NCBI GenBank assembly: GCA_049999805.1
Contig: JBNGIO010006285.1
Coordinates: 388,444-448,420, forward strand
DNA: 59,977 nt
Reading direction: 5' to 3'
Source: Folioceros fuciformis
Lineage: Eukaryota
How positions within the stretch are numbered: the stretch's first letter is position 1; each line of letters starts with the position of its first letter. Shown in pieces: positions 1 to 59,977 of the stretch. The position numbers and the translations under genes were made by a program. The notes beneath the pieces were generated by a model. It had not been told where the DNA came from, made no database searches, and saw nothing but the letters and a program-made list of their open reading frames with translations.

Positions 1-737
1 GGGGCAGGCCAGCCCAGCCCAGCTGCTGCCCGCTGCCCGCTCGCATGTTCCTTACCCTACCCGCTGCCCTACCCTCCTCGGCACGTCCACCGGGTACACC
101 ACGACTCTGGACCACGTACTCTCTGTCTGCGAGCCCGCGTGCCTGCGTGCCTGCGTGCCTGTCTGCCTGCTCGCCCGCCCTTCTCCCCCTTTCTCTTGGG
201 GTGTGGCTTGTTTCATGAATGACACGCCGCACACGCTTCCAACGGCTCTCCTTCTATCCCTTGTCCACACCTCCAACGCCTCTTGCCCTAGGCCTGGGAC
301 GTGTGTATGTGTTCCTGCCTTGCCCAGTCCGAGTCCCAGCCTTCCGCCCACAACCCCGTGCCAACAAGAAGAAGGCGTGTTGGTGACTTGAAAAGGGATG
401 CTTGCAGTTGCAGCTTAGCTTGGTTTGCGTGTAAAAGGGGATTTGGCCTGCCGCCTGATGTCACCCACCACCACCCTGGTCAACATGTACACCCCTCTCC
501 TTGTCTTGCCCTCGCCTCCTCCCCCTTCCCTCTTGGCCTGCCACCACCATTAAAATAATTGCACTTGTGCTCATATAATAATCACAACAAATACCTCCAA
601 CCATGCTCCTTTCTTTGAAACTGCACACCACCTACCTACCTATACCCAATATCTATCCTATCCATGTTTTGTGATGTGAACCTCTACTCTACTAGGTACA
701 CCCACTAAGCAAGAGCCCTCTACCCTACTGCCACTTA

Positions 738-870
738 CTAAGCCTAAGCCAAGCAAGGACTCCTACTCCCACCCACTAAGCCTAAGCCAAGCAAGAACTC
801 CTACTCCCACCCATTAAGCCTAACCCAAGCAAGAACTATTAGCACCAAGGCAAGAACTATTAGCACCAAA
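738..870. repeat. Short imperfect tandem repeats (about 38-bp unit, 2.5 copies, plus a 20-bp duplication)
   Basis: actaagcctaagccaagcaaggactcctactcccaccc recurs; gcaagaactattagcaccaa occurs twice. Confidence 0.75.
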
Positions 871-1151
871 ATGGAGGCAAGAATCTTAACACTACATTTT
901 GGTAAGTGCCCATGGAAACTTACTTACATGCAATGTCCGTACCACTACCAATCCAAGGCATTCATTGTTACTACACCAACCAACCATGAAGAGAATGAAT
1001 ACATCCATCGCACCAACACCAGCACCCACCAAAAAGAATAACTATTCCAAGTACTCTACACAACAAGGTAACGTAACTTGCAAAGCACCTCACCAACGTC
1101 CCCATGAAGAGGGTACTTGTTCTACTTAAACACTCCCACACTTCGAACATA

Positions 1152-1309
1152 AACTCGCCAACCTCCATGACCCCACCAAAGTGATTACTCCAAGTGCATA
1201 GTGTAAGTTTGTAGAACATCTCAACGGTTTAACTCGCCAACCTCCATGACCCCACCAAAGTGATTACTCCAAGTGCGTAGTGTAAGTTTGTAGAACATCT
1301 CAATGGTTT
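1152..1309. repeat. 79-bp tandem duplication in a degenerate repeat region
   Basis: aactcgccaacctccatgaccccaccaaagtgattactccaagtgc...ggttt starts at 1152 and again at 1231. Confidence 0.9.
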
Positions 1310-2147
1310 GTCGTACTCTAACTTTGTAACATTGCAACATTACAGAAGAGAGGACAAGGACAAGGCAAGACAAGACAAAGTAAGACGGACAAAGAGAGCA
1401 TCTCAAAGGTTTCCTATACTCTAACTTGAACTTTGTAACATAGCAAAAGAGAAGACAAGACATACTTCCTAATGATGCAAAAGAGAAGATAAGACAACTT
1501 TGTTACAATGCAAAAGAGAAGACAAGACATACTTTCTACCAATGCAAAAGAGAAGATAAGACAAGGCAAGATAGACTTCTACCGTTGCAGAAGACAAGAC
1601 AAGATGAGACAAGATAAACTTGTATTGGAATGAACACAATCAATGCTTCCAACGGCGAGATAAGACAAGACAAACTTCTATTCGAACGAACACAATCAAT
1701 GCTTCCAACAGCTTACATGACAAAGTCATTATGGAGTCCTTTGTCATTAAACCACGCTCCCAGTTCTCCTCTACCAATATAATCTCAATCCTTATTCTTC
1801 TCAACCACTTGCACTTCAGTGAAGAAGTTGTAGAATGCAACCACTTTCTCCAACAAGCTTAATCACCTCTACTTCAATAACAAGTTGTTAACCTCTCATA
1901 TAGTGCACATTTGCAGCCACTTGACTTGACATGAACTCTCTACCAGCATTCCATAATATGATCACGCATGTGAAGATATTATTTATATTTTAAATTATAT
2001 TATCTAAACAAACCTCAGGCCTTAAAAGTAATTTAAGGAATACAGAGAGGAGAGGAGATGATGTTGAGAGCGCATGCATGCAGGTAGGAGGGCGTGTAAT
2101 TAGAGAGATCCGGTGGAGGCGGAAGGGCCAATAATTGATGGTTGAGG

Positions 2148-2226
2148 CGGGTCCGGGGCCGGGGCCTGGGCCTGGGCCTGGGTCTGGGCCTGGGCCGGGC
2201 CTGGTTCTGGGCCTGGGCCTGGGCCG
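2148..2226. repeat. (GGGCCT)n hexamer microsatellite
   Basis: Imperfect gggcct/gggccg run. Confidence 0.9.
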
Positions 2227-2349
2227 GTTCCGGTTGGCCCGTCAGACCACAGCCCGTCACATGGCGTCACGCTGCATTACCGGCCCGTCACGGGCGCACC
2301 CACTGCCCCTGCCCGGACCTGCTACCCTTGGCCCACCCGTTTTCCCTCT

Positions 2350-2432
2350 CCCGTGGCCCGTGGCCCGTGGCCCGTGTCCCGTGTCCCGTGTCCCGTGTCC
2401 CGTGTCCCGTATCCCGTATCCCGTATCCCGTG
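2350..2432. repeat. (CCCGTGG/CCCGTGT/CCCGTAT)n heptamer microsatellite
   Basis: Unit drifts cccgtgg > cccgtgt > cccgtat along the array. Confidence 0.9.
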
Positions 2433-3599
2433 CACCGTCTCTCCGTTTCCCGTCCTGCCCTCCCCGTCCGGCCCCATGTCCCATGTCCCACAACACACTA
2501 CCCTCCTTGTTCCATGTGATTACCATGTGTTACAATGCACAACGAATGGTTGTCAAGATTATGCTGCATGTTGTTAGAACATGATGAATATGGTTGGATG
2601 TGGTTTATAGGTCTTTGCAAATGAATAGATTATGGTTTTGGGAGACACCCACCCACATGTAGATCCATGTCAGAACCCACCCAATTCTGCATGTCTCCAT
2701 TTCATTGAGATGTTTTATGTGACTAATGGCATATAATGTTCTTTTTTGCTCTAGATTCGGCACATGTAAAACAGGGAGCCTGCTGAGCCAGAAAGCCATG
2801 TCGGAAGGGAAGGGAAGGGAAGGGTACGAGCAACAAGTACAGGACATGTATCAAGGCATGTATGTACGGAACCGAGTTCAATACAGTAGGAAAATGGTGT
2901 AGAAATGTGGGCGGGAGTTGGGCGGGCTGACTAGTTCCATGGAACATTGGAGATATGTTTGTACCCAAGGAGGAGAATGAGTGTGTACTTGAAGAAGTGT
3001 GAGTTAATCAAAGCAATGTGGTGGGAACTAAACAATCAGCTTATGATATGCAGCAACAAAGGCAGAAGGCATCTAAAGATGCATAATATGGGGCCTCGGA
3101 GGTACATACATGCGTAAATATAGATGCATTGGCATGCGGGTGACCCGGTGATGCAGATCAGATGACTCCCGTAGCTTATGTCTCTGTTGCGTATGTAGTA
3201 CTGTACATGGCTGCAGGAAAGCAAATGCTCCAGTACGGGGCTCGTGTACGGGGTCCATTTTAGGGCAAAGTGGACCCGTGCGCGCACAGGCCGGCAGCCG
3301 TTTAAACCTGTCCCCAGGCTTTCCATCAGTTATGGCACAAGCCTTGAATCCAGGTAAGTACGCTTTCTGGGACTGCGGTAAAAGCACGCTCCCAAGTACA
3401 GGGAATGCGCTGCTCTGCTCTCGCTACAGGGTAGTACAGTACTTGCTCCGGTCACCTACTCGCAGCTAGGTACAGTTAGGTGACCAGCTACGGTTAGGGT
3501 TTCGCGGCTGCAGGGGTTCGCTGTCGCCGGCGGCAGTCTCGAGTTGGGAGCCTCGGGTGTGGATGCTGCTGTGGCCTCCGCTGTAGGTAGGGCTCAGGG

Positions 3600-5244
3600 A
3601 TGGCCCAGGACGCCGCGTTTGTGAGGTTGGATGAGCGGTCCGCGAATCAGCTGCGGCCTGTAGTCTGTACCAGGGGATTTCTCAACCGGGCCGATGGCTC
3701 CGCGCGCTGGTCCAATGGTACGTTGTTGTAATTGGTGTCTGCTGTGGTGTGCCGTCTGTTTTGGTCGGATGTGGTCTGGTCTTCTTGTCCTTCCTCCTTC
3801 TTTGGTTTCTGGATGTGCTCTCACGTTTTGGAATGCAGACAATACAATTGTGGTTGCTGCCGTCTACGGGCCAAAATCGGTCGCTGGCAGAAAGGAGAAT
3901 CCGGAAAGAGCAACCCTTGAAGTGATTTGGAAGCCGAAAGATGGACTTGCTGGTGAGTTTGTACGATTTTTTATTTTATTTTTCATGTGTGTGCAATCAC
4001 GCTCTCTCTATCCGGTTTTTGTCCGATTTGTGAGTCTCTGAGGAAGACTTGGAGCTGCAGGAAATCCTGAGAAGGAGGTGGAGCACGTTGTAAGGCGGAC
4101 GTTTGAAAGCCTGCTTCTGTCGGCATTGTTTCCAAACACTGGGATCTCACTCATCCTGCAGGTGACAATCACTGGTTTTGTGCAAGGCTATCTGCGACTA
4201 GACTGTTGGTTCATCTGCCCCGTCTTGGAAGCACAGACTCTGGTTCTGACCTAGGAACTTGTCACTGGCATCATTTCAGGTGGTCAGCGACGATGGATCT
4301 GTATCCTGTGCTCAAAGTTTAGTTGTCTTGAAGGTAGGGCATCCAGTCGAATCTCGGTTGAGTTTAGGTGTCTAGTGCAGAGCGTTGAAACACCTTGACA
4401 GGAACCTGCCAGCTTCTTTCCTGTGCGATGAACGCATCGTGTGCAGCCTTTGTAGATGCAGGCATTCCTCTGAGGGGTTTGACTGGTAAGGGTGACTAGT
4501 GGCTCCTCCATTCCTTTTTCTTTGTCGTGCACGTGGTACATCAAATTTGTGACTGGGTTGGACTCAAGTTCGTTGAGTTTTTCACATGCAGATGCTGCCT
4601 TCTCACCTCTGCTACTCTCTCTATCCCTCAGCTGCTGTGACAGTTGCGGTGATTGCAAATGGGGAGACATTGCTTGATCCAACAAAGTTGGAGGAGCAGG
4701 TCACATCGTGTTTGTCCCTATCTATCTAGCTGCTGCTCGGACCACAATCTGCGACTGACAAAGATATGTGATTCTCTTGACAGAAATCTCGTGCCCAAGT
4801 TTCTTTCGTGTTCCCAAGTCGCCCTGCGCTTTCGGTTCAGGGGCCCGACGATCCTGGCGAAGAGCCCCCCGAGCATGGAATTCTGACGTCAGTCACTCGA
4901 GGCGCCATGTCCGGTAACGTTTTCCCTCGTTTTCTTCACAGTGTTTTACTATCGCAGCGGGATGCCGCGGCACAGTCCATGCACATCACTAAATTACACG
5001 AGTCGCAAGTGCTACGAGCTGATGCAGAATTTTATCGTGCAGTTGATGACTATCTCACTTGCTTGGAGAGAGGTCGAGCATCAAGTGCAAAGATATCTGA
5101 GTTCTGTCGTACCAGCCTCGAGCAGTGCCAGGTATTCTGATTTCAAGTTGTGGAGGTCCCTCCTTGACGTGCCCTGCCCTGTAACGTTACACGTTCTTTT
5201 TCACTGTTCAGCTGGTGGAAAGGATGTTGCGAACTCACTTATGA
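3600..5244 (+). CDS. RRP46: Exosome complex RNase PH-like subunit RRP46 (about 9 exons)
   Basis: Spliced peptide: RLDERSANQLRPVVCTRGFLNRADGSARWSN / TIVVAAVYGPK...LEVIWKPKDG / FPNTGISLILQ / VVSDDGS / LLSCAMNASCAAFVDAGIPL / LLDPTKLEEQ / HGILTSVTRGAMS / VDDYLTCLERG. Last exon 5212-5244 is tentative (alternative stop at 5140). Confidence 0.9.
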
Positions 5245-6235
5245 CCTATTTCCTGGATGCAGCGAACCCTAGAAATCGGAACAGCCTGAGAGCCCTTGCG
5301 TGTAACAGGTGCGGGAGCTAGTATCTACCCGGGCCTGTGGCATCGTTAGCCCCTGTACCTGGGCACGTCTGTCAATTCGTCTAGGCGGTGAGTCATAAGA
5401 TAATATTTTTGCCCCTTTTCCGGATCGATGCAACGGATGTACGAATTCAAAAAAATGGCCATTGGTCAGTAAGAGAAGTTCTTTCCCATGAGGTATGTTT
5501 GTCTCGGCAACTGGCTCGGATGTCAAGTGCAAGCTTCATGACATTTGAACTTTCGGTAACATCGGACACGGCGGTCCTTTCTCGTGCTCGCAGACCAACG
5601 TCGTGTACTACAGTAATGCATGATCGGAGGGGAAACACGTAACCTGCTCCATTGGAACTCATGGAACCCTAATCACAAAATTGGACTTCAAGCGTTGTAA
5701 AGTCCACAGCCATTCATAAATAAAAACAAATAGAAGAGGCGTTCCCAAGACATTGCGTGGGAAAGTCTGACAAGGACGAGGCCTGAGGCCCGGAAACTGA
5801 CATTATGGGGCGTAGGGCTTCTACTTACCACAGCAGCACGTGTACCTGATTCACACGGTGAAACAACAGAATTTGCAGCCTGGAAGTCGGGGCACAATTT
5901 AGTGAAGTCGTCAGGAGATTTCTATTAACATCGAGTACACTACCCTGTCTCGTCATCGCTTTTGCTAAGCTCCCCATCCGTGCCGCTTCTATGCTCTCTT
6001 GAACCCTGGGAAGACGGAGTCAAATCAGTTCAGGGATTCACAATTCGGAAGGTCTGTCAATGAGCTTTGAGTTAACGTGAAACTCATGAAAGTAAACTAT
6101 ACATTGCCGGCAGCACGTCCCACATGGGGGAAATGCTCACCAGGGCCAGTTCCAAGTGTCGTCCTGGACCGTCTGGTGCAGTGCATTGCAGGCCCCGTTG
6201 TGTTCGAACGGTGCAAAAATAAAGGGGTTGTATGA

Positions 6236-7408
6236 TCAGTATGGAGTAAACTTGCGAGCAGCCCTCAGTTTCGCCAGCTTTTTCCTGTCGTTCTCAAATT
6301 TCTGTTGCAAATTCAGCAGCTCTGCAAATGCGCAGGAACGGTCAGCCCCCAAAGATTGGATGCAGGTGCTACAGGCAACATCCAAAGAGTAAATCTTACC
6401 GTTTCGTCGCTGCTCGTGTCGTTGAAATTGATAGAAGTCAAGAGCTGTATCCGCTGCCTTCTTCTGTTTCTTGGCGGCTCTTTCAAGTACGGCAGCAGTT
6501 GACACAGCACCGACTTTTACACCGCCGTCTGAGTTGCCACGCTTCTTATTCCCCCCTTTACCCACAACCAGAGTCCAACCATCTGCAGCAGCAGCTGCTT
6601 CCCTCTCCGCTCTAGCCTGCAAGTCACCATCACTCAGACAGTAAAAGACCAGCAGCTATGCATCTCTACATCAGCACGTTGACATGGTGCATCGACGCCA
6701 GCACATAGAGATGGTGCATCTACAGCAACACATTGAAATGGTGCATCTACACCAGCAAATTGAAATGGTGCATTCACACCAGCACGTTGAAATGGTGCAT
6801 CTACAGCAGCACATTGAAATGGTGCATCTACACCAGCACGTTGAAATGGTGCATGTACACCAGCACATTGAAATAGTGCACTGAGGGAGAGCAGAGGAAC
6901 CGACCTGCTCTTCACGGGCATCATACTCCAGTATGAATTCATCAATTTCCTGCTGCAAGGATTCTGGATCACGCCTCTCAAAATAATACTCAGCCAGCCA
7001 CTCTGCGAGGACGACAAAAATTCGTCATTCCAACCCTAAACCATGCCAAACCCGACGTCGTCTGCACAAAGCCTCACTCTTCATGCCCGTAGGAGCCCCA
7101 TCCTTGACTGCATCACCACCAACCCTAATGTCTGACTGCCGCACGGCAGCGTCAGGGGACGCCGCGGCCAAGTCGGCATCCTCTTCTTCATGTTCTCTCG
7201 CCTTGCTCTTCGAAGCCTTCCTCATCGTGGACTCCTTCTGCAATCCAGCTCCAGATTTCTCCGTCATAACTTTCCTCTTCTTCACCACAGTGCGACCATG
7301 GCCATCCTTCTTCTTTCCCTTTGGGGCAGACACACTAAGGGAGCTCTTGCTCACATCCTTCTTCACCTTGCCAAAACCGCTGCGAGACTTGGCTGCTCGG
7401 ATCACCAT
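6236..7408 (-). CDS. RRP7: Ribosomal RNA-processing protein 7-like (4 exons)
   Basis: KWLAEYY...LQQEIDEFILEYDAREEQ, DGWTLVVGKGG, LDFYQFQRHEQRRN-ELLNLQQKFENDRKKLAKLRAARKFTPY; the C-terminus is the Rrp7 signature. Confidence 0.88.
6657..6882. repeat. 27-bp minisatellite (about 8 copies) filling intron 2 of RRP7
   Basis: Unit ATGGTGCATCTACACCAGCACATTGAA. Confidence 0.92.
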
Positions 7409-8166
7409 CGCGCACGGCTGCCAGGAAACCTGCTTGCCCAGCTAATTTAACCACACATTCATTCCAGGTTCGTTTTCGTTTCCGCCGCTGCGATCACGCC
7501 ACCTCTACCTCAAAACTCATCCCCTACTCTTGTCGCAGAGTTAACTATGTGCCATGACTGGCACGTAACGAAGTTGTAGGCATTTAGAATTTACTGTATT
7601 TTAAAACTTTGTGGAAAATAGTATATTTGGTGATTCACTAAGTGAGACTTAAAAACATTTCTTGTTTTTTCTCTGTACAATCTCCTTTCTTCCCTTCGAA
7701 AAGGGCCTTTTTTCGGTGCAAGATTAAGTAATAAAAACTTTAAAGTAAACCCATCACCAAGTTATTTCTAGAGCCCTAACTTCAAAGTTGGCCAGCCGAC
7801 TTAGATAATAATAGCTTTCCATCCCTGTTCTTTAACATTGAACATGGTGCTTGTGACCAAGTCACCTTTAGAGGGGTATTGACTTACAAGATATGGAGGC
7901 CTCCGTCCAGCTGCCTTTACCACCAATTGGGCCCTCTCTGCTCTGGTTATGGATTCTTGATTTTTAATCTAAGGTCCCATGTAATGGGCATATTAAATTG
8001 TGGGGCTCAGAGCCACAATGCAATTGGATTGCATATTACAAGACCCCGAAGCCACAATGCAGCCACTCCAAGTCCAAACCATGTTGAGTTTTGATTTCAA
8101 TCGTTTTCCTCTTCCCCCAAACCTTGTCATGCTATCAATTTGACATCCATAGTTCGATGATGAGTG

Positions 8167-8340
8167 TGTTGCAACCCCTTTACTTTAGTGTAGGCTACAT
8201 AATCAGTTACTCTTCCTCTAACCGTCATGAACAAAGCATGTATTCTGAACAATGGACAATAATTGTAACTCTTTTGCTTTTCTTTGCGTGCTCTCGTTCT
8301 CTCCGTGTGTCGCTCATGCCCACCATCACAATCCACATTA
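8167..8340 (+). repeat. 5' LTR (174 bp)
   Basis: TGTTGCAACCCC...ATCCACATTA; by eye 6 substitutions and 1 indel relative to the 3' LTR. Confidence 0.93.
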
Positions 8341-9029
8341 TGGTATCAGAGCCCTGAATCTGTTTCCCCGCAAATGATAATCGGCACCTTAGTGATACTG
8401 TGCCGATGTCATTAGGGAGACAATGCCGAGACGCCATGTTGAGATGCAGTCTGCGGGCAGAGGAGCAAACAAACGAATTCCTGTTCCCAAGATTCACCGT
8501 AAAATTCATTTGCCAGGACTACCATGAACCAGAAGCTCAAATTTGCTCACTACCGTCCTCGCACCCTCGCCCAACGGAGCGCATTGAAAGCATTTCTTGC
8601 GTTCCGTGCAGACCTCTCAACAATCCTCGGCGTTCAGTTTCGGCAAGATCACCCTCACACTACAACAGCGAACTCAAAGAGTTGCACACCAAGGTGAATT
8701 GCCTCCAGGATCTGTTTGACGGCCTCAGTGAGATGATCCAACAGCTTCATCAGACTTGTGTCATCCACAAAGCGCTCGAGTTAGGATGGATGAGAAAGGC
8801 GTCATCTTCACCTTCAACCTCGTACTGTTGCATCTAAGACAGAGTTTGCAGGGATGCAAGTTGTGCCTGATGATGATGATGATGATGATTTAGACCTCAA
8901 TACTGCTGGAATAGTCACTCCTACCCGTGAGTTTCCACAAGGAGAATCGGATGGAGTCAACATTGGTGTAGAAGGCCTTCAGGAACCATCTTCTCCTGAA
9001 GAGCAGCAGGATCAAGGGCCCCATCAACC

Positions 9030-10196
9030 ATGATTACCAAATTTTCCTGGTTACTCAGGCATTTTTGGTAGTGTAGGAGGTGACCCTTTTTCTACTAAAG
9101 CTTCTGGATTTCTGTATGGTGCACTTCCAGCAGGAACTCTTGGTACAACATCATCAGGGTTGTTTGGCAGTCCACGTTTTGGACAACAGAGTGGTGCAGC
9201 CTCTTCATCTTCAAACCAACAGCAAGCAGGAGTTGACCAGGAATTGGCAACCCTATTCCGAACCCAACAGTAATTTCTCTTGTTATGGCTTTGGCATCTG
9301 CACCTGTTCCTGTCCCTAAAGATTGATTTCGAGGACCATGATCGTTTCAACGGCACAGACTATACTGTATGGTCTATGAGGATCATTCAAATTCTGGAGG
9401 AGAATGAGTTGATGGGAGTTGTCGATGGTTCTGAGCAATCACCAGTCCCAACTCTCACGAATGGTGACGATGTCCTAGCTCGGAAGCGAAGGGACAGGCG
9501 TGCATGTTGTATAATCATTGCTTCTTCGGATAGGACTATGATGCCTCACACTATAAATGTTGTGACCTCTGCAGATGTGTGGAGAACCTTTATGACTATC
9601 TACAAGGACAAGAGCTCTGCCTCTTGGGTTCATTCTTTCCGCGGCATGTTTCATCTGCGGATGAAAGATGAAGAGTTTGTGGAGTCCTATATAAACAAGT
9701 TCAGGACTACACGAGTATATAAACAAGTTCAGGACTCCACGAGCCAATCTTGCATATTGTGGGACTGTCTTGACAAAAGCTCAAGCAATTACTGCCTTCC
9801 TGGCATCATTGCTGGATAGTTATGCTTATTTTATTAGTGCTCAACATGCTAAGATTGATGCAGCCCAGCAACTAGCTAGAGGACGTGCTCTCAATATATC
9901 ACTAGAAGACATGTTTGGGGCATTGCTTGGTGAAGAGCGCACAAGAGGCTTGAAGAAATCTAAGGGGTAGAATCCTAGTTCTAGTAAAGTACTCTTTGCT
10001 AGAAGGGGCAGAGGATCATAACGTGGTAGAGGTGGTCGTGGTAGAAGCTCGCCAACCACAGCTACACAGCCTAATCTCCAGCGTAAGACCTTCACTTGCA
10101 ATTGGTGCAAGATTCCTAGTCATTATGAGAGAGATTGCAAGAAGAAAAAGGTTAGCGAGCCCAAGAAGGAACCTCAATAGTCAGAGTCACATTTGA
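9030..10196 (+). pseudogene. Copia gag remnant (UBN2-type region and CCHC zinc knuckle), frameshifted
   Basis: DRFNGTDYTVWSMRIIQILEENELMGVVDGSE; CNWCKIPSHYERDC near 10097-10138; stops and frameshifts. Confidence 0.85.
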
Positions 10197-10349
10197 TGTC
10201 TACAAGGGCATCTTCGACTTCCAAACCACCTACAATTTTGGCCACCTGTCTCTCCTCAATCAAGATGGTTTGGTCCCTATGTTGCTAGTCTGTCTCGCCA
10301 TGTTCCTAAACCTCATCAACCCTTCTTTCCACCTTCTTCATCTTTAGGT

Positions 10350-11941
10350 GAGCCTGCAACTTATCTTGAAGCTGTCACAGGACCAGAGGCCGAACACTGG
10401 AAGGCAGCTATTGAATCCGAGTACAACTCTCTTATTGAAAATCAAACCTGGTCCTTAGTTGACTTACCCCAGGGCAGGAAACCTCTAGCTTGTAAGTGGG
10501 TTTTTAAGAAGAAGCTGAATGCTGATGGTACTGTCGGAAGATACAAGACCCGATTAGTGGCTAAAGGTTATAGCCAAGTAGAAGGACTTGACTACAACGA
10601 AACATTTGCTCCCGTAGTTAAGGGTACCTCTATCAGGATTTTGCTTGCTCTTGCTGCCCAGTATGTCTTACTAGTCCACCAGCTTGACGTTAAAACAACC
10701 TTCTTGCATAGTTCCTTAGAGGAAGAAATATACATGGCTCAGCCTAAGGGTTACGTGATGGATCCTAAAAAGGTGTGCAAGTTGTTGATGACGTTGTATG
10801 GTCTTAAACAATCTTCCCGAGCATGGAATGAAACCTTCCATGCACTTCTTATAGAACTTGGATTTACATGTTCAGCAGCTGATACAAGCGTTTATATTTT
10901 ATGGGATCAGGATGACTTCATCATCATTTCTAATTATGTTGATGATAATTTCCTATTCTGTACATCTGCTGCTTTGCTGGAGAGGATTAAGAAGGTGCTT
11001 CTTGCTCGTTTTGAGATGACAAATCTGGGACAACTTTCTTTTTCCCTTGGTGTACAATTCCAGTTTGAAGACTCTGGCCATACTATTTACATACACCAGG
11101 AACATTTCGTGGAGCAATTGCTGAGGAAGTTTAATATGGAGAAGTGCAGACCAGTCTCAACTCTTATGTCGTCTGGAGATAAACTTTCCAAGGAACAATG
11201 CCCAATTACCGATGAAGAGAAACAGCAAATGTTTAAGGTGCCTTACAAGCAGGCTGTGAGCAGCTTTATTTATTTAGCAGCCTGGACTCGACTTGATATC
11301 TCGCGTTCTATAAGTTGTGTATCTCAGTTTCTGGAGAATCCTGGTGAGGCGCATTGGACTGCTGTCAAGCAAATATTTCGATATTTGAAGGGGACCCCAA
11401 GATATGGACTTTGTTATAGGAAATAGTCTAAGGGTTTGCAGCTAGTTTCTTTCTGTGATGCCGATTGGGCTGGTGATCCCAATAGCAGAAGGAGCATAGC
11501 TGCGTACTGTAATCTCCTTGGTGGTTCAGCGATTTCTTGGAGAAGAAAAAAGTTAACCACAATCTGCCTTTCTTCAACAGAGGCTGAATACGGCGCTTTA
11601 TTACAAACAGCCAGGGAGGTCATTTGGGTCAAGACACTTTTGAGAGGATTGCAGCAACTTGCCCCAGGACCAACACAACTCTGGTGCGATAACCAGTCGG
11701 CCATTGCCTTGTCAAAGAATCCGGTATTTCATGCCCGTAGCAAACACATTGAGATTATGCACCACTTCACCAGACAGGCTGTTGATAATGGCGAAGTTGT
11801 GGTAAGTTACATTCCTACAGGTGACAACAGTGCTGATCTCTATTCACGAAAGCGTTAGGTAAGCCTTTACACAACAAACACTCTGCTGCTGCTGGTTTAC
11901 AACAAGTCCAAGCGTCAACAATTAAGGGTAAGGCCCATTAG
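10350..11941 (+). pseudogene. Copia reverse transcriptase and RNase H remnant; protease and integrase absent
   Basis: EPATYLEAV, KWVFKKK, AKGYSQVEGLDYNETFAPV, QLDVKTTFL, LYGLKQSSRAW, YVDD, CDADWAGD, SSTEAEY, CDNQSAI, SKHIEI; stop at 11424-11426 and a frameshift near 11840. Confidence 0.92.
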
Positions 11942-12470
11942 GCATAACCTACAGTTCTGCTATATTCTTCAAGGTAACCCAGGTCTCTCATTTTCTTCTT
12001 GAGCTGCTAGAGTAGATTTTCAATTTTCCTTATTTCCTCCAGTGTAGCTGCAAACCATGCACAAGTTGGTTAGACCTTGATACAGCAGTTCTGTGACATG
12101 GACAAAAGACATGCGGGGGCATGAGAGCATGAAGCTACACTCACATTTAATCGTCATGTCAGCCTCAGTCTTCATGTTGTCAACACTAGGTAAGGTAGCT
12201 ATCTCTGCACTTGCAGAGGGAGTGTCTTCCTCCATCTTGGTAACTTTTAGTAGTATGCTTGCTCTCCTCTTCTCAGCAGCGTCCAAGCTTTTCTTAGACA
12301 TGATGTACTGGTAGTAATAGTCATGCTCCCCATCTTCCCTTGGAAAGGCTTTTTTCATCAAATCCTTATACTCCTGCTTGGATATTCTCACCTGTCGTTC
12401 TGCCTCAGTCTCTACAAAAGAACACAATCAGGCAAGTACTCATAGGAAATCATGTGTAGCAGCCACTACC
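11938..12470 (-). pseudogene. Putative spliced antisense gene inside the Copia element
   Basis: Exon 12411-12145 (ETEAERQVRISKQEYKDLMKKAF...), GT-AG intron 12144-12048, exon STLEEIRKIENLL*QLKKKMRDLGYLEEYSRTVGYA* with an internal TAG at 12009-12007. Confidence 0.5.
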
Positions 12471-12784
12471 TGGGCGTGAAGGAGGTAGCAGGGAGCCAAC
12501 ACCTACCACAATGCAAACATTCTAGGCCCTTTGTGTCAGCATCCATGACCAGACAGTGATTGAGGAACCATAGCCAAATTTGTGAACAGAAATAAGCATT
12601 GAGGAGCCTCAGCTTATAGTGGGAAGTTGGAGTTGGAGCGTAAGCCTGTACAATGGCTTCGAGCGTAAAGAGGAATAGAGTGCGGTGAGCTCGTGGATGT
12701 CCTTTGGAATCATGTTTTCAGTTGCATTCATGTTTTCATAAATACCATCAGATACCCGTTTCTAATTATTTGCCTAAGAGGAAG

Positions 12785-12957
12785 TGTTGAAACCCCTTTA
12801 CTTAGTGTAGGCTACATAATCAGTTACTCTTCCTCTAACTGTCATGAACAAAGCATGTATTCTGAACAATGCACAATAACTGTAACTCTTTTGCTTTTCT
12901 GTGCGTGCTCTCGTTCTCTCTGTGTGTCGCTCATGCCCACCATCACAATCCACATTA
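12785..12957 (+). repeat. 3' LTR (173 bp)
   Basis: TGTTGAAACCCC...ATCCACATTA followed by TSD GAGTG. Confidence 0.93.
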
Positions 12958-13638
12958 GAGTGCAAGCACCTTCGCTTTCACATGTGCCTCCAAGCCCCAC
13001 TACTCCTTACCCTACAAAGCAATTGTCAAGCCTTGTAAAGCCCTTGTTGTTGCCAAAAAGTCTTGTATTCTTTTCCTCCAAGCATGATCGTCTCTCAAAA
13101 AATCTTCTAGAGGTCTTACTTTTCAAAACAATTCCACTCGCACCAAAATCACCCAACTACATAGCATCTCCTAAGCTCAACGAAATCATGTTAAACAATT
13201 TTTCAACTGTGTACATATCTCTTCTTCCAGGAGTCTATTCCCCTTGATGTTAGGTCCCAAGACATTGGATCAAGCTCTTCAATCCTGACCTTATCCTAGC
13301 TGCCATCAAAAACCTTAGATTTAGGAGAACCTCTAACCTTGCAAGTATCTAGGGGAACTCTTTACAAATGTAGGCCTTGTGGTTATTGCTCCTCCTTTAG
13401 CTGCTTTGTTTAATCAGGCATGGATTTCACGCAATATAACCGATCGCATAATATGAAATAGTGGAGAAGAAATGGAATACGTGTGTAGTGGCGTGGAACA
13501 AATCCTGGGAGGAGAGTTGGGTGGGACATCCAAGTCGTCTGGCGACGAAACATGGTGAGGATGATGAAGCTGGTTGGAAGAGGCGAGGTGTAGAGGGGAA
13601 GGTGTGGCGGGAGAAATCGTGTTGGGCAGGGAAGTGCG

Positions 13639-15649
13639 ATGGCAGGATTGGCATTGGCAGGGGGAGTGCAGGCCTTGGCCTCTTCCTCCCTCCCTTACCA
13701 CCCCTCGGGATTGCGACAACCGCCCTTGGGCGGGCTCAGGCTCAGGCTCCCGCTCCCGCTCCCGGGGGCCTCCTGCCACCCGCGAGCCTACCGCTGCGAG
13801 GCCTCCTGCTCCTCGGTCTCTGCTGCCGACGATGAAGCCAGCCTCTCTGCAACTGTGAGCAGGCGGCAGCTGGTGGCCGGGGGCTCCTCCGCGCTCGCAT
13901 TGTCTCTGGCAGCTGCTCCTCTGCTGGAGGCCAGGGCTGACGACGCCGCGCCCTCTGAGTGGGAGCAGGTCCCGCTTCCCATTGACCGCGGGGTCGTGCT
14001 CCTGGACCTTGCTTTCGTCCCGGATGAGCCCGACCATGGTACCATCCCATGCTGCTTGCTTGTCTGCTCGGCCGTAGTGCTTTGCTTGGGCTGGGGATAA
14101 TGTGGTTCATGTGCTGCTGGCTCCGCTTGCGTTGCGTTGCGCAGGGTTTCTGCTGGGGACCAGGCAGACTCTGCTGGAGACCAAGGACGGCGGGAAGAGC
14201 TGGGTCCCCCGCTCCATCCCTTCGGCCGAGGACGAGGACTTCAACTACCGGTTCAACTCCATCAGCTTCGCTGGCAGGGAGGGCTGGATCATCGGCAAGC
14301 CTGCAATTCTTCTCCACACCTTCAACGGCGGGGAGAGTTGGGAGCGTATTCCATTGAGTGCCAAGCTGCCTGGCAACCCTGTGAGATGACTTGAACGACT
14401 CTTGTATCCGGTTCGGCTCCTCGGTTTGGTGCTGGTGGTAGGGAAGGCTCACTCTGGTGTGGGCAGGTTGTCATCCAAGCTACCACCGAGAAGAGCGCGG
14501 AGATGGTGACTGACGAGGGTGCAATCTACGTCACCTCCAACATCGGGTACAACTGGAAGGCTGCTGTGCAGGAGACGGTGTCTGCCACCCTGAACAGGTT
14601 GGATGGCAGAAGAGGATGAAGGCTTGGTTGTGCACGTGCTGTCGGATTATCATGTCAGCTTCTTGCTTCCTCCAGGACTGTGTCGAGTGGAATCAGTGGT
14701 GCGAGTTACTACACGGGCACGTTCAACACAGTGAACAGGTCGCCAGAGGGAGAGTATGTTGCGGTCTCCAGTCGAGGCAACTTCTACTTGACGTGGGAGC
14801 CTGGTCAGGTTGGTTAACCTACCTACCTACCTTCCCTCCTCCTCCTCCTGTATCAGCGTCCTGTGCAGCACGCACGCACGCAAGCAAGCAAGTAAGCAAG
14901 GACGCATAGCCGCTCATGATTGGCACGCATGTGGATGGGCTTGCTGCAGCCCTTCTGGCAACCGCACAACCGTGCTAGTGCTCGAAGGATTCAGAACATG
15001 GGGTGGCGGGCAGACGGTGGACTCTGGCTTGTTGTCCGTGGTGGGGGCCTCTTTCTGAGCAAAGGGGATGGGGTATGTCTGAGTTGTGAGCCGTCTTCTT
15101 CTGCCCTCCAATGCGGATGAGTGCTGCCTGCATTCCCCTTCTCATGCAACCGAACCGGCTCACACCTATGGGTGGCCTCCCCATTGCAGCCGAGTGAGGA
15201 CTTTGAGGAGGCCAAGATTTCAAGTAGAGGCTTTGGCATTCTCGACGTGGGTTACAGAAATAAGGTGAGCTTTCTGCGAACGAGGCATGCGTTTCCGATG
15301 GCTCAATGGGATGTGCTGATGGAGTTACGCGCAGGGTGAAGCATGGGCTGCCGGCGGCAGCGGGACTTTGTTGAGAACCACGGATGGTGGCAAGACATGG
15401 ACTCGGGACAGAACAGCTGATGACATCGCTGCCAACCTCTATTCCGTCAAGTGAGTTGAGTTAGGTCTTGTTGTGCTGCAATGTATTTGTTAGCTGCCTC
15501 CTCTGCCAGGCTCCACCCGGGATGGAGCGTCGTGCCGTGGAGTGCCAAGTGATGTGGCCGTACCTCACTGCTTGCTTGCATGCAGATTTCTTCAAGACAA
15601 GGGGTTTGTTTTCGGCAACGACGGTGTCTTGCTTAGATACCTGGGCTAG
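13639..15649 (+). CDS. HCF136: Photosystem II stability/assembly factor HCF136 (Ycf48), 8 exons
   Basis: Transit peptide with twin-Arg SRRQL...[84 protein letters not shown]. Confidence 0.96.
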
Positions 15650-16032
15650 CTTGCCCTCGCCCCTTGCTATGCTGATCAAAATTCTTCCGATACATCGGTT
15701 ACTTGTGAAAACGATGCCAGGCTGGTGTTCGAATCAAAGGGTGTCGACCTGACCCATTGAAAACGCACACCTATGGAAAGCTCGATTGTGCATTGCACAA
15801 ATATCCTCGCCTTATTGATGTAATTCGGTGCCTGGTCGTCACAGACAACGAACGTGGTCTCGTTCTGCAAGTGACTTCACTCTATCCATTATCTTGTCAT
15901 CCCACGGGACGTGCGACGTCCCCGGTCATAGACAAGATCTGCCGAATAACGACCAGATGAACTGGTCTATTTGGATTAACAAATTACAAAAAAGAGTTAT
16001 ATATTTGCATAAGAATTATGCATGTGCATGAA

Positions 16033-16113
16033 GTCAGGATGGCCGAGTTGGTCTAAGGCGCCAGTTTCAGGTACTGGTCCGAAAGGGCATGGGTTCGAAT
16101 CCTGTTCCTGACA
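16033..16113 (+). tRNA. trnL-CAG: tRNA-Leu(CAG)
   Basis: Acceptor stem GTCAGGA/TCCTGAC; A box TGGCCGAGTTGG; anticodon arm CCAGT-TTCAGGT-ACTGG; variable arm; B box GGTTCGAATCC. Confidence 0.93.
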
Positions 16114-17102
16114 TATCGATATTTGAACTATTATTGTTCGCGATTTTGAGGTGAATTTCACTTGCCATGTGTGGAAGCCCTCCCAAGGATGAATGTTTCA
16201 TGTACAAAATTAATGCTTGTCTCATGAGAGAGTGGCAGTTTAATAATTGGCGCCCTAAGAGAATGGCTCTTCAATAATTTGTGCTGGGGTGGTATTTTGC
16301 CTAAGCCATTTGTCTAATAAACATAAGTTTATAAGAAATAGACACTAGTTATGAATACCATCGGATTAAGCATCCTATGCTTAGATTGGTACTAAAGGAA
16401 GGATGCCTTTTGGAGCAACTCGCTACGTATACCATGATAGAAACATATCCTTAATGGACTCTAATAAAATTCTTTTACAGAGTTTGAGTTTAAGCCGGAG
16501 GGTAATAGGTATGGACAGAATTTGCCATGGCAAATGAAATAGAGTGAGTCTCCGGATGCCGTGACTGGACTCAAATGTATTATGAACGTATTATGGATAC
16601 ATATGTGTATGCATGGGCCGCATGTGAATGCATGTTTTTAAGCACGGGCTGCATGAGAAAGCGTGCGTATGCCCGGTGTCAGTGTGAATGATGGACCTAC
16701 TACTTTCTATTATTGACCATGATGGACATCCACATGGATATCAACATCCAGATCGAAGATGTGTGCTCGAAGGTGTAGATGGCACACATGCTTACAAGTG
16801 AATCGGACGTCACTGACGGGACATAAAGATAGCAAGGTCTTCGCTGGAGGCTGACGCCGGACAGAGGTACAGAAATAGTGGTAACCCAAACGGACAAGTA
16901 TTCACACTGCAATATTTCGCTAACAGCTCAATGGAGAAAGCTGGGAAGACTGTCGACGAAGAGTGGTGGGACACGTAGCTAACCTGTACCCTTTTCCGAC
17001 GAGGGAACTAGAGTAGTTGTGTGGATGGGCATGTCATCATGTGAACCTTCTCAGGGTAAACATGACAGTTTGGTCCGAACTCGTCCAGCGGAGGGCTATC
17101 TT

Positions 17103-19064
17103 TTACTGGCTTGCGGCTCTCAGCTGCTGGGCAGCAACTTCGGCTGCGAAATCCTTTTCTTGCCTGCAAGGGAAGGGAACCAAGGTTACTTTCGCACAGA
17201 CGTTTCCAGGGAAAAAAATCCTACGAACCTTAGGAACCGTCGTCGCAACGACCCGTACCTTGCAATACCTTCGCCCACAGACATCCTCAAGAAACGACCG
17301 ATGGAGACTGGATTCCCGACCCTGTTGGACAAATCGTCCAGTACAGCCTGCTTTCAAAAGCGCTTCAGTATAGATGCAAGCAGACCGACACAGCAAGTAA
17401 GAGCGCCACCCACATTTCGTCCACCTGGATAGTTTGGGTATCATTGACAACAAATCTCTGCTCCAAAAGTGCAAATTCCTCGTAGTACTTTTTCAGACGA
17501 CCTTCCACCATTTTGTCAATGACAAACTGTGGCTTTCCACTTGTAGCTGCCTGTAACCAAATTACGAAACCAGACCGTCACAAACAGGAAAAAAAAAACC
17601 CGTGGAGGTTTCATCTCTGCCCATGGTGACATACTTGCGACTCCAGAATAGTCCGCTCCTGCTGTAGTGCTGCAGAATCCACATGCTGTCTCGACAAAAA
17701 GAGCGGCTTCGATGCAACAACATGCATTGCAATAAGGTTTCCAACAGCCTCGAAATCCTTGAGGTACTCTTTGCCACAACTGCCCTCAACTTCAAGGGTG
17801 ACAAGTCCAGCGATCCTTCCCAAATCTACTATCAGACCACAGAGAGTTGATAAACTGAGCAGACATGGGTAGACTTTCAAGAAGGTTTCAGAAGAAGAGC
17901 CCAGCCGGCACCAACCATTTGATACCTTCAAGAGGACTGTCATGCAGATAGATGCCTGCAAAATGAGGGCTGGAGACTCGAACTCCGCGACGGACCTTAA
18001 CGTTCTCTCCTAGAATGCTGGCAGCCTCGGCCACTGCATCCCTGACAGTGCTTGTTCCACTCAACTTTGGATGATCCAAAACAACTTGTGCAGCCTACAC
18101 CAAGCATAGCCACTGTCCCCTAAAAGTCGTGAAGAAGTGCCAAGCACATCGAAGTACGTCATGTGAGCAGGGCAAGTCACATCCGAAAATACCTCCAAAG
18201 AATTCAAATCTATAACTTCCGCTTGCATCGAATCAGATGCAGAGGAGGCTTCCGCAGAAAGGGCGGCTTTAGCAACCCTAGAGGCCTGCAGGTCGGCAAA
18301 AATCACGACATCTGATAAGAATACAAGAGACGCTACCATGATGTGATCTAACGGAGTCAAACCTAAATCAGCAATAAGTACATAGCGGATGTTTATGTTT
18401 GCTCTAGTGGGAGGGTTTCACCATGCTGATGTCATGAACTCCAAAACCAAAGCCATTAGCTATTCAGCTACATAATATCGCACTTCAGATGAACTCGGAT
18501 GCCATAGGGAGTGAGACACCAAGCCTTCGATACGTGCTTGCAAGAAGGCCTAGCAAAACTAAGAAACACACCAGGTGCTGAAAGATGTCATTTCTGGCCA
18601 CAAAATCGGTCTCGCTGTTAACTTCCACAATGGCAGTAGCTCCCGCTCCTCTCCCTACGCTTAGGAGGCCTTCGGCCGCTACCCTGGACGCTTTCTTACT
18701 GGCGGCAGCCAAGCCCTTCTTCCTCAGCTCCGTGAACGCAGCTTCTGCGAACTTCGAAGTCCACAAACTTGTGACCAAACCCTAACCCCAGCGAACGCGT
18801 CCCACACACACTCCCCCAACCACAACATGACGCACCGGAGTCCCACTGACATTGCAAGAGCGCGGCCTTCACATCCTTCATCGGCGCCCCCGTTCGCTCC
18901 CGCAGCTGCATGATGAGAGATCGCTGGCCCTCTGCTCCCGCCTGCGCACTGAAAAATCGGCCAAGTTGCAGATCTGGATCCACCAATTCCCGCGTCCGCA
19001 GATGCGCCGCAGCTGCGGCCGAGAGACATTGCCACCGTCTGCATGCATATCTGGCCAGGGCCAT
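17103..19064 (-). CDS. TSFM: Mitochondrial elongation factor Ts (about 8 exons)
   Basis: [114 protein letters not shown]. Confidence 0.95.
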
Positions 19065-19447
19065 GGTCGGAAGCGCGCTGAGCTCGCAGCTCTCCCGTGC
19101 TTGCCCTGGACCCTTAAACCCTTAAACCCCAGCCAACACAGCTGGTGTCCAACGGCCGTTACAATAAATGTCGTGGACGTCAAATGGAAGCATAGACGTA
19201 AGGTAACCGTGGTTAGCTATGATAAAGCCACGGTTAGTCTCAGCCCGTCAGAGGCTGTGTACTGCCTTCCACACGTTTGGTGGTCTCTCGGTGGTTTGCA
19301 GTTCCGAATGGCATTGATCCTGTGCGGGAATTCCGCAGGAGCCGCAGGATCGGACTTTTGGCTGCAACTGTGTGCATCTGTGTTGGAGACTATTTGGTGG
19401 GTTTTGTCTGTTGAGCATTCTGCTGGTGGCGCCAATCAGCTGGAATC

Positions 19448-22400
19448 ATGGCAACCTCTGTGGCCTACGCGCCGTCTTGTGCTGCTCCGTGCCTGGGATG
19501 TGGGTCACCTAAACGCACACGACACCAGGTGTCATCTCCTTTCTTCAATTTCTCCAATTGCAGCTTCGCGGCACGCACCTTTGTGCAATTCCGGGCACGT
19601 GGTTCATGGGAGAACGCAAATTCACGGCCTTCGGCTGGAAACGAGAAGTCACATTCCTGGAAAAGACGGCCCTGCCCGCCAGAGATCATATCGGCCCACC
19701 CTGTGAGTTGCTGCTGGCAAATGAGTCATCTAAATCCTACGGGTGTTTGGAGGCGGAGGTTCTCCCGTCTCACAGATGATGTCTCTAGTCGGAGAACGAG
19801 ACCCAGTATGTGGTATGAGAGAGGGCGAGCAGGGTCGGGAAGCAGGAAGAGTGGCGATTATTTGGTGAGGATGGCTTATATATCTCCTCCTGCGCATCCC
19901 AACTTTCTTTCCCAGTCAGATGATGAGACTGACGCTGATGAGAAAACTGGGGGCCCAGCAGGGGCAGTCTCACAGGTTGAACCGGTTATAACGTGGGCCC
20001 TCGTTAGCCGCCTTCTGATGAAAGAGAAGCTGCGTATTGCTGGCTCTGTCGTTGGACTGGTCTGTGCTACTGCCTGCACTCTCACCATGCCACTCTTTTC
20101 TGGTATTCATCCACATGCTTTCTCATGTTCTTGGATTAGCTTCGTGTGTGCACGGAGATGCCAACTTCGTGATCCACCAGCCTGTTCTGTTTGGGACTCC
20201 AAGTCATTTGATCAACATCCATCCACAGTGTAACCTACAAACTGATGCTAATTATCTTCGATATGCATCTCTGTTATTCAGGTCGGTTTTTTGAGACACT
20301 CATTGGTGCTCGACCTGAGCCACTATCGCAGCTGCTCACCAAGTTGGGTGCTATCTACGTCGCCGAGCCTGCATTCACTGTCTTGTTCGTTACCAGCATG
20401 GTGACCGTGTGGGAAAGAGTGATGGCGAATCTACGTTCTGAGATCTTCAGGCGACTTTTAATTCAGAAGGTTTTTATCCTTCGAGATTTCTTCCTTTTTG
20501 GTGTGCAATGAAGTGACGAGCTTTCCTCCAACTGACGACTCATGACTTTTGTCTGTTCAGGTTGAGTTTTTTGATCGCCACAAGGTGTGTTGGACATGAG
20601 TTGGGCTTCGGTTCCTTGTATTTCTTCGTTCTCTCCCTCTGGCGTGAACATTTCGGTTCAACTATGGCTGCAGGTTGGTGAGCTCACTGGTTTGCTTTCA
20701 TCAGAACTTGGAGCACTAAAGGATATTGTCAATGAAAACGTTTCCAGAGACCGTGGCTTTCGAGCCATATGTGAGGTAAGCACGTGAACAGCCACCTGGA
20801 AAGAATCAGATGTGGAGAACGTGGGCTGATCTTGTGTGTGGTATATTTTGTCGCTGCAGATGCTTGGGACCCTGACAATCCTTTTCTATCTATCAGCTCA
20901 GTTAGCTCCTGTTCTGGGGTTGCTGATGTTGACCATTTCAGCCACTGTGGGTAAGCGTTTGTAGAATGTCTTGAATAGATTTTCTATGCCATTGTTGTTG
21001 ATTTAGCTTGGCCAATGACTTCTATTGCATCTCCAAAAATGCAGAAACTGATATGGTCGGAGCTTGATTTCTTGGACAGCAATCTACAAGCGGACTACCA
21101 TGCCGGTTTTCAAAGCACACGGCATAGCACTTGCTCGAATCAGTGATTGTGCCAGTGAGACTTTCTCAGCCATTCGGACGGTATGCTGTAGCAATGCAGC
21201 AAGGGGTGTCCTGCTGCGCTCCCCGTTTGAAAGTAGCTCAGTTTCTTAGGATGGTTTTACTGTTGCTGAGATAAAACGCTTCTTCACAGGTACGGTCTTT
21301 TGGGGGAGAGAAACGGCAGATGTCAGCATTTTATGAACAGGTGACATTCCTCTTGATCTGCAAGCGGGTTCACATATGTGCTGCTGGCTGTGCATCTGGG
21401 CCTCCATGATTAGCACTCTTTTTCTGACATGTTAATGAACAGGTTCTAGCATACCAAAGAAGTGGGAATAAGCTTGGAGTGCTCAAATCTGCGAATGAGT
21501 CATGGACTCGCATTGCTGTATATGTTTCACTGATGGCCCTCTACGTCCTAGGAGGACAGAAAGTTAGAGCGGTATGCATTGAGTTGTAGCAATATTCCAT
21601 GGTGTTCATTCACCTGCCGTGCTTAACGCGCTTCTTAGAATCTCTAGATGACCTGCTGTTTTCCCTGGCATGATATTTGGTGCACTGGAGTGCAGGGCGA
21701 ACTTGCAGTGGGGAAGATGGTTTCGTTTATCGGATACACATTCACCCTAACTTTTGCAGTAAGATCTCTTTGCAGCTGCACTGAGTCAGAGAACCTCTGC
21801 CAGAGGACTGTTGCTTTGCTGTGATATTTGATGATCTCATACTTCGAATGCGATTGGCTCAGGTTCAGGGAGTGGTGAACACACTTGCAGATGTGCGTGG
21901 AATGCTGGCTGCCGTCGAGCGCATCAATTCTATTGTAGCAGGAACAGAAGTGGACGAGTCTCTGGCACGAGGGTTAGACAGGGAAGTCGAGGATGAGTCA
22001 GCTGCCAATTCTGCCAGCAAAGGGGGTGAGACCTATCGCCGAGGAAGAGCATCCCATTTGGGAAAAACGTCGCAGGTGTTTAAGCCAACCCGGAGCGTAT
22101 GTGAGCTTGCGTGGAGTGGAGACGTTGTGCTTCAAGGTACGGTGGAGTTCGGATATTGTAGATCTATGTGCCTGGATGTCAGCTGTCGCACTTTCCCAAT
22201 CCAAAGCTACCGCTGCCGAAGGGCACAAGTGTCCTCGGTGTAGCTCGGCAACCACAGCTGGTGAGCCTCGTGGAGGCGGTAGCTAATGTCTTCCTCTTCC
22301 ATGTGGGGCAGATGTGCACTTTGCATATCCTTTACGTGCAGATGTAGAAGTGCTGAGAGGCATAACGTTAAGGCTAAAGCGAGGGACAGTCACTGCAGTC

Positions 22401-23639
22401 GTGGGGTCCAGTGGTGCAGGGAAAAGTACAATAGTGCAGCTTCTTGCTCGCTTCTACGAGGTGTGCTCCTTGGGGCTAACTCATTTGCAGCCAGTCTTGG
22501 AACCTATTGCTGTAGTCTCATCACTAACAGTAGAGGTGTTCCATATACGTTGTTGTCAGCCAACCAAGGGGCGGATCACGCTTGCTGGAGAGGATGTCCG
22601 GCTGTTTGACAAGTCAGAGTGGGCTCGGGCCATATCGATTGTGAATCAGGCAAGGAATGATTGTTGGATGGAAGTTCCCAAACCCTGCTGCCTCCCATTT
22701 CCAGCGAGGCCATGTATGACGATGAGAGGCTGAGCATCCTACCACTTTTGTCCATCTGCAGGAACCAGTACTGTTTGCTATGTCTGTTGCGGAGAATATC
22801 GCCTACGGGTTGCCGGATGACGATGTACCGCAAGATGAGATTGTGAAAGCTGCCAAGGCTGCAAATGCGCATGATTTTGTCACAGCTCTTCCTCAGGTCC
22901 GGTATTTCTCCCCGCTCACGTGAAGGCTCCCCTTCGTTCGTCGCTACTAATACATGCTCTACTGGCTTCAGGGGTACAATACTCTTGTAGGAGAGCGTGG
23001 AAGTTTGCTGAGTGGAGGACAACGCCAGGTACTTCCCTATACTTATCCTACTCTTCAGGAGCTAGCTCTCCAAGAAACGGCCATCGTCTACATCTGACCG
23101 TGCCTTGTCTTTCGAAACAGAGAATAGCCATTGCGAGGGCTTTGTTAAAGAATGCTCCGATTTTGATTCTGGATGAGGTAAGGAGTACATTTGCTCTGCC
23201 ACACTGCTCGTCCTCACTATCGCGAGTGTTCTACAACTGAGCCAACCCTCAGCTAACATCTGCCCTAACTTGTCACACAGGCAACAAGTGCCCTAGATAC
23301 CGTAAGCGAGCGGCTTGTGCAGGACGCTCTTGATCGGCTCATGAAGGTTTACTTTCTCACGCCACCGGATCTCATCTATCAGCCGCTCACGTTGCTCCAT
23401 TACACCCCGCCCATGCGCTTCCTGCAACAGTCATTACTAAAGTTTGCACTGACTCTTCTTTTCAGGGAAGAACTACCCTCGTCATTGCTCACAGGCTGAG
23501 TACAATACAGGTAGCGGACCAGATCGCCGTTTGTGCGGATGGGAAGGTGGTGGAGATCGGAAGCCACTCTGAGCTTCTGGGACGAGGTGGATTGTACTCC
23601 TCTCTTGTAAGCGGGCAGCAATTGTCGTCGAGTGAGTGA
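19448..23639 (+). CDS. ABCB28: ABCB-type half transporter, ABCB28/NAP8-like, organelle-targeted, many exons
   Basis: [37 protein letters not shown], Walker [11 protein letters not shown]-loop [48 protein letters not shown]. Confidence 0.92.
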
Positions 23640-23731
23640 AAGCAAAATGCCCGAACGTAGGCCGGGATTAACCCCCCTTCACTTGTTGAGGGATTTACCT
23701 TAATGCCCCGTGAAGTACATACATGCAGTAG

Positions 23732-24715
23732 TTATTCGTCGCGCGTTGATGTAAACGCTGAAGTGTACTTGACTTCTGTTTTCTGACTCTGCCACGACGG
23801 CGGCATAAACGGTGCAACAACCCGCATCGGGTTGCCTTGGTGGTTTAACACAATGGGAAGAAGTTGCTCAAAAAGTTCATAACACGGTGTAACAGCGCTT
23901 CCTCCACTAATCTGGATTCGTCCCGATTCGAAGACCGTAACCGACAAATTGTTGTGCTCGAACACCATGGTCAACATTCCACCCATGTTTGGGTACGTCC
24001 TAACCACCAGCTCTTTCAATTTGAGTCGCCCCCACAGATATTTGTGCAGGGTTGACGAGAGCCCTTCCAGATCGATTCCCATTGAGAGCTGGCCTACTGG
24101 AGGCCTAGCATCCAGAACAAGCTCGCAGATGGCAAGATCGTCAGGATCGAAACTCACATCGTGCTCCAAGGCCTTCATCATCTTGACAAGCATCATGCAA
24201 ACGTGATGTTGTTGCTCACTCGTTGCAACTCCTGTCACGACTACCTTTCCCATTTCAAATAAGCGTAAGGTCAAATTGGGAGAGGACAAGGCATCCCGGA
24301 CTCGGACATCCATCTTGACCACCTTCAATTCTCCATTAGCATCACATCCTTGCTCCACCTGCAAGACTTTCACATCTCCATTGGCGTACTCTCTGCGCTT
24401 GAATTTGTAGAAGTTGATGAAATCAAGGTTCCTAGCCAAATCTTTGAAGTCGAATTCCCCTTGTAGAGTAGTGACCCCTGCCACGTTCACTACCTTGGGT
24501 ATCACGTTCCATACGTTTTTGCTCTGCACTGTAAGCTCTTCCTCCTCGCTCATCACCGCTAGGCCTTGTGATACGTCTTTGTATGATAGAGGCTTATTAC
24601 TAACGGTCCACACCTCTTCCACATAGCAATCACCCTTCTTCTTCTTCTTGGAATCCGTGGAGGACATAGAGTCGTCCACCTTCCTTTTCCCCTTCTTGGA
24701 ATCGTTAGAGCCCAT
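23732..24715 (-). CDS. Intronless, highly divergent TATA-binding-protein-fold protein (TBP-related), 327 aa
   Basis: Two TBP repeats: [24 protein letters not shown]...[22 protein letters not shown] and IDLEGLS...[17 protein letters not shown]...[11 protein letters not shown]; basic N-terminal NLS-like segment. Confidence 0.8.
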   Translation of the reverse strand: [327 protein letters not shown]

Positions 24716-24842
24716 CCTCCTCCTCCCTGCTGCAATACTTAGAAGGAGGTGCGTCTTTGTGCACTACACTAGGGCTTGTATCAATGGTCCTCTATTGTGC
24801 AAACATACATAATATAGACGAGAATTCAATATATTTGGTGAC

Positions 24843-24891
24843 ACTTATCCGCATATATAGAGGCTCACATTGACTTATCTGCATATATAGA
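24843..24891 (-). promoter_or_regulatory. Duplicated TATA-containing 19-mer upstream of the TBP-like gene
   Basis: Minus strand TCTATATATGC(A/G)GATAAGT twice, 30 bp apart. Confidence 0.5.
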
Positions 24892-25474
24892 TGTGAACAA
24901 TAAATAAAATGTAAACCGTAGGGCCGAGGTCCAAGGACATCACTTGTTTCAGGCGTTTCATTATTTTATAATTTTAAATTATTTATCTGATAATTCCATC
25001 ATTCACGATCGTATCTGGTTTTAAAATTTTACATGCGGGGATAAATCCAGGGCGGCCCGATGTGTGTCGTGTTGCTCGGAAGATGGGCAAAGGTAACGTT
25101 GTGTGACTATCATTTTCTGTTTGCTCATGCGGTTTCAGTTGGGATCGACGATCTTGACCTGGTGAGGGTTAGAATGAGAATCCAGAAGTTCATCACTTGT
25201 GCGTGGTACATGCTTGAATTCGTTGAACACATAGTAATACTCTGAGGGGAATCTGTGTGCTTGCGAGGAGGCGAAGAGAACCGCGACTTCCCCGTCGACT
25301 GTGTTGAGAACTTGAGCTGAGGAACTGGCTCAGTACATGAGATGCCTGGTCCACGGCTGGGGTTCGAGATTCAGGGATCTTGGTCAATGGCAGCCACGCA
25401 TGGGTTTCGCCAGTTGTGGAAGATGACCACCTGGCCAACCGGAGCTAAGTTTTGGGTGCAGGGGAGGTTCAATT

Positions 25475-28400
25475 ATGCCTCTGCGAATAATGGTTGCCTG
25501 CAATATGGCACGCCATTCACGCAGAGGGGGGCATGGGTTCCTGTGGCGACACCCTTCATGGAGCGGTGAAACACGAATTGGTGGTGTCACGGGTGGAAGT
25601 TCTGTTGGCTTGACTGCCGGAGGAAGCATGGTTGAGAAGACAGCTTGGGTGAATGTGCACGCGGGTCGTGAGGCCTGCCCGGCTGTAGAAAATGGGAGGG
25701 GTGTGTCGGCTCACACCGTCAGTGAACTGTGTCAGCAGGGGCAGGTCGCAAAGGCTGTTGAGGCTCTGGGAGTTCTGGTGCAGATGAACTGGGTTGCTTC
25801 TCAATCTCTTCTCTATGCTGTCCTCAAAGGTTGTGCAGCGACGAAGGATCTCGTTATGGGTCGCCGGGTTCATGGTCTTATCGTTGAAAATGGACATGAG
25901 TTGGATACGTTTCTGTGCAACCACGTTCTGCGGATGTATGCTTCTCATGGCAGGTTGCAGGAAGCAATGGATGTGTTCACCGTGGTTGCCCAGCCAAATG
26001 CATTCATGTGGTCTTCCATGATTTCCGCCCATATTCAGCACGGACAGGCTAAGCACGCTGTAGAACTATATCACCAGATGCGCAGGTCGAGTGTGGAGCC
26101 CGATGGGCATGTCTTCTTAGCAGCCTTGCAGGCTTGCGGAAGGGCGGGAGACTTAGAAACTGGACAGCAGGTGCATGCTGATGTGCTGGCGAGTGGGGTT
26201 GAGCCTAAGCTGTTTGTTCTCAACTCCTTAGTGGACATGTATGCAAAGTGTGACAGCTTGCAAGGCGCTCGAAGAGTGTTTGACGGGCTCCTTGAAAAGG
26301 ATGCGGTAACCTGGAATGCTATGATAGCAGGATATTCTCAGCAGGGCATGAGTCAAGAGGCTCTTCGTCTGTACGATGCCATGCTGGAAGAAGGCATCAC
26401 TGGGCCCAATTCTGTTACGTTCGTGTCCCTTCTGCAGGCTTGTGCAAATCTGGGCAGCGCAGCTTTGGAGACTGGGAAGCAGCTTCACACACACATGGTA
26501 CAACGAGGAATCCATGTCACTGGGACCCTAGCCAACAGCTTGGTAAACATGTATGCAAAGTGTGGATCCCTTGCAGATGCTCAGGCCGTGTTCGAAGCAC
26601 AAGTTGCGAAAGACGTGGTGACATGGACCTCTCTTATTGCAGGGTATTCCCAGCAGGGCAAGGCCCTGGAGGCCCTTGAGCTGTACCGTAGGATGCAGGA
26701 AGAAGGTTCTGCCGCGCCCAACTCTGTGACTTTTGTGTGCCTCCTCCAGGCATGTGCAACTGCTGATCCCCCGGCTTTGGAGAAGGGAAAGCAGCTTCAT
26801 GCACAGATTGGAGAACGAGGTCTGGATACTGATGAGATCGTAATCAACGGTCTAGTAAACATGTATGCAAAATGTGGCAGCCTGGAGGATGCTCAGCTAA
26901 TGTTTTATGGCCTTCGTCCAAGCAATGTCGTCACCTGGACCGCTTTGATAGCAGCGTATGCAAGGCAGGGCATGGGTCAGGAAGCCCTTCGTCTTTTCAG
27001 TGCTATGCAAGAACAAGGCATTGCAGAACCTGATTCTGTGACATTTGTTGGCCTTTTGCAGGCATGTGCAAATGTTGGTGCCGCGGCTTTGAACACTGGA
27101 AAGCAGATCCATGCTCAGATTGGAGAAAGAGGACTTCAGGTTGATGGGGTTGTAGCTAGCAGCCTGATAAGTATGTATGCCAAATGTGGCAGCCTAGAGG
27201 ATGCCCAGACTGTGTTTGATGCACTCTGTGAAAAGGATGTGGTGACATGGAATGCTATGATCGCAGGATATTCTCAGCAGGGCATGGGTGAGGAGGCCTT
27301 TCATCTCTATTGCACTATGCAAGAGGAGGCCATCAGTGCACCCAATTCCGTGACATTTGTGTGCCTCTTGCAGGCGTGTGCAAGTCTGAGAACGCAAGTG
27401 TTGGAAAGGGGAAAACAGCTTCATTCACAGATTGGAGAACGAGGACTTGAGGCTGACGTGGTTGTGGCCAACAGTTTGGTGCACATGTATGCAAAGTGTG
27501 GCAGCCTACGGGATGCGCAGTGCATGTTTGACAGACTCCTTGAAAAGGATGTCGTGACGTGGAATATCATGATAGCAGGATACTCTCAGCAGGGTATGGG
27601 TCAGGAAGCTCTCCAACTATACAGTGTTATGCAGGAAGAGGGCATTGTTTCACCGAATTCAGGGACTTTTGTTTGCCTCCTGCAAGCATGTGCAAGTCTG
27701 GGTCCCCTGGCATTGGAGAAAGGAAGGGAGCTTCATGAACAGATCAGGGCTCAAGGACTGCAGATTGATTTGGTTGTGGGTAGCAGCCTAGTAGACATGT
27801 ATGCAAAGTGTGGCAACCTTCAAGAAGCTCATACTTTGTTTCACAAACTCGATCAGAAAAACCTGGTGACTTGGACTGCTCTGATAGCAGGTTATTCCCA
27901 GCAGGGCATGGGTCAGGAAGCTCTTCGTCTTTACGCAGCTATGCAAGAAGAAGGCATCACTGCACCCGATTCTGTCATGTTTGCAAGTCTTCTCCACGCA
28001 TGTGCAGATGTGGCAGCTTTGCATCAAGGAAGGCAGCTTGATGCAGAGATCAGAGAGCAAGGACTTGAAGCTGACGGGTTTGTGGCCATCAGCTTGATGA
28101 ACATGTATGCCAAGTCTGGAAGTTTGGTGGACGCACAACAGGTGTTTGATGCATTACCCAAAAGAGATGTTGTCTCTTGGAATACGCTGATTGCCGGTTA
28201 CGCTTGTCAAGGAGACAGTGATGCGGTGTTTGATATGGTTGACAGAATGAAAGCGGAAGGAGTACAGCCAGACAGCGTCACATTCATCAGTATATTATCA
28301 GTATGCAGCCACGTGGGACTGGTGCACAAGGGTCGAGAGTATTTTTTGGCTATGAGCGACTTCGGCATCACCCCTACCACGGAGCACTACACGTGCATGG

Positions 28401-28846
28401 TGGATCTCTTGGGCCGTGTAGGCCGACTTGACGAGGCATTAGTTGTGGCAAGGACCATGCCTGGACGTCCTGATACTGCAGTTTGGCACACTCTGTTAGG
28501 TGCTTGTCGAAAGTGGGGGAACGTGGAGGTGGGACTCCATGCGTTCGAAGAAGCAGTAAAGCTCGATGAAACGGATGTGGCAGCATGTGTATCAATGGCC
28601 AACATATATGCCGATGCCCAAATGTGGGAGCAGGCCAGGACGATGCAGGCGAGAAGGGTAGGGATTGGGACATGGAAGCAGCCAGGCAGGAGCTGGTGGA
28701 CAGACGAGGCCGGGCTGGTGCATAGTTTTGTGGCTGGGGATTCAAACCATCCCGACAGTAATGGCATATATGTAAAGTTGGACCAGCTTCTTTCTGAAAC
28801 GAAGAAGATGGGATGTCTTTCGTGGTCGGAAGATCTATCTAACTAG
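25475..28846 (+). CDS. PLS-class PPR protein with E1-E2-E+ end and no DYW domain (organellar RNA-editing factor); start codon uncertain
   Basis: Single exon; P-L-S triplets (VVTWNAMIAGYSQQG / PNSVTFVCLLQAC / SLVNMYAKCGSL), P2-L2-S2, E1 WHTLLGACRKWGN, PG box KQPGRSWW. Confidence 0.95.
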   Translation: MPLRIMVACNMARHSRRGGHGFLWRHPSWSGETRIGGVTGGSSVGLTAGGSMVEKTAWVNVHAGREACPAVENGRGVSAHTVSELCQQGQVAKAVEALGVLVQMNWVASQSLLYAVLKGCAATKDLVMGRRVHGLIVENGHELDTFLCNHVLRMYASHGRLQEAMDVFTVVAQPNAFMWSSMISAHIQHGQAKHAVELYHQMRRSSVEPDGHVFLAALQACGRAGDLETGQQVHADVLASGVEPKLFVLNSLVDMYAKCDSLQGARRVFDGLLEKDAVTWNAMIAGYSQQGMSQEALRLYDAMLEEGITGPNSVTFVSLLQACANLGSAALETGKQLHTHMVQRGIHVTGTLANSLVNMYAKCGSLADAQAVFEAQVAKDVVTWTSLIAGYSQQGKALEALELYRRMQEEGSAAPNSVTFVCLLQACATADPPALEKGKQLHAQIGERGLDTDEIVINGLVNMYAKCGSLEDAQLMFYGLRPSNVVTWTALIAAYARQGMGQEALRLFSAMQEQGIAEPDSVTFVGLLQACANVGAAALNTGKQIHAQIGERGLQVDGVVASSLISMYAKCGSLEDAQTVFDALCEKDVVTWNAMIAGYSQQGMGEEAFHLYCTMQEEAISAPNSVTFVCLLQACASLRTQVLERGKQLHSQIGERGLEADVVVANSLVHMYAKCGSLRDAQCMFDRLLEKDVVTWNIMIAGYSQQGMGQEALQLYSVMQEEGIVSPNSGTFVCLLQACASLGPLALEKGRELHEQIRAQGLQIDLVVGSSLVDMYAKCGNLQEAHTLFHKLDQKNLVTWTALIAGYSQQGMGQEALRLYAAMQEEGITAPDSVMFASLLHACADVAALHQGRQLDAEIREQGLEADGFVAISLMNMYAKSGSLVDAQQVFDALPKRDVVSWNTLIAGYACQGDSDAVFDMVDRMKAEGVQPDSVTFISILSVCSHVGLVHKGREYFLAMSDFGITPTTEHYTCMVDLLGRVGRLDEALVVARTMPGRPDTAVWHTLLGACRKWGNVEVGLHAFEEAVKLDETDVAACVSMANIYADAQMWEQARTMQARRVGIGTWKQPGRSWWTDEAGLVHSFVAGDSNHPDSNGIYVKLDQLLSETKKMGCLSWSEDLSN

Positions 28847-30381
28847 TGTAATCCTCTCGACGTATGTGGGCAGACTCGGGATACAGATATTGATAAACCC
28901 CACTTTGCTAACCACTGCTGTCATGGTCGGGGCATGTCACTCCAGGTGGAGAGCTAAGACTCTGCTCTTTGCATTCTTGCTGCTTGCAATCTGCGAGGCG
29001 CAATTGATCGGGGTTCATCTTTCCTAATTTGTTTAGGGCTTCAGTGCAGGAAGGGGACTACTGTCAACGAGTTACGAAGCCCTGAACGAGGTACGAAAGA
29101 TAAACCCTGATCAACTGCTCCCCGTGTGAAGAATGCAGACCATCAGCAGCACCCAAGTTGGCTCTCCGCCTACCACCTGGATTGACATGCCCTTACCACA
29201 CAGCTGGCCCATGGTTACGGCAGTCATGCCCCTCCAGTCACCTGGAGAACGTATCCCAAGCACGAGCTCTGTACCCCAGTCCGATGCATGGGTACACCTA
29301 GAAACCTTGCTTTATCTGCGAGAGATGGAAGTGTATGCAGAAAATTCATACACACTCTCCACGCAGGCCGTTGTTTCATTGTTCTTTCCTGGACGTATTA
29401 TTTTTGGGGCAACAGATCTGTAGAGTGGACGCGGACCGAATCCTTCTGCAAGCAGGTTTCTTCTTGGACGAGTCTAGAGAGGAGGCACGACGTGACGCGA
29501 TCGATGGTGATTACCTGAACTTCGAAAGGACAGCAAACTCCGACTCTGATCTTATCAAGGTGTCTTTCCTCTGGTAAGTTCTACAGCCTGCGCACAACCA
29601 TATATATGTATACAATATTCTCTTCAAATACACTTGTCGTACAATGTGTGTATACCGCTGAAATGGCAAGTCCCTTGTATGTCCAGGAACCAAGGAGGGA
29701 CACATGTTGGCTGCAGAAGCAACCAGCAGCACGACATACACTAGAATCACCAGGATCCAGGATTTGGAGACGGAAGACCAGTACTGTCTGCAAGACTAAG
29801 GATGTATTTTTCAACTTGATGCCATTGGCTGTTGTTCTCCACGTGAACATGATTAATAGTAGAATTAGCCACCCTGAAGTGTAAGTCTACAGTTGTGTAG
29901 TGGACATCTGTCTTGCCCGTCCTGTCTTCACTCCAGGCGGGCAGAGGGCTCCTTTTATTTTGAGACGTCCAACTCCAAGTGAGCCTGTGAAAAGGCTTTG
30001 TACCCTTTTTGGGAAAAAAACGTTACTCAAAGGATTGCATTCACTCAGGATTCAATCCAAAAACCTAGATATGACAACAACCAGCCGTACGAAGCTCGTC
30101 ACCAACGCAGATGCCCTGGAATCGATACAACAAGCCTGCAAGCAGGGGGGGGGCCTTACACTATAGTTGACTGGGATCCCCAGGTTCAGGGCCTCTGTTG
30201 CAGCCAAAATGACCAGTTCATACTGGACACCTTCAGTATCCTCAACCGCTCCCGTCTCTAAGGTATGACCAACAATGAACCTGCTGAGCGAGCCTGCTTG
30301 TCCAAAGAGATCTCAAGAGAGAAAGGCCAGGAGTACCCCCAAGATGCAGTCCAAGACCAAGACTTTGCCATCAGCAACATG

Positions 30382-31746
30382 CTACACATCGATGTACTCA
30401 ACAAAGTAGTCACCAAATTGTTTCTTGGTGGGAAGAAACTCGCTAGACCTCAAGTACTCTGCGACGCCAGCCAAAGGAGATATCCTTGAACTCACAGCAA
30501 CCATGGACCGGACGGCGAGCTGTAGCGATCTCAGCTCATTTGATAACTCGGATGCCAGGGCAAACCTAGTGTAATGCACGTCAAGCAAGATACTTGCCCA
30601 CTGCAATATCTGAGCAAAACTCGGTATTCTACACAACTTGGTACCATTTGGAGATGGCATATGCGCTAGGCGCCCTTGATACTTATCCACCCACTTAGAG
30701 ATATACCTCAAGATACTCATAACTTCAGCCGTGTTGAGCATTCCAATGACAGAGGCCAACACGGCCTCGTCTTGCTCGGAAGCGAAGAACTCGTGAAGGC
30801 ACAGCTCTGCAGCGCAAAACCCATCCACAGCCATTGCCAAAGATACGGCAGAAGAAAGTGCTACAGAATCCCTTTTGCTCACAGAAACAGCTGTAAGAGG
30901 CTCCTCCTTTCTACCCTGAGACCCCGACTCCTTGCCCACCTGGTTCTGTTTCTTAGCAGCAAATGCAATGGCACTTTCTGCTGCGTCACGCCACTGCCTC
31001 CCAACTTTCTGGAAAGCACTCCCGGATCTCCCCTCCAAAACATATTGTAACATCGCGAGCACATGGTGGGGCCGCAGGTCTAGCACATGCCTTACACACA
31101 GGCACATCAACGATGCATTCCCCACTTCCACGAGGCATTGAACCAACTCATCACAAAGGCGGCCAGAAATCACGTTACTCTCCAACAACACCTGAATGGG
31201 GCCCCAGTATCTCAGCGCCACGCAACTCCGCATGACGAGCTCCACAACCGTAGTCCCTAACCGAGCTGAGCTTCTCCGCATCAAACTCAGAACTCGTGCT
31301 TCGTCCTCCTCCAACGACCTCCCCGACTGGACCGTGCCATCCTGTTTCCCCTCCTCTTCCCTGTCATTAGATACCACAGGCTCCAGAAAAGTCCTCAACG
31401 CTACCATCAATCTTACTGCCGTGAGCCCATTACCCTGCTTCAGAAGACCAGCCCTCAACTCGGACACGAGCGCCTCCTCCTTCTCCTGCCTCAGCCTCTC
31501 GGCCTCCCCCACCTTTCCCACATCACGCCACAGAACCAGGTCATCCCCGTCTGCCTTCGCGGCCCCGTCGTCCCTCTCAAGAGCTCGAGTAAACCACGAA
31601 GGGTTCGGAGAAAAAGACTGCACTGGAGCCTGGCACTCCTCTCCAAACCCGCCATTACGCCCCTTCACAGCTCTCCGCACGACATCAAGCAGGCTGGCAG
31701 GTTCGCTGCCTGCCACGGCCTCCACGACGGCCAACTCCGCGCTCAT
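30382..31746 (-). CDS. Intronless 454-aa protein with a NOL11/Utp8-like C-terminal region
   Basis: Long ORF; ILRYISKW, IPSFAQILQWASILLDVHYTRFAL and terminal GDYFVEYIDV resemble the NOL11-type C-terminus; telo-box 55 bp upstream. Confidence 0.6.
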   Translation of the reverse strand: MSAELAVVEAVAGSEPASLLDVVRRAVKGRNGGFGEECQAPVQSFSPNPSWFTRALERDDGAAKADGDDLVLWRDVGKVGEAERLRQEKEEALVSELRAGLLKQGNGLTAVRLMVALRTFLEPVVSNDREEEGKQDGTVQSGRSLEEDEARVLSLMRRSSARLGTTVVELVMRSCVALRYWGPIQVLLESNVISGRLCDELVQCLVEVGNASLMCLCVRHVLDLRPHHVLAMLQYVLEGRSGSAFQKVGRQWRDAAESAIAFAAKKQNQVGKESGSQGRKEEPLTAVSVSKRDSVALSSAVSLAMAVDGFCAAELCLHEFFASEQDEAVLASVIGMLNTAEVMSILRYISKWVDKYQGRLAHMPSPNGTKLCRIPSFAQILQWASILLDVHYTRFALASELSNELRSLQLAVRSMVAVSSRISPLAGVAEYLRSSEFLPTKKQFGDYFVEYIDV

Positions 31747-32108
31747 CTCTAACCCTGAGCTGCGCCACGACCAAGCTGCACAAAGCAGCAGCGATGGCTC
31801 AAACCCTAAACCCGGGGTTTAAGGCCTAACTCGAGCAGTTTACTGCCTTCTCCGCCTTGGTACAACCGTTCTCCCTGGATCCTACGCTGCTGCTCCTCCT
31901 GCTGCTGGTTACGCATGTGCTCCACAAAATTCGCTATATCGCAGCACTAGCGAGAGGCATTCGGAGCCGATTCGCAGGAGGCGCCTGGTCTTGCGGGAGC
32001 CTGCAGCCGGAGTGAGCAATGAGCTTATGGCTGTGAAGGACCATCTCAAGTCGGACTACCTCATCTTCTACAAATTGTGCACAGCGCAGACAGAATAAGC
32101 CACCAGCC

Positions 32109-32753
32109 ATGGCCGAAACCAACCACAGGAAACACGAAAGGTATCCAGGGATGGGAGACGGTTCTCTGTGCTTCGGGAGGCGCATTTACAGCCCGGGCTT
32201 CGGCCGGTTCAAGGACTCCAACGGAGCGCGCTTTCCGCCAGAGCCTCCTCCCCCGGCTCAGATGCGGTCAGAGCCCCTACCCAGGCACACCAGGGATTAC
32301 CGCCACAAGTACCAACAGCCCAGCGTGCCTTGGAAGATGAAGGATCCTAACGCCGGACACGTTAAGTACACTTACGGCATCAAGATGTCCCCGATCAGCA
32401 GACACTTGAACGGGGCTGTCCCTGCACACTCCTACTCTCCGTCGCTCAGGGATGCGCCATCGCCCGCTTTCCGTCGCAAAAGTTCTGACATCACATGCAC
32501 GGATTTGATCGACAACCCGAACAAGGAGTACAGGCCGTGCGTGGACCCCAAAGGCTGGTATGGGAGGACTGCAACTGATACCACTGCACGAGAACGAGCT
32601 GTTCTCAAGCCCTTCGATCCCAAGGAGGCGCCGCCTAGGCACGGTAGAATGACCACTTGGATCACCGACTACAACTTCCTTGACTTGGAGAAGGATAGGT
32701 TAGAGAGGCAAAAGAGCCTGCCATCCATCCCCGCGACCAAGCTGTTCTACTGA
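32109..32753 (+). CDS. Hypothetical basic, Pro/Arg-rich 214-aa protein
   Basis: Good ATG context (gccATGG), many C/G-ending codons, GC-rich relative to the downstream flank; no family recognised. Confidence 0.6.
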   Translation: MAETNHRKHERYPGMGDGSLCFGRRIYSPGFGRFKDSNGARFPPEPPPPAQMRSEPLPRHTRDYRHKYQQPSVPWKMKDPNAGHVKYTYGIKMSPISRHLNGAVPAHSYSPSLRDAPSPAFRRKSSDITCTDLIDNPNKEYRPCVDPKGWYGRTATDTTARERAVLKPFDPKEAPPRHGRMTTWITDYNFLDLEKDRLERQKSLPSIPATKLFY

Positions 32754-34062
32754 CGGCACCAGAGGACGGACTTTCTCTCTGCAGCAACAGGTTTCTTCTC
32801 TGGACACTTCCTTTTTCTTCTGGGGCGCTAACTCTGCGTCGACCATTTTGCAAGAGGGGACTGGTGTACGGCCTGCTGGGTCTGATCGCTGATAACATCT
32901 TGAAGAAGACATACACATCAAAGGAGCCCACAAGCACACCATAACAGGACTAAAGGGAGATAGAAAAGAACGTAGCAAAGAATGGGCTAAGAGGTAATTT
33001 TGTCGCCCGCACCCATCGCCCCGCCAAACATGTAGGTCGAGTTGTACTGCTACGTCCAGCATACATACATATATATAGTTTATATAGGTAGAAAATAGAA
33101 ATTGGTAGGAAAAGAAAAAGCCTTCATCCATAAAGCTATGTGTGTACTTTATATTGTCTAGCTAGGTATTGAATATAATATATTACTAAATATTTTTAAT
33201 AGATTCTTATGTCTACATTTATAGTTTAGTCCTATCTTATTTTAAAAAGTCACAAAAACTCAAGTTTGAATGTTTATGTATTTATTTGTGTGAAAGGAAT
33301 TAATAATCTTAGACAATTCTAGTTGGTTCATGTTACAAAGCAATGCAATAGTCATCTTTTTTTAAGAAATTATATATCGACGTATGTCATTAACTACAAG
33401 ATGATTGTGATGTATTTGTAAAATGGTTGTTTTCTATTATTGAAAAGTCTCATCTACTCCAAAAATAAGGAGGAATAACACGAGTAGGGCCAAAGGGGGT
33501 ACTAGCCCCCTTCAAACATCATTCTCAATACTAGCTATTGCTCTAAAAATGTCACTATGCAAAATAACAAAGGGCCTACCTACTCTCGGTGTCGAAGAAG
33601 TCACCTAACCTACACTTGTTGTTTTAAAGATCCCATTGGCTAATGCTCTTTGCAAAGTAATGGATATACATTGTCGAAAGTAGCCATTAGTGAGGAAAGA
33701 GGAAGAACCTCATTTCTATGACTATGATACACCTTTGCACACTCTAGGATGAACCTTAATAAGTCCTTGCCCATGGCACTTGCATGGGCCTTAAGAGCAA
33801 TAGAGATGAAAACATGAATCTTGCACGGGCAAATTCTTATGAACTTTAACACTTGCACAATTCTCCATGGCTCATCCAGAAGGGGTTGACGACAACGCCC
33901 TCACAAATCAAGTTCATAGTGGGATTTGTGGCAACCACATCAGCAACACAAACCTATTTCCCCTTAGTGGAAAAAAGGTTAGTGCTAAGTGAAACATGTT
34001 GCACAAAGTATATGCATGCTCTTTGTATGAAAGAAACCCACATTCCCTAGCCATTGTGAACA

Positions 34063-34226
34063 TGACATCCTCGACTACATCATAGGTGGCAATTCAATGC
34101 ATGACATCCCAACTACATCATAGGTGGCAATTTGATGCATGACATCCCCGACTANNNNNNNNNNCTACATCATAGGTGGCAATTTGATGCATGACATCCC
34201 CGACTACATCATAGGTGGCAATTCCA
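34063..34226. repeat. 38-39-bp tandem repeat spanning assembly gap 34155-34164
   Basis: tgacatccccgactacatcataggtggcaatttgatgca in at least 4 copies. Confidence 0.9.
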
Positions 34227-34384
34227 TGCCCCCGATGGGATAACATGTTAGACAATCCATAGATACATTGTTTTGTGTTCTAGGTAGGATTGCTCCTCTA
34301 CCCTATAGATTAGGAGTTATAAGGAGTGCTAGCATCTACGTCAACAATGCTGGATTTATGATTGGGTGTGGCAAGGTAACATAT

Positions 34385-34689
34385 AAAAAGGTATAGGAAC
34401 CCTAAAATAAAAATAAAAATAAAAATTATATAAAACCTAAAAATAACCATGTGAAAAAATGAAACGTTGCAAAGAATACCTTGGAAAAACTAAACACTGG
34501 AATCAATAAGTAACAAAGTTCCATTAATTAAAAAAATGTAGGAAATCAAAACATAACTAGTTCTACTCATTATAATGATAGAAAATCAAAACATAGCTAC
34601 TAGTGCTACTCATTGTAAGCTGGAGCCCTAAAATTCCCTCCACTCCATGCCATTATGCCCTTAAACCCAGCTCCACCATACCCTAAACC
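34385..34689 (+). repeat. Dispersed AT-rich direct repeat, copy 1 (about 290 bp)
   Basis: Matches 36222-36512 (aatcaataagtaacaaagttccattaatt ... cagctccaccataccctaaacc). Confidence 0.88.
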
Positions 34690-35096
34690 TCAATTACTTC
34701 ACCACCTTTGACTCAGAAGCAAAGGTTTGCCCAAGACCCCATCCAGGCCAAAAGGTGTTGTTTGCTATGTAACTGTGAAATTAGCAACAAGGAATATCAT
34801 TTGCAACCACCTACTCACCTCCCTTCATATCCCCTAAGCATACTCACAATGGAAAAACATGTGTTGGATTTTGTTGGGGGCACCCGGGTGGCCTTGCATA
34901 AGTGACACAAAGTCCTCCCCCACAGCTGCTAACAATCCATCCCAATTATTTGCGTTAAGCAAGCCAACTTCAAAGAAATATCATATCGTCATCCTAACCT
35001 TAGGGGGGGATACCAAGAGGCATCCATAAAAGCGTAATAGCCTCTCTATGCCATCACAAGGACAACATTAGCTTGGGAGCAGCGAGTAGACTTTCT

Positions 35097-35199
35097 ATGC
35101 CCCAATCAACGAAAGATACATATATGCCCCAATCAACGAAAGNNNNNNNNNNACGAAAGATACATATATGCCCCAATCAACGAAAGATACATATATGCC
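35097..35199. repeat. 27-bp tandem repeat spanning assembly gap 35143-35152
   Basis: atgccccaatcaacgaaagatacatat. Confidence 0.9.
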
Positions 35200-36221
35200 G
35201 TTAGGAAGTTAAGGAGTGACCAATGACATGTCTACTTGCTCCCTAGACAACGTGGCCATTTGAATAGGTCTGGTCTCAAGGCCAACTCCCAATTCTGTAT
35301 AAGATCAAACCGTAAAATTTGGGTTCTCAAATGCTTGCAACATGCTACAACACTGATCTTGGGTGTGCCATTGACTTGCTCTGAAGGATCTAAATAGGAC
35401 CATAAGTGGGCGTAGCTCTCCGCATCAGATCCCCCCTTCCTCCCTACCCTGCCTCTGAAGCACTTCTTGGGACGAAATCACCTTGTAAGACCAAAAGCTC
35501 TTATCCCTGCTTGGGATGATGCAAAAATCATTCTATCTAATTCTAGATCAACCCCATGGCCATCCAAATTTGAGTCCCTTGCCTTACTGCCCATAGCAAG
35601 TGCTTCCCACATATCATAGGTTAAAACCATTCGTAAGGTCAATACATGTTTCATTGTAACATCCTAACCCTCTTGGAGCTAAGAAAGAGTAAGTCTAATA
35701 TGCCAAGATAAAATGTCAAACTCCCTCTTCACCTCTTCCACTGGTGGAAGAGATGTGGATAGAGGTACCTCTATCCAGCTGGAAAGAGGATACACAAGCT
35801 TGCATTATCGACATGAAACATAAAAAATATTTGCTTGTTATGATTCTTGAAACACTTTTTAATGTATAACAAGTGTAACAAGTTGGTTTTGCTTGACCTT
35901 CACTTCCAAAAAGTATGACAAAGGAGTATAACAAACACTATATTTTGTAGTAGTTAGGGGATATATTGGAAGCACTTAAAGAAGTAAGTTGCACTTGTGC
36001 TACCAATTAGTCTTGTTAATATCTTTATGCTTGTGACCAATGTAGGATATTAGCTCTTTAATCTTGGAACAAAGTTAAAAACACACTAGGCAAGGAGTGT
36101 TCTTGACAAGAACAGGTTAGGTGTCATGTGCCATGCCTCAAAGAAAACAATCTTATGCACAAAAAACTTATTCCCATAGAAAAAATTATATCCAATGAAG
36201 AAGAAATCTATAGAAAGTCAT

Positions 36222-36512
36222 ATAACAAGGTATAGCGACCCTGCAAATTAAATTTATATAAAACCTAAAAATAACCATGTAAAAAAATAAAATGTTGCAA
36301 TAAATATCTTAGAAAAAGTAAATATTGGAATCAATAAGTAACAAAGTTCCATTAATTAAAAAAATATAAGAAATCAAAACATAACTAGTACTATTCGCTA
36401 TTATGATAGAAAATCAAAACATAGCTACTACTACTTAGTAAGTAGGAGCCCTAAAATTCCCTCCATTCCATGCTATTATGCCCTTGGACCCAGCTCCACC
36501 ATACCCTAAACC
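36222..36512 (+). repeat. Dispersed AT-rich direct repeat, copy 2
   Basis: Matches 34385-34689. Confidence 0.88.
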
Positions 36513-37105
36513 ACCATGGTGCACTAAACCATTCATGTCACTATAGCGTGCTCATTCAATCACCATAGCGCACTAAACCATTCATATCACCATAGCATGC
36601 TAAACCATTCGTATCACCATTAGCATGCTAATCCATTCGCATCACCATAGCACTAAACCATTCTTATCACCATATTGCTAAACCATTCATATCACCATAT
36701 TGCTAAACCATTTTTATCACCATAGTGCTAAACCATTGTTATCACCATAGTGCTAAACCATTTTTATCACCATAGTGCTACACCATTTTTATCACCATAG
36801 TGCTACACCATTTTTATCACCATAGTGCCATAGTGCTCAACCATTCGTATTACCATAGCGCTAAACCATTCGTACCACCATAACGCTAATCCATTCGCAT
36901 CGCCATAGTGTTAATCCATTCGTATCACCATAGCGCTCAACCATTCGTATCACCATAGCGCTCAACCATTCGTATCCCCATAGTGCTCAACCATTCGTAT
37001 CCCCATAGTGCTCAACCATTCGTATCACCATAGCGCTGCTAAATCATTCTCGTATCACCATAGCACTAAACCATTCGTAGTATCATCATAGCGATTAACC
37101 ATTCC
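36513..37105. repeat. 25-bp minisatellite, more than 20 degenerate copies
   Basis: Unit AACCATTCGTATCACCATAGCGCT(A/C). Confidence 0.93.
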
Positions 37106-37233
37106 TGGCCTAATTACTCAACCGTGCCTAATGGGTGGGCATAGCACTCGATGGGTGTTGCTTACTACAAGCAAATAGATTTAAAACGTAAACCGCGGAG
37201 GCCGGCGGCGGCCTCCCAACTTCCATGGTCGTG

Positions 37234-40200
37234 TCAAATGTATAGACAATCTTCACGTGAAGACTGCAGCTTTGCACTTAACTCTACCAGCAAAGCGAAA
37301 ATCGCAGATTCCTGTGGATGTCTACGGTCTTCCACCAGAAAAGTGTGCACCAAATTTCCGTGCTCAATCCAGGTCTGACCAGGTTTTTTCTTTGCACACG
37401 CTTTCCCTCTCAGCTCTTCAACTTCGTTGGCACAGTCCCACATGCCTGCGTCTGCATATATGTTTGACATGAGCACGTAAGCAGCGGATTGTTCTGAATC
37501 CAAGCTCACAGCCTGTTCAAAGCAGCATCTTCCCAGTGCTACATTGCAGTGTTTTTGACAGGCACCGAGCAGTGTCAACCATATTGGCAGATCCGGCAGC
37601 ATGGGCATCGTTGAAAGCAGATCCTCTGCCTTGCGAAACAAGCCTGCACGGCCAACAAGATCCAGAACGCAAGCATAGTGCTCGACATCTGCTGTGATCC
37701 CATGGTATCTTGTCATGTGATCGAAGCACTCCAGTCCTTGATCAACCATACCAGCATGGCTGCAGGAGGAGAGGAGTGCCAGGAATGTTACTCTATCTGG
37801 CTTCTCACCTGCTAGACACATTTCTTCATAGCATTGCATACTCATGTCACAATCTCCTTGTCGAGCATACCCAGCGATCAGTGCATTCCTAGCCACAAGG
37901 TCAGGCTGAGGAAGCAAGTCATACACGTACTGAGCATCCAGCATGCTCCCACATTTTCCGTAAGCGTGGATTAAGCTGCTTGCCACAAAAAGATGACACT
38001 GAAGACCACTCTCTATGATGTTCTTGTGGATCTGCACACAGGAATTCAAGGCTCCTGTGTTGCTGCAAGCATCTAGTGCAGAGAGAGCAGTACTTACCTG
38101 CAACTTCATCCCTTCCCCTTGCATCTGTGCATACAGTTGTAAAGCTTTCTCTCCTTGGTGATGAGTGGCGTACGCTGAAATCATTGCATTCCACGATACC
38201 ACATCGCGTCGACATAGGCTGTCAAAAAAGAGGCGAGCATCATACAGACTGCCACACTTCGCATACAGATTGACCAAGGTGTTCGCCACAAACATATTTG
38301 ACTCGGAGTCCCTCCGAGCAGCTTCAACATGTATTTCCTTCCCTTTTCGCAGTGAATTTACTTTCACTTGCTCCCCATCGACAAGTATGCTTTCCTCTTT
38401 TTCTGCCAGACTGATACACGCCTGTAATGCACTGACGAGGGTACGAGCCTCAATCTTGATGCCTCGCTGCTGCATTTGCGCATACATCTCCAATGCTTCC
38501 TCGCCTTGATCTTGCTGAGAATATGCCGCAAGCATCGCGTTCCATGCCACGATATTGTGATCAGAGAGCTGGTCAAAAACATTACGAGCGTCCAAGATGC
38601 TTCCACATTTTGCGTACACATTAACCAAACTGCTGCCGATGAAGAGATTTGTGTGAAAACCAGCAGCAACAGCCACGGCATGTACTTGCTTCCCTTTGCA
38701 TAGGGACTCCACTTTCACATTTTGACCATTCACTAAGGCACTTTCCTCCTGTCCTGCAAGAGAGCCACACGCCTGGAGGGCACCAACAAAAGTTTGAGAA
38801 CTTGCCATGAGACCTTCCTCTTGTATTCGCCAGAAAATCTCCAAGGCCTTCTCACCGTGGCCATGCTGCACATACGCTGTAATCATGGTACTCCATGCTG
38901 TAACGTCGTGCAGGGGCATTTTGGCACACAGATTTCGCGCTTCCACGACATTCCCACACTTGGCATGTAGACTAATCAGAGCGCTGCGAAGAAACGAGTC
39001 TGATTCGAACCCTCGTTCAGCGGCTTCTAGGTGGATATCTCTGCCCTTCTGTAGTACCTCCCAATTCACATCTTGCCCATCCACCTGTGCACTGCCCTCT
39101 TTTTCTGCGAGGATGCTGCATGCTTCAATAGCTGTGACAAAAGTGCGGACATTTGGCTGGACGTGCTGCACTTGCATTTGCTCATACACTTGCAGGGCAC
39201 GTTCTCCTTGACCCTGCTCAACGTATCCAGCAAGCATAGAATTCCAGGAGACCGTGTCACGTTGGGACAGTCTGTCAAACTCCAGTTCTGCATTGATAAT
39301 GCTGCCACATTTTGCGTACGTACTAACCAAAGTCGTACCAACAAAAACATCCGATCCATAACCCAGCCTCACAGCCTCAGCATGTATCTCCTTGCACTTC
39401 AGCAGTGCTTCCACTTTCATATGTTGCCCAGACACACTTGAACTTCCTTCTTCTTCTTCTGCAAGAGCGCTACATGCTTGCAGAGCACTCACGAAAGTGC
39501 GTGCATCTCGCATGATGCTATCTGGGATTTCTGCATAGATCCGTAGAGCCTTTTCTCCTTGTCGCTGGTGCGCATATCCTGCAATCATGGCATTGATTGA
39601 CACAATGGTGTGTTGAGGCATTTGATTATATACCGTGTATGAGGCCTCAACCCAACCACACTTAGCATATACAGTAACCAAGGTGCTGCCGACAAATATG
39701 TCATTTCCATGACCAAGTCGGATTGCATCACAGTGTATCTGAATGGCCTTCTGGAGCGATTGCACAGTGACGTTTTGCCCAAGGACTAACACTGTTTCCT
39801 CGTGTTCTGCCAAGATACTGCATGCTTGGAGGGCGCTCACAAATGTCCGAGGATCTGGTGTCACGTTTGCCTCTCGCATTGCTAGATAAAGTTGAAAAGC
39901 CTTGTCTGGTTGGTGCTGTTGAGCATATGCTAAAATCATAGAGGTCCAGGACGCACAATTATGATGTGACAATCTGTCAAAGACGTGTTGTGCATCTGCC
40001 AGGCTCCCACACTTCGCATACATAGTCACTAAAGTATTACCAACGAACAAATCCGCTTCAAAACCTCTTACAGAAGCTTCCGCATGAATTTCCTTCCCCT
40101 TCCGAAGCAACTCCACTTTCCCAAGTTCCAGGTCACTTTCAGTTTGTTCTGCAAGGGCACCACATGCTCGGATTACACTTACAAAAGTTCGCTCATCTGG

Positions 40201-41412
40201 CTCAATACCCTGCTCAAGCATTTGTTGAAACATCAGCAAGGCCATTTCTCCTTGCTCATCATGTACATACGCTGCAAGGATTGCGTTCCACGAAACTACA
40301 TTGAGGTGAGACAGTCTGTCAAAAACTTGTCGACCATCCTCTATTCTCTTCAATTTTCCATACATACTAATCAACGAGCTGCCAACAAATGGATCGGATT
40401 CGTAACCGAGCCGAGCAGCTTCAGAATGTATTCCCTTGCCCCTCTCCAGCCAGACATTTTGCCCCACAGCAAGGTCACTGAGCTCTTTCTCTGCAAGAGC
40501 ACCACATGCCTGTATAGTACTGACAAATGTCCAAGCATCTCCTTTGACACCGTGCCCCTGCATTTCTTCAAAAAGACGTAAGGCTTGTTCCTCTTGCCCT
40601 TGCTGTGCATAAGCTGAAAGCATTGCATTCCATGACACCAGGTCACGCTGATCCAACCTATCAAACACCTCCTGCGCATCCAAAATGCTCCCACACTTTG
40701 CATACATGCTAACCAGAGTGTTGGCCACATAAATATCAGATTCAAAACCATGTTCACGAGCATGAGAATGCAGCCGCTTGCCTTCTTGCAAATCTCGCAG
40801 CTTGCTGCATGCCTTCAGCAGGCTGACAACCGTGTATCTATCAGGCTGTATCCCATCCTGTAGCATCTGCTCGTAAGAGGAAAGAGCCTCTCGCCATTGT
40901 CCAGCATTGCCGTACCCTGAGATGATGGCTGTCCAAGAAAACACACTTCGATGCCTTAGTCGGTGAAACACATCAAGTGCATCCCTGAGGCTTCCACACT
41001 TGACCAGAGTGGTGACCAACATGTCTCCCAAAACTCTGTTGGACTCCAGGCCACGTTCAGCCAGATGGGCTTGCACCCACTTGGCATCATCCAACGCCTT
41101 CCTCTTCATGCATGCCTGCAATAACTTCTGATAAATCGGTACCGAGGGTACGCTCCCCTGCTTGTCCATGCGCAGCAGGACAGCGAGTGCCTTGTCGATC
41201 CGTCCCTCATGGCATAAATTCTGCAGCTCCCTGGCATCCTCACAGCTTATCCCCGATCTGAAAGGGCCCTGAACATGAAGACCTGGGTGCAGCAATGAAG
41301 TCTCACGATCTTGGGGTTGCAAGCACACGTGCGGGTTGGTCCTCGCTCCCCATTCAACGTGCGGAAGCGAAATACCTTGGGCTTCCAAGAGAAGAGGCCT
41401 GTGCATGCCCAT
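37234..41412 (-). CDS. PLS-class PPR protein with elongated L motifs, E1-E2-E+ end and no DYW domain
   Basis: Single 1392-aa exon; VSWNAMLSAYAQQG, TLVSMYAKCGSI, seven L motifs with an insertion, E1 WLTLLGACQKHCN, PG box KKKPGQTWIE. Confidence 0.95.
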   Translation of the reverse strand: MGMHRPLLLEAQGISLPHVEWGARTNPHVCLQPQDRETSLLHPGLHVQGPFRSGISCEDARELQNLCHEGRIDKALAVLLRMDKQGSVPSVPIYQKLLQACMKRKALDDAKWVQAHLAERGLESNRVLGDMLVTTLVKCGSLRDALDVFHRLRHRSVFSWTAIISGYGNAGQWREALSSYEQMLQDGIQPDRYTVVSLLKACSKLRDLQEGKRLHSHAREHGFESDIYVANTLVSMYAKCGSILDAQEVFDRLDQRDLVSWNAMLSAYAQQGQEEQALRLFEEMQGHGVKGDAWTFVSTIQACGALAEKELSDLAVGQNVWLERGKGIHSEAARLGYESDPFVGSSLISMYGKLKRIEDGRQVFDRLSHLNVVSWNAILAAYVHDEQGEMALLMFQQMLEQGIEPDERTFVSVIRACGALAEQTESDLELGKVELLRKGKEIHAEASVRGFEADLFVGNTLVTMYAKCGSLADAQHVFDRLSHHNCASWTSMILAYAQQHQPDKAFQLYLAMREANVTPDPRTFVSALQACSILAEHEETVLVLGQNVTVQSLQKAIQIHCDAIRLGHGNDIFVGSTLVTVYAKCGWVEASYTVYNQMPQHTIVSINAMIAGYAHQRQGEKALRIYAEIPDSIMRDARTFVSALQACSALAEEEEGSSSVSGQHMKVEALLKCKEIHAEAVRLGYGSDVFVGTTLVSTYAKCGSIINAELEFDRLSQRDTVSWNSMLAGYVEQGQGERALQVYEQMQVQHVQPNVRTFVTAIEACSILAEKEGSAQVDGQDVNWEVLQKGRDIHLEAAERGFESDSFLRSALISLHAKCGNVVEARNLCAKMPLHDVTAWSTMITAYVQHGHGEKALEIFWRIQEEGLMASSQTFVGALQACGSLAGQEESALVNGQNVKVESLCKGKQVHAVAVAAGFHTNLFIGSSLVNVYAKCGSILDARNVFDQLSDHNIVAWNAMLAAYSQQDQGEEALEMYAQMQQRGIKIEARTLVSALQACISLAEKEESILVDGEQVKVNSLRKGKEIHVEAARRDSESNMFVANTLVNLYAKCGSLYDARLFFDSLCRRDVVSWNAMISAYATHHQGEKALQLYAQMQGEGMKLQVSTALSALDACSNTGALNSCVQIHKNIIESGLQCHLFVASSLIHAYGKCGSMLDAQYVYDLLPQPDLVARNALIAGYARQGDCDMSMQCYEEMCLAGEKPDRVTFLALLSSCSHAGMVDQGLECFDHMTRYHGITADVEHYACVLDLVGRAGLFRKAEDLLSTMPMLPDLPIWLTLLGACQKHCNVALGRCCFEQAVSLDSEQSAAYVLMSNIYADAGMWDCANEVEELRGKACAKKKPGQTWIEHGNLVHTFLVEDRRHPQESAIFALLVELSAKLQSSREDCLYI

Positions 41413-42278
41413 GGGCTCCCTTCATCCCGTAACTCGGCAGCCACCAGCACACGGTCCGAGAAACAGCCTAGAGGGCAGGGACACCGTAACATAACTGCAG
41501 TTGGTGATGGAAGCCGAGACCCTACAAAATTCGTCAAAATTCATCTCCGAACCGGGCCTTGTTCTAGAATTATTCAACGCAGCACTACACAGAAAGCTAT
41601 CCTTCCACCAACCGCTCCTCTCTGCCTTGAAGAGGAATCTCTTGTTGTTGCTGCTCTGCGGAAGCCAAAGAATTCTACGACGCTCGGCAGGTCGGCACCA
41701 GCTGCCAGTGGTGAAGTGGATAGGCGGGGGAGCAGAGAACGTGTGCCGCCCCGCCATCGTCCACCTATCAGGCCTCAATAATCGACAGTTCAGTGCGCAC
41801 ACCACAAGGCTCCAACCGACATCGTTATCTCCACAGGAACTTTAAGTGCGCAGCGGCCGCTACGAGGCCTGTTCAAAATCGCACAGACCGCAGAACGAAC
41901 ATGGACACGCAAAATTGTGCTCGCTCATCGCCTTAATGACGAGCAGGCGAAAATCGAAGAGTCCCTACACCATTGTTGAGGGAAAAATTTGAGCTGCAAC
42001 CCGAGGAAAGCCGACTCTCACTCTTAACCGTCCCCACTTTGCCTGGCCGGAAAGAGAACGGCAGCGGCAAAAGGCTTGAGGAGCAGAAGAATTGTTTACC
42101 CCAGGCATAAACCACAGGGCAGGGTTCTGGATTTGCTTGTGCTCCGATTCGAGGCATGCAAGCAGTATCGTACACGGCAGAGGCTCGAGGTGTCGCTCAA
42201 CACCGAGCTGGCTAGCAAAATCTACCTACATTACACCTCATTCCACGGCAATGTGAATGCCGTGGAATGAGCCATCAC

Positions 42279-42791
42279 TCAGTCATCGTCCTTGAACTCC
42301 CGCCTGTCAAGATAGCGCGGCTGGATGCCGTTGCCCTGGCAAGTGGTGCAGACGATGGAGCCGGCTCCCTCGCAGTTGATACACTTGGAGACCTCGCGCT
42401 CGCCCCCGCCGAGCTCCACGGTGACGTTCCCTGCTCCCGTGCAGAAGCGGCAAGTCTGCGCTCCGGTGCCTTTGCAGGGGAAGCAGGGCTGGTCATTCTC
42501 GCGCGTCTCCGCATTCTTCACCTGCGTCTCGTAGAAGACAGGCACGCCGATTCCTACCGCCAGGCCCGCCAGCCCTACCCCGAGCGCCAGCAGCGTGTCC
42601 TGGTCCAGGTCCAGCGCCCGCACCAGCGTCCTGCTCCCGCGCCTCGCCCCCGTCCTCCACACCGCGGGAGACGAGCGCAATGGCGCGGTCGCGCAGGCGG
42701 GTCGTGACGACGAGCAGGGCGAGAAAGACGCCGCTCCGTCGAGCAGCCACGCCCGCGGGCGCACCACCCACGCTGTCGTCAGTGCTGCCAT
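42279..42791 (-). CDS. LQY1: Thylakoid DnaJ-like zinc-finger protein disulfide isomerase LQY1, intronless
   Basis: Transit peptide; TM segment LALGVGLAGLAVGIGVPVFYETQ; four CxxCxGxG motifs; GIQPRYLDRREFKDDD*. Confidence 0.93.
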   Translation of the reverse strand: MAALTTAWVVRPRAWLLDGAASFSPCSSSRPACATAPLRSSPAVWRTGARRGSRTLVRALDLDQDTLLALGVGLAGLAVGIGVPVFYETQVKNAETRENDQPCFPCKGTGAQTCRFCTGAGNVTVELGGGEREVSKCINCEGAGSIVCTTCQGNGIQPRYLDRREFKDDD

Positions 42792-43410
42792 AGCCAGGCG
42801 GTCTACAGCCGAGCCAAACCGAACCAATCTAGCCTGGAGGGCAAAATGCTTACTCGGCCTCGGCCTCCGCGTGTGTTCCAAAAGCCTCTCTACTGGATCA
42901 TGCTGCTGCTGCATCGTCATCAAGTAGTCTACGTGCGTCTTCGTCATCGTCATCAAGTGGTGGCATACGTGCGTATTTTCTTCAACCCTCGTGGACATGT
43001 CGTGTTACGGGACGGCGCGTTAGAACGGGGAACCACATTAAATGATGAATATATATATTAGGTATTAAAAAAATGAGACCACCTAGCTAGGTGTGTACAG
43101 TTCTGCACTTTGCTTAAACAGCAGGTTTCTCGACTCCGAGACACTACCCCTATTTATGGCTATAGGTGTGCGGGAAGTTGGCATGTCGAAGCTGTAGATT
43201 AGTGGCAAGATAGCCGTGATAGCGTGGTGAACGATAACACGGGACTCTGACGTGGCACTGTCCTGACGTGGCCCTTGCTGGCCCCTCCTCGTCACCATTT
43301 CCGACTCTGCTCCGCCTCCTTCATTCATCTCCTGTCGCCTTGGTGAGCCGGGACATCTTCTCCGCTCGAGCTTCCAGACAAATAAGGGTGAAGAGTTTAA
43401 TCGCGGAGCA

Positions 43411-44919
43411 ATGGCTTCGGGGTGTGCTTTGCAGCTGAACTCAGCGTCTCTTTGCTCGAATCCGTCGAGCAGTATATTGCGGCCTACGGATCAGAGATGG
43501 TCTGACCGCGTTCTGCTGCGGGGAGCGGTTTCCAGGATTGGTAGTGACTTGTTCTTAAGGAACGAGAGGCGACCTTGTGCTGGCGTACAGAAGTTGCATG
43601 ACGGGCTTGCAGTTCAAGGTCTGGCAAGTGGAGACCGTCAGCCAGCAGGACTAAAATGGACTTGTTTTGATTTGAATCGACAAGCGGCTGATTCTGAAGC
43701 TCCCACTTCTGTTTGCAGCTGCAGCCGAGGTGTGGGAGGCCGAGGACGTTCCTCCTATCCCGCGATCGATTCATGATATCTCCAACGGGGATCACATTCT
43801 TGGATTTGGTGCTCAGTTGACGGAAGATCATCCAGTTATCCCCGCTGACTCAACATTCAGTTTTGCTCGTCCAATTTCGCATCCAGCGCTTGCCAGTGTT
43901 CGTCAAACGCAGTACTAAAATTTATACATGCAGGGATTCTTCGACGAAGAGTACAAGACAAGGAGGTCGTGGATTGCGGATCTTGCCAAGCTTCACAAGA
44001 TGTGACCGCTTTACGCTGGCTGTCTTACAGGTTTCAATGATTCATTCGTGTCCTCATGTGAAGGAAGGGATCTTTATCTTTCTCTTAATTCTGTGTGTGC
44101 AGTGGGGAGCCCATCTTGGACATCGCTTACACAGAGGAAGAGACAAGAGTTTGGCGACAAGTGCTGGAAAAGTTGAGCGTGCTTTATCCCACACATGCAT
44201 GCAAGGAATTTTTGGCAGCCTTTCAGCTCTTCAATTTTCGTCCCGACCGCATCCCTCAGTTGCAAGAGCTGACCGAGGTTTGCTTCATCCTCCCGGCTTG
44301 CTGCTCTCCTTGGCCTACTAATAACCGACAACTCTGGTAGTGGTACCTCATTTTGTCGTTTTTGTTTTATGCGTAGGTTTTGCAGCAACAAACCGGTTGG
44401 CAGATTAGGCCGGTTGCTGGTCTCTTACACCCAAGGGATTTCCTGAATGGGCTAGCGTTCAAGACGTTCCACTCTACCCAATACATCCGACATGGGAGCA
44501 ATCCCATGTATACTCCTGAGCCGGACATATGCCACGAGATTTTGGGCCATATTCCAATGCTGGCGGACCCTGTGTATGCCGACCTTGTCCACGCAATTGG
44601 TGTGGCATCGCTAGGAGCGTCCAACATGTGGCACTTGACCAAGCTGTACTGGTATACTGTAGAGTTTGGAGTGATTCGGGAGGGAGCAGATGTCAAGGCG
44701 TTTGGCGCCGGACTGTTGTCCAGCTTCGGTGAGCTGCAATACCTTCTTGCTGGTCACGAGGGCCAGTTTCCGGAGTTTCAACCACTGGACCCTTTCAAGA
44801 AACTACCCAAAATGAGCTACAAGGATGGTTTCCAGAAGACATATTTCATTTGTGACAGTTTTGCTGATACAGCTTGCAAACTCCGAACTTACACCAACAG
44901 TCTATCTTCGAAGCCATAA
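43411..44919 (+). CDS. PAH: Aromatic amino acid (phenylalanine) hydroxylase, plastid-targeted, 5 exons
   Basis: DHPGFFDEEYKTRR, YPTHACKEF, IPQLQE, RPVAGLLHPRDFL, TQYIRHGSNPMYTPEPDICHEILGHIPML (two His Fe ligands), YWYTVEFG (Glu ligand), AFGAGLLSSFGE. Confidence 0.95.
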
Positions 44920-45010
44920 TGTCACCGGCCTGTAGATAGGCAAACTTTAGACCCAAACTGTAATTTATTCAATGTGGTTTCGCAACGCTTAAGCCCTACA
45001 ATTTAGTGAT

Positions 45011-46928
45011 TCATCCGGCCAAAATCTCTCTCTCTTTCGTCTTGCACGCATCATCAATGCTTTTCGCATACTTCTTCGTTAGTTCCTCGACCTGAAAGCC
45101 ACACGAACGTCAGACAGATCTTGCCCGGATCTTCTAATGAAGGGAAGTCATCCAAATCCATAACGATCTCACCTCTTTCTCCAGTCGCTTGGCATCATCT
45201 TTAGGCATATCTTTTTTAGCAGCAGATATTTTATCAAGCGCCTGCATCACCCAGATCATAGAAGTTTTGACGACCGAGACCTTTGCAAGGAGGCGACGAA
45301 GACGGAGGACACGGCATGTGACGGAAAACCCACATCTTTCCTGGCCCTCCGAAGACTTAGCTTCGCCACCTCCCCCGCCTTCCCAGCCATTTTACACATG
45401 GCCTGGAGATACACCACCACACGATTGGCACCCAGCTGATGCTGTCACAGGCACCTGACAAATCCAGAATAACTTGAAAGCAACTTCACAAATTGGTCAA
45501 CTCACATCACAATGTTCCTTCGTCAGCCTGGTTCATCTCAGCGTTGATGGAATTTGAACAGAACCATGCCACCCAAGAAAAATGAGGTCAGAGCGAATAA
45601 ACCCCTGACAGCAAAGAGATAAAATGCACACTTTAATCGGGCGATGTAGCTTCATGGGCCGTTCCGAATAACAAAAGAAACCACCGGTCAAGAGTTCCCG
45701 TACTTTGGAATAGGTACCGTTAGGGTTTGACCATTAACCACAGGATTGAGACGCAGGGGAGAACTCAAAACAGCAGATTCAACGCTTTTCACCGTCTGCA
45801 CACATCATACCATTTTGGTCAACACACATTGCACGCCACTTAGATAGCCCCATTTAACAGTACACCGACTGACCTAGAAACTACTGGGTCACAGAAGGAT
45901 CGCTCACAGACGGGTCATACGGCATGACAGTCAAGGTCTGAGCATCTGAAACAGACACAGCAGCTACATGGCTGAGGGGTGACTTGAAGCCACTTGCATC
46001 CACCAACACGTGATCAAGCATGCCTGGAAACAAAAAGCAAAATGCAGCAGGGAAGTGAGTCCCATTTCAAGGCAGTGTAGATTCCATTCGCATACTTCGA
46101 CAGCATCCCGCTCACCAGGACTAGCTCTGCCCGTTCGCAACTTGCTAAGCTCTCGCGAAAGAGCATCCAGTGCTGCATCCATCTGGGTGGTCGCAAGCTC
46201 CTTCACAGCAGGTCTCAACGTGCCAATGTTAACGTCAGGCACCTCCTCATCACTTTCTGCAAACAGAGAAATCACATCAGGAGGGGTACGCGTGGCGCGA
46301 GGGCATTCCCATGCTCAAATGGGACATACGACAAATACAAAGATAGTCAAAACCCAAAGACTTGCGAGGGGCCAAGGACTCAGATTATGGGTGGTGATAT
46401 ATTAGGATGGTCGGCAAGGCTGGAGAGCCATTAAGCTGAACGAGACCTTACATAATATCATCATGGTCCTTGAGCGACTGACACACAACCAAAGCAACCA
46501 AGAACACAGCGAACCTCAACTGACTTAGGCGACGGAACGAACAATCGGACATCAGATTTTCCGGATGTCATCGACAAGGCTACAAGAGCCATTCCGCCGA
46601 ACGAGACCTTTAAAAGGTCATCATAGTCCAATTTCATGCACACCAAGCAGACCAGCCACACGACCCCATTCCTACACTGACGACGCTACAGACAAAGGCA
46701 CATACTAGCCTTTTTTGCCTGCTTGGCAAAACCCCGCCATGACTGTGAAAAGCATGGTTCGCTCCTGCTATCCGTAGGCATTGCCGGAGCCGCGGCCACG
46801 CGGGCAACTGACGACGCCGCTCGGCAAGCCCCACATCCGGCATGCTCGGTAGACAACACTGCTACCCGCTCCAACAGGACGCGACAACGCAGCGCCCTAA
46901 TCAAGCCAGAGGCTCGCAGGCTAGCCAT
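45011..46928 (-). CDS. RRF: Ribosome recycling factor, organellar (probably mitochondrial), multi-exon
   Basis: Presequence ending WRGFAK; QMDAALDALSRELSKLRTGRASPG, SSPLRLNP, VPIPKLTKEH, AKLSLRRARKD, KDDAKRLEKEVEELTKKY. Confidence 0.92.
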
Positions 46929-47121
46929 GTTCCTTGCTGCCTTCTCTAATGGTGGTCTCTGACGATTATGTATGGGAAAGGCGACGGCTAGGTCGAGGGT
47001 TTAGGGTTTAACCGATGAGTTCTCTAATTAGTGACTGGCTCGCTGCGTTGTACGTAGCAAGTTAACTTGCATGGACCTTTGAAATTTTGCTCTCCGTGAG
47101 CTAAACAGATTCACACCAGAA

Positions 47122-50100
47122 ATGGGCCCAGCAGCGAGGCAAGCAGCGCCGTCGCCTGATGAGGTCGATGCCCGGACGGTGTTTGTCCGAGATTTGCCTT
47201 TCACGCTCACCGATGCCCAGGTCAATTGCCCCTTTCTGTTGTGAATACATCGTTGCGTGTTTGGCAATGTGGTCATTGCTGTGCCTTTTGTTCTGTTCTC
47301 ATATGCATTTCGTCCTGCAGCTGGAGGAAGTCTTCAGTGAAGTGGGACCGGTTCGCCATTGCTTTACTGTCAAGGATAAGGGTATTGGTGTCCACGCCTT
47401 GGATGAGGCTTTCTCCCTGGGCTCTTGAGTTTCTAGTTTGACTGGCTGACTTTATCTGCCGTTCCACTGACTGATAACAGGCATGTCTCGCAGGGTCGGA
47501 GAAGAATCGAGGTTTTGGATTTGTACAATTGTGAGCACCCCTTTCGTTTGACGCTTACAATCTGTTTATGCTAGGGATTCGCTTGGTAGTAGTATTATTA
47601 ATTTGTAGTGGTGTTACGTTGCCAGTGCTGTGTCGGAAGATGCTGGCCGAGCGGTAGAGGCAAAAAATGGAGTATCGCTACAGGGCAGGAAGATGAAGGT
47701 TGAACTTGCTAAGCGTCGCGCCCCAATGGAGCAACGCCGGCCTCCAAAATCGAAAGGTAGCTATTACAGTGGTATGGTACAAGGACTGGAGGAAGTATTT
47801 TCTCATGGAGGCCCGATGGTTAGTGACTTGTTTGCATCTGCAGTCAGCGAGTATTTGAGTCTTCATTGTGCGGTGTAGATGAGAGCACCGGAGCAGAAGA
47901 TTCTGGTCCAGATGCTGTGCAACTTGAATCTGCTCAATTGGAAGTGGCCATTTCAAAGAGAAAACGAAAATCAAACGATGTGGAAGGAGCTGCAAGCAGT
48001 GAGAGCAAAGGGGCACTTGAACATAACGCCAAAAAGAAGAAATTGGGTATGGGTTTTTGTTTGCATGCCCTACACTTTTTGTAGTTCTGATTGTTAGTGC
48101 GCAAAGCTCATCCTGTGGTTTCGTTCTGTTTCAGAACCGCCTTTGCAGCTATCGTTAAAACAGCCCGGTCAGGGCAAGCGATCTCGTGAGGGTGAGGCAA
48201 GCTCCCGTGAGGCTGGGAAGAGCTCTGATAAACAGCGGTAATGGTGACTACAATCTAGTGTGGGCATTTTCTTTGACTGTCCTCAGTATCTCTTTCCTAC
48301 TTCTCTAACCTCCTAAAGTCCCAGAGTGTGTGATAATTGGGCATATCTCGTGTTGACATGGATCAGGCCAGCAAGGACAATAGTTGTTGGGGGCTTGACC
48401 ACACCTCAGATGAAAGATGCTGTGGTTGCAAAAGTGAAAAAGATTCATCCCACAGACATTCTCTGCACTCCCTTGACACAGCAAGAGCTTGGTAGCCATG
48501 GTATTGTAGGTGGACTTTACCGTCGGTGCTTTTTTTGGTGGTTGGTTAGTTCTAGAAAATCATCACCATGATATTCTGCAGTACTGCATTTGCGAAGTAT
48601 GTGATGTTTTTCTTTGTGTGCGTCCCATGGTAAGGAATGATGTAATGTTGCGGGTGTTATTGGGTGCAGGCCTGTCCAAGGATGGCTGCAAACCGGGTGC
48701 AATCTCTATGGTATTTCCATCTGTTCGTGCTGCACGTCAAGCTGTAGCAGCCCTCCACCACCAGCAGATTGGTGATGGCATAGTTTGGGCCCGCCAGCTT
48801 GGTGGTGAGGTACGTGCAGCTGTTCTCACTTTGTTTTCATGACATGCTGGCATACATATGTTTCTCAACACATACAGGTATTCATTATCTTTATTTTATG
48901 ATCACAGGGATCTAAGTTGAAGAAGTGGAGGCTGATAGTCCGCAACTTGCCTTTTTCCGTGAGTTTCCTTAGGCCATTTACTCACGTTGGAAGCTGTGCT
49001 TAAAGTACTTTCAGTCACCTGTGAATAAGGAGATGCCTCAATCTTGCAGGTTACAGAGTCAATGCTGCGTGAGCTCTTCACACCTGCTGGGTTTGTATGG
49101 GAGATCAGTATACCACGCAAGCCTGATGGCAAGTAAGCATGTGTATTCTGGTACCGTAGATGTGATTGGCAGATACAAGTACGCTTGAGTTTGATTTTTT
49201 TTTTTTTTTGTCACTTCTTTCAAATGGCTTTACGTTCCTGTCGCCCTGATTTGTCATTCTTGAGCTATGGCTCTGGCAGATCAAGAGGTTTTGCATTTGT
49301 TGGCTTCACTTGTAAAGCGGATGCAGAGAAGGTATGCAGCCGTGGTGAAACGTGTGATCCCCTTGTACGAGGAAGGGGGTCACTACGTCTGACATCTTCA
49401 CTATGTCTTAAACTGTCGTCTTTGACATGTTGCATGTTGGTTCAGGGCATAAGCAAGTTGAATATGAAGACCATTGAGAAGAGGCCGATTGCAGTAGACT
49501 GGGCAGTTGCTAAGAAGAACTACGAAAGTATTGCTGTTGCAGAATCATCAGGGGCATCCGGTTAGTTCTCCTACAGCTTGCACAAGATTTCATTTCGACA
49601 TGTGACTGGGAGCACTTCTTTCCCACCTCTTTTTTATGGTAGTTGAGTGTGAGAAACTCTGGTCGTCAGTAGGGCTTGCTGTAAGGGTGGTGTGATGTTC
49701 AATTTACCAGGAAAGGAGACTGAATCAGCTGTTCCCGTGGATGAGGAAGCCCTATTGGCAAGTGAAGAAAGTGAAGGCGAGGAAGAGGTAGAAGTGGAGC
49801 CCAAAATGAAGGAAAGAAACTTGGTCGAGGAAAGTGAAGAGGAGGAAGAAGCAGAAGAGGAGCCCAGAATGAAGAGGAAAAGAGACTTGGTCGATAATCC
49901 TCATGAAAGTATTGAACCAGTAATTACAGAGGGCAAAGAGAACAGCATATCGGATGCACATGATGAATCAGACATGATCAGGAACGTCATGAAAAAAGTA
50001 ATGTCATCTGATGTGGCAGAGTTTGTGCATCCTGATCATGGTGATGAAGATACTGACAAACTAGGAGTTAAAGATAACGTTCTTACCAGAAAAAAAAATC

Positions 50101-52605
50101 AAGAAGGGAAGGAAGTAACTGCAGTCTCTGCTGAAAATGCAGCTGATGCATTGAGGAGAACTGTGTTTGTGAGAAATCTGCCCCCCACTGTCAAAGTAGC
50201 AAATATGAAAAATAAGTTTTCAGTTTATGGACAGGTGGAGACTTTTCGATTGGTTTATGACAAGGAGACAAAGTAAGGCCTCCATCTCCTTCCCGAGAGC
50301 AGATGGCTTCAGAAGTGATTTCCATTAATATGCAGTTGTGTTGCATGGGTTTGTAGTGATGAAGGTGATTTGTGTTGTGGTAGACTGCCGAAGGGGACAG
50401 CTTTTATGCAGTTTGCTACAGTCGAAGCAGCAGATGCAGCTGTCGCTGCTTCAAAGGAGGGGGATGGAATCAACGTTGGTGGGAAGGTGCTTGTTTTAAG
50501 CATCGCTGTAGATCGGGAAGCTGCAAGGAATGCTGGGAAACCAGAAAAGAAAACAGGTGTAATTGTTGCGGGAGGCATGGGATTGGATAACATTGCAAGG
50601 ACAGTTTTCATTCGAAACCTTCCGACTGAAGTAAATGTTTCTGAACTGGGAGAGAAGCTCTCGGTGTTTGGAGAGGTGAAGGCAGTACGCCTGGTCCTCC
50701 ATCCAATCACCAAGTCAGTTCAAAACCTTACATCCCTTTCTCACAGCTTGTCAGAAGGCATTTTCTGTTCTGAAGTGTTTTGTCCGAGTTAACTGGTTTC
50801 GTCGCCATACTGCAGGAGGCCTAGAGGAACTGCTTTTCTAGAATTTGTGTCTGCTGAAGCAGCAAGTGCTGCTGAAGCAGCTGCCAGCAACAATGAGAAT
50901 GGACTAACCGGAGGAATTTTTGTTGGAGGAAGAGCTGTAAAAGTAAATGTAGCTGTCGGACAGCAAGCAGCCCGTGACATCGCAGTGAAGTTATCCAAGG
51001 AAGAGACAGGCGATCGACGTAACCTGCAGCTTGCGCAGGTACACGGATGACTGATTGAGACAGGCAGAGGATTGGTTGATGAGTGTTAGTTTTGCCATGC
51101 ATGCTAGGTTTTCAAAAACTAATCGCGCTCAAATCTTGAGAGCAGGAGGGAGCCATCTGGGAGGGCACTCCAGCTGCAGAAGGAGTGTCCAAGGCAGATA
51201 TTATGAAGCGGAAACAGTAAGTTGTTTCCCCTTTGGTTGGTTGTGAACAGTAGTGAGACAATTTTGTTCAGGAACGTGACCCGGTGCTGTGTCATGTAGG
51301 TTACAGCATGAGAAAACCACGAAACTCAGGAGCCCAAACTTCCATGTCTCAAGAACGCGGCTAGCAGCCCATAATATCCCAAAGACACTGTCAGAGAAAG
51401 AGCTGAAGAAGATGTTCATTGATGCTGTTTTATCTCGTGCTTCCAAGCAAAAGCCTGTGATTAAGCAGGTGTGGCTTTTCACATGTAACGTTATGCTCAA
51501 GCTGCCTGATTCTCAGTCTGTGCCGTTTCTTACTTGATAAGCCCTTGATTTCAGGTGAAGATCCTCAAAGATGTTACTAAGGCGGGTGACACGAAGGCTC
51601 GTGGCACAGCATTTGTGGAGTTCACAGAGCATCAACATGCCCTCGTCGCCCTTCGTGCTTTAAATAACAATCCAAGTATTGCTCTGTTCGTCCGTAGTCT
51701 CACCTATATAGCTAGTGGGAGGCTTGTTCCTAAGTTTACACGGAACAACTCTCTGCAAGATCTTGAATGTCACGCACTCATTTGTACATCTTCTGATTTG
51801 TGCAGATGTGTTTGGAGTTGAGCATCGGCTAATAGTTGAATTTGCGATCGAGAGTGTAAAAGCTCTTAGAAAACGTGAGGAGCGTGTGGCTGCTGCCAAA
51901 AAAATCACCAGTAAGAAGGATGTTAACAGGCGCAGAGGGCCTGCAAACCTTGGACCCGAAACGCACCTGCAGGAGAAGGCTACCGATGCGAAAGAGGGAA
52001 GCGCACATGGAGAGAAAGGTAAGAGAAAGATAGCTCTCAAACGAAAGCGCCAGCCAACAGAGGCTGCAATCTCTGTTGCAGATGTAAGCACCAGGGGAGA
52101 GCCGGTGGGAAAAAAAAGCAAGAGAGGGCGAAAAGGTCGAGATACGAGTGCAAGTGCAAGCCAAACAGGCGCGCCTGTGGCATCTGTTGAGTTCAAGTCC
52201 GTGGTTGAAAGGGTGGGGAAAGCGGATGGCCAAGACGTCCCAAGAAAGAAGCCCCGCATCGAGGTATTTGATTTTTGTGTCAGTTCACGGCGGTGTCAAG
52301 TCCTGACAGTTGCAAGTGAACCAAGTACTATAGACGTGTGTTGTGTGGATCACATGAGTTTGCATTGCTGAACTGCTTGCGCTGGTTGTTGCTTGCAGCG
52401 CCAAAAGCATCAGAAGCCAAGGATACCTCTGAACGAAGCATCTCGGCGTGAGAGGAAACAGAAAACTCGAGGATTGAGACCCGACGAAGACAGGCTGGAT
52501 CAGCTTGTGGCGGAGTATCGGTCTAAGTACTTCTCGGCTGGCCAGGGACGTGGAAAGGCGAGAGGAAAGACTACTGAGGATGACTTCAGGAGATGGTTTG
52601 AGTAG
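47122..52605 (+). CDS. RBM28: Nucleolar multi-RRM protein RBM28/NOP4-like; possible upstream start exon at 46972
   Basis: RTVFVRDLPF, KWRLIVRNLPF, SRGFAFVGF, RPIAVDWAVAK, acidic linker, DRRNLQLAQEG, KLRSPNFHVSRTRL, AFVEFTEHQHALVALRALNNNP, RLIVEFAIES, terminal RRWFE*. Confidence 0.93.
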
Positions 52606-52833
52606 ACGGGTTGCGGATCTCTGTTTGAGCGTCAGCAATGGTTACGTGTATACAAAGTTCGTCTCCTGATTTCCTCTGCGTAATTTAGAGTTGCCGCGCT
52701 ATTAGTCAATAGATCGGCCTTTCCAACGTAATCCAGCCAGTTAATTCACGGTTCTTAAATTACGTTTCGTCGCCAAATGTTCGGCTTTTCTGTGGAGGTT
52801 TGAACTTAAGATGGCTCTTAAACGCCAAGAATC

Positions 52834-54292
52834 TTAAGAGCTGGCTCTCCGAGGAGTACAGCCTTGCAAGGGAAGGCTCGGCTCCAGATACTGTCCTGCA
52901 AGGAAGGCTCTTCCCACAATGCTGTAGAAAGCTTCAGTGAAGTGTATACCATCCCAGTTCACATATTCTGATGGGTTGGAGCAGACTGGGGTTTGCACCA
53001 GCACACCGTTTTCGTATCTGGTGGATCCGCAAACGAATCCCAAGTCAAAATTGTAGAGTCCTCCTTGGCCGCAGCAAGCATCGAAAGTGTCCTTAAATCC
53101 TGGAAAAGCCATCGAAGAAACCCAGGAGTAAGGTAGGTCAAGTTTGAATCTGGCTAGAGCTTGCGGATGCCAAAATATGCTTACCATACTTGCCCGAATC
53201 CGTCAGGATATCGATATAGACTTGGAAATAATCAGCAAAAATAAGTGTGGCTCCAGGGAGTGTTTGGCGGAGGGACTGCACAGCTTCGTGCAGAAGGCTG
53301 TTGTAGGTCTTGACTACAGCGTTGAGTGGAGCCAGGCAGCCAAGCTTGTCATAATCTTCAGGGGCTCCTGGTAACAGCGTAAGAAAGAAGGTACAACAGC
53401 CTTGAGGTGGGATGCTCTGCACAAGGAAGTTCCTTGCTCCTGTCTGGTACAGAGCCTGCGCAGACGGAAACACAGAATGAATCACATTCATCTTCTGATT
53501 CTGGAGAGAGGGTAACGAAGCAGCAAAGCAACAGGCATACCTCCACAGCAGTCACAACGCTTTCAAGTATCGTGGGAAGGTACTCAACACACTGGCCAAA
53601 CGTGCTCCCCTCTGCGAGCTTGTCCTTCAAGTCATTCCCACCGATGGAGACTACATACAAAGCGTCACGGAATGCTGCAGCATCGAGAGACGGATACTGC
53701 ACCCCTGGCACAAACGCAGCCTCGGTCACTTTCTTTTTGAAAGCCTTGAACTGGCTGACCTGCACCGGGAGATTGAACGGCGTGAAAGCGATGCCTGACG
53801 GGGTCACTGCCACCGCCCCCGCAGCTGCGAAGTTGGCTCCGTGCTCGAAATTCGACTTCACGCTCTCCAGGTAAGGGCTGAGAAACGGGAGATTCAGCCC
53901 ATGGGCTGCCAGGGCAAGCACAACAAACACCTCCAATCGCTCAGCTCCAGCTCCCTCATTTCCCCCCAACAGGACCAGACAGCCCGCCAGGCAACCGCCG
54001 ACACGCAGAAGCCGGGCTTACCAAGAAAGTCGATCACAAGGCGGCCGTCACTATTCCGGCTGGACGAGGCGTTGAAGAAAGTCATGCCGTAGGGCAGATT
54101 CTCGGAATTGGAGGTGGCTGGGAAGGCGGCCACCTGATTCCCCGTGTCCGCCAGAGAGTCCCCGAAACTGAACAAAGTCGGGTAGCATGTGCCGCCAATA
54201 GGCGTGACGGCTCCACCCGAGCTCACGACCCGGAGTTGCCATGCCAGAAGCAGGCCAATGCAGCTCAGAGTGGTGCTGATGCTGCAGGCCAT
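52834..54292 (-). CDS. Secreted GDSL esterase/lipase (4 exons)
   Basis: Signal peptide; [51 protein letters not shown]. Confidence 0.95.
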
Positions 54293-55077
54293 GGCTGCCA
54301 AACCTCCTCGTCCTCCCCCTCCGCCTCCCCTTCCCCTTCCCCCTTGTTGTCTGAAAACTAATGAAGACGATCCGAAACGCCTCAAAAGAAAGTACTCTTC
54401 ATCTGCACTCGCAAAGGCTTTCTCTCACTCAGCCCACCAGCGAGCTCCCTCTCGCCCATCTTTCTCTACTTGTGCCAGAGGCACGACCCTACCGCACCAC
54501 CGTACTGTATTATGACAGTGACGCATCTGTCGCCCGAGCCTTGACTCCTTCGCTGTTCGCCGACACAGCCTTACATCACTTCCTCTTTGCACATCAAATG
54601 TTCGGCCATCACAAAACACAGAGAGGCGCAGTGTGCCTCGTGATAATGTGAGATGGGAGTGAGACTTCACTTTGACACTAGGACGGCATTGGCTTCCACG
54701 CCAGGACGAGCCACCCACAGTAGGCCTTTGAGAATTGCAATGGCGAGCTGTAGAATCGATCGGCCTTAAAGCGTCGCGCTGGAGGGAAACAACAGTTGGC
54801 CTTCTAATTACAACAGCCTTGTTCTGAATCGCCTTGGCATCCCAAAGTTCGCAGCACACACTTTTTGTGACTTCGTGTGTACCATATGTATTAAGTTCAC
54901 TCCCCCGATGGATCTTTGCAGAACCAAGTACAAATTCTCCCTTTATTCTTTCTCATGAGTTTAGCCGGCCGTTCCTCTGTCCGCGGCTCTCTCTGCCATG
55001 GAAGTATCACGAGTGTAAGAAAATGTACATCGCTGGCTTGGGCCTTGGGAAGGATGGAAGCCGAAGGAAAGGCATGT

Positions 55078-57666
55078 TTAGAAGAAAGCTCGGGACTTAT
55101 CCTTTATAACCTTGCGTTTTTTTCTGCGCCTCGAAACCTTCACTGGGCCTGCTTGGACGTTGTCCGAATCTCGTACTACAGTGTGAGACAGCCGCTTTTT
55201 GTTCTCAGATCCGTGTGCCGGCATCGTGCCATTTGGAGATGGACTGGCAGTCTCCGTCGCAGACCCCGTTGTCTGAGTTGCTGCACTTCCAAAACTCTCT
55301 ACAGCCTCGCCACTCACACCACCGTCTGCGTCTTGTGTCACAGGCTGAAGAAGGGACCGCTTTTTACCCTCAGCTCTCAGTGCAGGTGTGGCGCCACTTG
55401 TAAGGCTTAGAGTGTCCGTCGCAGAGTCCTGGCGCGCCTCTGTGATTGTTGCCTGTGAAGGTGCTGTGCCTACGTCCTGGGCAGCCTCCACTTTTCGGAC
55501 ACAACCCTTGCGTATAAGAATCGCAGAGTGCTTGAAAAGGCCTTGGCCCCACAGGTCAACCGTTTTCTGAGGGCGTCCACTTGAATCCTGGCACGCCACA
55601 AGTGTAAGCCGATGGAAGGAAAGAACAGGATGAAGTGTTACAGCGGCGTGGCAAACGACTGCATTCACCTCTCCAAGTTCACCAACTAGTTGCTCAAACA
55701 CTTGATCAGCAAGCTCCGGACTTTCGAACTTGGCTAGTGCCTTTCGACTTTTGGAACTTCCCTCAACCATCTGCGCACGAAGTTCCCCGTTACAGAGGAC
55801 CACAAGCCAGGGGGCCACATGCCTGGCATAACGCAATGCAAAATTGAGGGAGGGATGAATTCTACTAAACGTACTTCTACGGCACAGGAAATGTCTCTCG
55901 GAAAAAGTCGTCGAAGAATACTCGGACTCGCAGCAGCTGGTAACTTGTGAAGCAGCAGACTTGGTGCCACGATATCTACAGCCTTGAATAAAGTGAACCG
56001 GAGACGTTGGCACACTAAGCATAATGGACAAAACCAAAGAAATATTGATGACACATGTATGCCATGGAGACGTACAGATTCTTGCGGAAGCTCCAGCTCG
56101 CTCAGACCATGCTCAACTGCGTGGAGAACAAGCCGCATAGGAATAATTGCATCGAGAACGCAGTCATGTGCTGTTTCCTTCTCTCTGAAGAAATAGCCCA
56201 ATACAGCCTGCAATTTGAGAACACACCCAAGCGAGTGTTAATAGTTCACAGCACCTGGATACCATTGGGGGTACACATTGCGATCGTAAGAATCTTCACG
56301 AGGATGAAAACATAATTGAGATCTAACATCAGACCGAACCTTGCATAAGTCATTCAGCCCTATTCTACGGGGTTTGCCGCTGTTGAATATCAATGATGTA
56401 TCAATGATCCTCCTATACTCCACTCGGAGCACTGCCATCAGTAGACAACATTAGAACACGCTTGAAACAACCAACCATGTTTGAAACACATACGACCGAC
56501 ATAGCCAACTCCGGCTAAAGCTACTAACCCTCTAAGTCATGGTTTACGCTGTGTCCAACAAGGATTACGCCTGGCTCAAGCAGCTCTTTCAACCGTCTCT
56601 GCAAATTTCCAGCATTCGAGAGTCATGATACGCACCATATCCGAGCTTCCAGAGGTGAAGTGCATGGGTCCAAGAGGAAATACCTGCGCGTCAACCCGAG
56701 AGAACGTGCATTCTTCTAAAGAATCTGCAGTTATTCCAGTTATGGATGTCAAGTAGTCCTTTATTTCCACATCTGGCTTTACCAGTGTGTCCAACAAGAC
56801 CTACACAGCAGCACAGAATATGTCACTTCATGCCTCCATAGCTCAGGTCAAACATATAACCAAAAACTGGACGTATGCGTGGGGCACACACAGATAACCA
56901 TACGTTGCAGTCCCTATCCACTACACACATCTTCAAAAGATGCTGACGATTGTCAACCCCAATGCCCATCTCGCAGTCCAGAGAGATGAGCCTCTCCGGC
57001 ACACTGGCATCGGACGGACTGCCCTCCTTGATATACACCCAATCCTGTCAGATGGCTACTCCCAAATCAGGTCAAATCTTGTAAATTTTCAAACTGCAGC
57101 TAGGCACCAACAGCCAGACTGTACCTCCGTGTATGAAGGGAAAGAAAACGACTTCAGGTAACAGGGATGCTCTTGGGTCAATTCCACCAGTTTCTGAACA
57201 GCAGACAGGCCTGCGCATCAGGTTCTGCCCTTTTTGTCACTCCCAAAACCCTGGGAACATAAGCACCCACCTGTTCTGGAGACGCCGCCCAGTTCACTTT
57301 CCTGCGTATATGGTTCCGGGCACGCCATTTCCTGATTCTCTTCACTACCTGCTCAGGTCCTCACGGGTCATCTCCTGTGGTGAAGGGGAAAAATAACAAG
57401 ACTCGCCACATGCGACGTAGATCAACCTCAATGTCCTCCTCTTGGACGAAAGAGCGCACAAAACGTTGCAGAACCTTCCAGTCACGCCTAGCTGGATCAT
57501 CACCATTGGCCTTTCCCTTGTCCACGACTCGGCGCAGGAATTCTTTCCAATCACCGTGCGCACCCACAATCTTGCGGTGCTGTGCCAGCTTAACAATCTG
57601 TACCAAAAATTCTGCATCTGCTTGCGTGAAACCCGTCAAATACTTGGATTTCTGCTGCTCGCCCAT
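55078..57666 (-). CDS. SDN: Small RNA degrading nuclease (DEDDh exonuclease plus RRM-like domain); 3' end uncertain, may extend to about 54897
   Basis: N-terminal LVQIVKLAQHRKIVGAHGDWKEFL; ExoI LDCEM; DYLTSITGIT; ExoII ILVGHSVNHDL; IIDTSLIF; ExoIII HDCVLDA. Confidence 0.9.
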
Positions 57667-58027
57667 CTGCTTCCTGCTCAGGGTTTTGCTAAACCCTGCA
57701 TCCAAGAACTACGCCACATTGCTGAACCAAGGGGAACGACGCCTGATGAGGTGACGTGTATATGAAATAAATACGTGACAGTTAGCTGGCGAAAGAGGTC
57801 CGATTCAATAAGCCCTAGTAGTAACGCCCCCTTCCTTACGCAAGCAACGGCCTCGAATCTCGTCCACTCACTCCGTACTCCAGTTACAAATCACTCACTC
57901 CCTTCCAGCACTAGGCTCCAAGTACCCCGCTGTTCACTGAACGGCTCGCAAACCATCCTCTAGGTGTTGCTCTTTATTCCAATACTTACAAAAGAGTCTG
58001 CCTATCTACGCCCCACTGGTTACTGTC

Positions 58028-58127
58028 TTAGACTCAATCTGATAAGCTTGCTCTCCACAACTATGTCTCAAGGTTATTGCCTTAGACTCAATCTGACAAG
58101 CTTGCTCTCCACAACTATGTCTCAAGG
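58028..58127. repeat. 55-bp tandem duplication
   Basis: ttagactcaatctga(t/c)aagcttgctctccacaactatgtctcaagg twice. Confidence 0.88.
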
Positions 58128-58769
58128 CTAAACTTCTCACTATCTCTGTCTCTTTCCTTGTATTAAATGTATATCCTTAAGACTTTAACACTAGCCTATT
58201 TTTACTCTACAGCTAAGCCACTCCTAAAGCTGGGAATGATACACACCACTCATCTCAAAATACTAATGGTCATTACAACTCCATCCTTCTTAAGAGGTTT
58301 TGCCCACACATCTTGTTTCCAAAGGCAACAAGAAGCATACTTGCTTCTTTATCAAGGCAGCTCTAGATTTAGCTTTCACCTTTCTACTTCTAGCTCTCAC
58401 TTTATTTCACTTTTACCATTACTCTAGTGATGTTGCTAGAAGTGTAGACATTTGACTCGATTAATAGAAGTGTGCAAAAGCGTAGGAAGTGTTAGAAGTG
58501 TGTAGGGTTCGAGCAACACATCTAATTTGTATTAGAGGTATAATTATAGGTTGCCTCGAGACAAATTATCTTTCTAGCAAATAGGCATAAGTCTATATAA
58601 GTGTGTAAGGACTACCTGTCATGAATAACTTGTCCAAGGACTGACCTTGGGATTTCTTGTTTTCTAGCATGAAGGCTATACAAAGAAATTCTTCACCTTT
58701 TTCTTCTTCACCTTTTTCTCCATAGTTTTCTTCTGATTTCGCATCTTCATACTTATGTCCATCGTTGTA

Positions 58770-59045
58770 GAATCTTCATCCTTATGCAAGGAGGGCTGGT
58801 CAATCTTCATTACCATCCAAGCAAGATTGGTATATCCTCACCGCTATGCAAGGAGGACTGGCTAATATGCAAGGACTGCTAGTCCACATAGATTTATAGG
58901 GAAGCAAGAAACGACAAGTCTTCATCCCTACATCCAATCCTATGCAAAGAGAACTACCCAATCTTCACCCCTATGCAATGAGGACTAATAAATCTTCATC
59001 CCTACGCAAGAAGAGTTGGCTAGTCAATCTTCATCCCTAGGGAAG
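58770..59045. repeat. Degenerate array of aatcttcatccctatgcaag-like units
   Basis: Motif recurs about 7 times with variable spacing. Confidence 0.7.
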
Positions 59046-59169
59046 GAACACTAGTTGACACAATTTATAAGTGTGGATAAGCGGGTGTGGTATCCCTATT
59101 AGGCACCCACTTACATGTATCGTGGCCACATCAATCCCACGGTCGTTGTAGGCTTCCCCGGAATCACTC

Positions 59170-59690
59170 CCCTCTGAGCCTGGTCAGCTACGTCTATTGT
59201 TCCCCTACAATAGTCAACACTTCCAATCATGTGTCTACCAATCCTGCAACACGTCCAAATAGTGGAAGGGCACCATTCCCTCATTTAGAAGGACCCCAAT
59301 ACTCCCCCCTACCGATTTCTACCTGCTTACACTCAATACCCTTTCCTCACAAGGCTCTCTACGACGCCTTCCTCAACCCAACAATCTAGCCACTCGTCTC
59401 CCTACATCCAATGACCAACAACTTTCCTCCGAGCCTGGTTAGCTCCCTCCACCTATGTTTATCGTTCACCTAAGACATTCAACCTTCCCTAGCGCGTACC
59501 TTCAACACGTCCAATCAATAGGAAGGCACCATTCCTTCACTTGGAAGGGCCCCAGTACCTCCCCCTACCGATTTCTAACTACCTACACCCAATACCCCTT
59601 TCCTCACAAGCCTCCTTATAACACCTTCCACAACGATCCAACTGCTCGTCTCCCTACGTCCAACGACCAACAAGTTTTTCCTTGGGCCGA
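59170..59690. repeat. Diverged tandem duplication of about 250 bp (probable TE remnant)
   Basis: ggcaccattcc, ccccctaccgatttcta, aataccctttcctcacaag and tcgtctccctac each occur twice about 240-250 bp apart. Confidence 0.8.
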
Positions 59691-59977
59691 TTGTTGTGTG
59701 CTTGTGCTTGTAAGCAAGAACTTCCAGGGAGTCTTTCCCTGGAGTCTTAACAAATAAACTTGTTTATATTAAGAATAATATTGTTGATTACATTGTATGT
59801 ATCAAGAAGAGCTTAAGACATATGTTGAAATGACGTTGTAGCTCTAACTTAAACTGTTCGCTATAAGTCGCAACCCTAGCGAATGCGCACTTAATAATTA
59901 TTTATTCTAAGTACCCCTATAAACCACTATATATGTGCCTTTAATTGGCTAGATATTATCAACACTATCTCTTAACA

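Follow-up and report, generated by a model that had tools for sequence, protein, structure and literature searches.

A single-exon, highly diverged TBP-like gene of Folioceros fuciformis that has most likely lost TATA binding

The genome of Folioceros fuciformis contains a single-exon gene for a highly diverged protein of the TATA-binding protein (TBP) family. We favor the reading, with a probability of roughly 0.55, that this is a real gene, restricted to its lineage, in a non-flowering land plant. Its product would probably be nuclear and would keep a complete TBP saddle, yet it would no longer bind TATA. The ancestor would have been either the host TBP, copied as a retrocopy, or a viral or otherwise foreign TBP. 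Because the full saddle is kept while most DNA and partner features are lost, the protein looks like a repurposed copy of a transcription factor.

The gene occupies positions 23732 to 24715 on the minus strand of the window, that is, of the whole stretch of 59,977 nucleotides that was analysed (Table 1). According to the ORF listing it encodes 327 aa in one exon. The start ATG lies at 24715 and the stop codon at 23732-23734. The stop-to-stop frame spans 343 codons, and frameshifts are absent. An initial annotation of this DNA had reported an intact ORF of this length with a Lys-rich N-terminus, and we recover both: the translation contains the K/R runs KKGKRK and KKKKK. These runs suggest that the tail could serve as a nuclear localization signal (NLS). 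Within the tail coding region, a 48-nt tandem duplication gives two 12-residue units, and a direct repeat (24639-24667 and 24687-24715) is 76% identical at a spacing of 48. AF2 assigns the tail a pLDDT below 50. The third-position GC content (GC3) of the ORF is 0.58, compared to 0.47-0.60 in three host ORFs and 0.38 in a copia reverse transcriptase. In the DNA runs, read depth over the ORF equals the depth of its flanks.

Table 1. Positions of the features discussed in the text, numbered from the first letter of the window.
Feature	Positions	Strand	Basis
Lys-rich, NLS-like N-terminal tail, residues 1-33	24617..24715	-	translation, K/R runs
First TBP repeat, residues 70-186, S1-H1-S2-S3-S4-S5-H2	24158..24508	-	AF2 DSSP, alignments
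Elongated S2-S3 hairpin, residues 114-140, core of the ~25-residue insertion	24296..24376	-	MAFFT, AF2
Second TBP repeat, residues 187-293, S1'-H1'-S2'-S3'-S4'-S5'-H2'	23837..24157	-	AF2 DSSP
Two 19-nt TATATA elements, candidate core promoter	24843..24891	-	direct repeat, ~130-175 nt upstream of the ATG
Final coding exon with stop codon, convergent ABC-B-type transporter gene	23464..23639	+	RNA-derived contig, sequence
Divergent PLS-class PPR gene with E and E+ motifs	25475..28846	+	Pfam PPR, PPR_2, E_motif, Eplus_motif
RNA-derived contig of run X3	23464..24472	not given by the contigs	ORF codons 82-327 and last ABC exon

The protein matches the Pfam TBP profile PF00352 in two stretches with an E-value of 4.8e-11 and 42.8 bits, exceeding the gathering cut-off of 22.9 bits. 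A eukaryotic TBP profile, which we built from the retrieved eukaryotic TBPs of at least 170 aa, scores it at 43.2 bits. The best of 500 shuffles of the query reaches only 2.7 bits against this profile. Hence, the match to TBP is far above chance. TBPs also fill 34 of the 35 rows of phmmer matches in the PDB. An archaeal TBP profile yields 22.3 bits as opposed to the 43.2 bits of the eukaryotic one, and in our tree the query falls on the eukaryote side of the archaea/eukaryote split (100*). By these comparisons the sequence is eukaryote-type and not archaeal.

Identity to cellular TBPs is nevertheless only 15-25% in sequence alignments. The second repeat is the best-conserved part, with 28% identity over 155 aa to the retrieved locus L005. 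Three residues that are invariant in the TBP alignment are present (G156, G162 and P242), and F153, K157, V159, F262, G265 and G271 occupy nearly invariant columns. As judged from the alignment, the structural pattern of Gly, Pro and hydrophobic residues is intact in both repeats. Four matches to TBP had been proposed by eye: a 10-residue segment for S1/H1, a 17-residue segment for S4/S5, IDLEGLS for H1' and a 25-residue segment for S4'-H2'. All four recur in a MAFFT alignment of the query with 13 retrieved TBPs as well as in the HMMER alignments. The gene thus lives up to its initial description as an intronless, radically diverged TBP-fold gene: a single exon, low identity and a match in both family and fold.

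The fold itself comes from an AF2 model guided by a 66-row TBP alignment (mean pLDDT 74.3). In blocks of 10 residues, pLDDT is mostly above 85 across residues 71-290 (range 50-96), and it is 90 or higher at 133 residues. The model predicts that both repeats are complete and form a ten-stranded saddle with four helices. DSSP places the strands of the first repeat at residues 74-86, 114-124, 130-140, 148-153 and 157-163, with helices at 90-103 and 166-182. In the second repeat, strands are found at 195-203, 236-241, 247-252, 257-262 and 267-270, and helices at 216-230 and 275-290. Superposition on Arabidopsis TBP gives a VIA Z of 17.0 and an rmsd of 2.8 Å over 191 of 191 residues, a likeness that is partly built in because a TBP alignment guided the model. 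VIA lists 38 TBP entries with Z of at least 14.4, and the next unrelated fold has a Z of 8.4. Foldseek against the PDB (E<=0.001) agrees: among the matches listed, the top 44 are all TBP entries. A single-sequence AF2 model has low confidence (pLDDT 39.5), and from about residue 115 its order of strands and helices is much the same as in the guided model. Both a PF00352 match above the cut-off and a saddle structure, proposed as checks of the initial annotation, have therefore been obtained, the latter from the guided model.

Canonical TBP has four intercalating Phe, two per repeat. It contacts the minor groove through Asn/Val/Val/Thr in each repeat and has a strongly basic core. Most of this make-up is gone in the Folioceros protein. 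Its core is acidic (net charge -4, pI 5.88), whereas all eight comparison TBPs have a net charge between +8 and +19 and a pI of 9.38-10.06. An acidic overall charge alone does not prove that DNA binding is absent. The loss is uneven: the strands of the N-terminal repeat carry 8 K/R against 3 D/E, those of the C-terminal repeat 1 K/R against 2 D/E. Basic residues kept in the N-terminal half include R138, R140, R151 and K157, and most basic residues of helix H2 are replaced. Only two of the four Phe appear retained, F153 and F262, as the initial annotation had said; both residues stand in nearly invariant Phe columns. The other two Phe positions are taken by V132 (Y109 in MAFFT) and the M244/G245 region (Y241 in MAFFT), and residue assignments in both stirrups differ between the two alignments.

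The contact positions follow the same division between the repeats. In repeat 1, N77, V159 and T161 are kept and one Val is replaced by A79. In repeat 2, the central Asn has become E198, Val has become Q268 and Thr has become S270, so that V200 is the only contact residue left. The DNA-contact roles of these TBP residues are in part those given in the available text of PMC3142196. None of the features of a canonical TATA binder (four Phe; basic core and contacts; TFIIB Glu pair) is found in full. Judging by its sequence, the protein is most likely no longer a working TATA-binding protein.

Partner surfaces have changed as well. In canonical TBP the N-terminal stirrup lies on the TFIIA side. 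Here it carries an insertion of about 25 residues relative to all 13 aligned TBPs, predicted to form an elongated S2-S3 hairpin of two 11-residue strands (mean pLDDT 76-89 over blocks 111-140). The same two strands are present in the single-sequence model. In the C-terminal stirrup, the YEPE(I/L)FPG segment of TBPs aligns with RTYPNMGG, which is devoid of Glu. The Glu pair of this stirrup is important for TFIIB (E144/E146 of A. thaliana TBP2, in the available text of PMC10005294). Going by the alignment, the TFIIB-contacting pair is lost.

The TBP-like gene sits between ordinary host genes, as initially proposed. Its stop codon lies 92 nt from the stop of the convergent ABC transporter gene at 23639, for which ABC_tran Pfam matches are found in the plus-strand ORFs 22287-22730 and 22875-23237. 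On the other side follows the PLS-class PPR gene. The two TATATA repeats upstream of the ATG (24843-24861 and 24873-24891) are 95% identical and lie in an AT-rich setting (GC of 0.43 across 24780-25400); their position suggests that they may act as the core promoter. The only flanking repeat that could indicate retroposition or a transposon is a 24-nt pair, 71% identical (23679-23702 and 24940-24963). A pair like this can arise by chance in 3 kb of sequence and hence is no sign of either process. No poly(A) remnant was seen at the gene.

Transcription is suggested by a contig of 3415 nt from run X3 that shows splicing across the ABC gene and extends to 24472. Among the joints listed for X3, eight GT..AG or CT..AC joints are lacking in the DNA runs X1 and X2, and we therefore read X3 as RNA. 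No run listed with this sequence is recorded as RNA, and the label of X3 ("RNA?") is itself tentative. The contig is unstranded, is merged with the convergent ABC mRNA and ends at codon 82 of the TBP-like ORF. Thus, it could be a long 3' UTR of the ABC gene. The listed contigs leave parts of the ORF upstream of 24472 uncovered, a gap that carries no information on expression.

Close relatives were sought in three kinds of data. An exhaustive phmmer search of 1.84 billion representative proteins, without length limit, gave one match, P0001 (E 2.8e-4), and nothing above 36.5 bits. P0001 is an ordinary eukaryote-type TBP, and we rejected it as a special relative. A word-index homologue search with the query at near and shorter lengths gave 0 matches. 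In IMG/VR, none of the stretches matched could be confirmed as a relative of the query: 0 of 11 for peptides of the query itself, 0 of 97 for the 13-TBP alignment and 0 of 9 for P0001. A second alignment (A2) found four viral TBP loci there at 26 bits or less, none close to the query. In metagenomes, peptides taken from the query hit 395 stretches, of which 0 were confirmed. The 13-TBP alignment matched at least 593 stretches, and the two confirmed ones are canonical GC-rich eukaryotic TBPs. Across representative proteins, IMG/VR and metagenomes we thus find no orthologue or paralogue, and any statement on function consequently rests on inference.

We also rejected our tree (81 rows, quick method) as evidence for the origin. 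The query branch is at the length ceiling of 10 and pairs with L003, another branch at the ceiling, and no starred clade in the tree contains the query. This is a long-branch artefact. Of the phylogenetic placement that the initial annotation had called for, the position on the eukaryote side stands and any closer placement falls; the archaea/eukaryote split is all that we retain. Residues shared specifically with plant TBPs give no signal either.

One possible, tentatively held alternative is that the gene was once the TBP-like gene of a giant virus, from the Nucleocytoviricota or Mirusviricota, or of another mobile element. It would have been inserted singly and would now be domesticated or a still-open relic. 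TBP-like proteins of Heterosigma akashiwo virus 01, a mimivirid, a marseillevirus and a pithovirus (TFIID-like), the ASFV B263R homologues and poxvirus VITF-3 are highly diverged, intronless TBP folds, often longer than the core (230-500 aa). Foldseek finds them with E-values of 1e-10 to 1e-5 and a TMt of up to 0.75. In BFVD, 63 viral models match at E<=0.001, the best being the Heterosigma akashiwo virus TBP at 1e-10. The ESM Atlas feature search, in which 30 of 30 matches belong to the TBP set, has three Nucleocytoviricota clusters at its top ("putative TATA box binding protein", 250-293 aa, score 0.95). Once PF00352 clusters are left out, a hypothetical giant-virus cluster and the poxvirus family of intermediate transcription factors, PF05718, come closest, each with 0.91. 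These high scores are weak evidence because the Atlas recognition value, 1758, is below the 2300 of most known families. Moreover, diverged TBP folds may merely resemble other diverged TBP folds. Foldseek E-values are alike for viral and cellular matches, but identity is lower to viral models (6-14%) than to cellular TBPs (14-19%, of which the eukaryotic ones reach 17-19%); across the structural alignments, identity to cellular TBPs is put at 17-23%.

In favor of a viral source, the gene is intronless amid neighbors that are intron-rich according to the contig joints, and exclusive residue matches to plant TBPs number 2, compared to 7 with Entamoeba and 6 with L005/L006. In their available text, PMC4083422 documents footprints of giant viruses in a moss and a lycophyte, and PMC10132985 counts TBP among the core genes of mirusviruses. 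TBP goes unmentioned in the available main text of PMC4083422, though, and the genes it gives for such insertions are MCP, D5 helicase, PolB, packaging ATPase and RNA polymerase subunits. We find no such cluster of viral core genes around the TBP-like gene in the window. A Pfam scan of 169 of the 190 window ORFs of at least 90 aa detected plant-type and copia families only and no viral hallmark family. The other 21 ORFs are the TBP-like ORF itself or lie on two PPR genes; a separate scan covered three of them, namely the TBP-like ORF and both PPR frames. The ordinary plant neighbors, the host-like GC3 and the IMG/VR result likewise speak against a virus.

Other alternatives concern function. 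The protein could still bind DNA, like TRF1/TRF3 or as a plant analogue of TRF2/TLF, and nucleate an alternative, non-TATA initiation complex at some promoters. The preserved saddle of the model, the NLS-like tail, the retained F153, F262, N77, V159, T161 and V200, and the basic strands of the N-terminal half are all compatible with this idea. The metazoan TLF (TRF2/TBPL1) offers a precedent: it is a TBP paralogue in which, as here, some of the intercalating Phe and, by inference, TATA binding are gone, and the Folioceros protein would likewise be a nuclear regulator on the same saddle (available text of PMC3142196 and PMC10005294). TLF can still drive initiation (PMC3142196, likewise). In that text, however, TLF is about 40% identical to TBP and keeps TFIIA and TFIIB binding. 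The Folioceros protein is half as similar, both its stirrups are altered and, with TLF known here by description, we find neither that level of identity nor the TFIIA/TFIIB surfaces. Promoter binding and canonical TFIIA/TFIIB docking are both argued against by its acidic core, by the Glu in the middle of the repeat 2 DNA face, by the missing Glu pair for TFIIB and by the rebuilt stirrup on the TFIIA side. These features weaken the idea of an alternative initiation complex raised in the initial annotation, and we regard a DNA-binding factor as unlikely. A TBP antagonist, the other role raised there, is conceivable.

More doubtful still is a non-functional copy, recently inserted or decaying, with a frame left open by luck and an RNA signal that belongs to the ABC gene. 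An orphan without detectable relatives in the searches run, covered by unstranded RNA that ends inside the ORF and degraded in most functional TBP surfaces, could look like this. Yet a stop-free frame of 343 codons at about 48% GC would be improbable by chance, frameshifts are missing, structural Gly, Pro and hydrophobic residues keep their pattern, and AF2 models much of the protein with high confidence. Degradation has struck the surfaces selectively and spared the core, the signature of neofunctionalisation rather than of decay.

What our preferred reading, a repurposed TBP-fold gene, implies beyond the fold and the sequence features is inferred from one copy in one genome. The open frame and the preserved fold suggest that selection has kept the TBP fold, since drift to about 20% identity would have littered the 327 codons with stops and frameshifts. 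The protein would enter the nucleus by means of its K/R-rich tail. There it would act through protein-protein contacts on its remodelled surface instead of TATA binding, nor would it seed pre-initiation complexes on DNA. It might be a regulator or decoy that acts on a basic partner, for example TBP's own DNA-binding face. Alternatively, it might be the scaffold of a lineage-specific complex.

A bolder version of this proposal strikes us as improbable. Here the first plant TBP-related factor would have arisen within the lineage, or been taken over from a giant virus and domesticated, as a nuclear "anti-TBP" with a neutral or acidic DNA face and rebuilt stirrups. If true, it could cap the basic DNA face of TBP or of another basic partner, or titrate initiation factors. 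Transcription initiation would then be controlled at a new level, either globally or in particular tissues.

In the available text of PMC3142196, TBP-related factors are described from animals only. Arabidopsis has two nearly identical TBPs, and plant TBPs differ among themselves by about 10% (available text of PMC10005294), whereas the identity found here is only 15-25%. Compared to canonical eukaryotic TBP (Arabidopsis TBP1/TBP2; PDB 6uep, 1qn7 and 1vok), the Folioceros protein has the common two-repeat topology and shares N77, G156, G162, P242, G265 and G271. In contrast, canonical TBP has a pI of 9.4-10.0 instead of 5.9, all four Phe and the TFIIB Glu pair, lacks the insertion in the N-terminal stirrup, and has shorter H1 and H1' helices. 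The single-exon structure of the Folioceros gene is a further difference.

Few eukaryotic proteins are as conserved as TBP, and we found no plant TBP-related factor in the literature searched. An intact, diverged plant gene of this family would therefore be informative. With its saddle kept, its charge inverted and both stirrups rewired, the protein would be a natural experiment on a TBP fold freed from DNA binding. The gene might be a new regulator of transcription initiation or a trace of gene flow from viruses to plants.

The TBP-like gene lies on a single exon, inside a longer stop-free frame. Its product (the query) matches the Pfam family PF00352 (TBP) in two stretches with E 4.8e-11 and 42.8 bits, well above the gathering score of 22.9 bits. 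Against a profile that we built from retrieved eukaryotic TBPs of at least 170 aa the query scores 43.2 bits, and 500 shuffled versions of it reach at most 2.7 bits. When PDB sequences are searched with phmmer, TBPs make up 34 of the 35 rows, led by the Encephalitozoon TBP (E 2e-4, residues 143-293 aligned). Identity to TBPs is only 15-25%. The initial annotation had proposed an intact, diverged TBP-fold ORF with four stretches matching TBP by eye. The ORF is borne out by these scores, and all four stretches appear again in MAFFT and HMMER alignments. Both sequence and fold thus assign the query to the TBP family.

Guided by an alignment of the query with 65 retrieved TBPs, AlphaFold gives a model with mean pLDDT 74.3 and pTM 0.67. 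Between residues 71 and 290 most 10-residue blocks exceed 85 (range 50-96). The order S1-H1-S2-S3-S4-S5-H2 is complete in both repeats, so that the anticipated TBP saddle is recovered, in a model whose likeness to TBP has to be read in light of a guiding alignment made up of TBPs. The model without an alignment is poor (pLDDT 39.5), and its strands and helices follow much the same order from about residue 115 onward. Foldseek against the PDB returns 44 matches with E≤0.001, with TBP entries only among the matches listed (target TM 0.28-0.80, free TBP chains 0.63-0.80, identity 14-19%). VIA-align superimposes the model on the A. thaliana TBP over 191 of 191 residues (Z 17.0, rmsd 2.8 Å); 38 TBP entries reach Z≥14.4, compared to 8.4 for the best unrelated fold. 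The query has a complete TBP saddle, and it is the DNA face, both stirrups and the basic patch of H2 that are altered.

The core of the query (residues 70-293) has a net charge of -4 and a pI of 5.88. All eight comparison TBPs, trimmed to the same profile, carry +8 to +19 (pI 9.38-10.06). The charge is markedly asymmetric: the strands of repeat 1 contain 8 K/R and 3 D/E, those of repeat 2 contain 1 K/R and 2 D/E. The roles of individual DNA-contact positions are taken from TBP-DNA structures. Two intercalating Phe positions, F153 and F262, are retained as the initial annotation stated, and both fall into nearly invariant Phe columns. With the conserved MRIR/VRVR motif as anchor, the S3 Phe position corresponds to V132, and MAFFT gives Y109; the C-stirrup Phe position corresponds to the M244/G245 region, or to Y241 in another alignment (MAFFT). 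Among the minor-groove contacts, N77, V159, T161 and V200 are retained, and four are substituted (Val to A79, Asn to E198, Val to Q268, Thr to S270). The intercalating Phe pairs are also described in PMC3142196.

The partner surfaces have changed as well. The N-terminal stirrup, the TFIIA side of canonical TBP, carries an insertion of about 25 residues relative to TBPs, for which the model predicts a pair of 11-residue strands (114-124 and 130-140; mean pLDDT 76-89 in blocks 111-140). In place of the K/R-rich helix H2 of TBPs, the query has [17 protein letters not shown]. In the stirrup, YEPE(I/L)FPG of TBPs pairs with RTYPNMGG of the query; both Glu of the TBP segment contact TFIIB according to PMC10005294. 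The query differs from a functional TATA-binding TBP in its Phe set, in the lack of a basic core and in the loss of the TFIIB Glu pair. Nor does it resemble metazoan TLF, which has about 40% identity to TBP and retains its TFIIA and TFIIB surfaces (PMC3142196). TBP-related factors are described there from animals. For Arabidopsis, PMC10005294 describes two TBPs that are about 10% different. In searches of open-access text we found no plant TBP-related factor. The sequence and fold features of the query are unusual and firmly established, and all findings on it come from a single copy in a single genome.

Residues 1-69 are disordered in the model. This tail starts with a tandem duplication that yields two NLS-like S-x-DSKK(K/G)K units. 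One unit follows each of the in-frame Met M1 and M17; a start at either ATG would give an NLS-like N-terminus.

The gene sits between host genes, as initially noted: the last exon of a convergent ABC transporter gene lies 92 nt away, stop to stop, and a divergent PLS-class PPR gene about 760 nt away. We scanned 169 of the 190 window ORFs of at least 90 aa with Pfam. The other 21 comprise the query ORF itself and those that lie on the two PPR genes; the query and both PPR frames, three in all, were scanned separately. The families found are plant-type only (RRP7, Ycf48, EF-Ts, ABC, Nol11/Utp12, PPR, BSD2/DnaJ zinc finger, biopterin-dependent hydroxylase, RRM and GDSL lipase), next to one copia element. 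Viral hallmark families were absent from the 169 ORFs. GC3 of the TBP-like ORF is 0.58, compared to 0.47-0.60 in three host ORFs and 0.38, well below, in the copia reverse transcriptase. A 19-nt element containing TATATA occurs in two copies about 130-175 nt upstream of the ATG, in an AT-rich stretch. Neither poly(A) remnants nor convincing target-site duplications or terminal repeats are present in the flanks of the gene.

Features of the window and of two viral contigs
Feature	Position (strand)	Remarks
TBP-like gene	23732-24715 (-)	327 codons, ATG to stop; stop-free frame of 343 codons, extends to 24763
48-nt tandem duplication	24639-24715 (-)	within first 32 codons of the TBP-like ORF; 29-nt core, 76% identical
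ABC / TBP-like pair	23639-23732	one RNA-derived contig across both; potential natural antisense pair
Unbroken part of the X3 contig	23464-24472	covers codons 82-327 of the TBP-like ORF
Copia-type LTR retrotransposon remnant	9274-11423 (+)	gag PF14223 and reverse transcriptase PF07727, separate frames/ORFs
PPR gene	25680-28717 (+)	stretch of raised contig depth over the gene, 80-1240 in all three runs, flanks ~10-40
Second long PPR gene	37234-41421 (-)	E motif
Exon-sized hydroxylase ORF	44377-44916 (+)	strong match to biopterin-dependent aromatic amino acid hydroxylase (PF00351, E 1.8e-68)
Stop-free frame	55081-56112 (-)	344 codons; without a match in Pfam, even at E≤1; Ser/Thr/Ala-rich, basic C-terminus (RRRKKRK)
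TBP-domain protein, viral contig L003	857-2566	same 570-aa protein as in L004
TBP-domain protein, viral contig L004	2764-4473	same 570-aa protein as in L003

Three further features of the window deserve mention. At the first PPR gene contig depth is raised, and cross-joints and loose ends are numerous; this pattern indicates that near-identical paralogues of the PLS class form a very large PPR family. The biopterin-dependent hydroxylase occurs in non-flowering plants and is not known from angiosperms, in keeping with a genome of bryophyte, lycophyte, fern or gymnosperm grade. The stop-free frame may be non-coding or another orphan.

The window is covered by three sequencing runs. For X1 and X2 the material is DNA of a single sample, possibly the one behind the assembly; X3 comes from another study and agrees with the window without any sequence difference. 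Eight GT..AG or CT..AC joints are listed for X3 in EF-Ts, ABC and downstream genes. Because X1 and X2 have none, X3 is at least partly RNA-derived. One X3 contig (3415 nt) is spliced ABC mRNA and then continues unbroken into the TBP-like ORF. With stop codons this close, the 3' UTRs of the two genes must overlap. Transcription of both would be expected to produce a merged contig. Contigs are strandless, and an ABC 3' UTR of 830 nt would give the same picture. For expression of the TBP-like gene the contig is a hint, not proof.

Where does the gene come from? Word-index searches with the query return no relative. Among 1.84e9 representative proteins there is one match with E≤0.001 (36.5 bits), a normal eukaryote-type TBP whose identity to TBPs of Entamoeba, fungi and plants is 42%. 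The query's own peptides find no relative in IMG/VR or metagenomes. With generic TBP patterns, none of 97 stretches in IMG/VR and two of at least 593 in metagenomes were confirmed; these two loci, L005 (28% over 155 aa, 50 bits) and L006 (42 bits), are canonical GC-rich eukaryotic TBPs. Against a profile of 80 genome-contig TBPs, mostly archaeal, the query scores 22.3 bits, compared to 43.2 bits with the eukaryotic profile. In a phylogeny, the split between archaea and eukaryotes (SH-aLRT 100) leaves it with the eukaryotes; finer placement failed because its branch reaches the length cap and pairs with the other capped branch. A plant-specific residue signal is absent, with two exclusive matches to plant TBPs, seven to Entamoeba and six to L005/L006. 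We consider host descent about an even bet. Viral or foreign descent is less likely. Pointing to it, the neighbours of the query in a language-model search are giant-virus TBP-like clusters (0.95); with PF00352 excluded, they are a hypothetical cluster of giant viruses and the family of the poxvirus intermediate transcription factor (0.91). The tool's own rating of recognition is low (1758). Many viral TBP-fold models in BFVD reach Foldseek E-values equal to cellular ones, but identity is 6-14% for viral models and 14-19% for cellular TBPs. The literature lends plausibility only: giant-virus footprints occur in a moss and a lycophyte, in a study whose main text does not mention TBP (PMC4083422), and TBP is a mirusvirus core gene (PMC10132985).

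Two loci met in these searches stand apart. The protein shared by the IMG/VR contigs L003 and L004 is an unusual viral TBP-domain fusion, in which only one TBP repeat can be recognised, within about 200 N-terminal residues (YEPEIFPG; 32% to plant TBP), and the long tail that follows is basic and rich in repeats. The other is a TBP on a contig that bears the label of a Trueperaceae (bacterial) MAG. It is 68% identical to plant TBP and falls among eukaryotic TBPs in the tree; the bin is probably contaminated with eukaryotic sequence.

Host or viral origin is orthogonal to function. We infer that the TBP fold is under selection, because 327 codons would not have stayed open under neutral drift to about 20% identity, and such drift would not have spared all structural Gly/Pro and the hydrophobic core. 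An inert relic is improbable. A DNA-binding TRF-like factor, to which the retained contacts could point and the acidic core does not, is only slightly less so. Our overall reading, at a probability of about 0.55, is a real gene for a neofunctionalised, non-TATA-binding TBP-fold protein. Such a protein would enter the nucleus, would no longer clamp TATA DNA and would have lost canonical recruitment of TFIIA or TFIIB. Most likely, it would act through protein binding on its remodelled surfaces. It might be a regulator or decoy whose neutral or acidic concave face pairs with a basic partner, for example, the DNA-binding face of TBP, although this specific "anti-TBP" mechanism is a long shot. Alternatively, it may serve as the scaffold of a lineage-specific complex.
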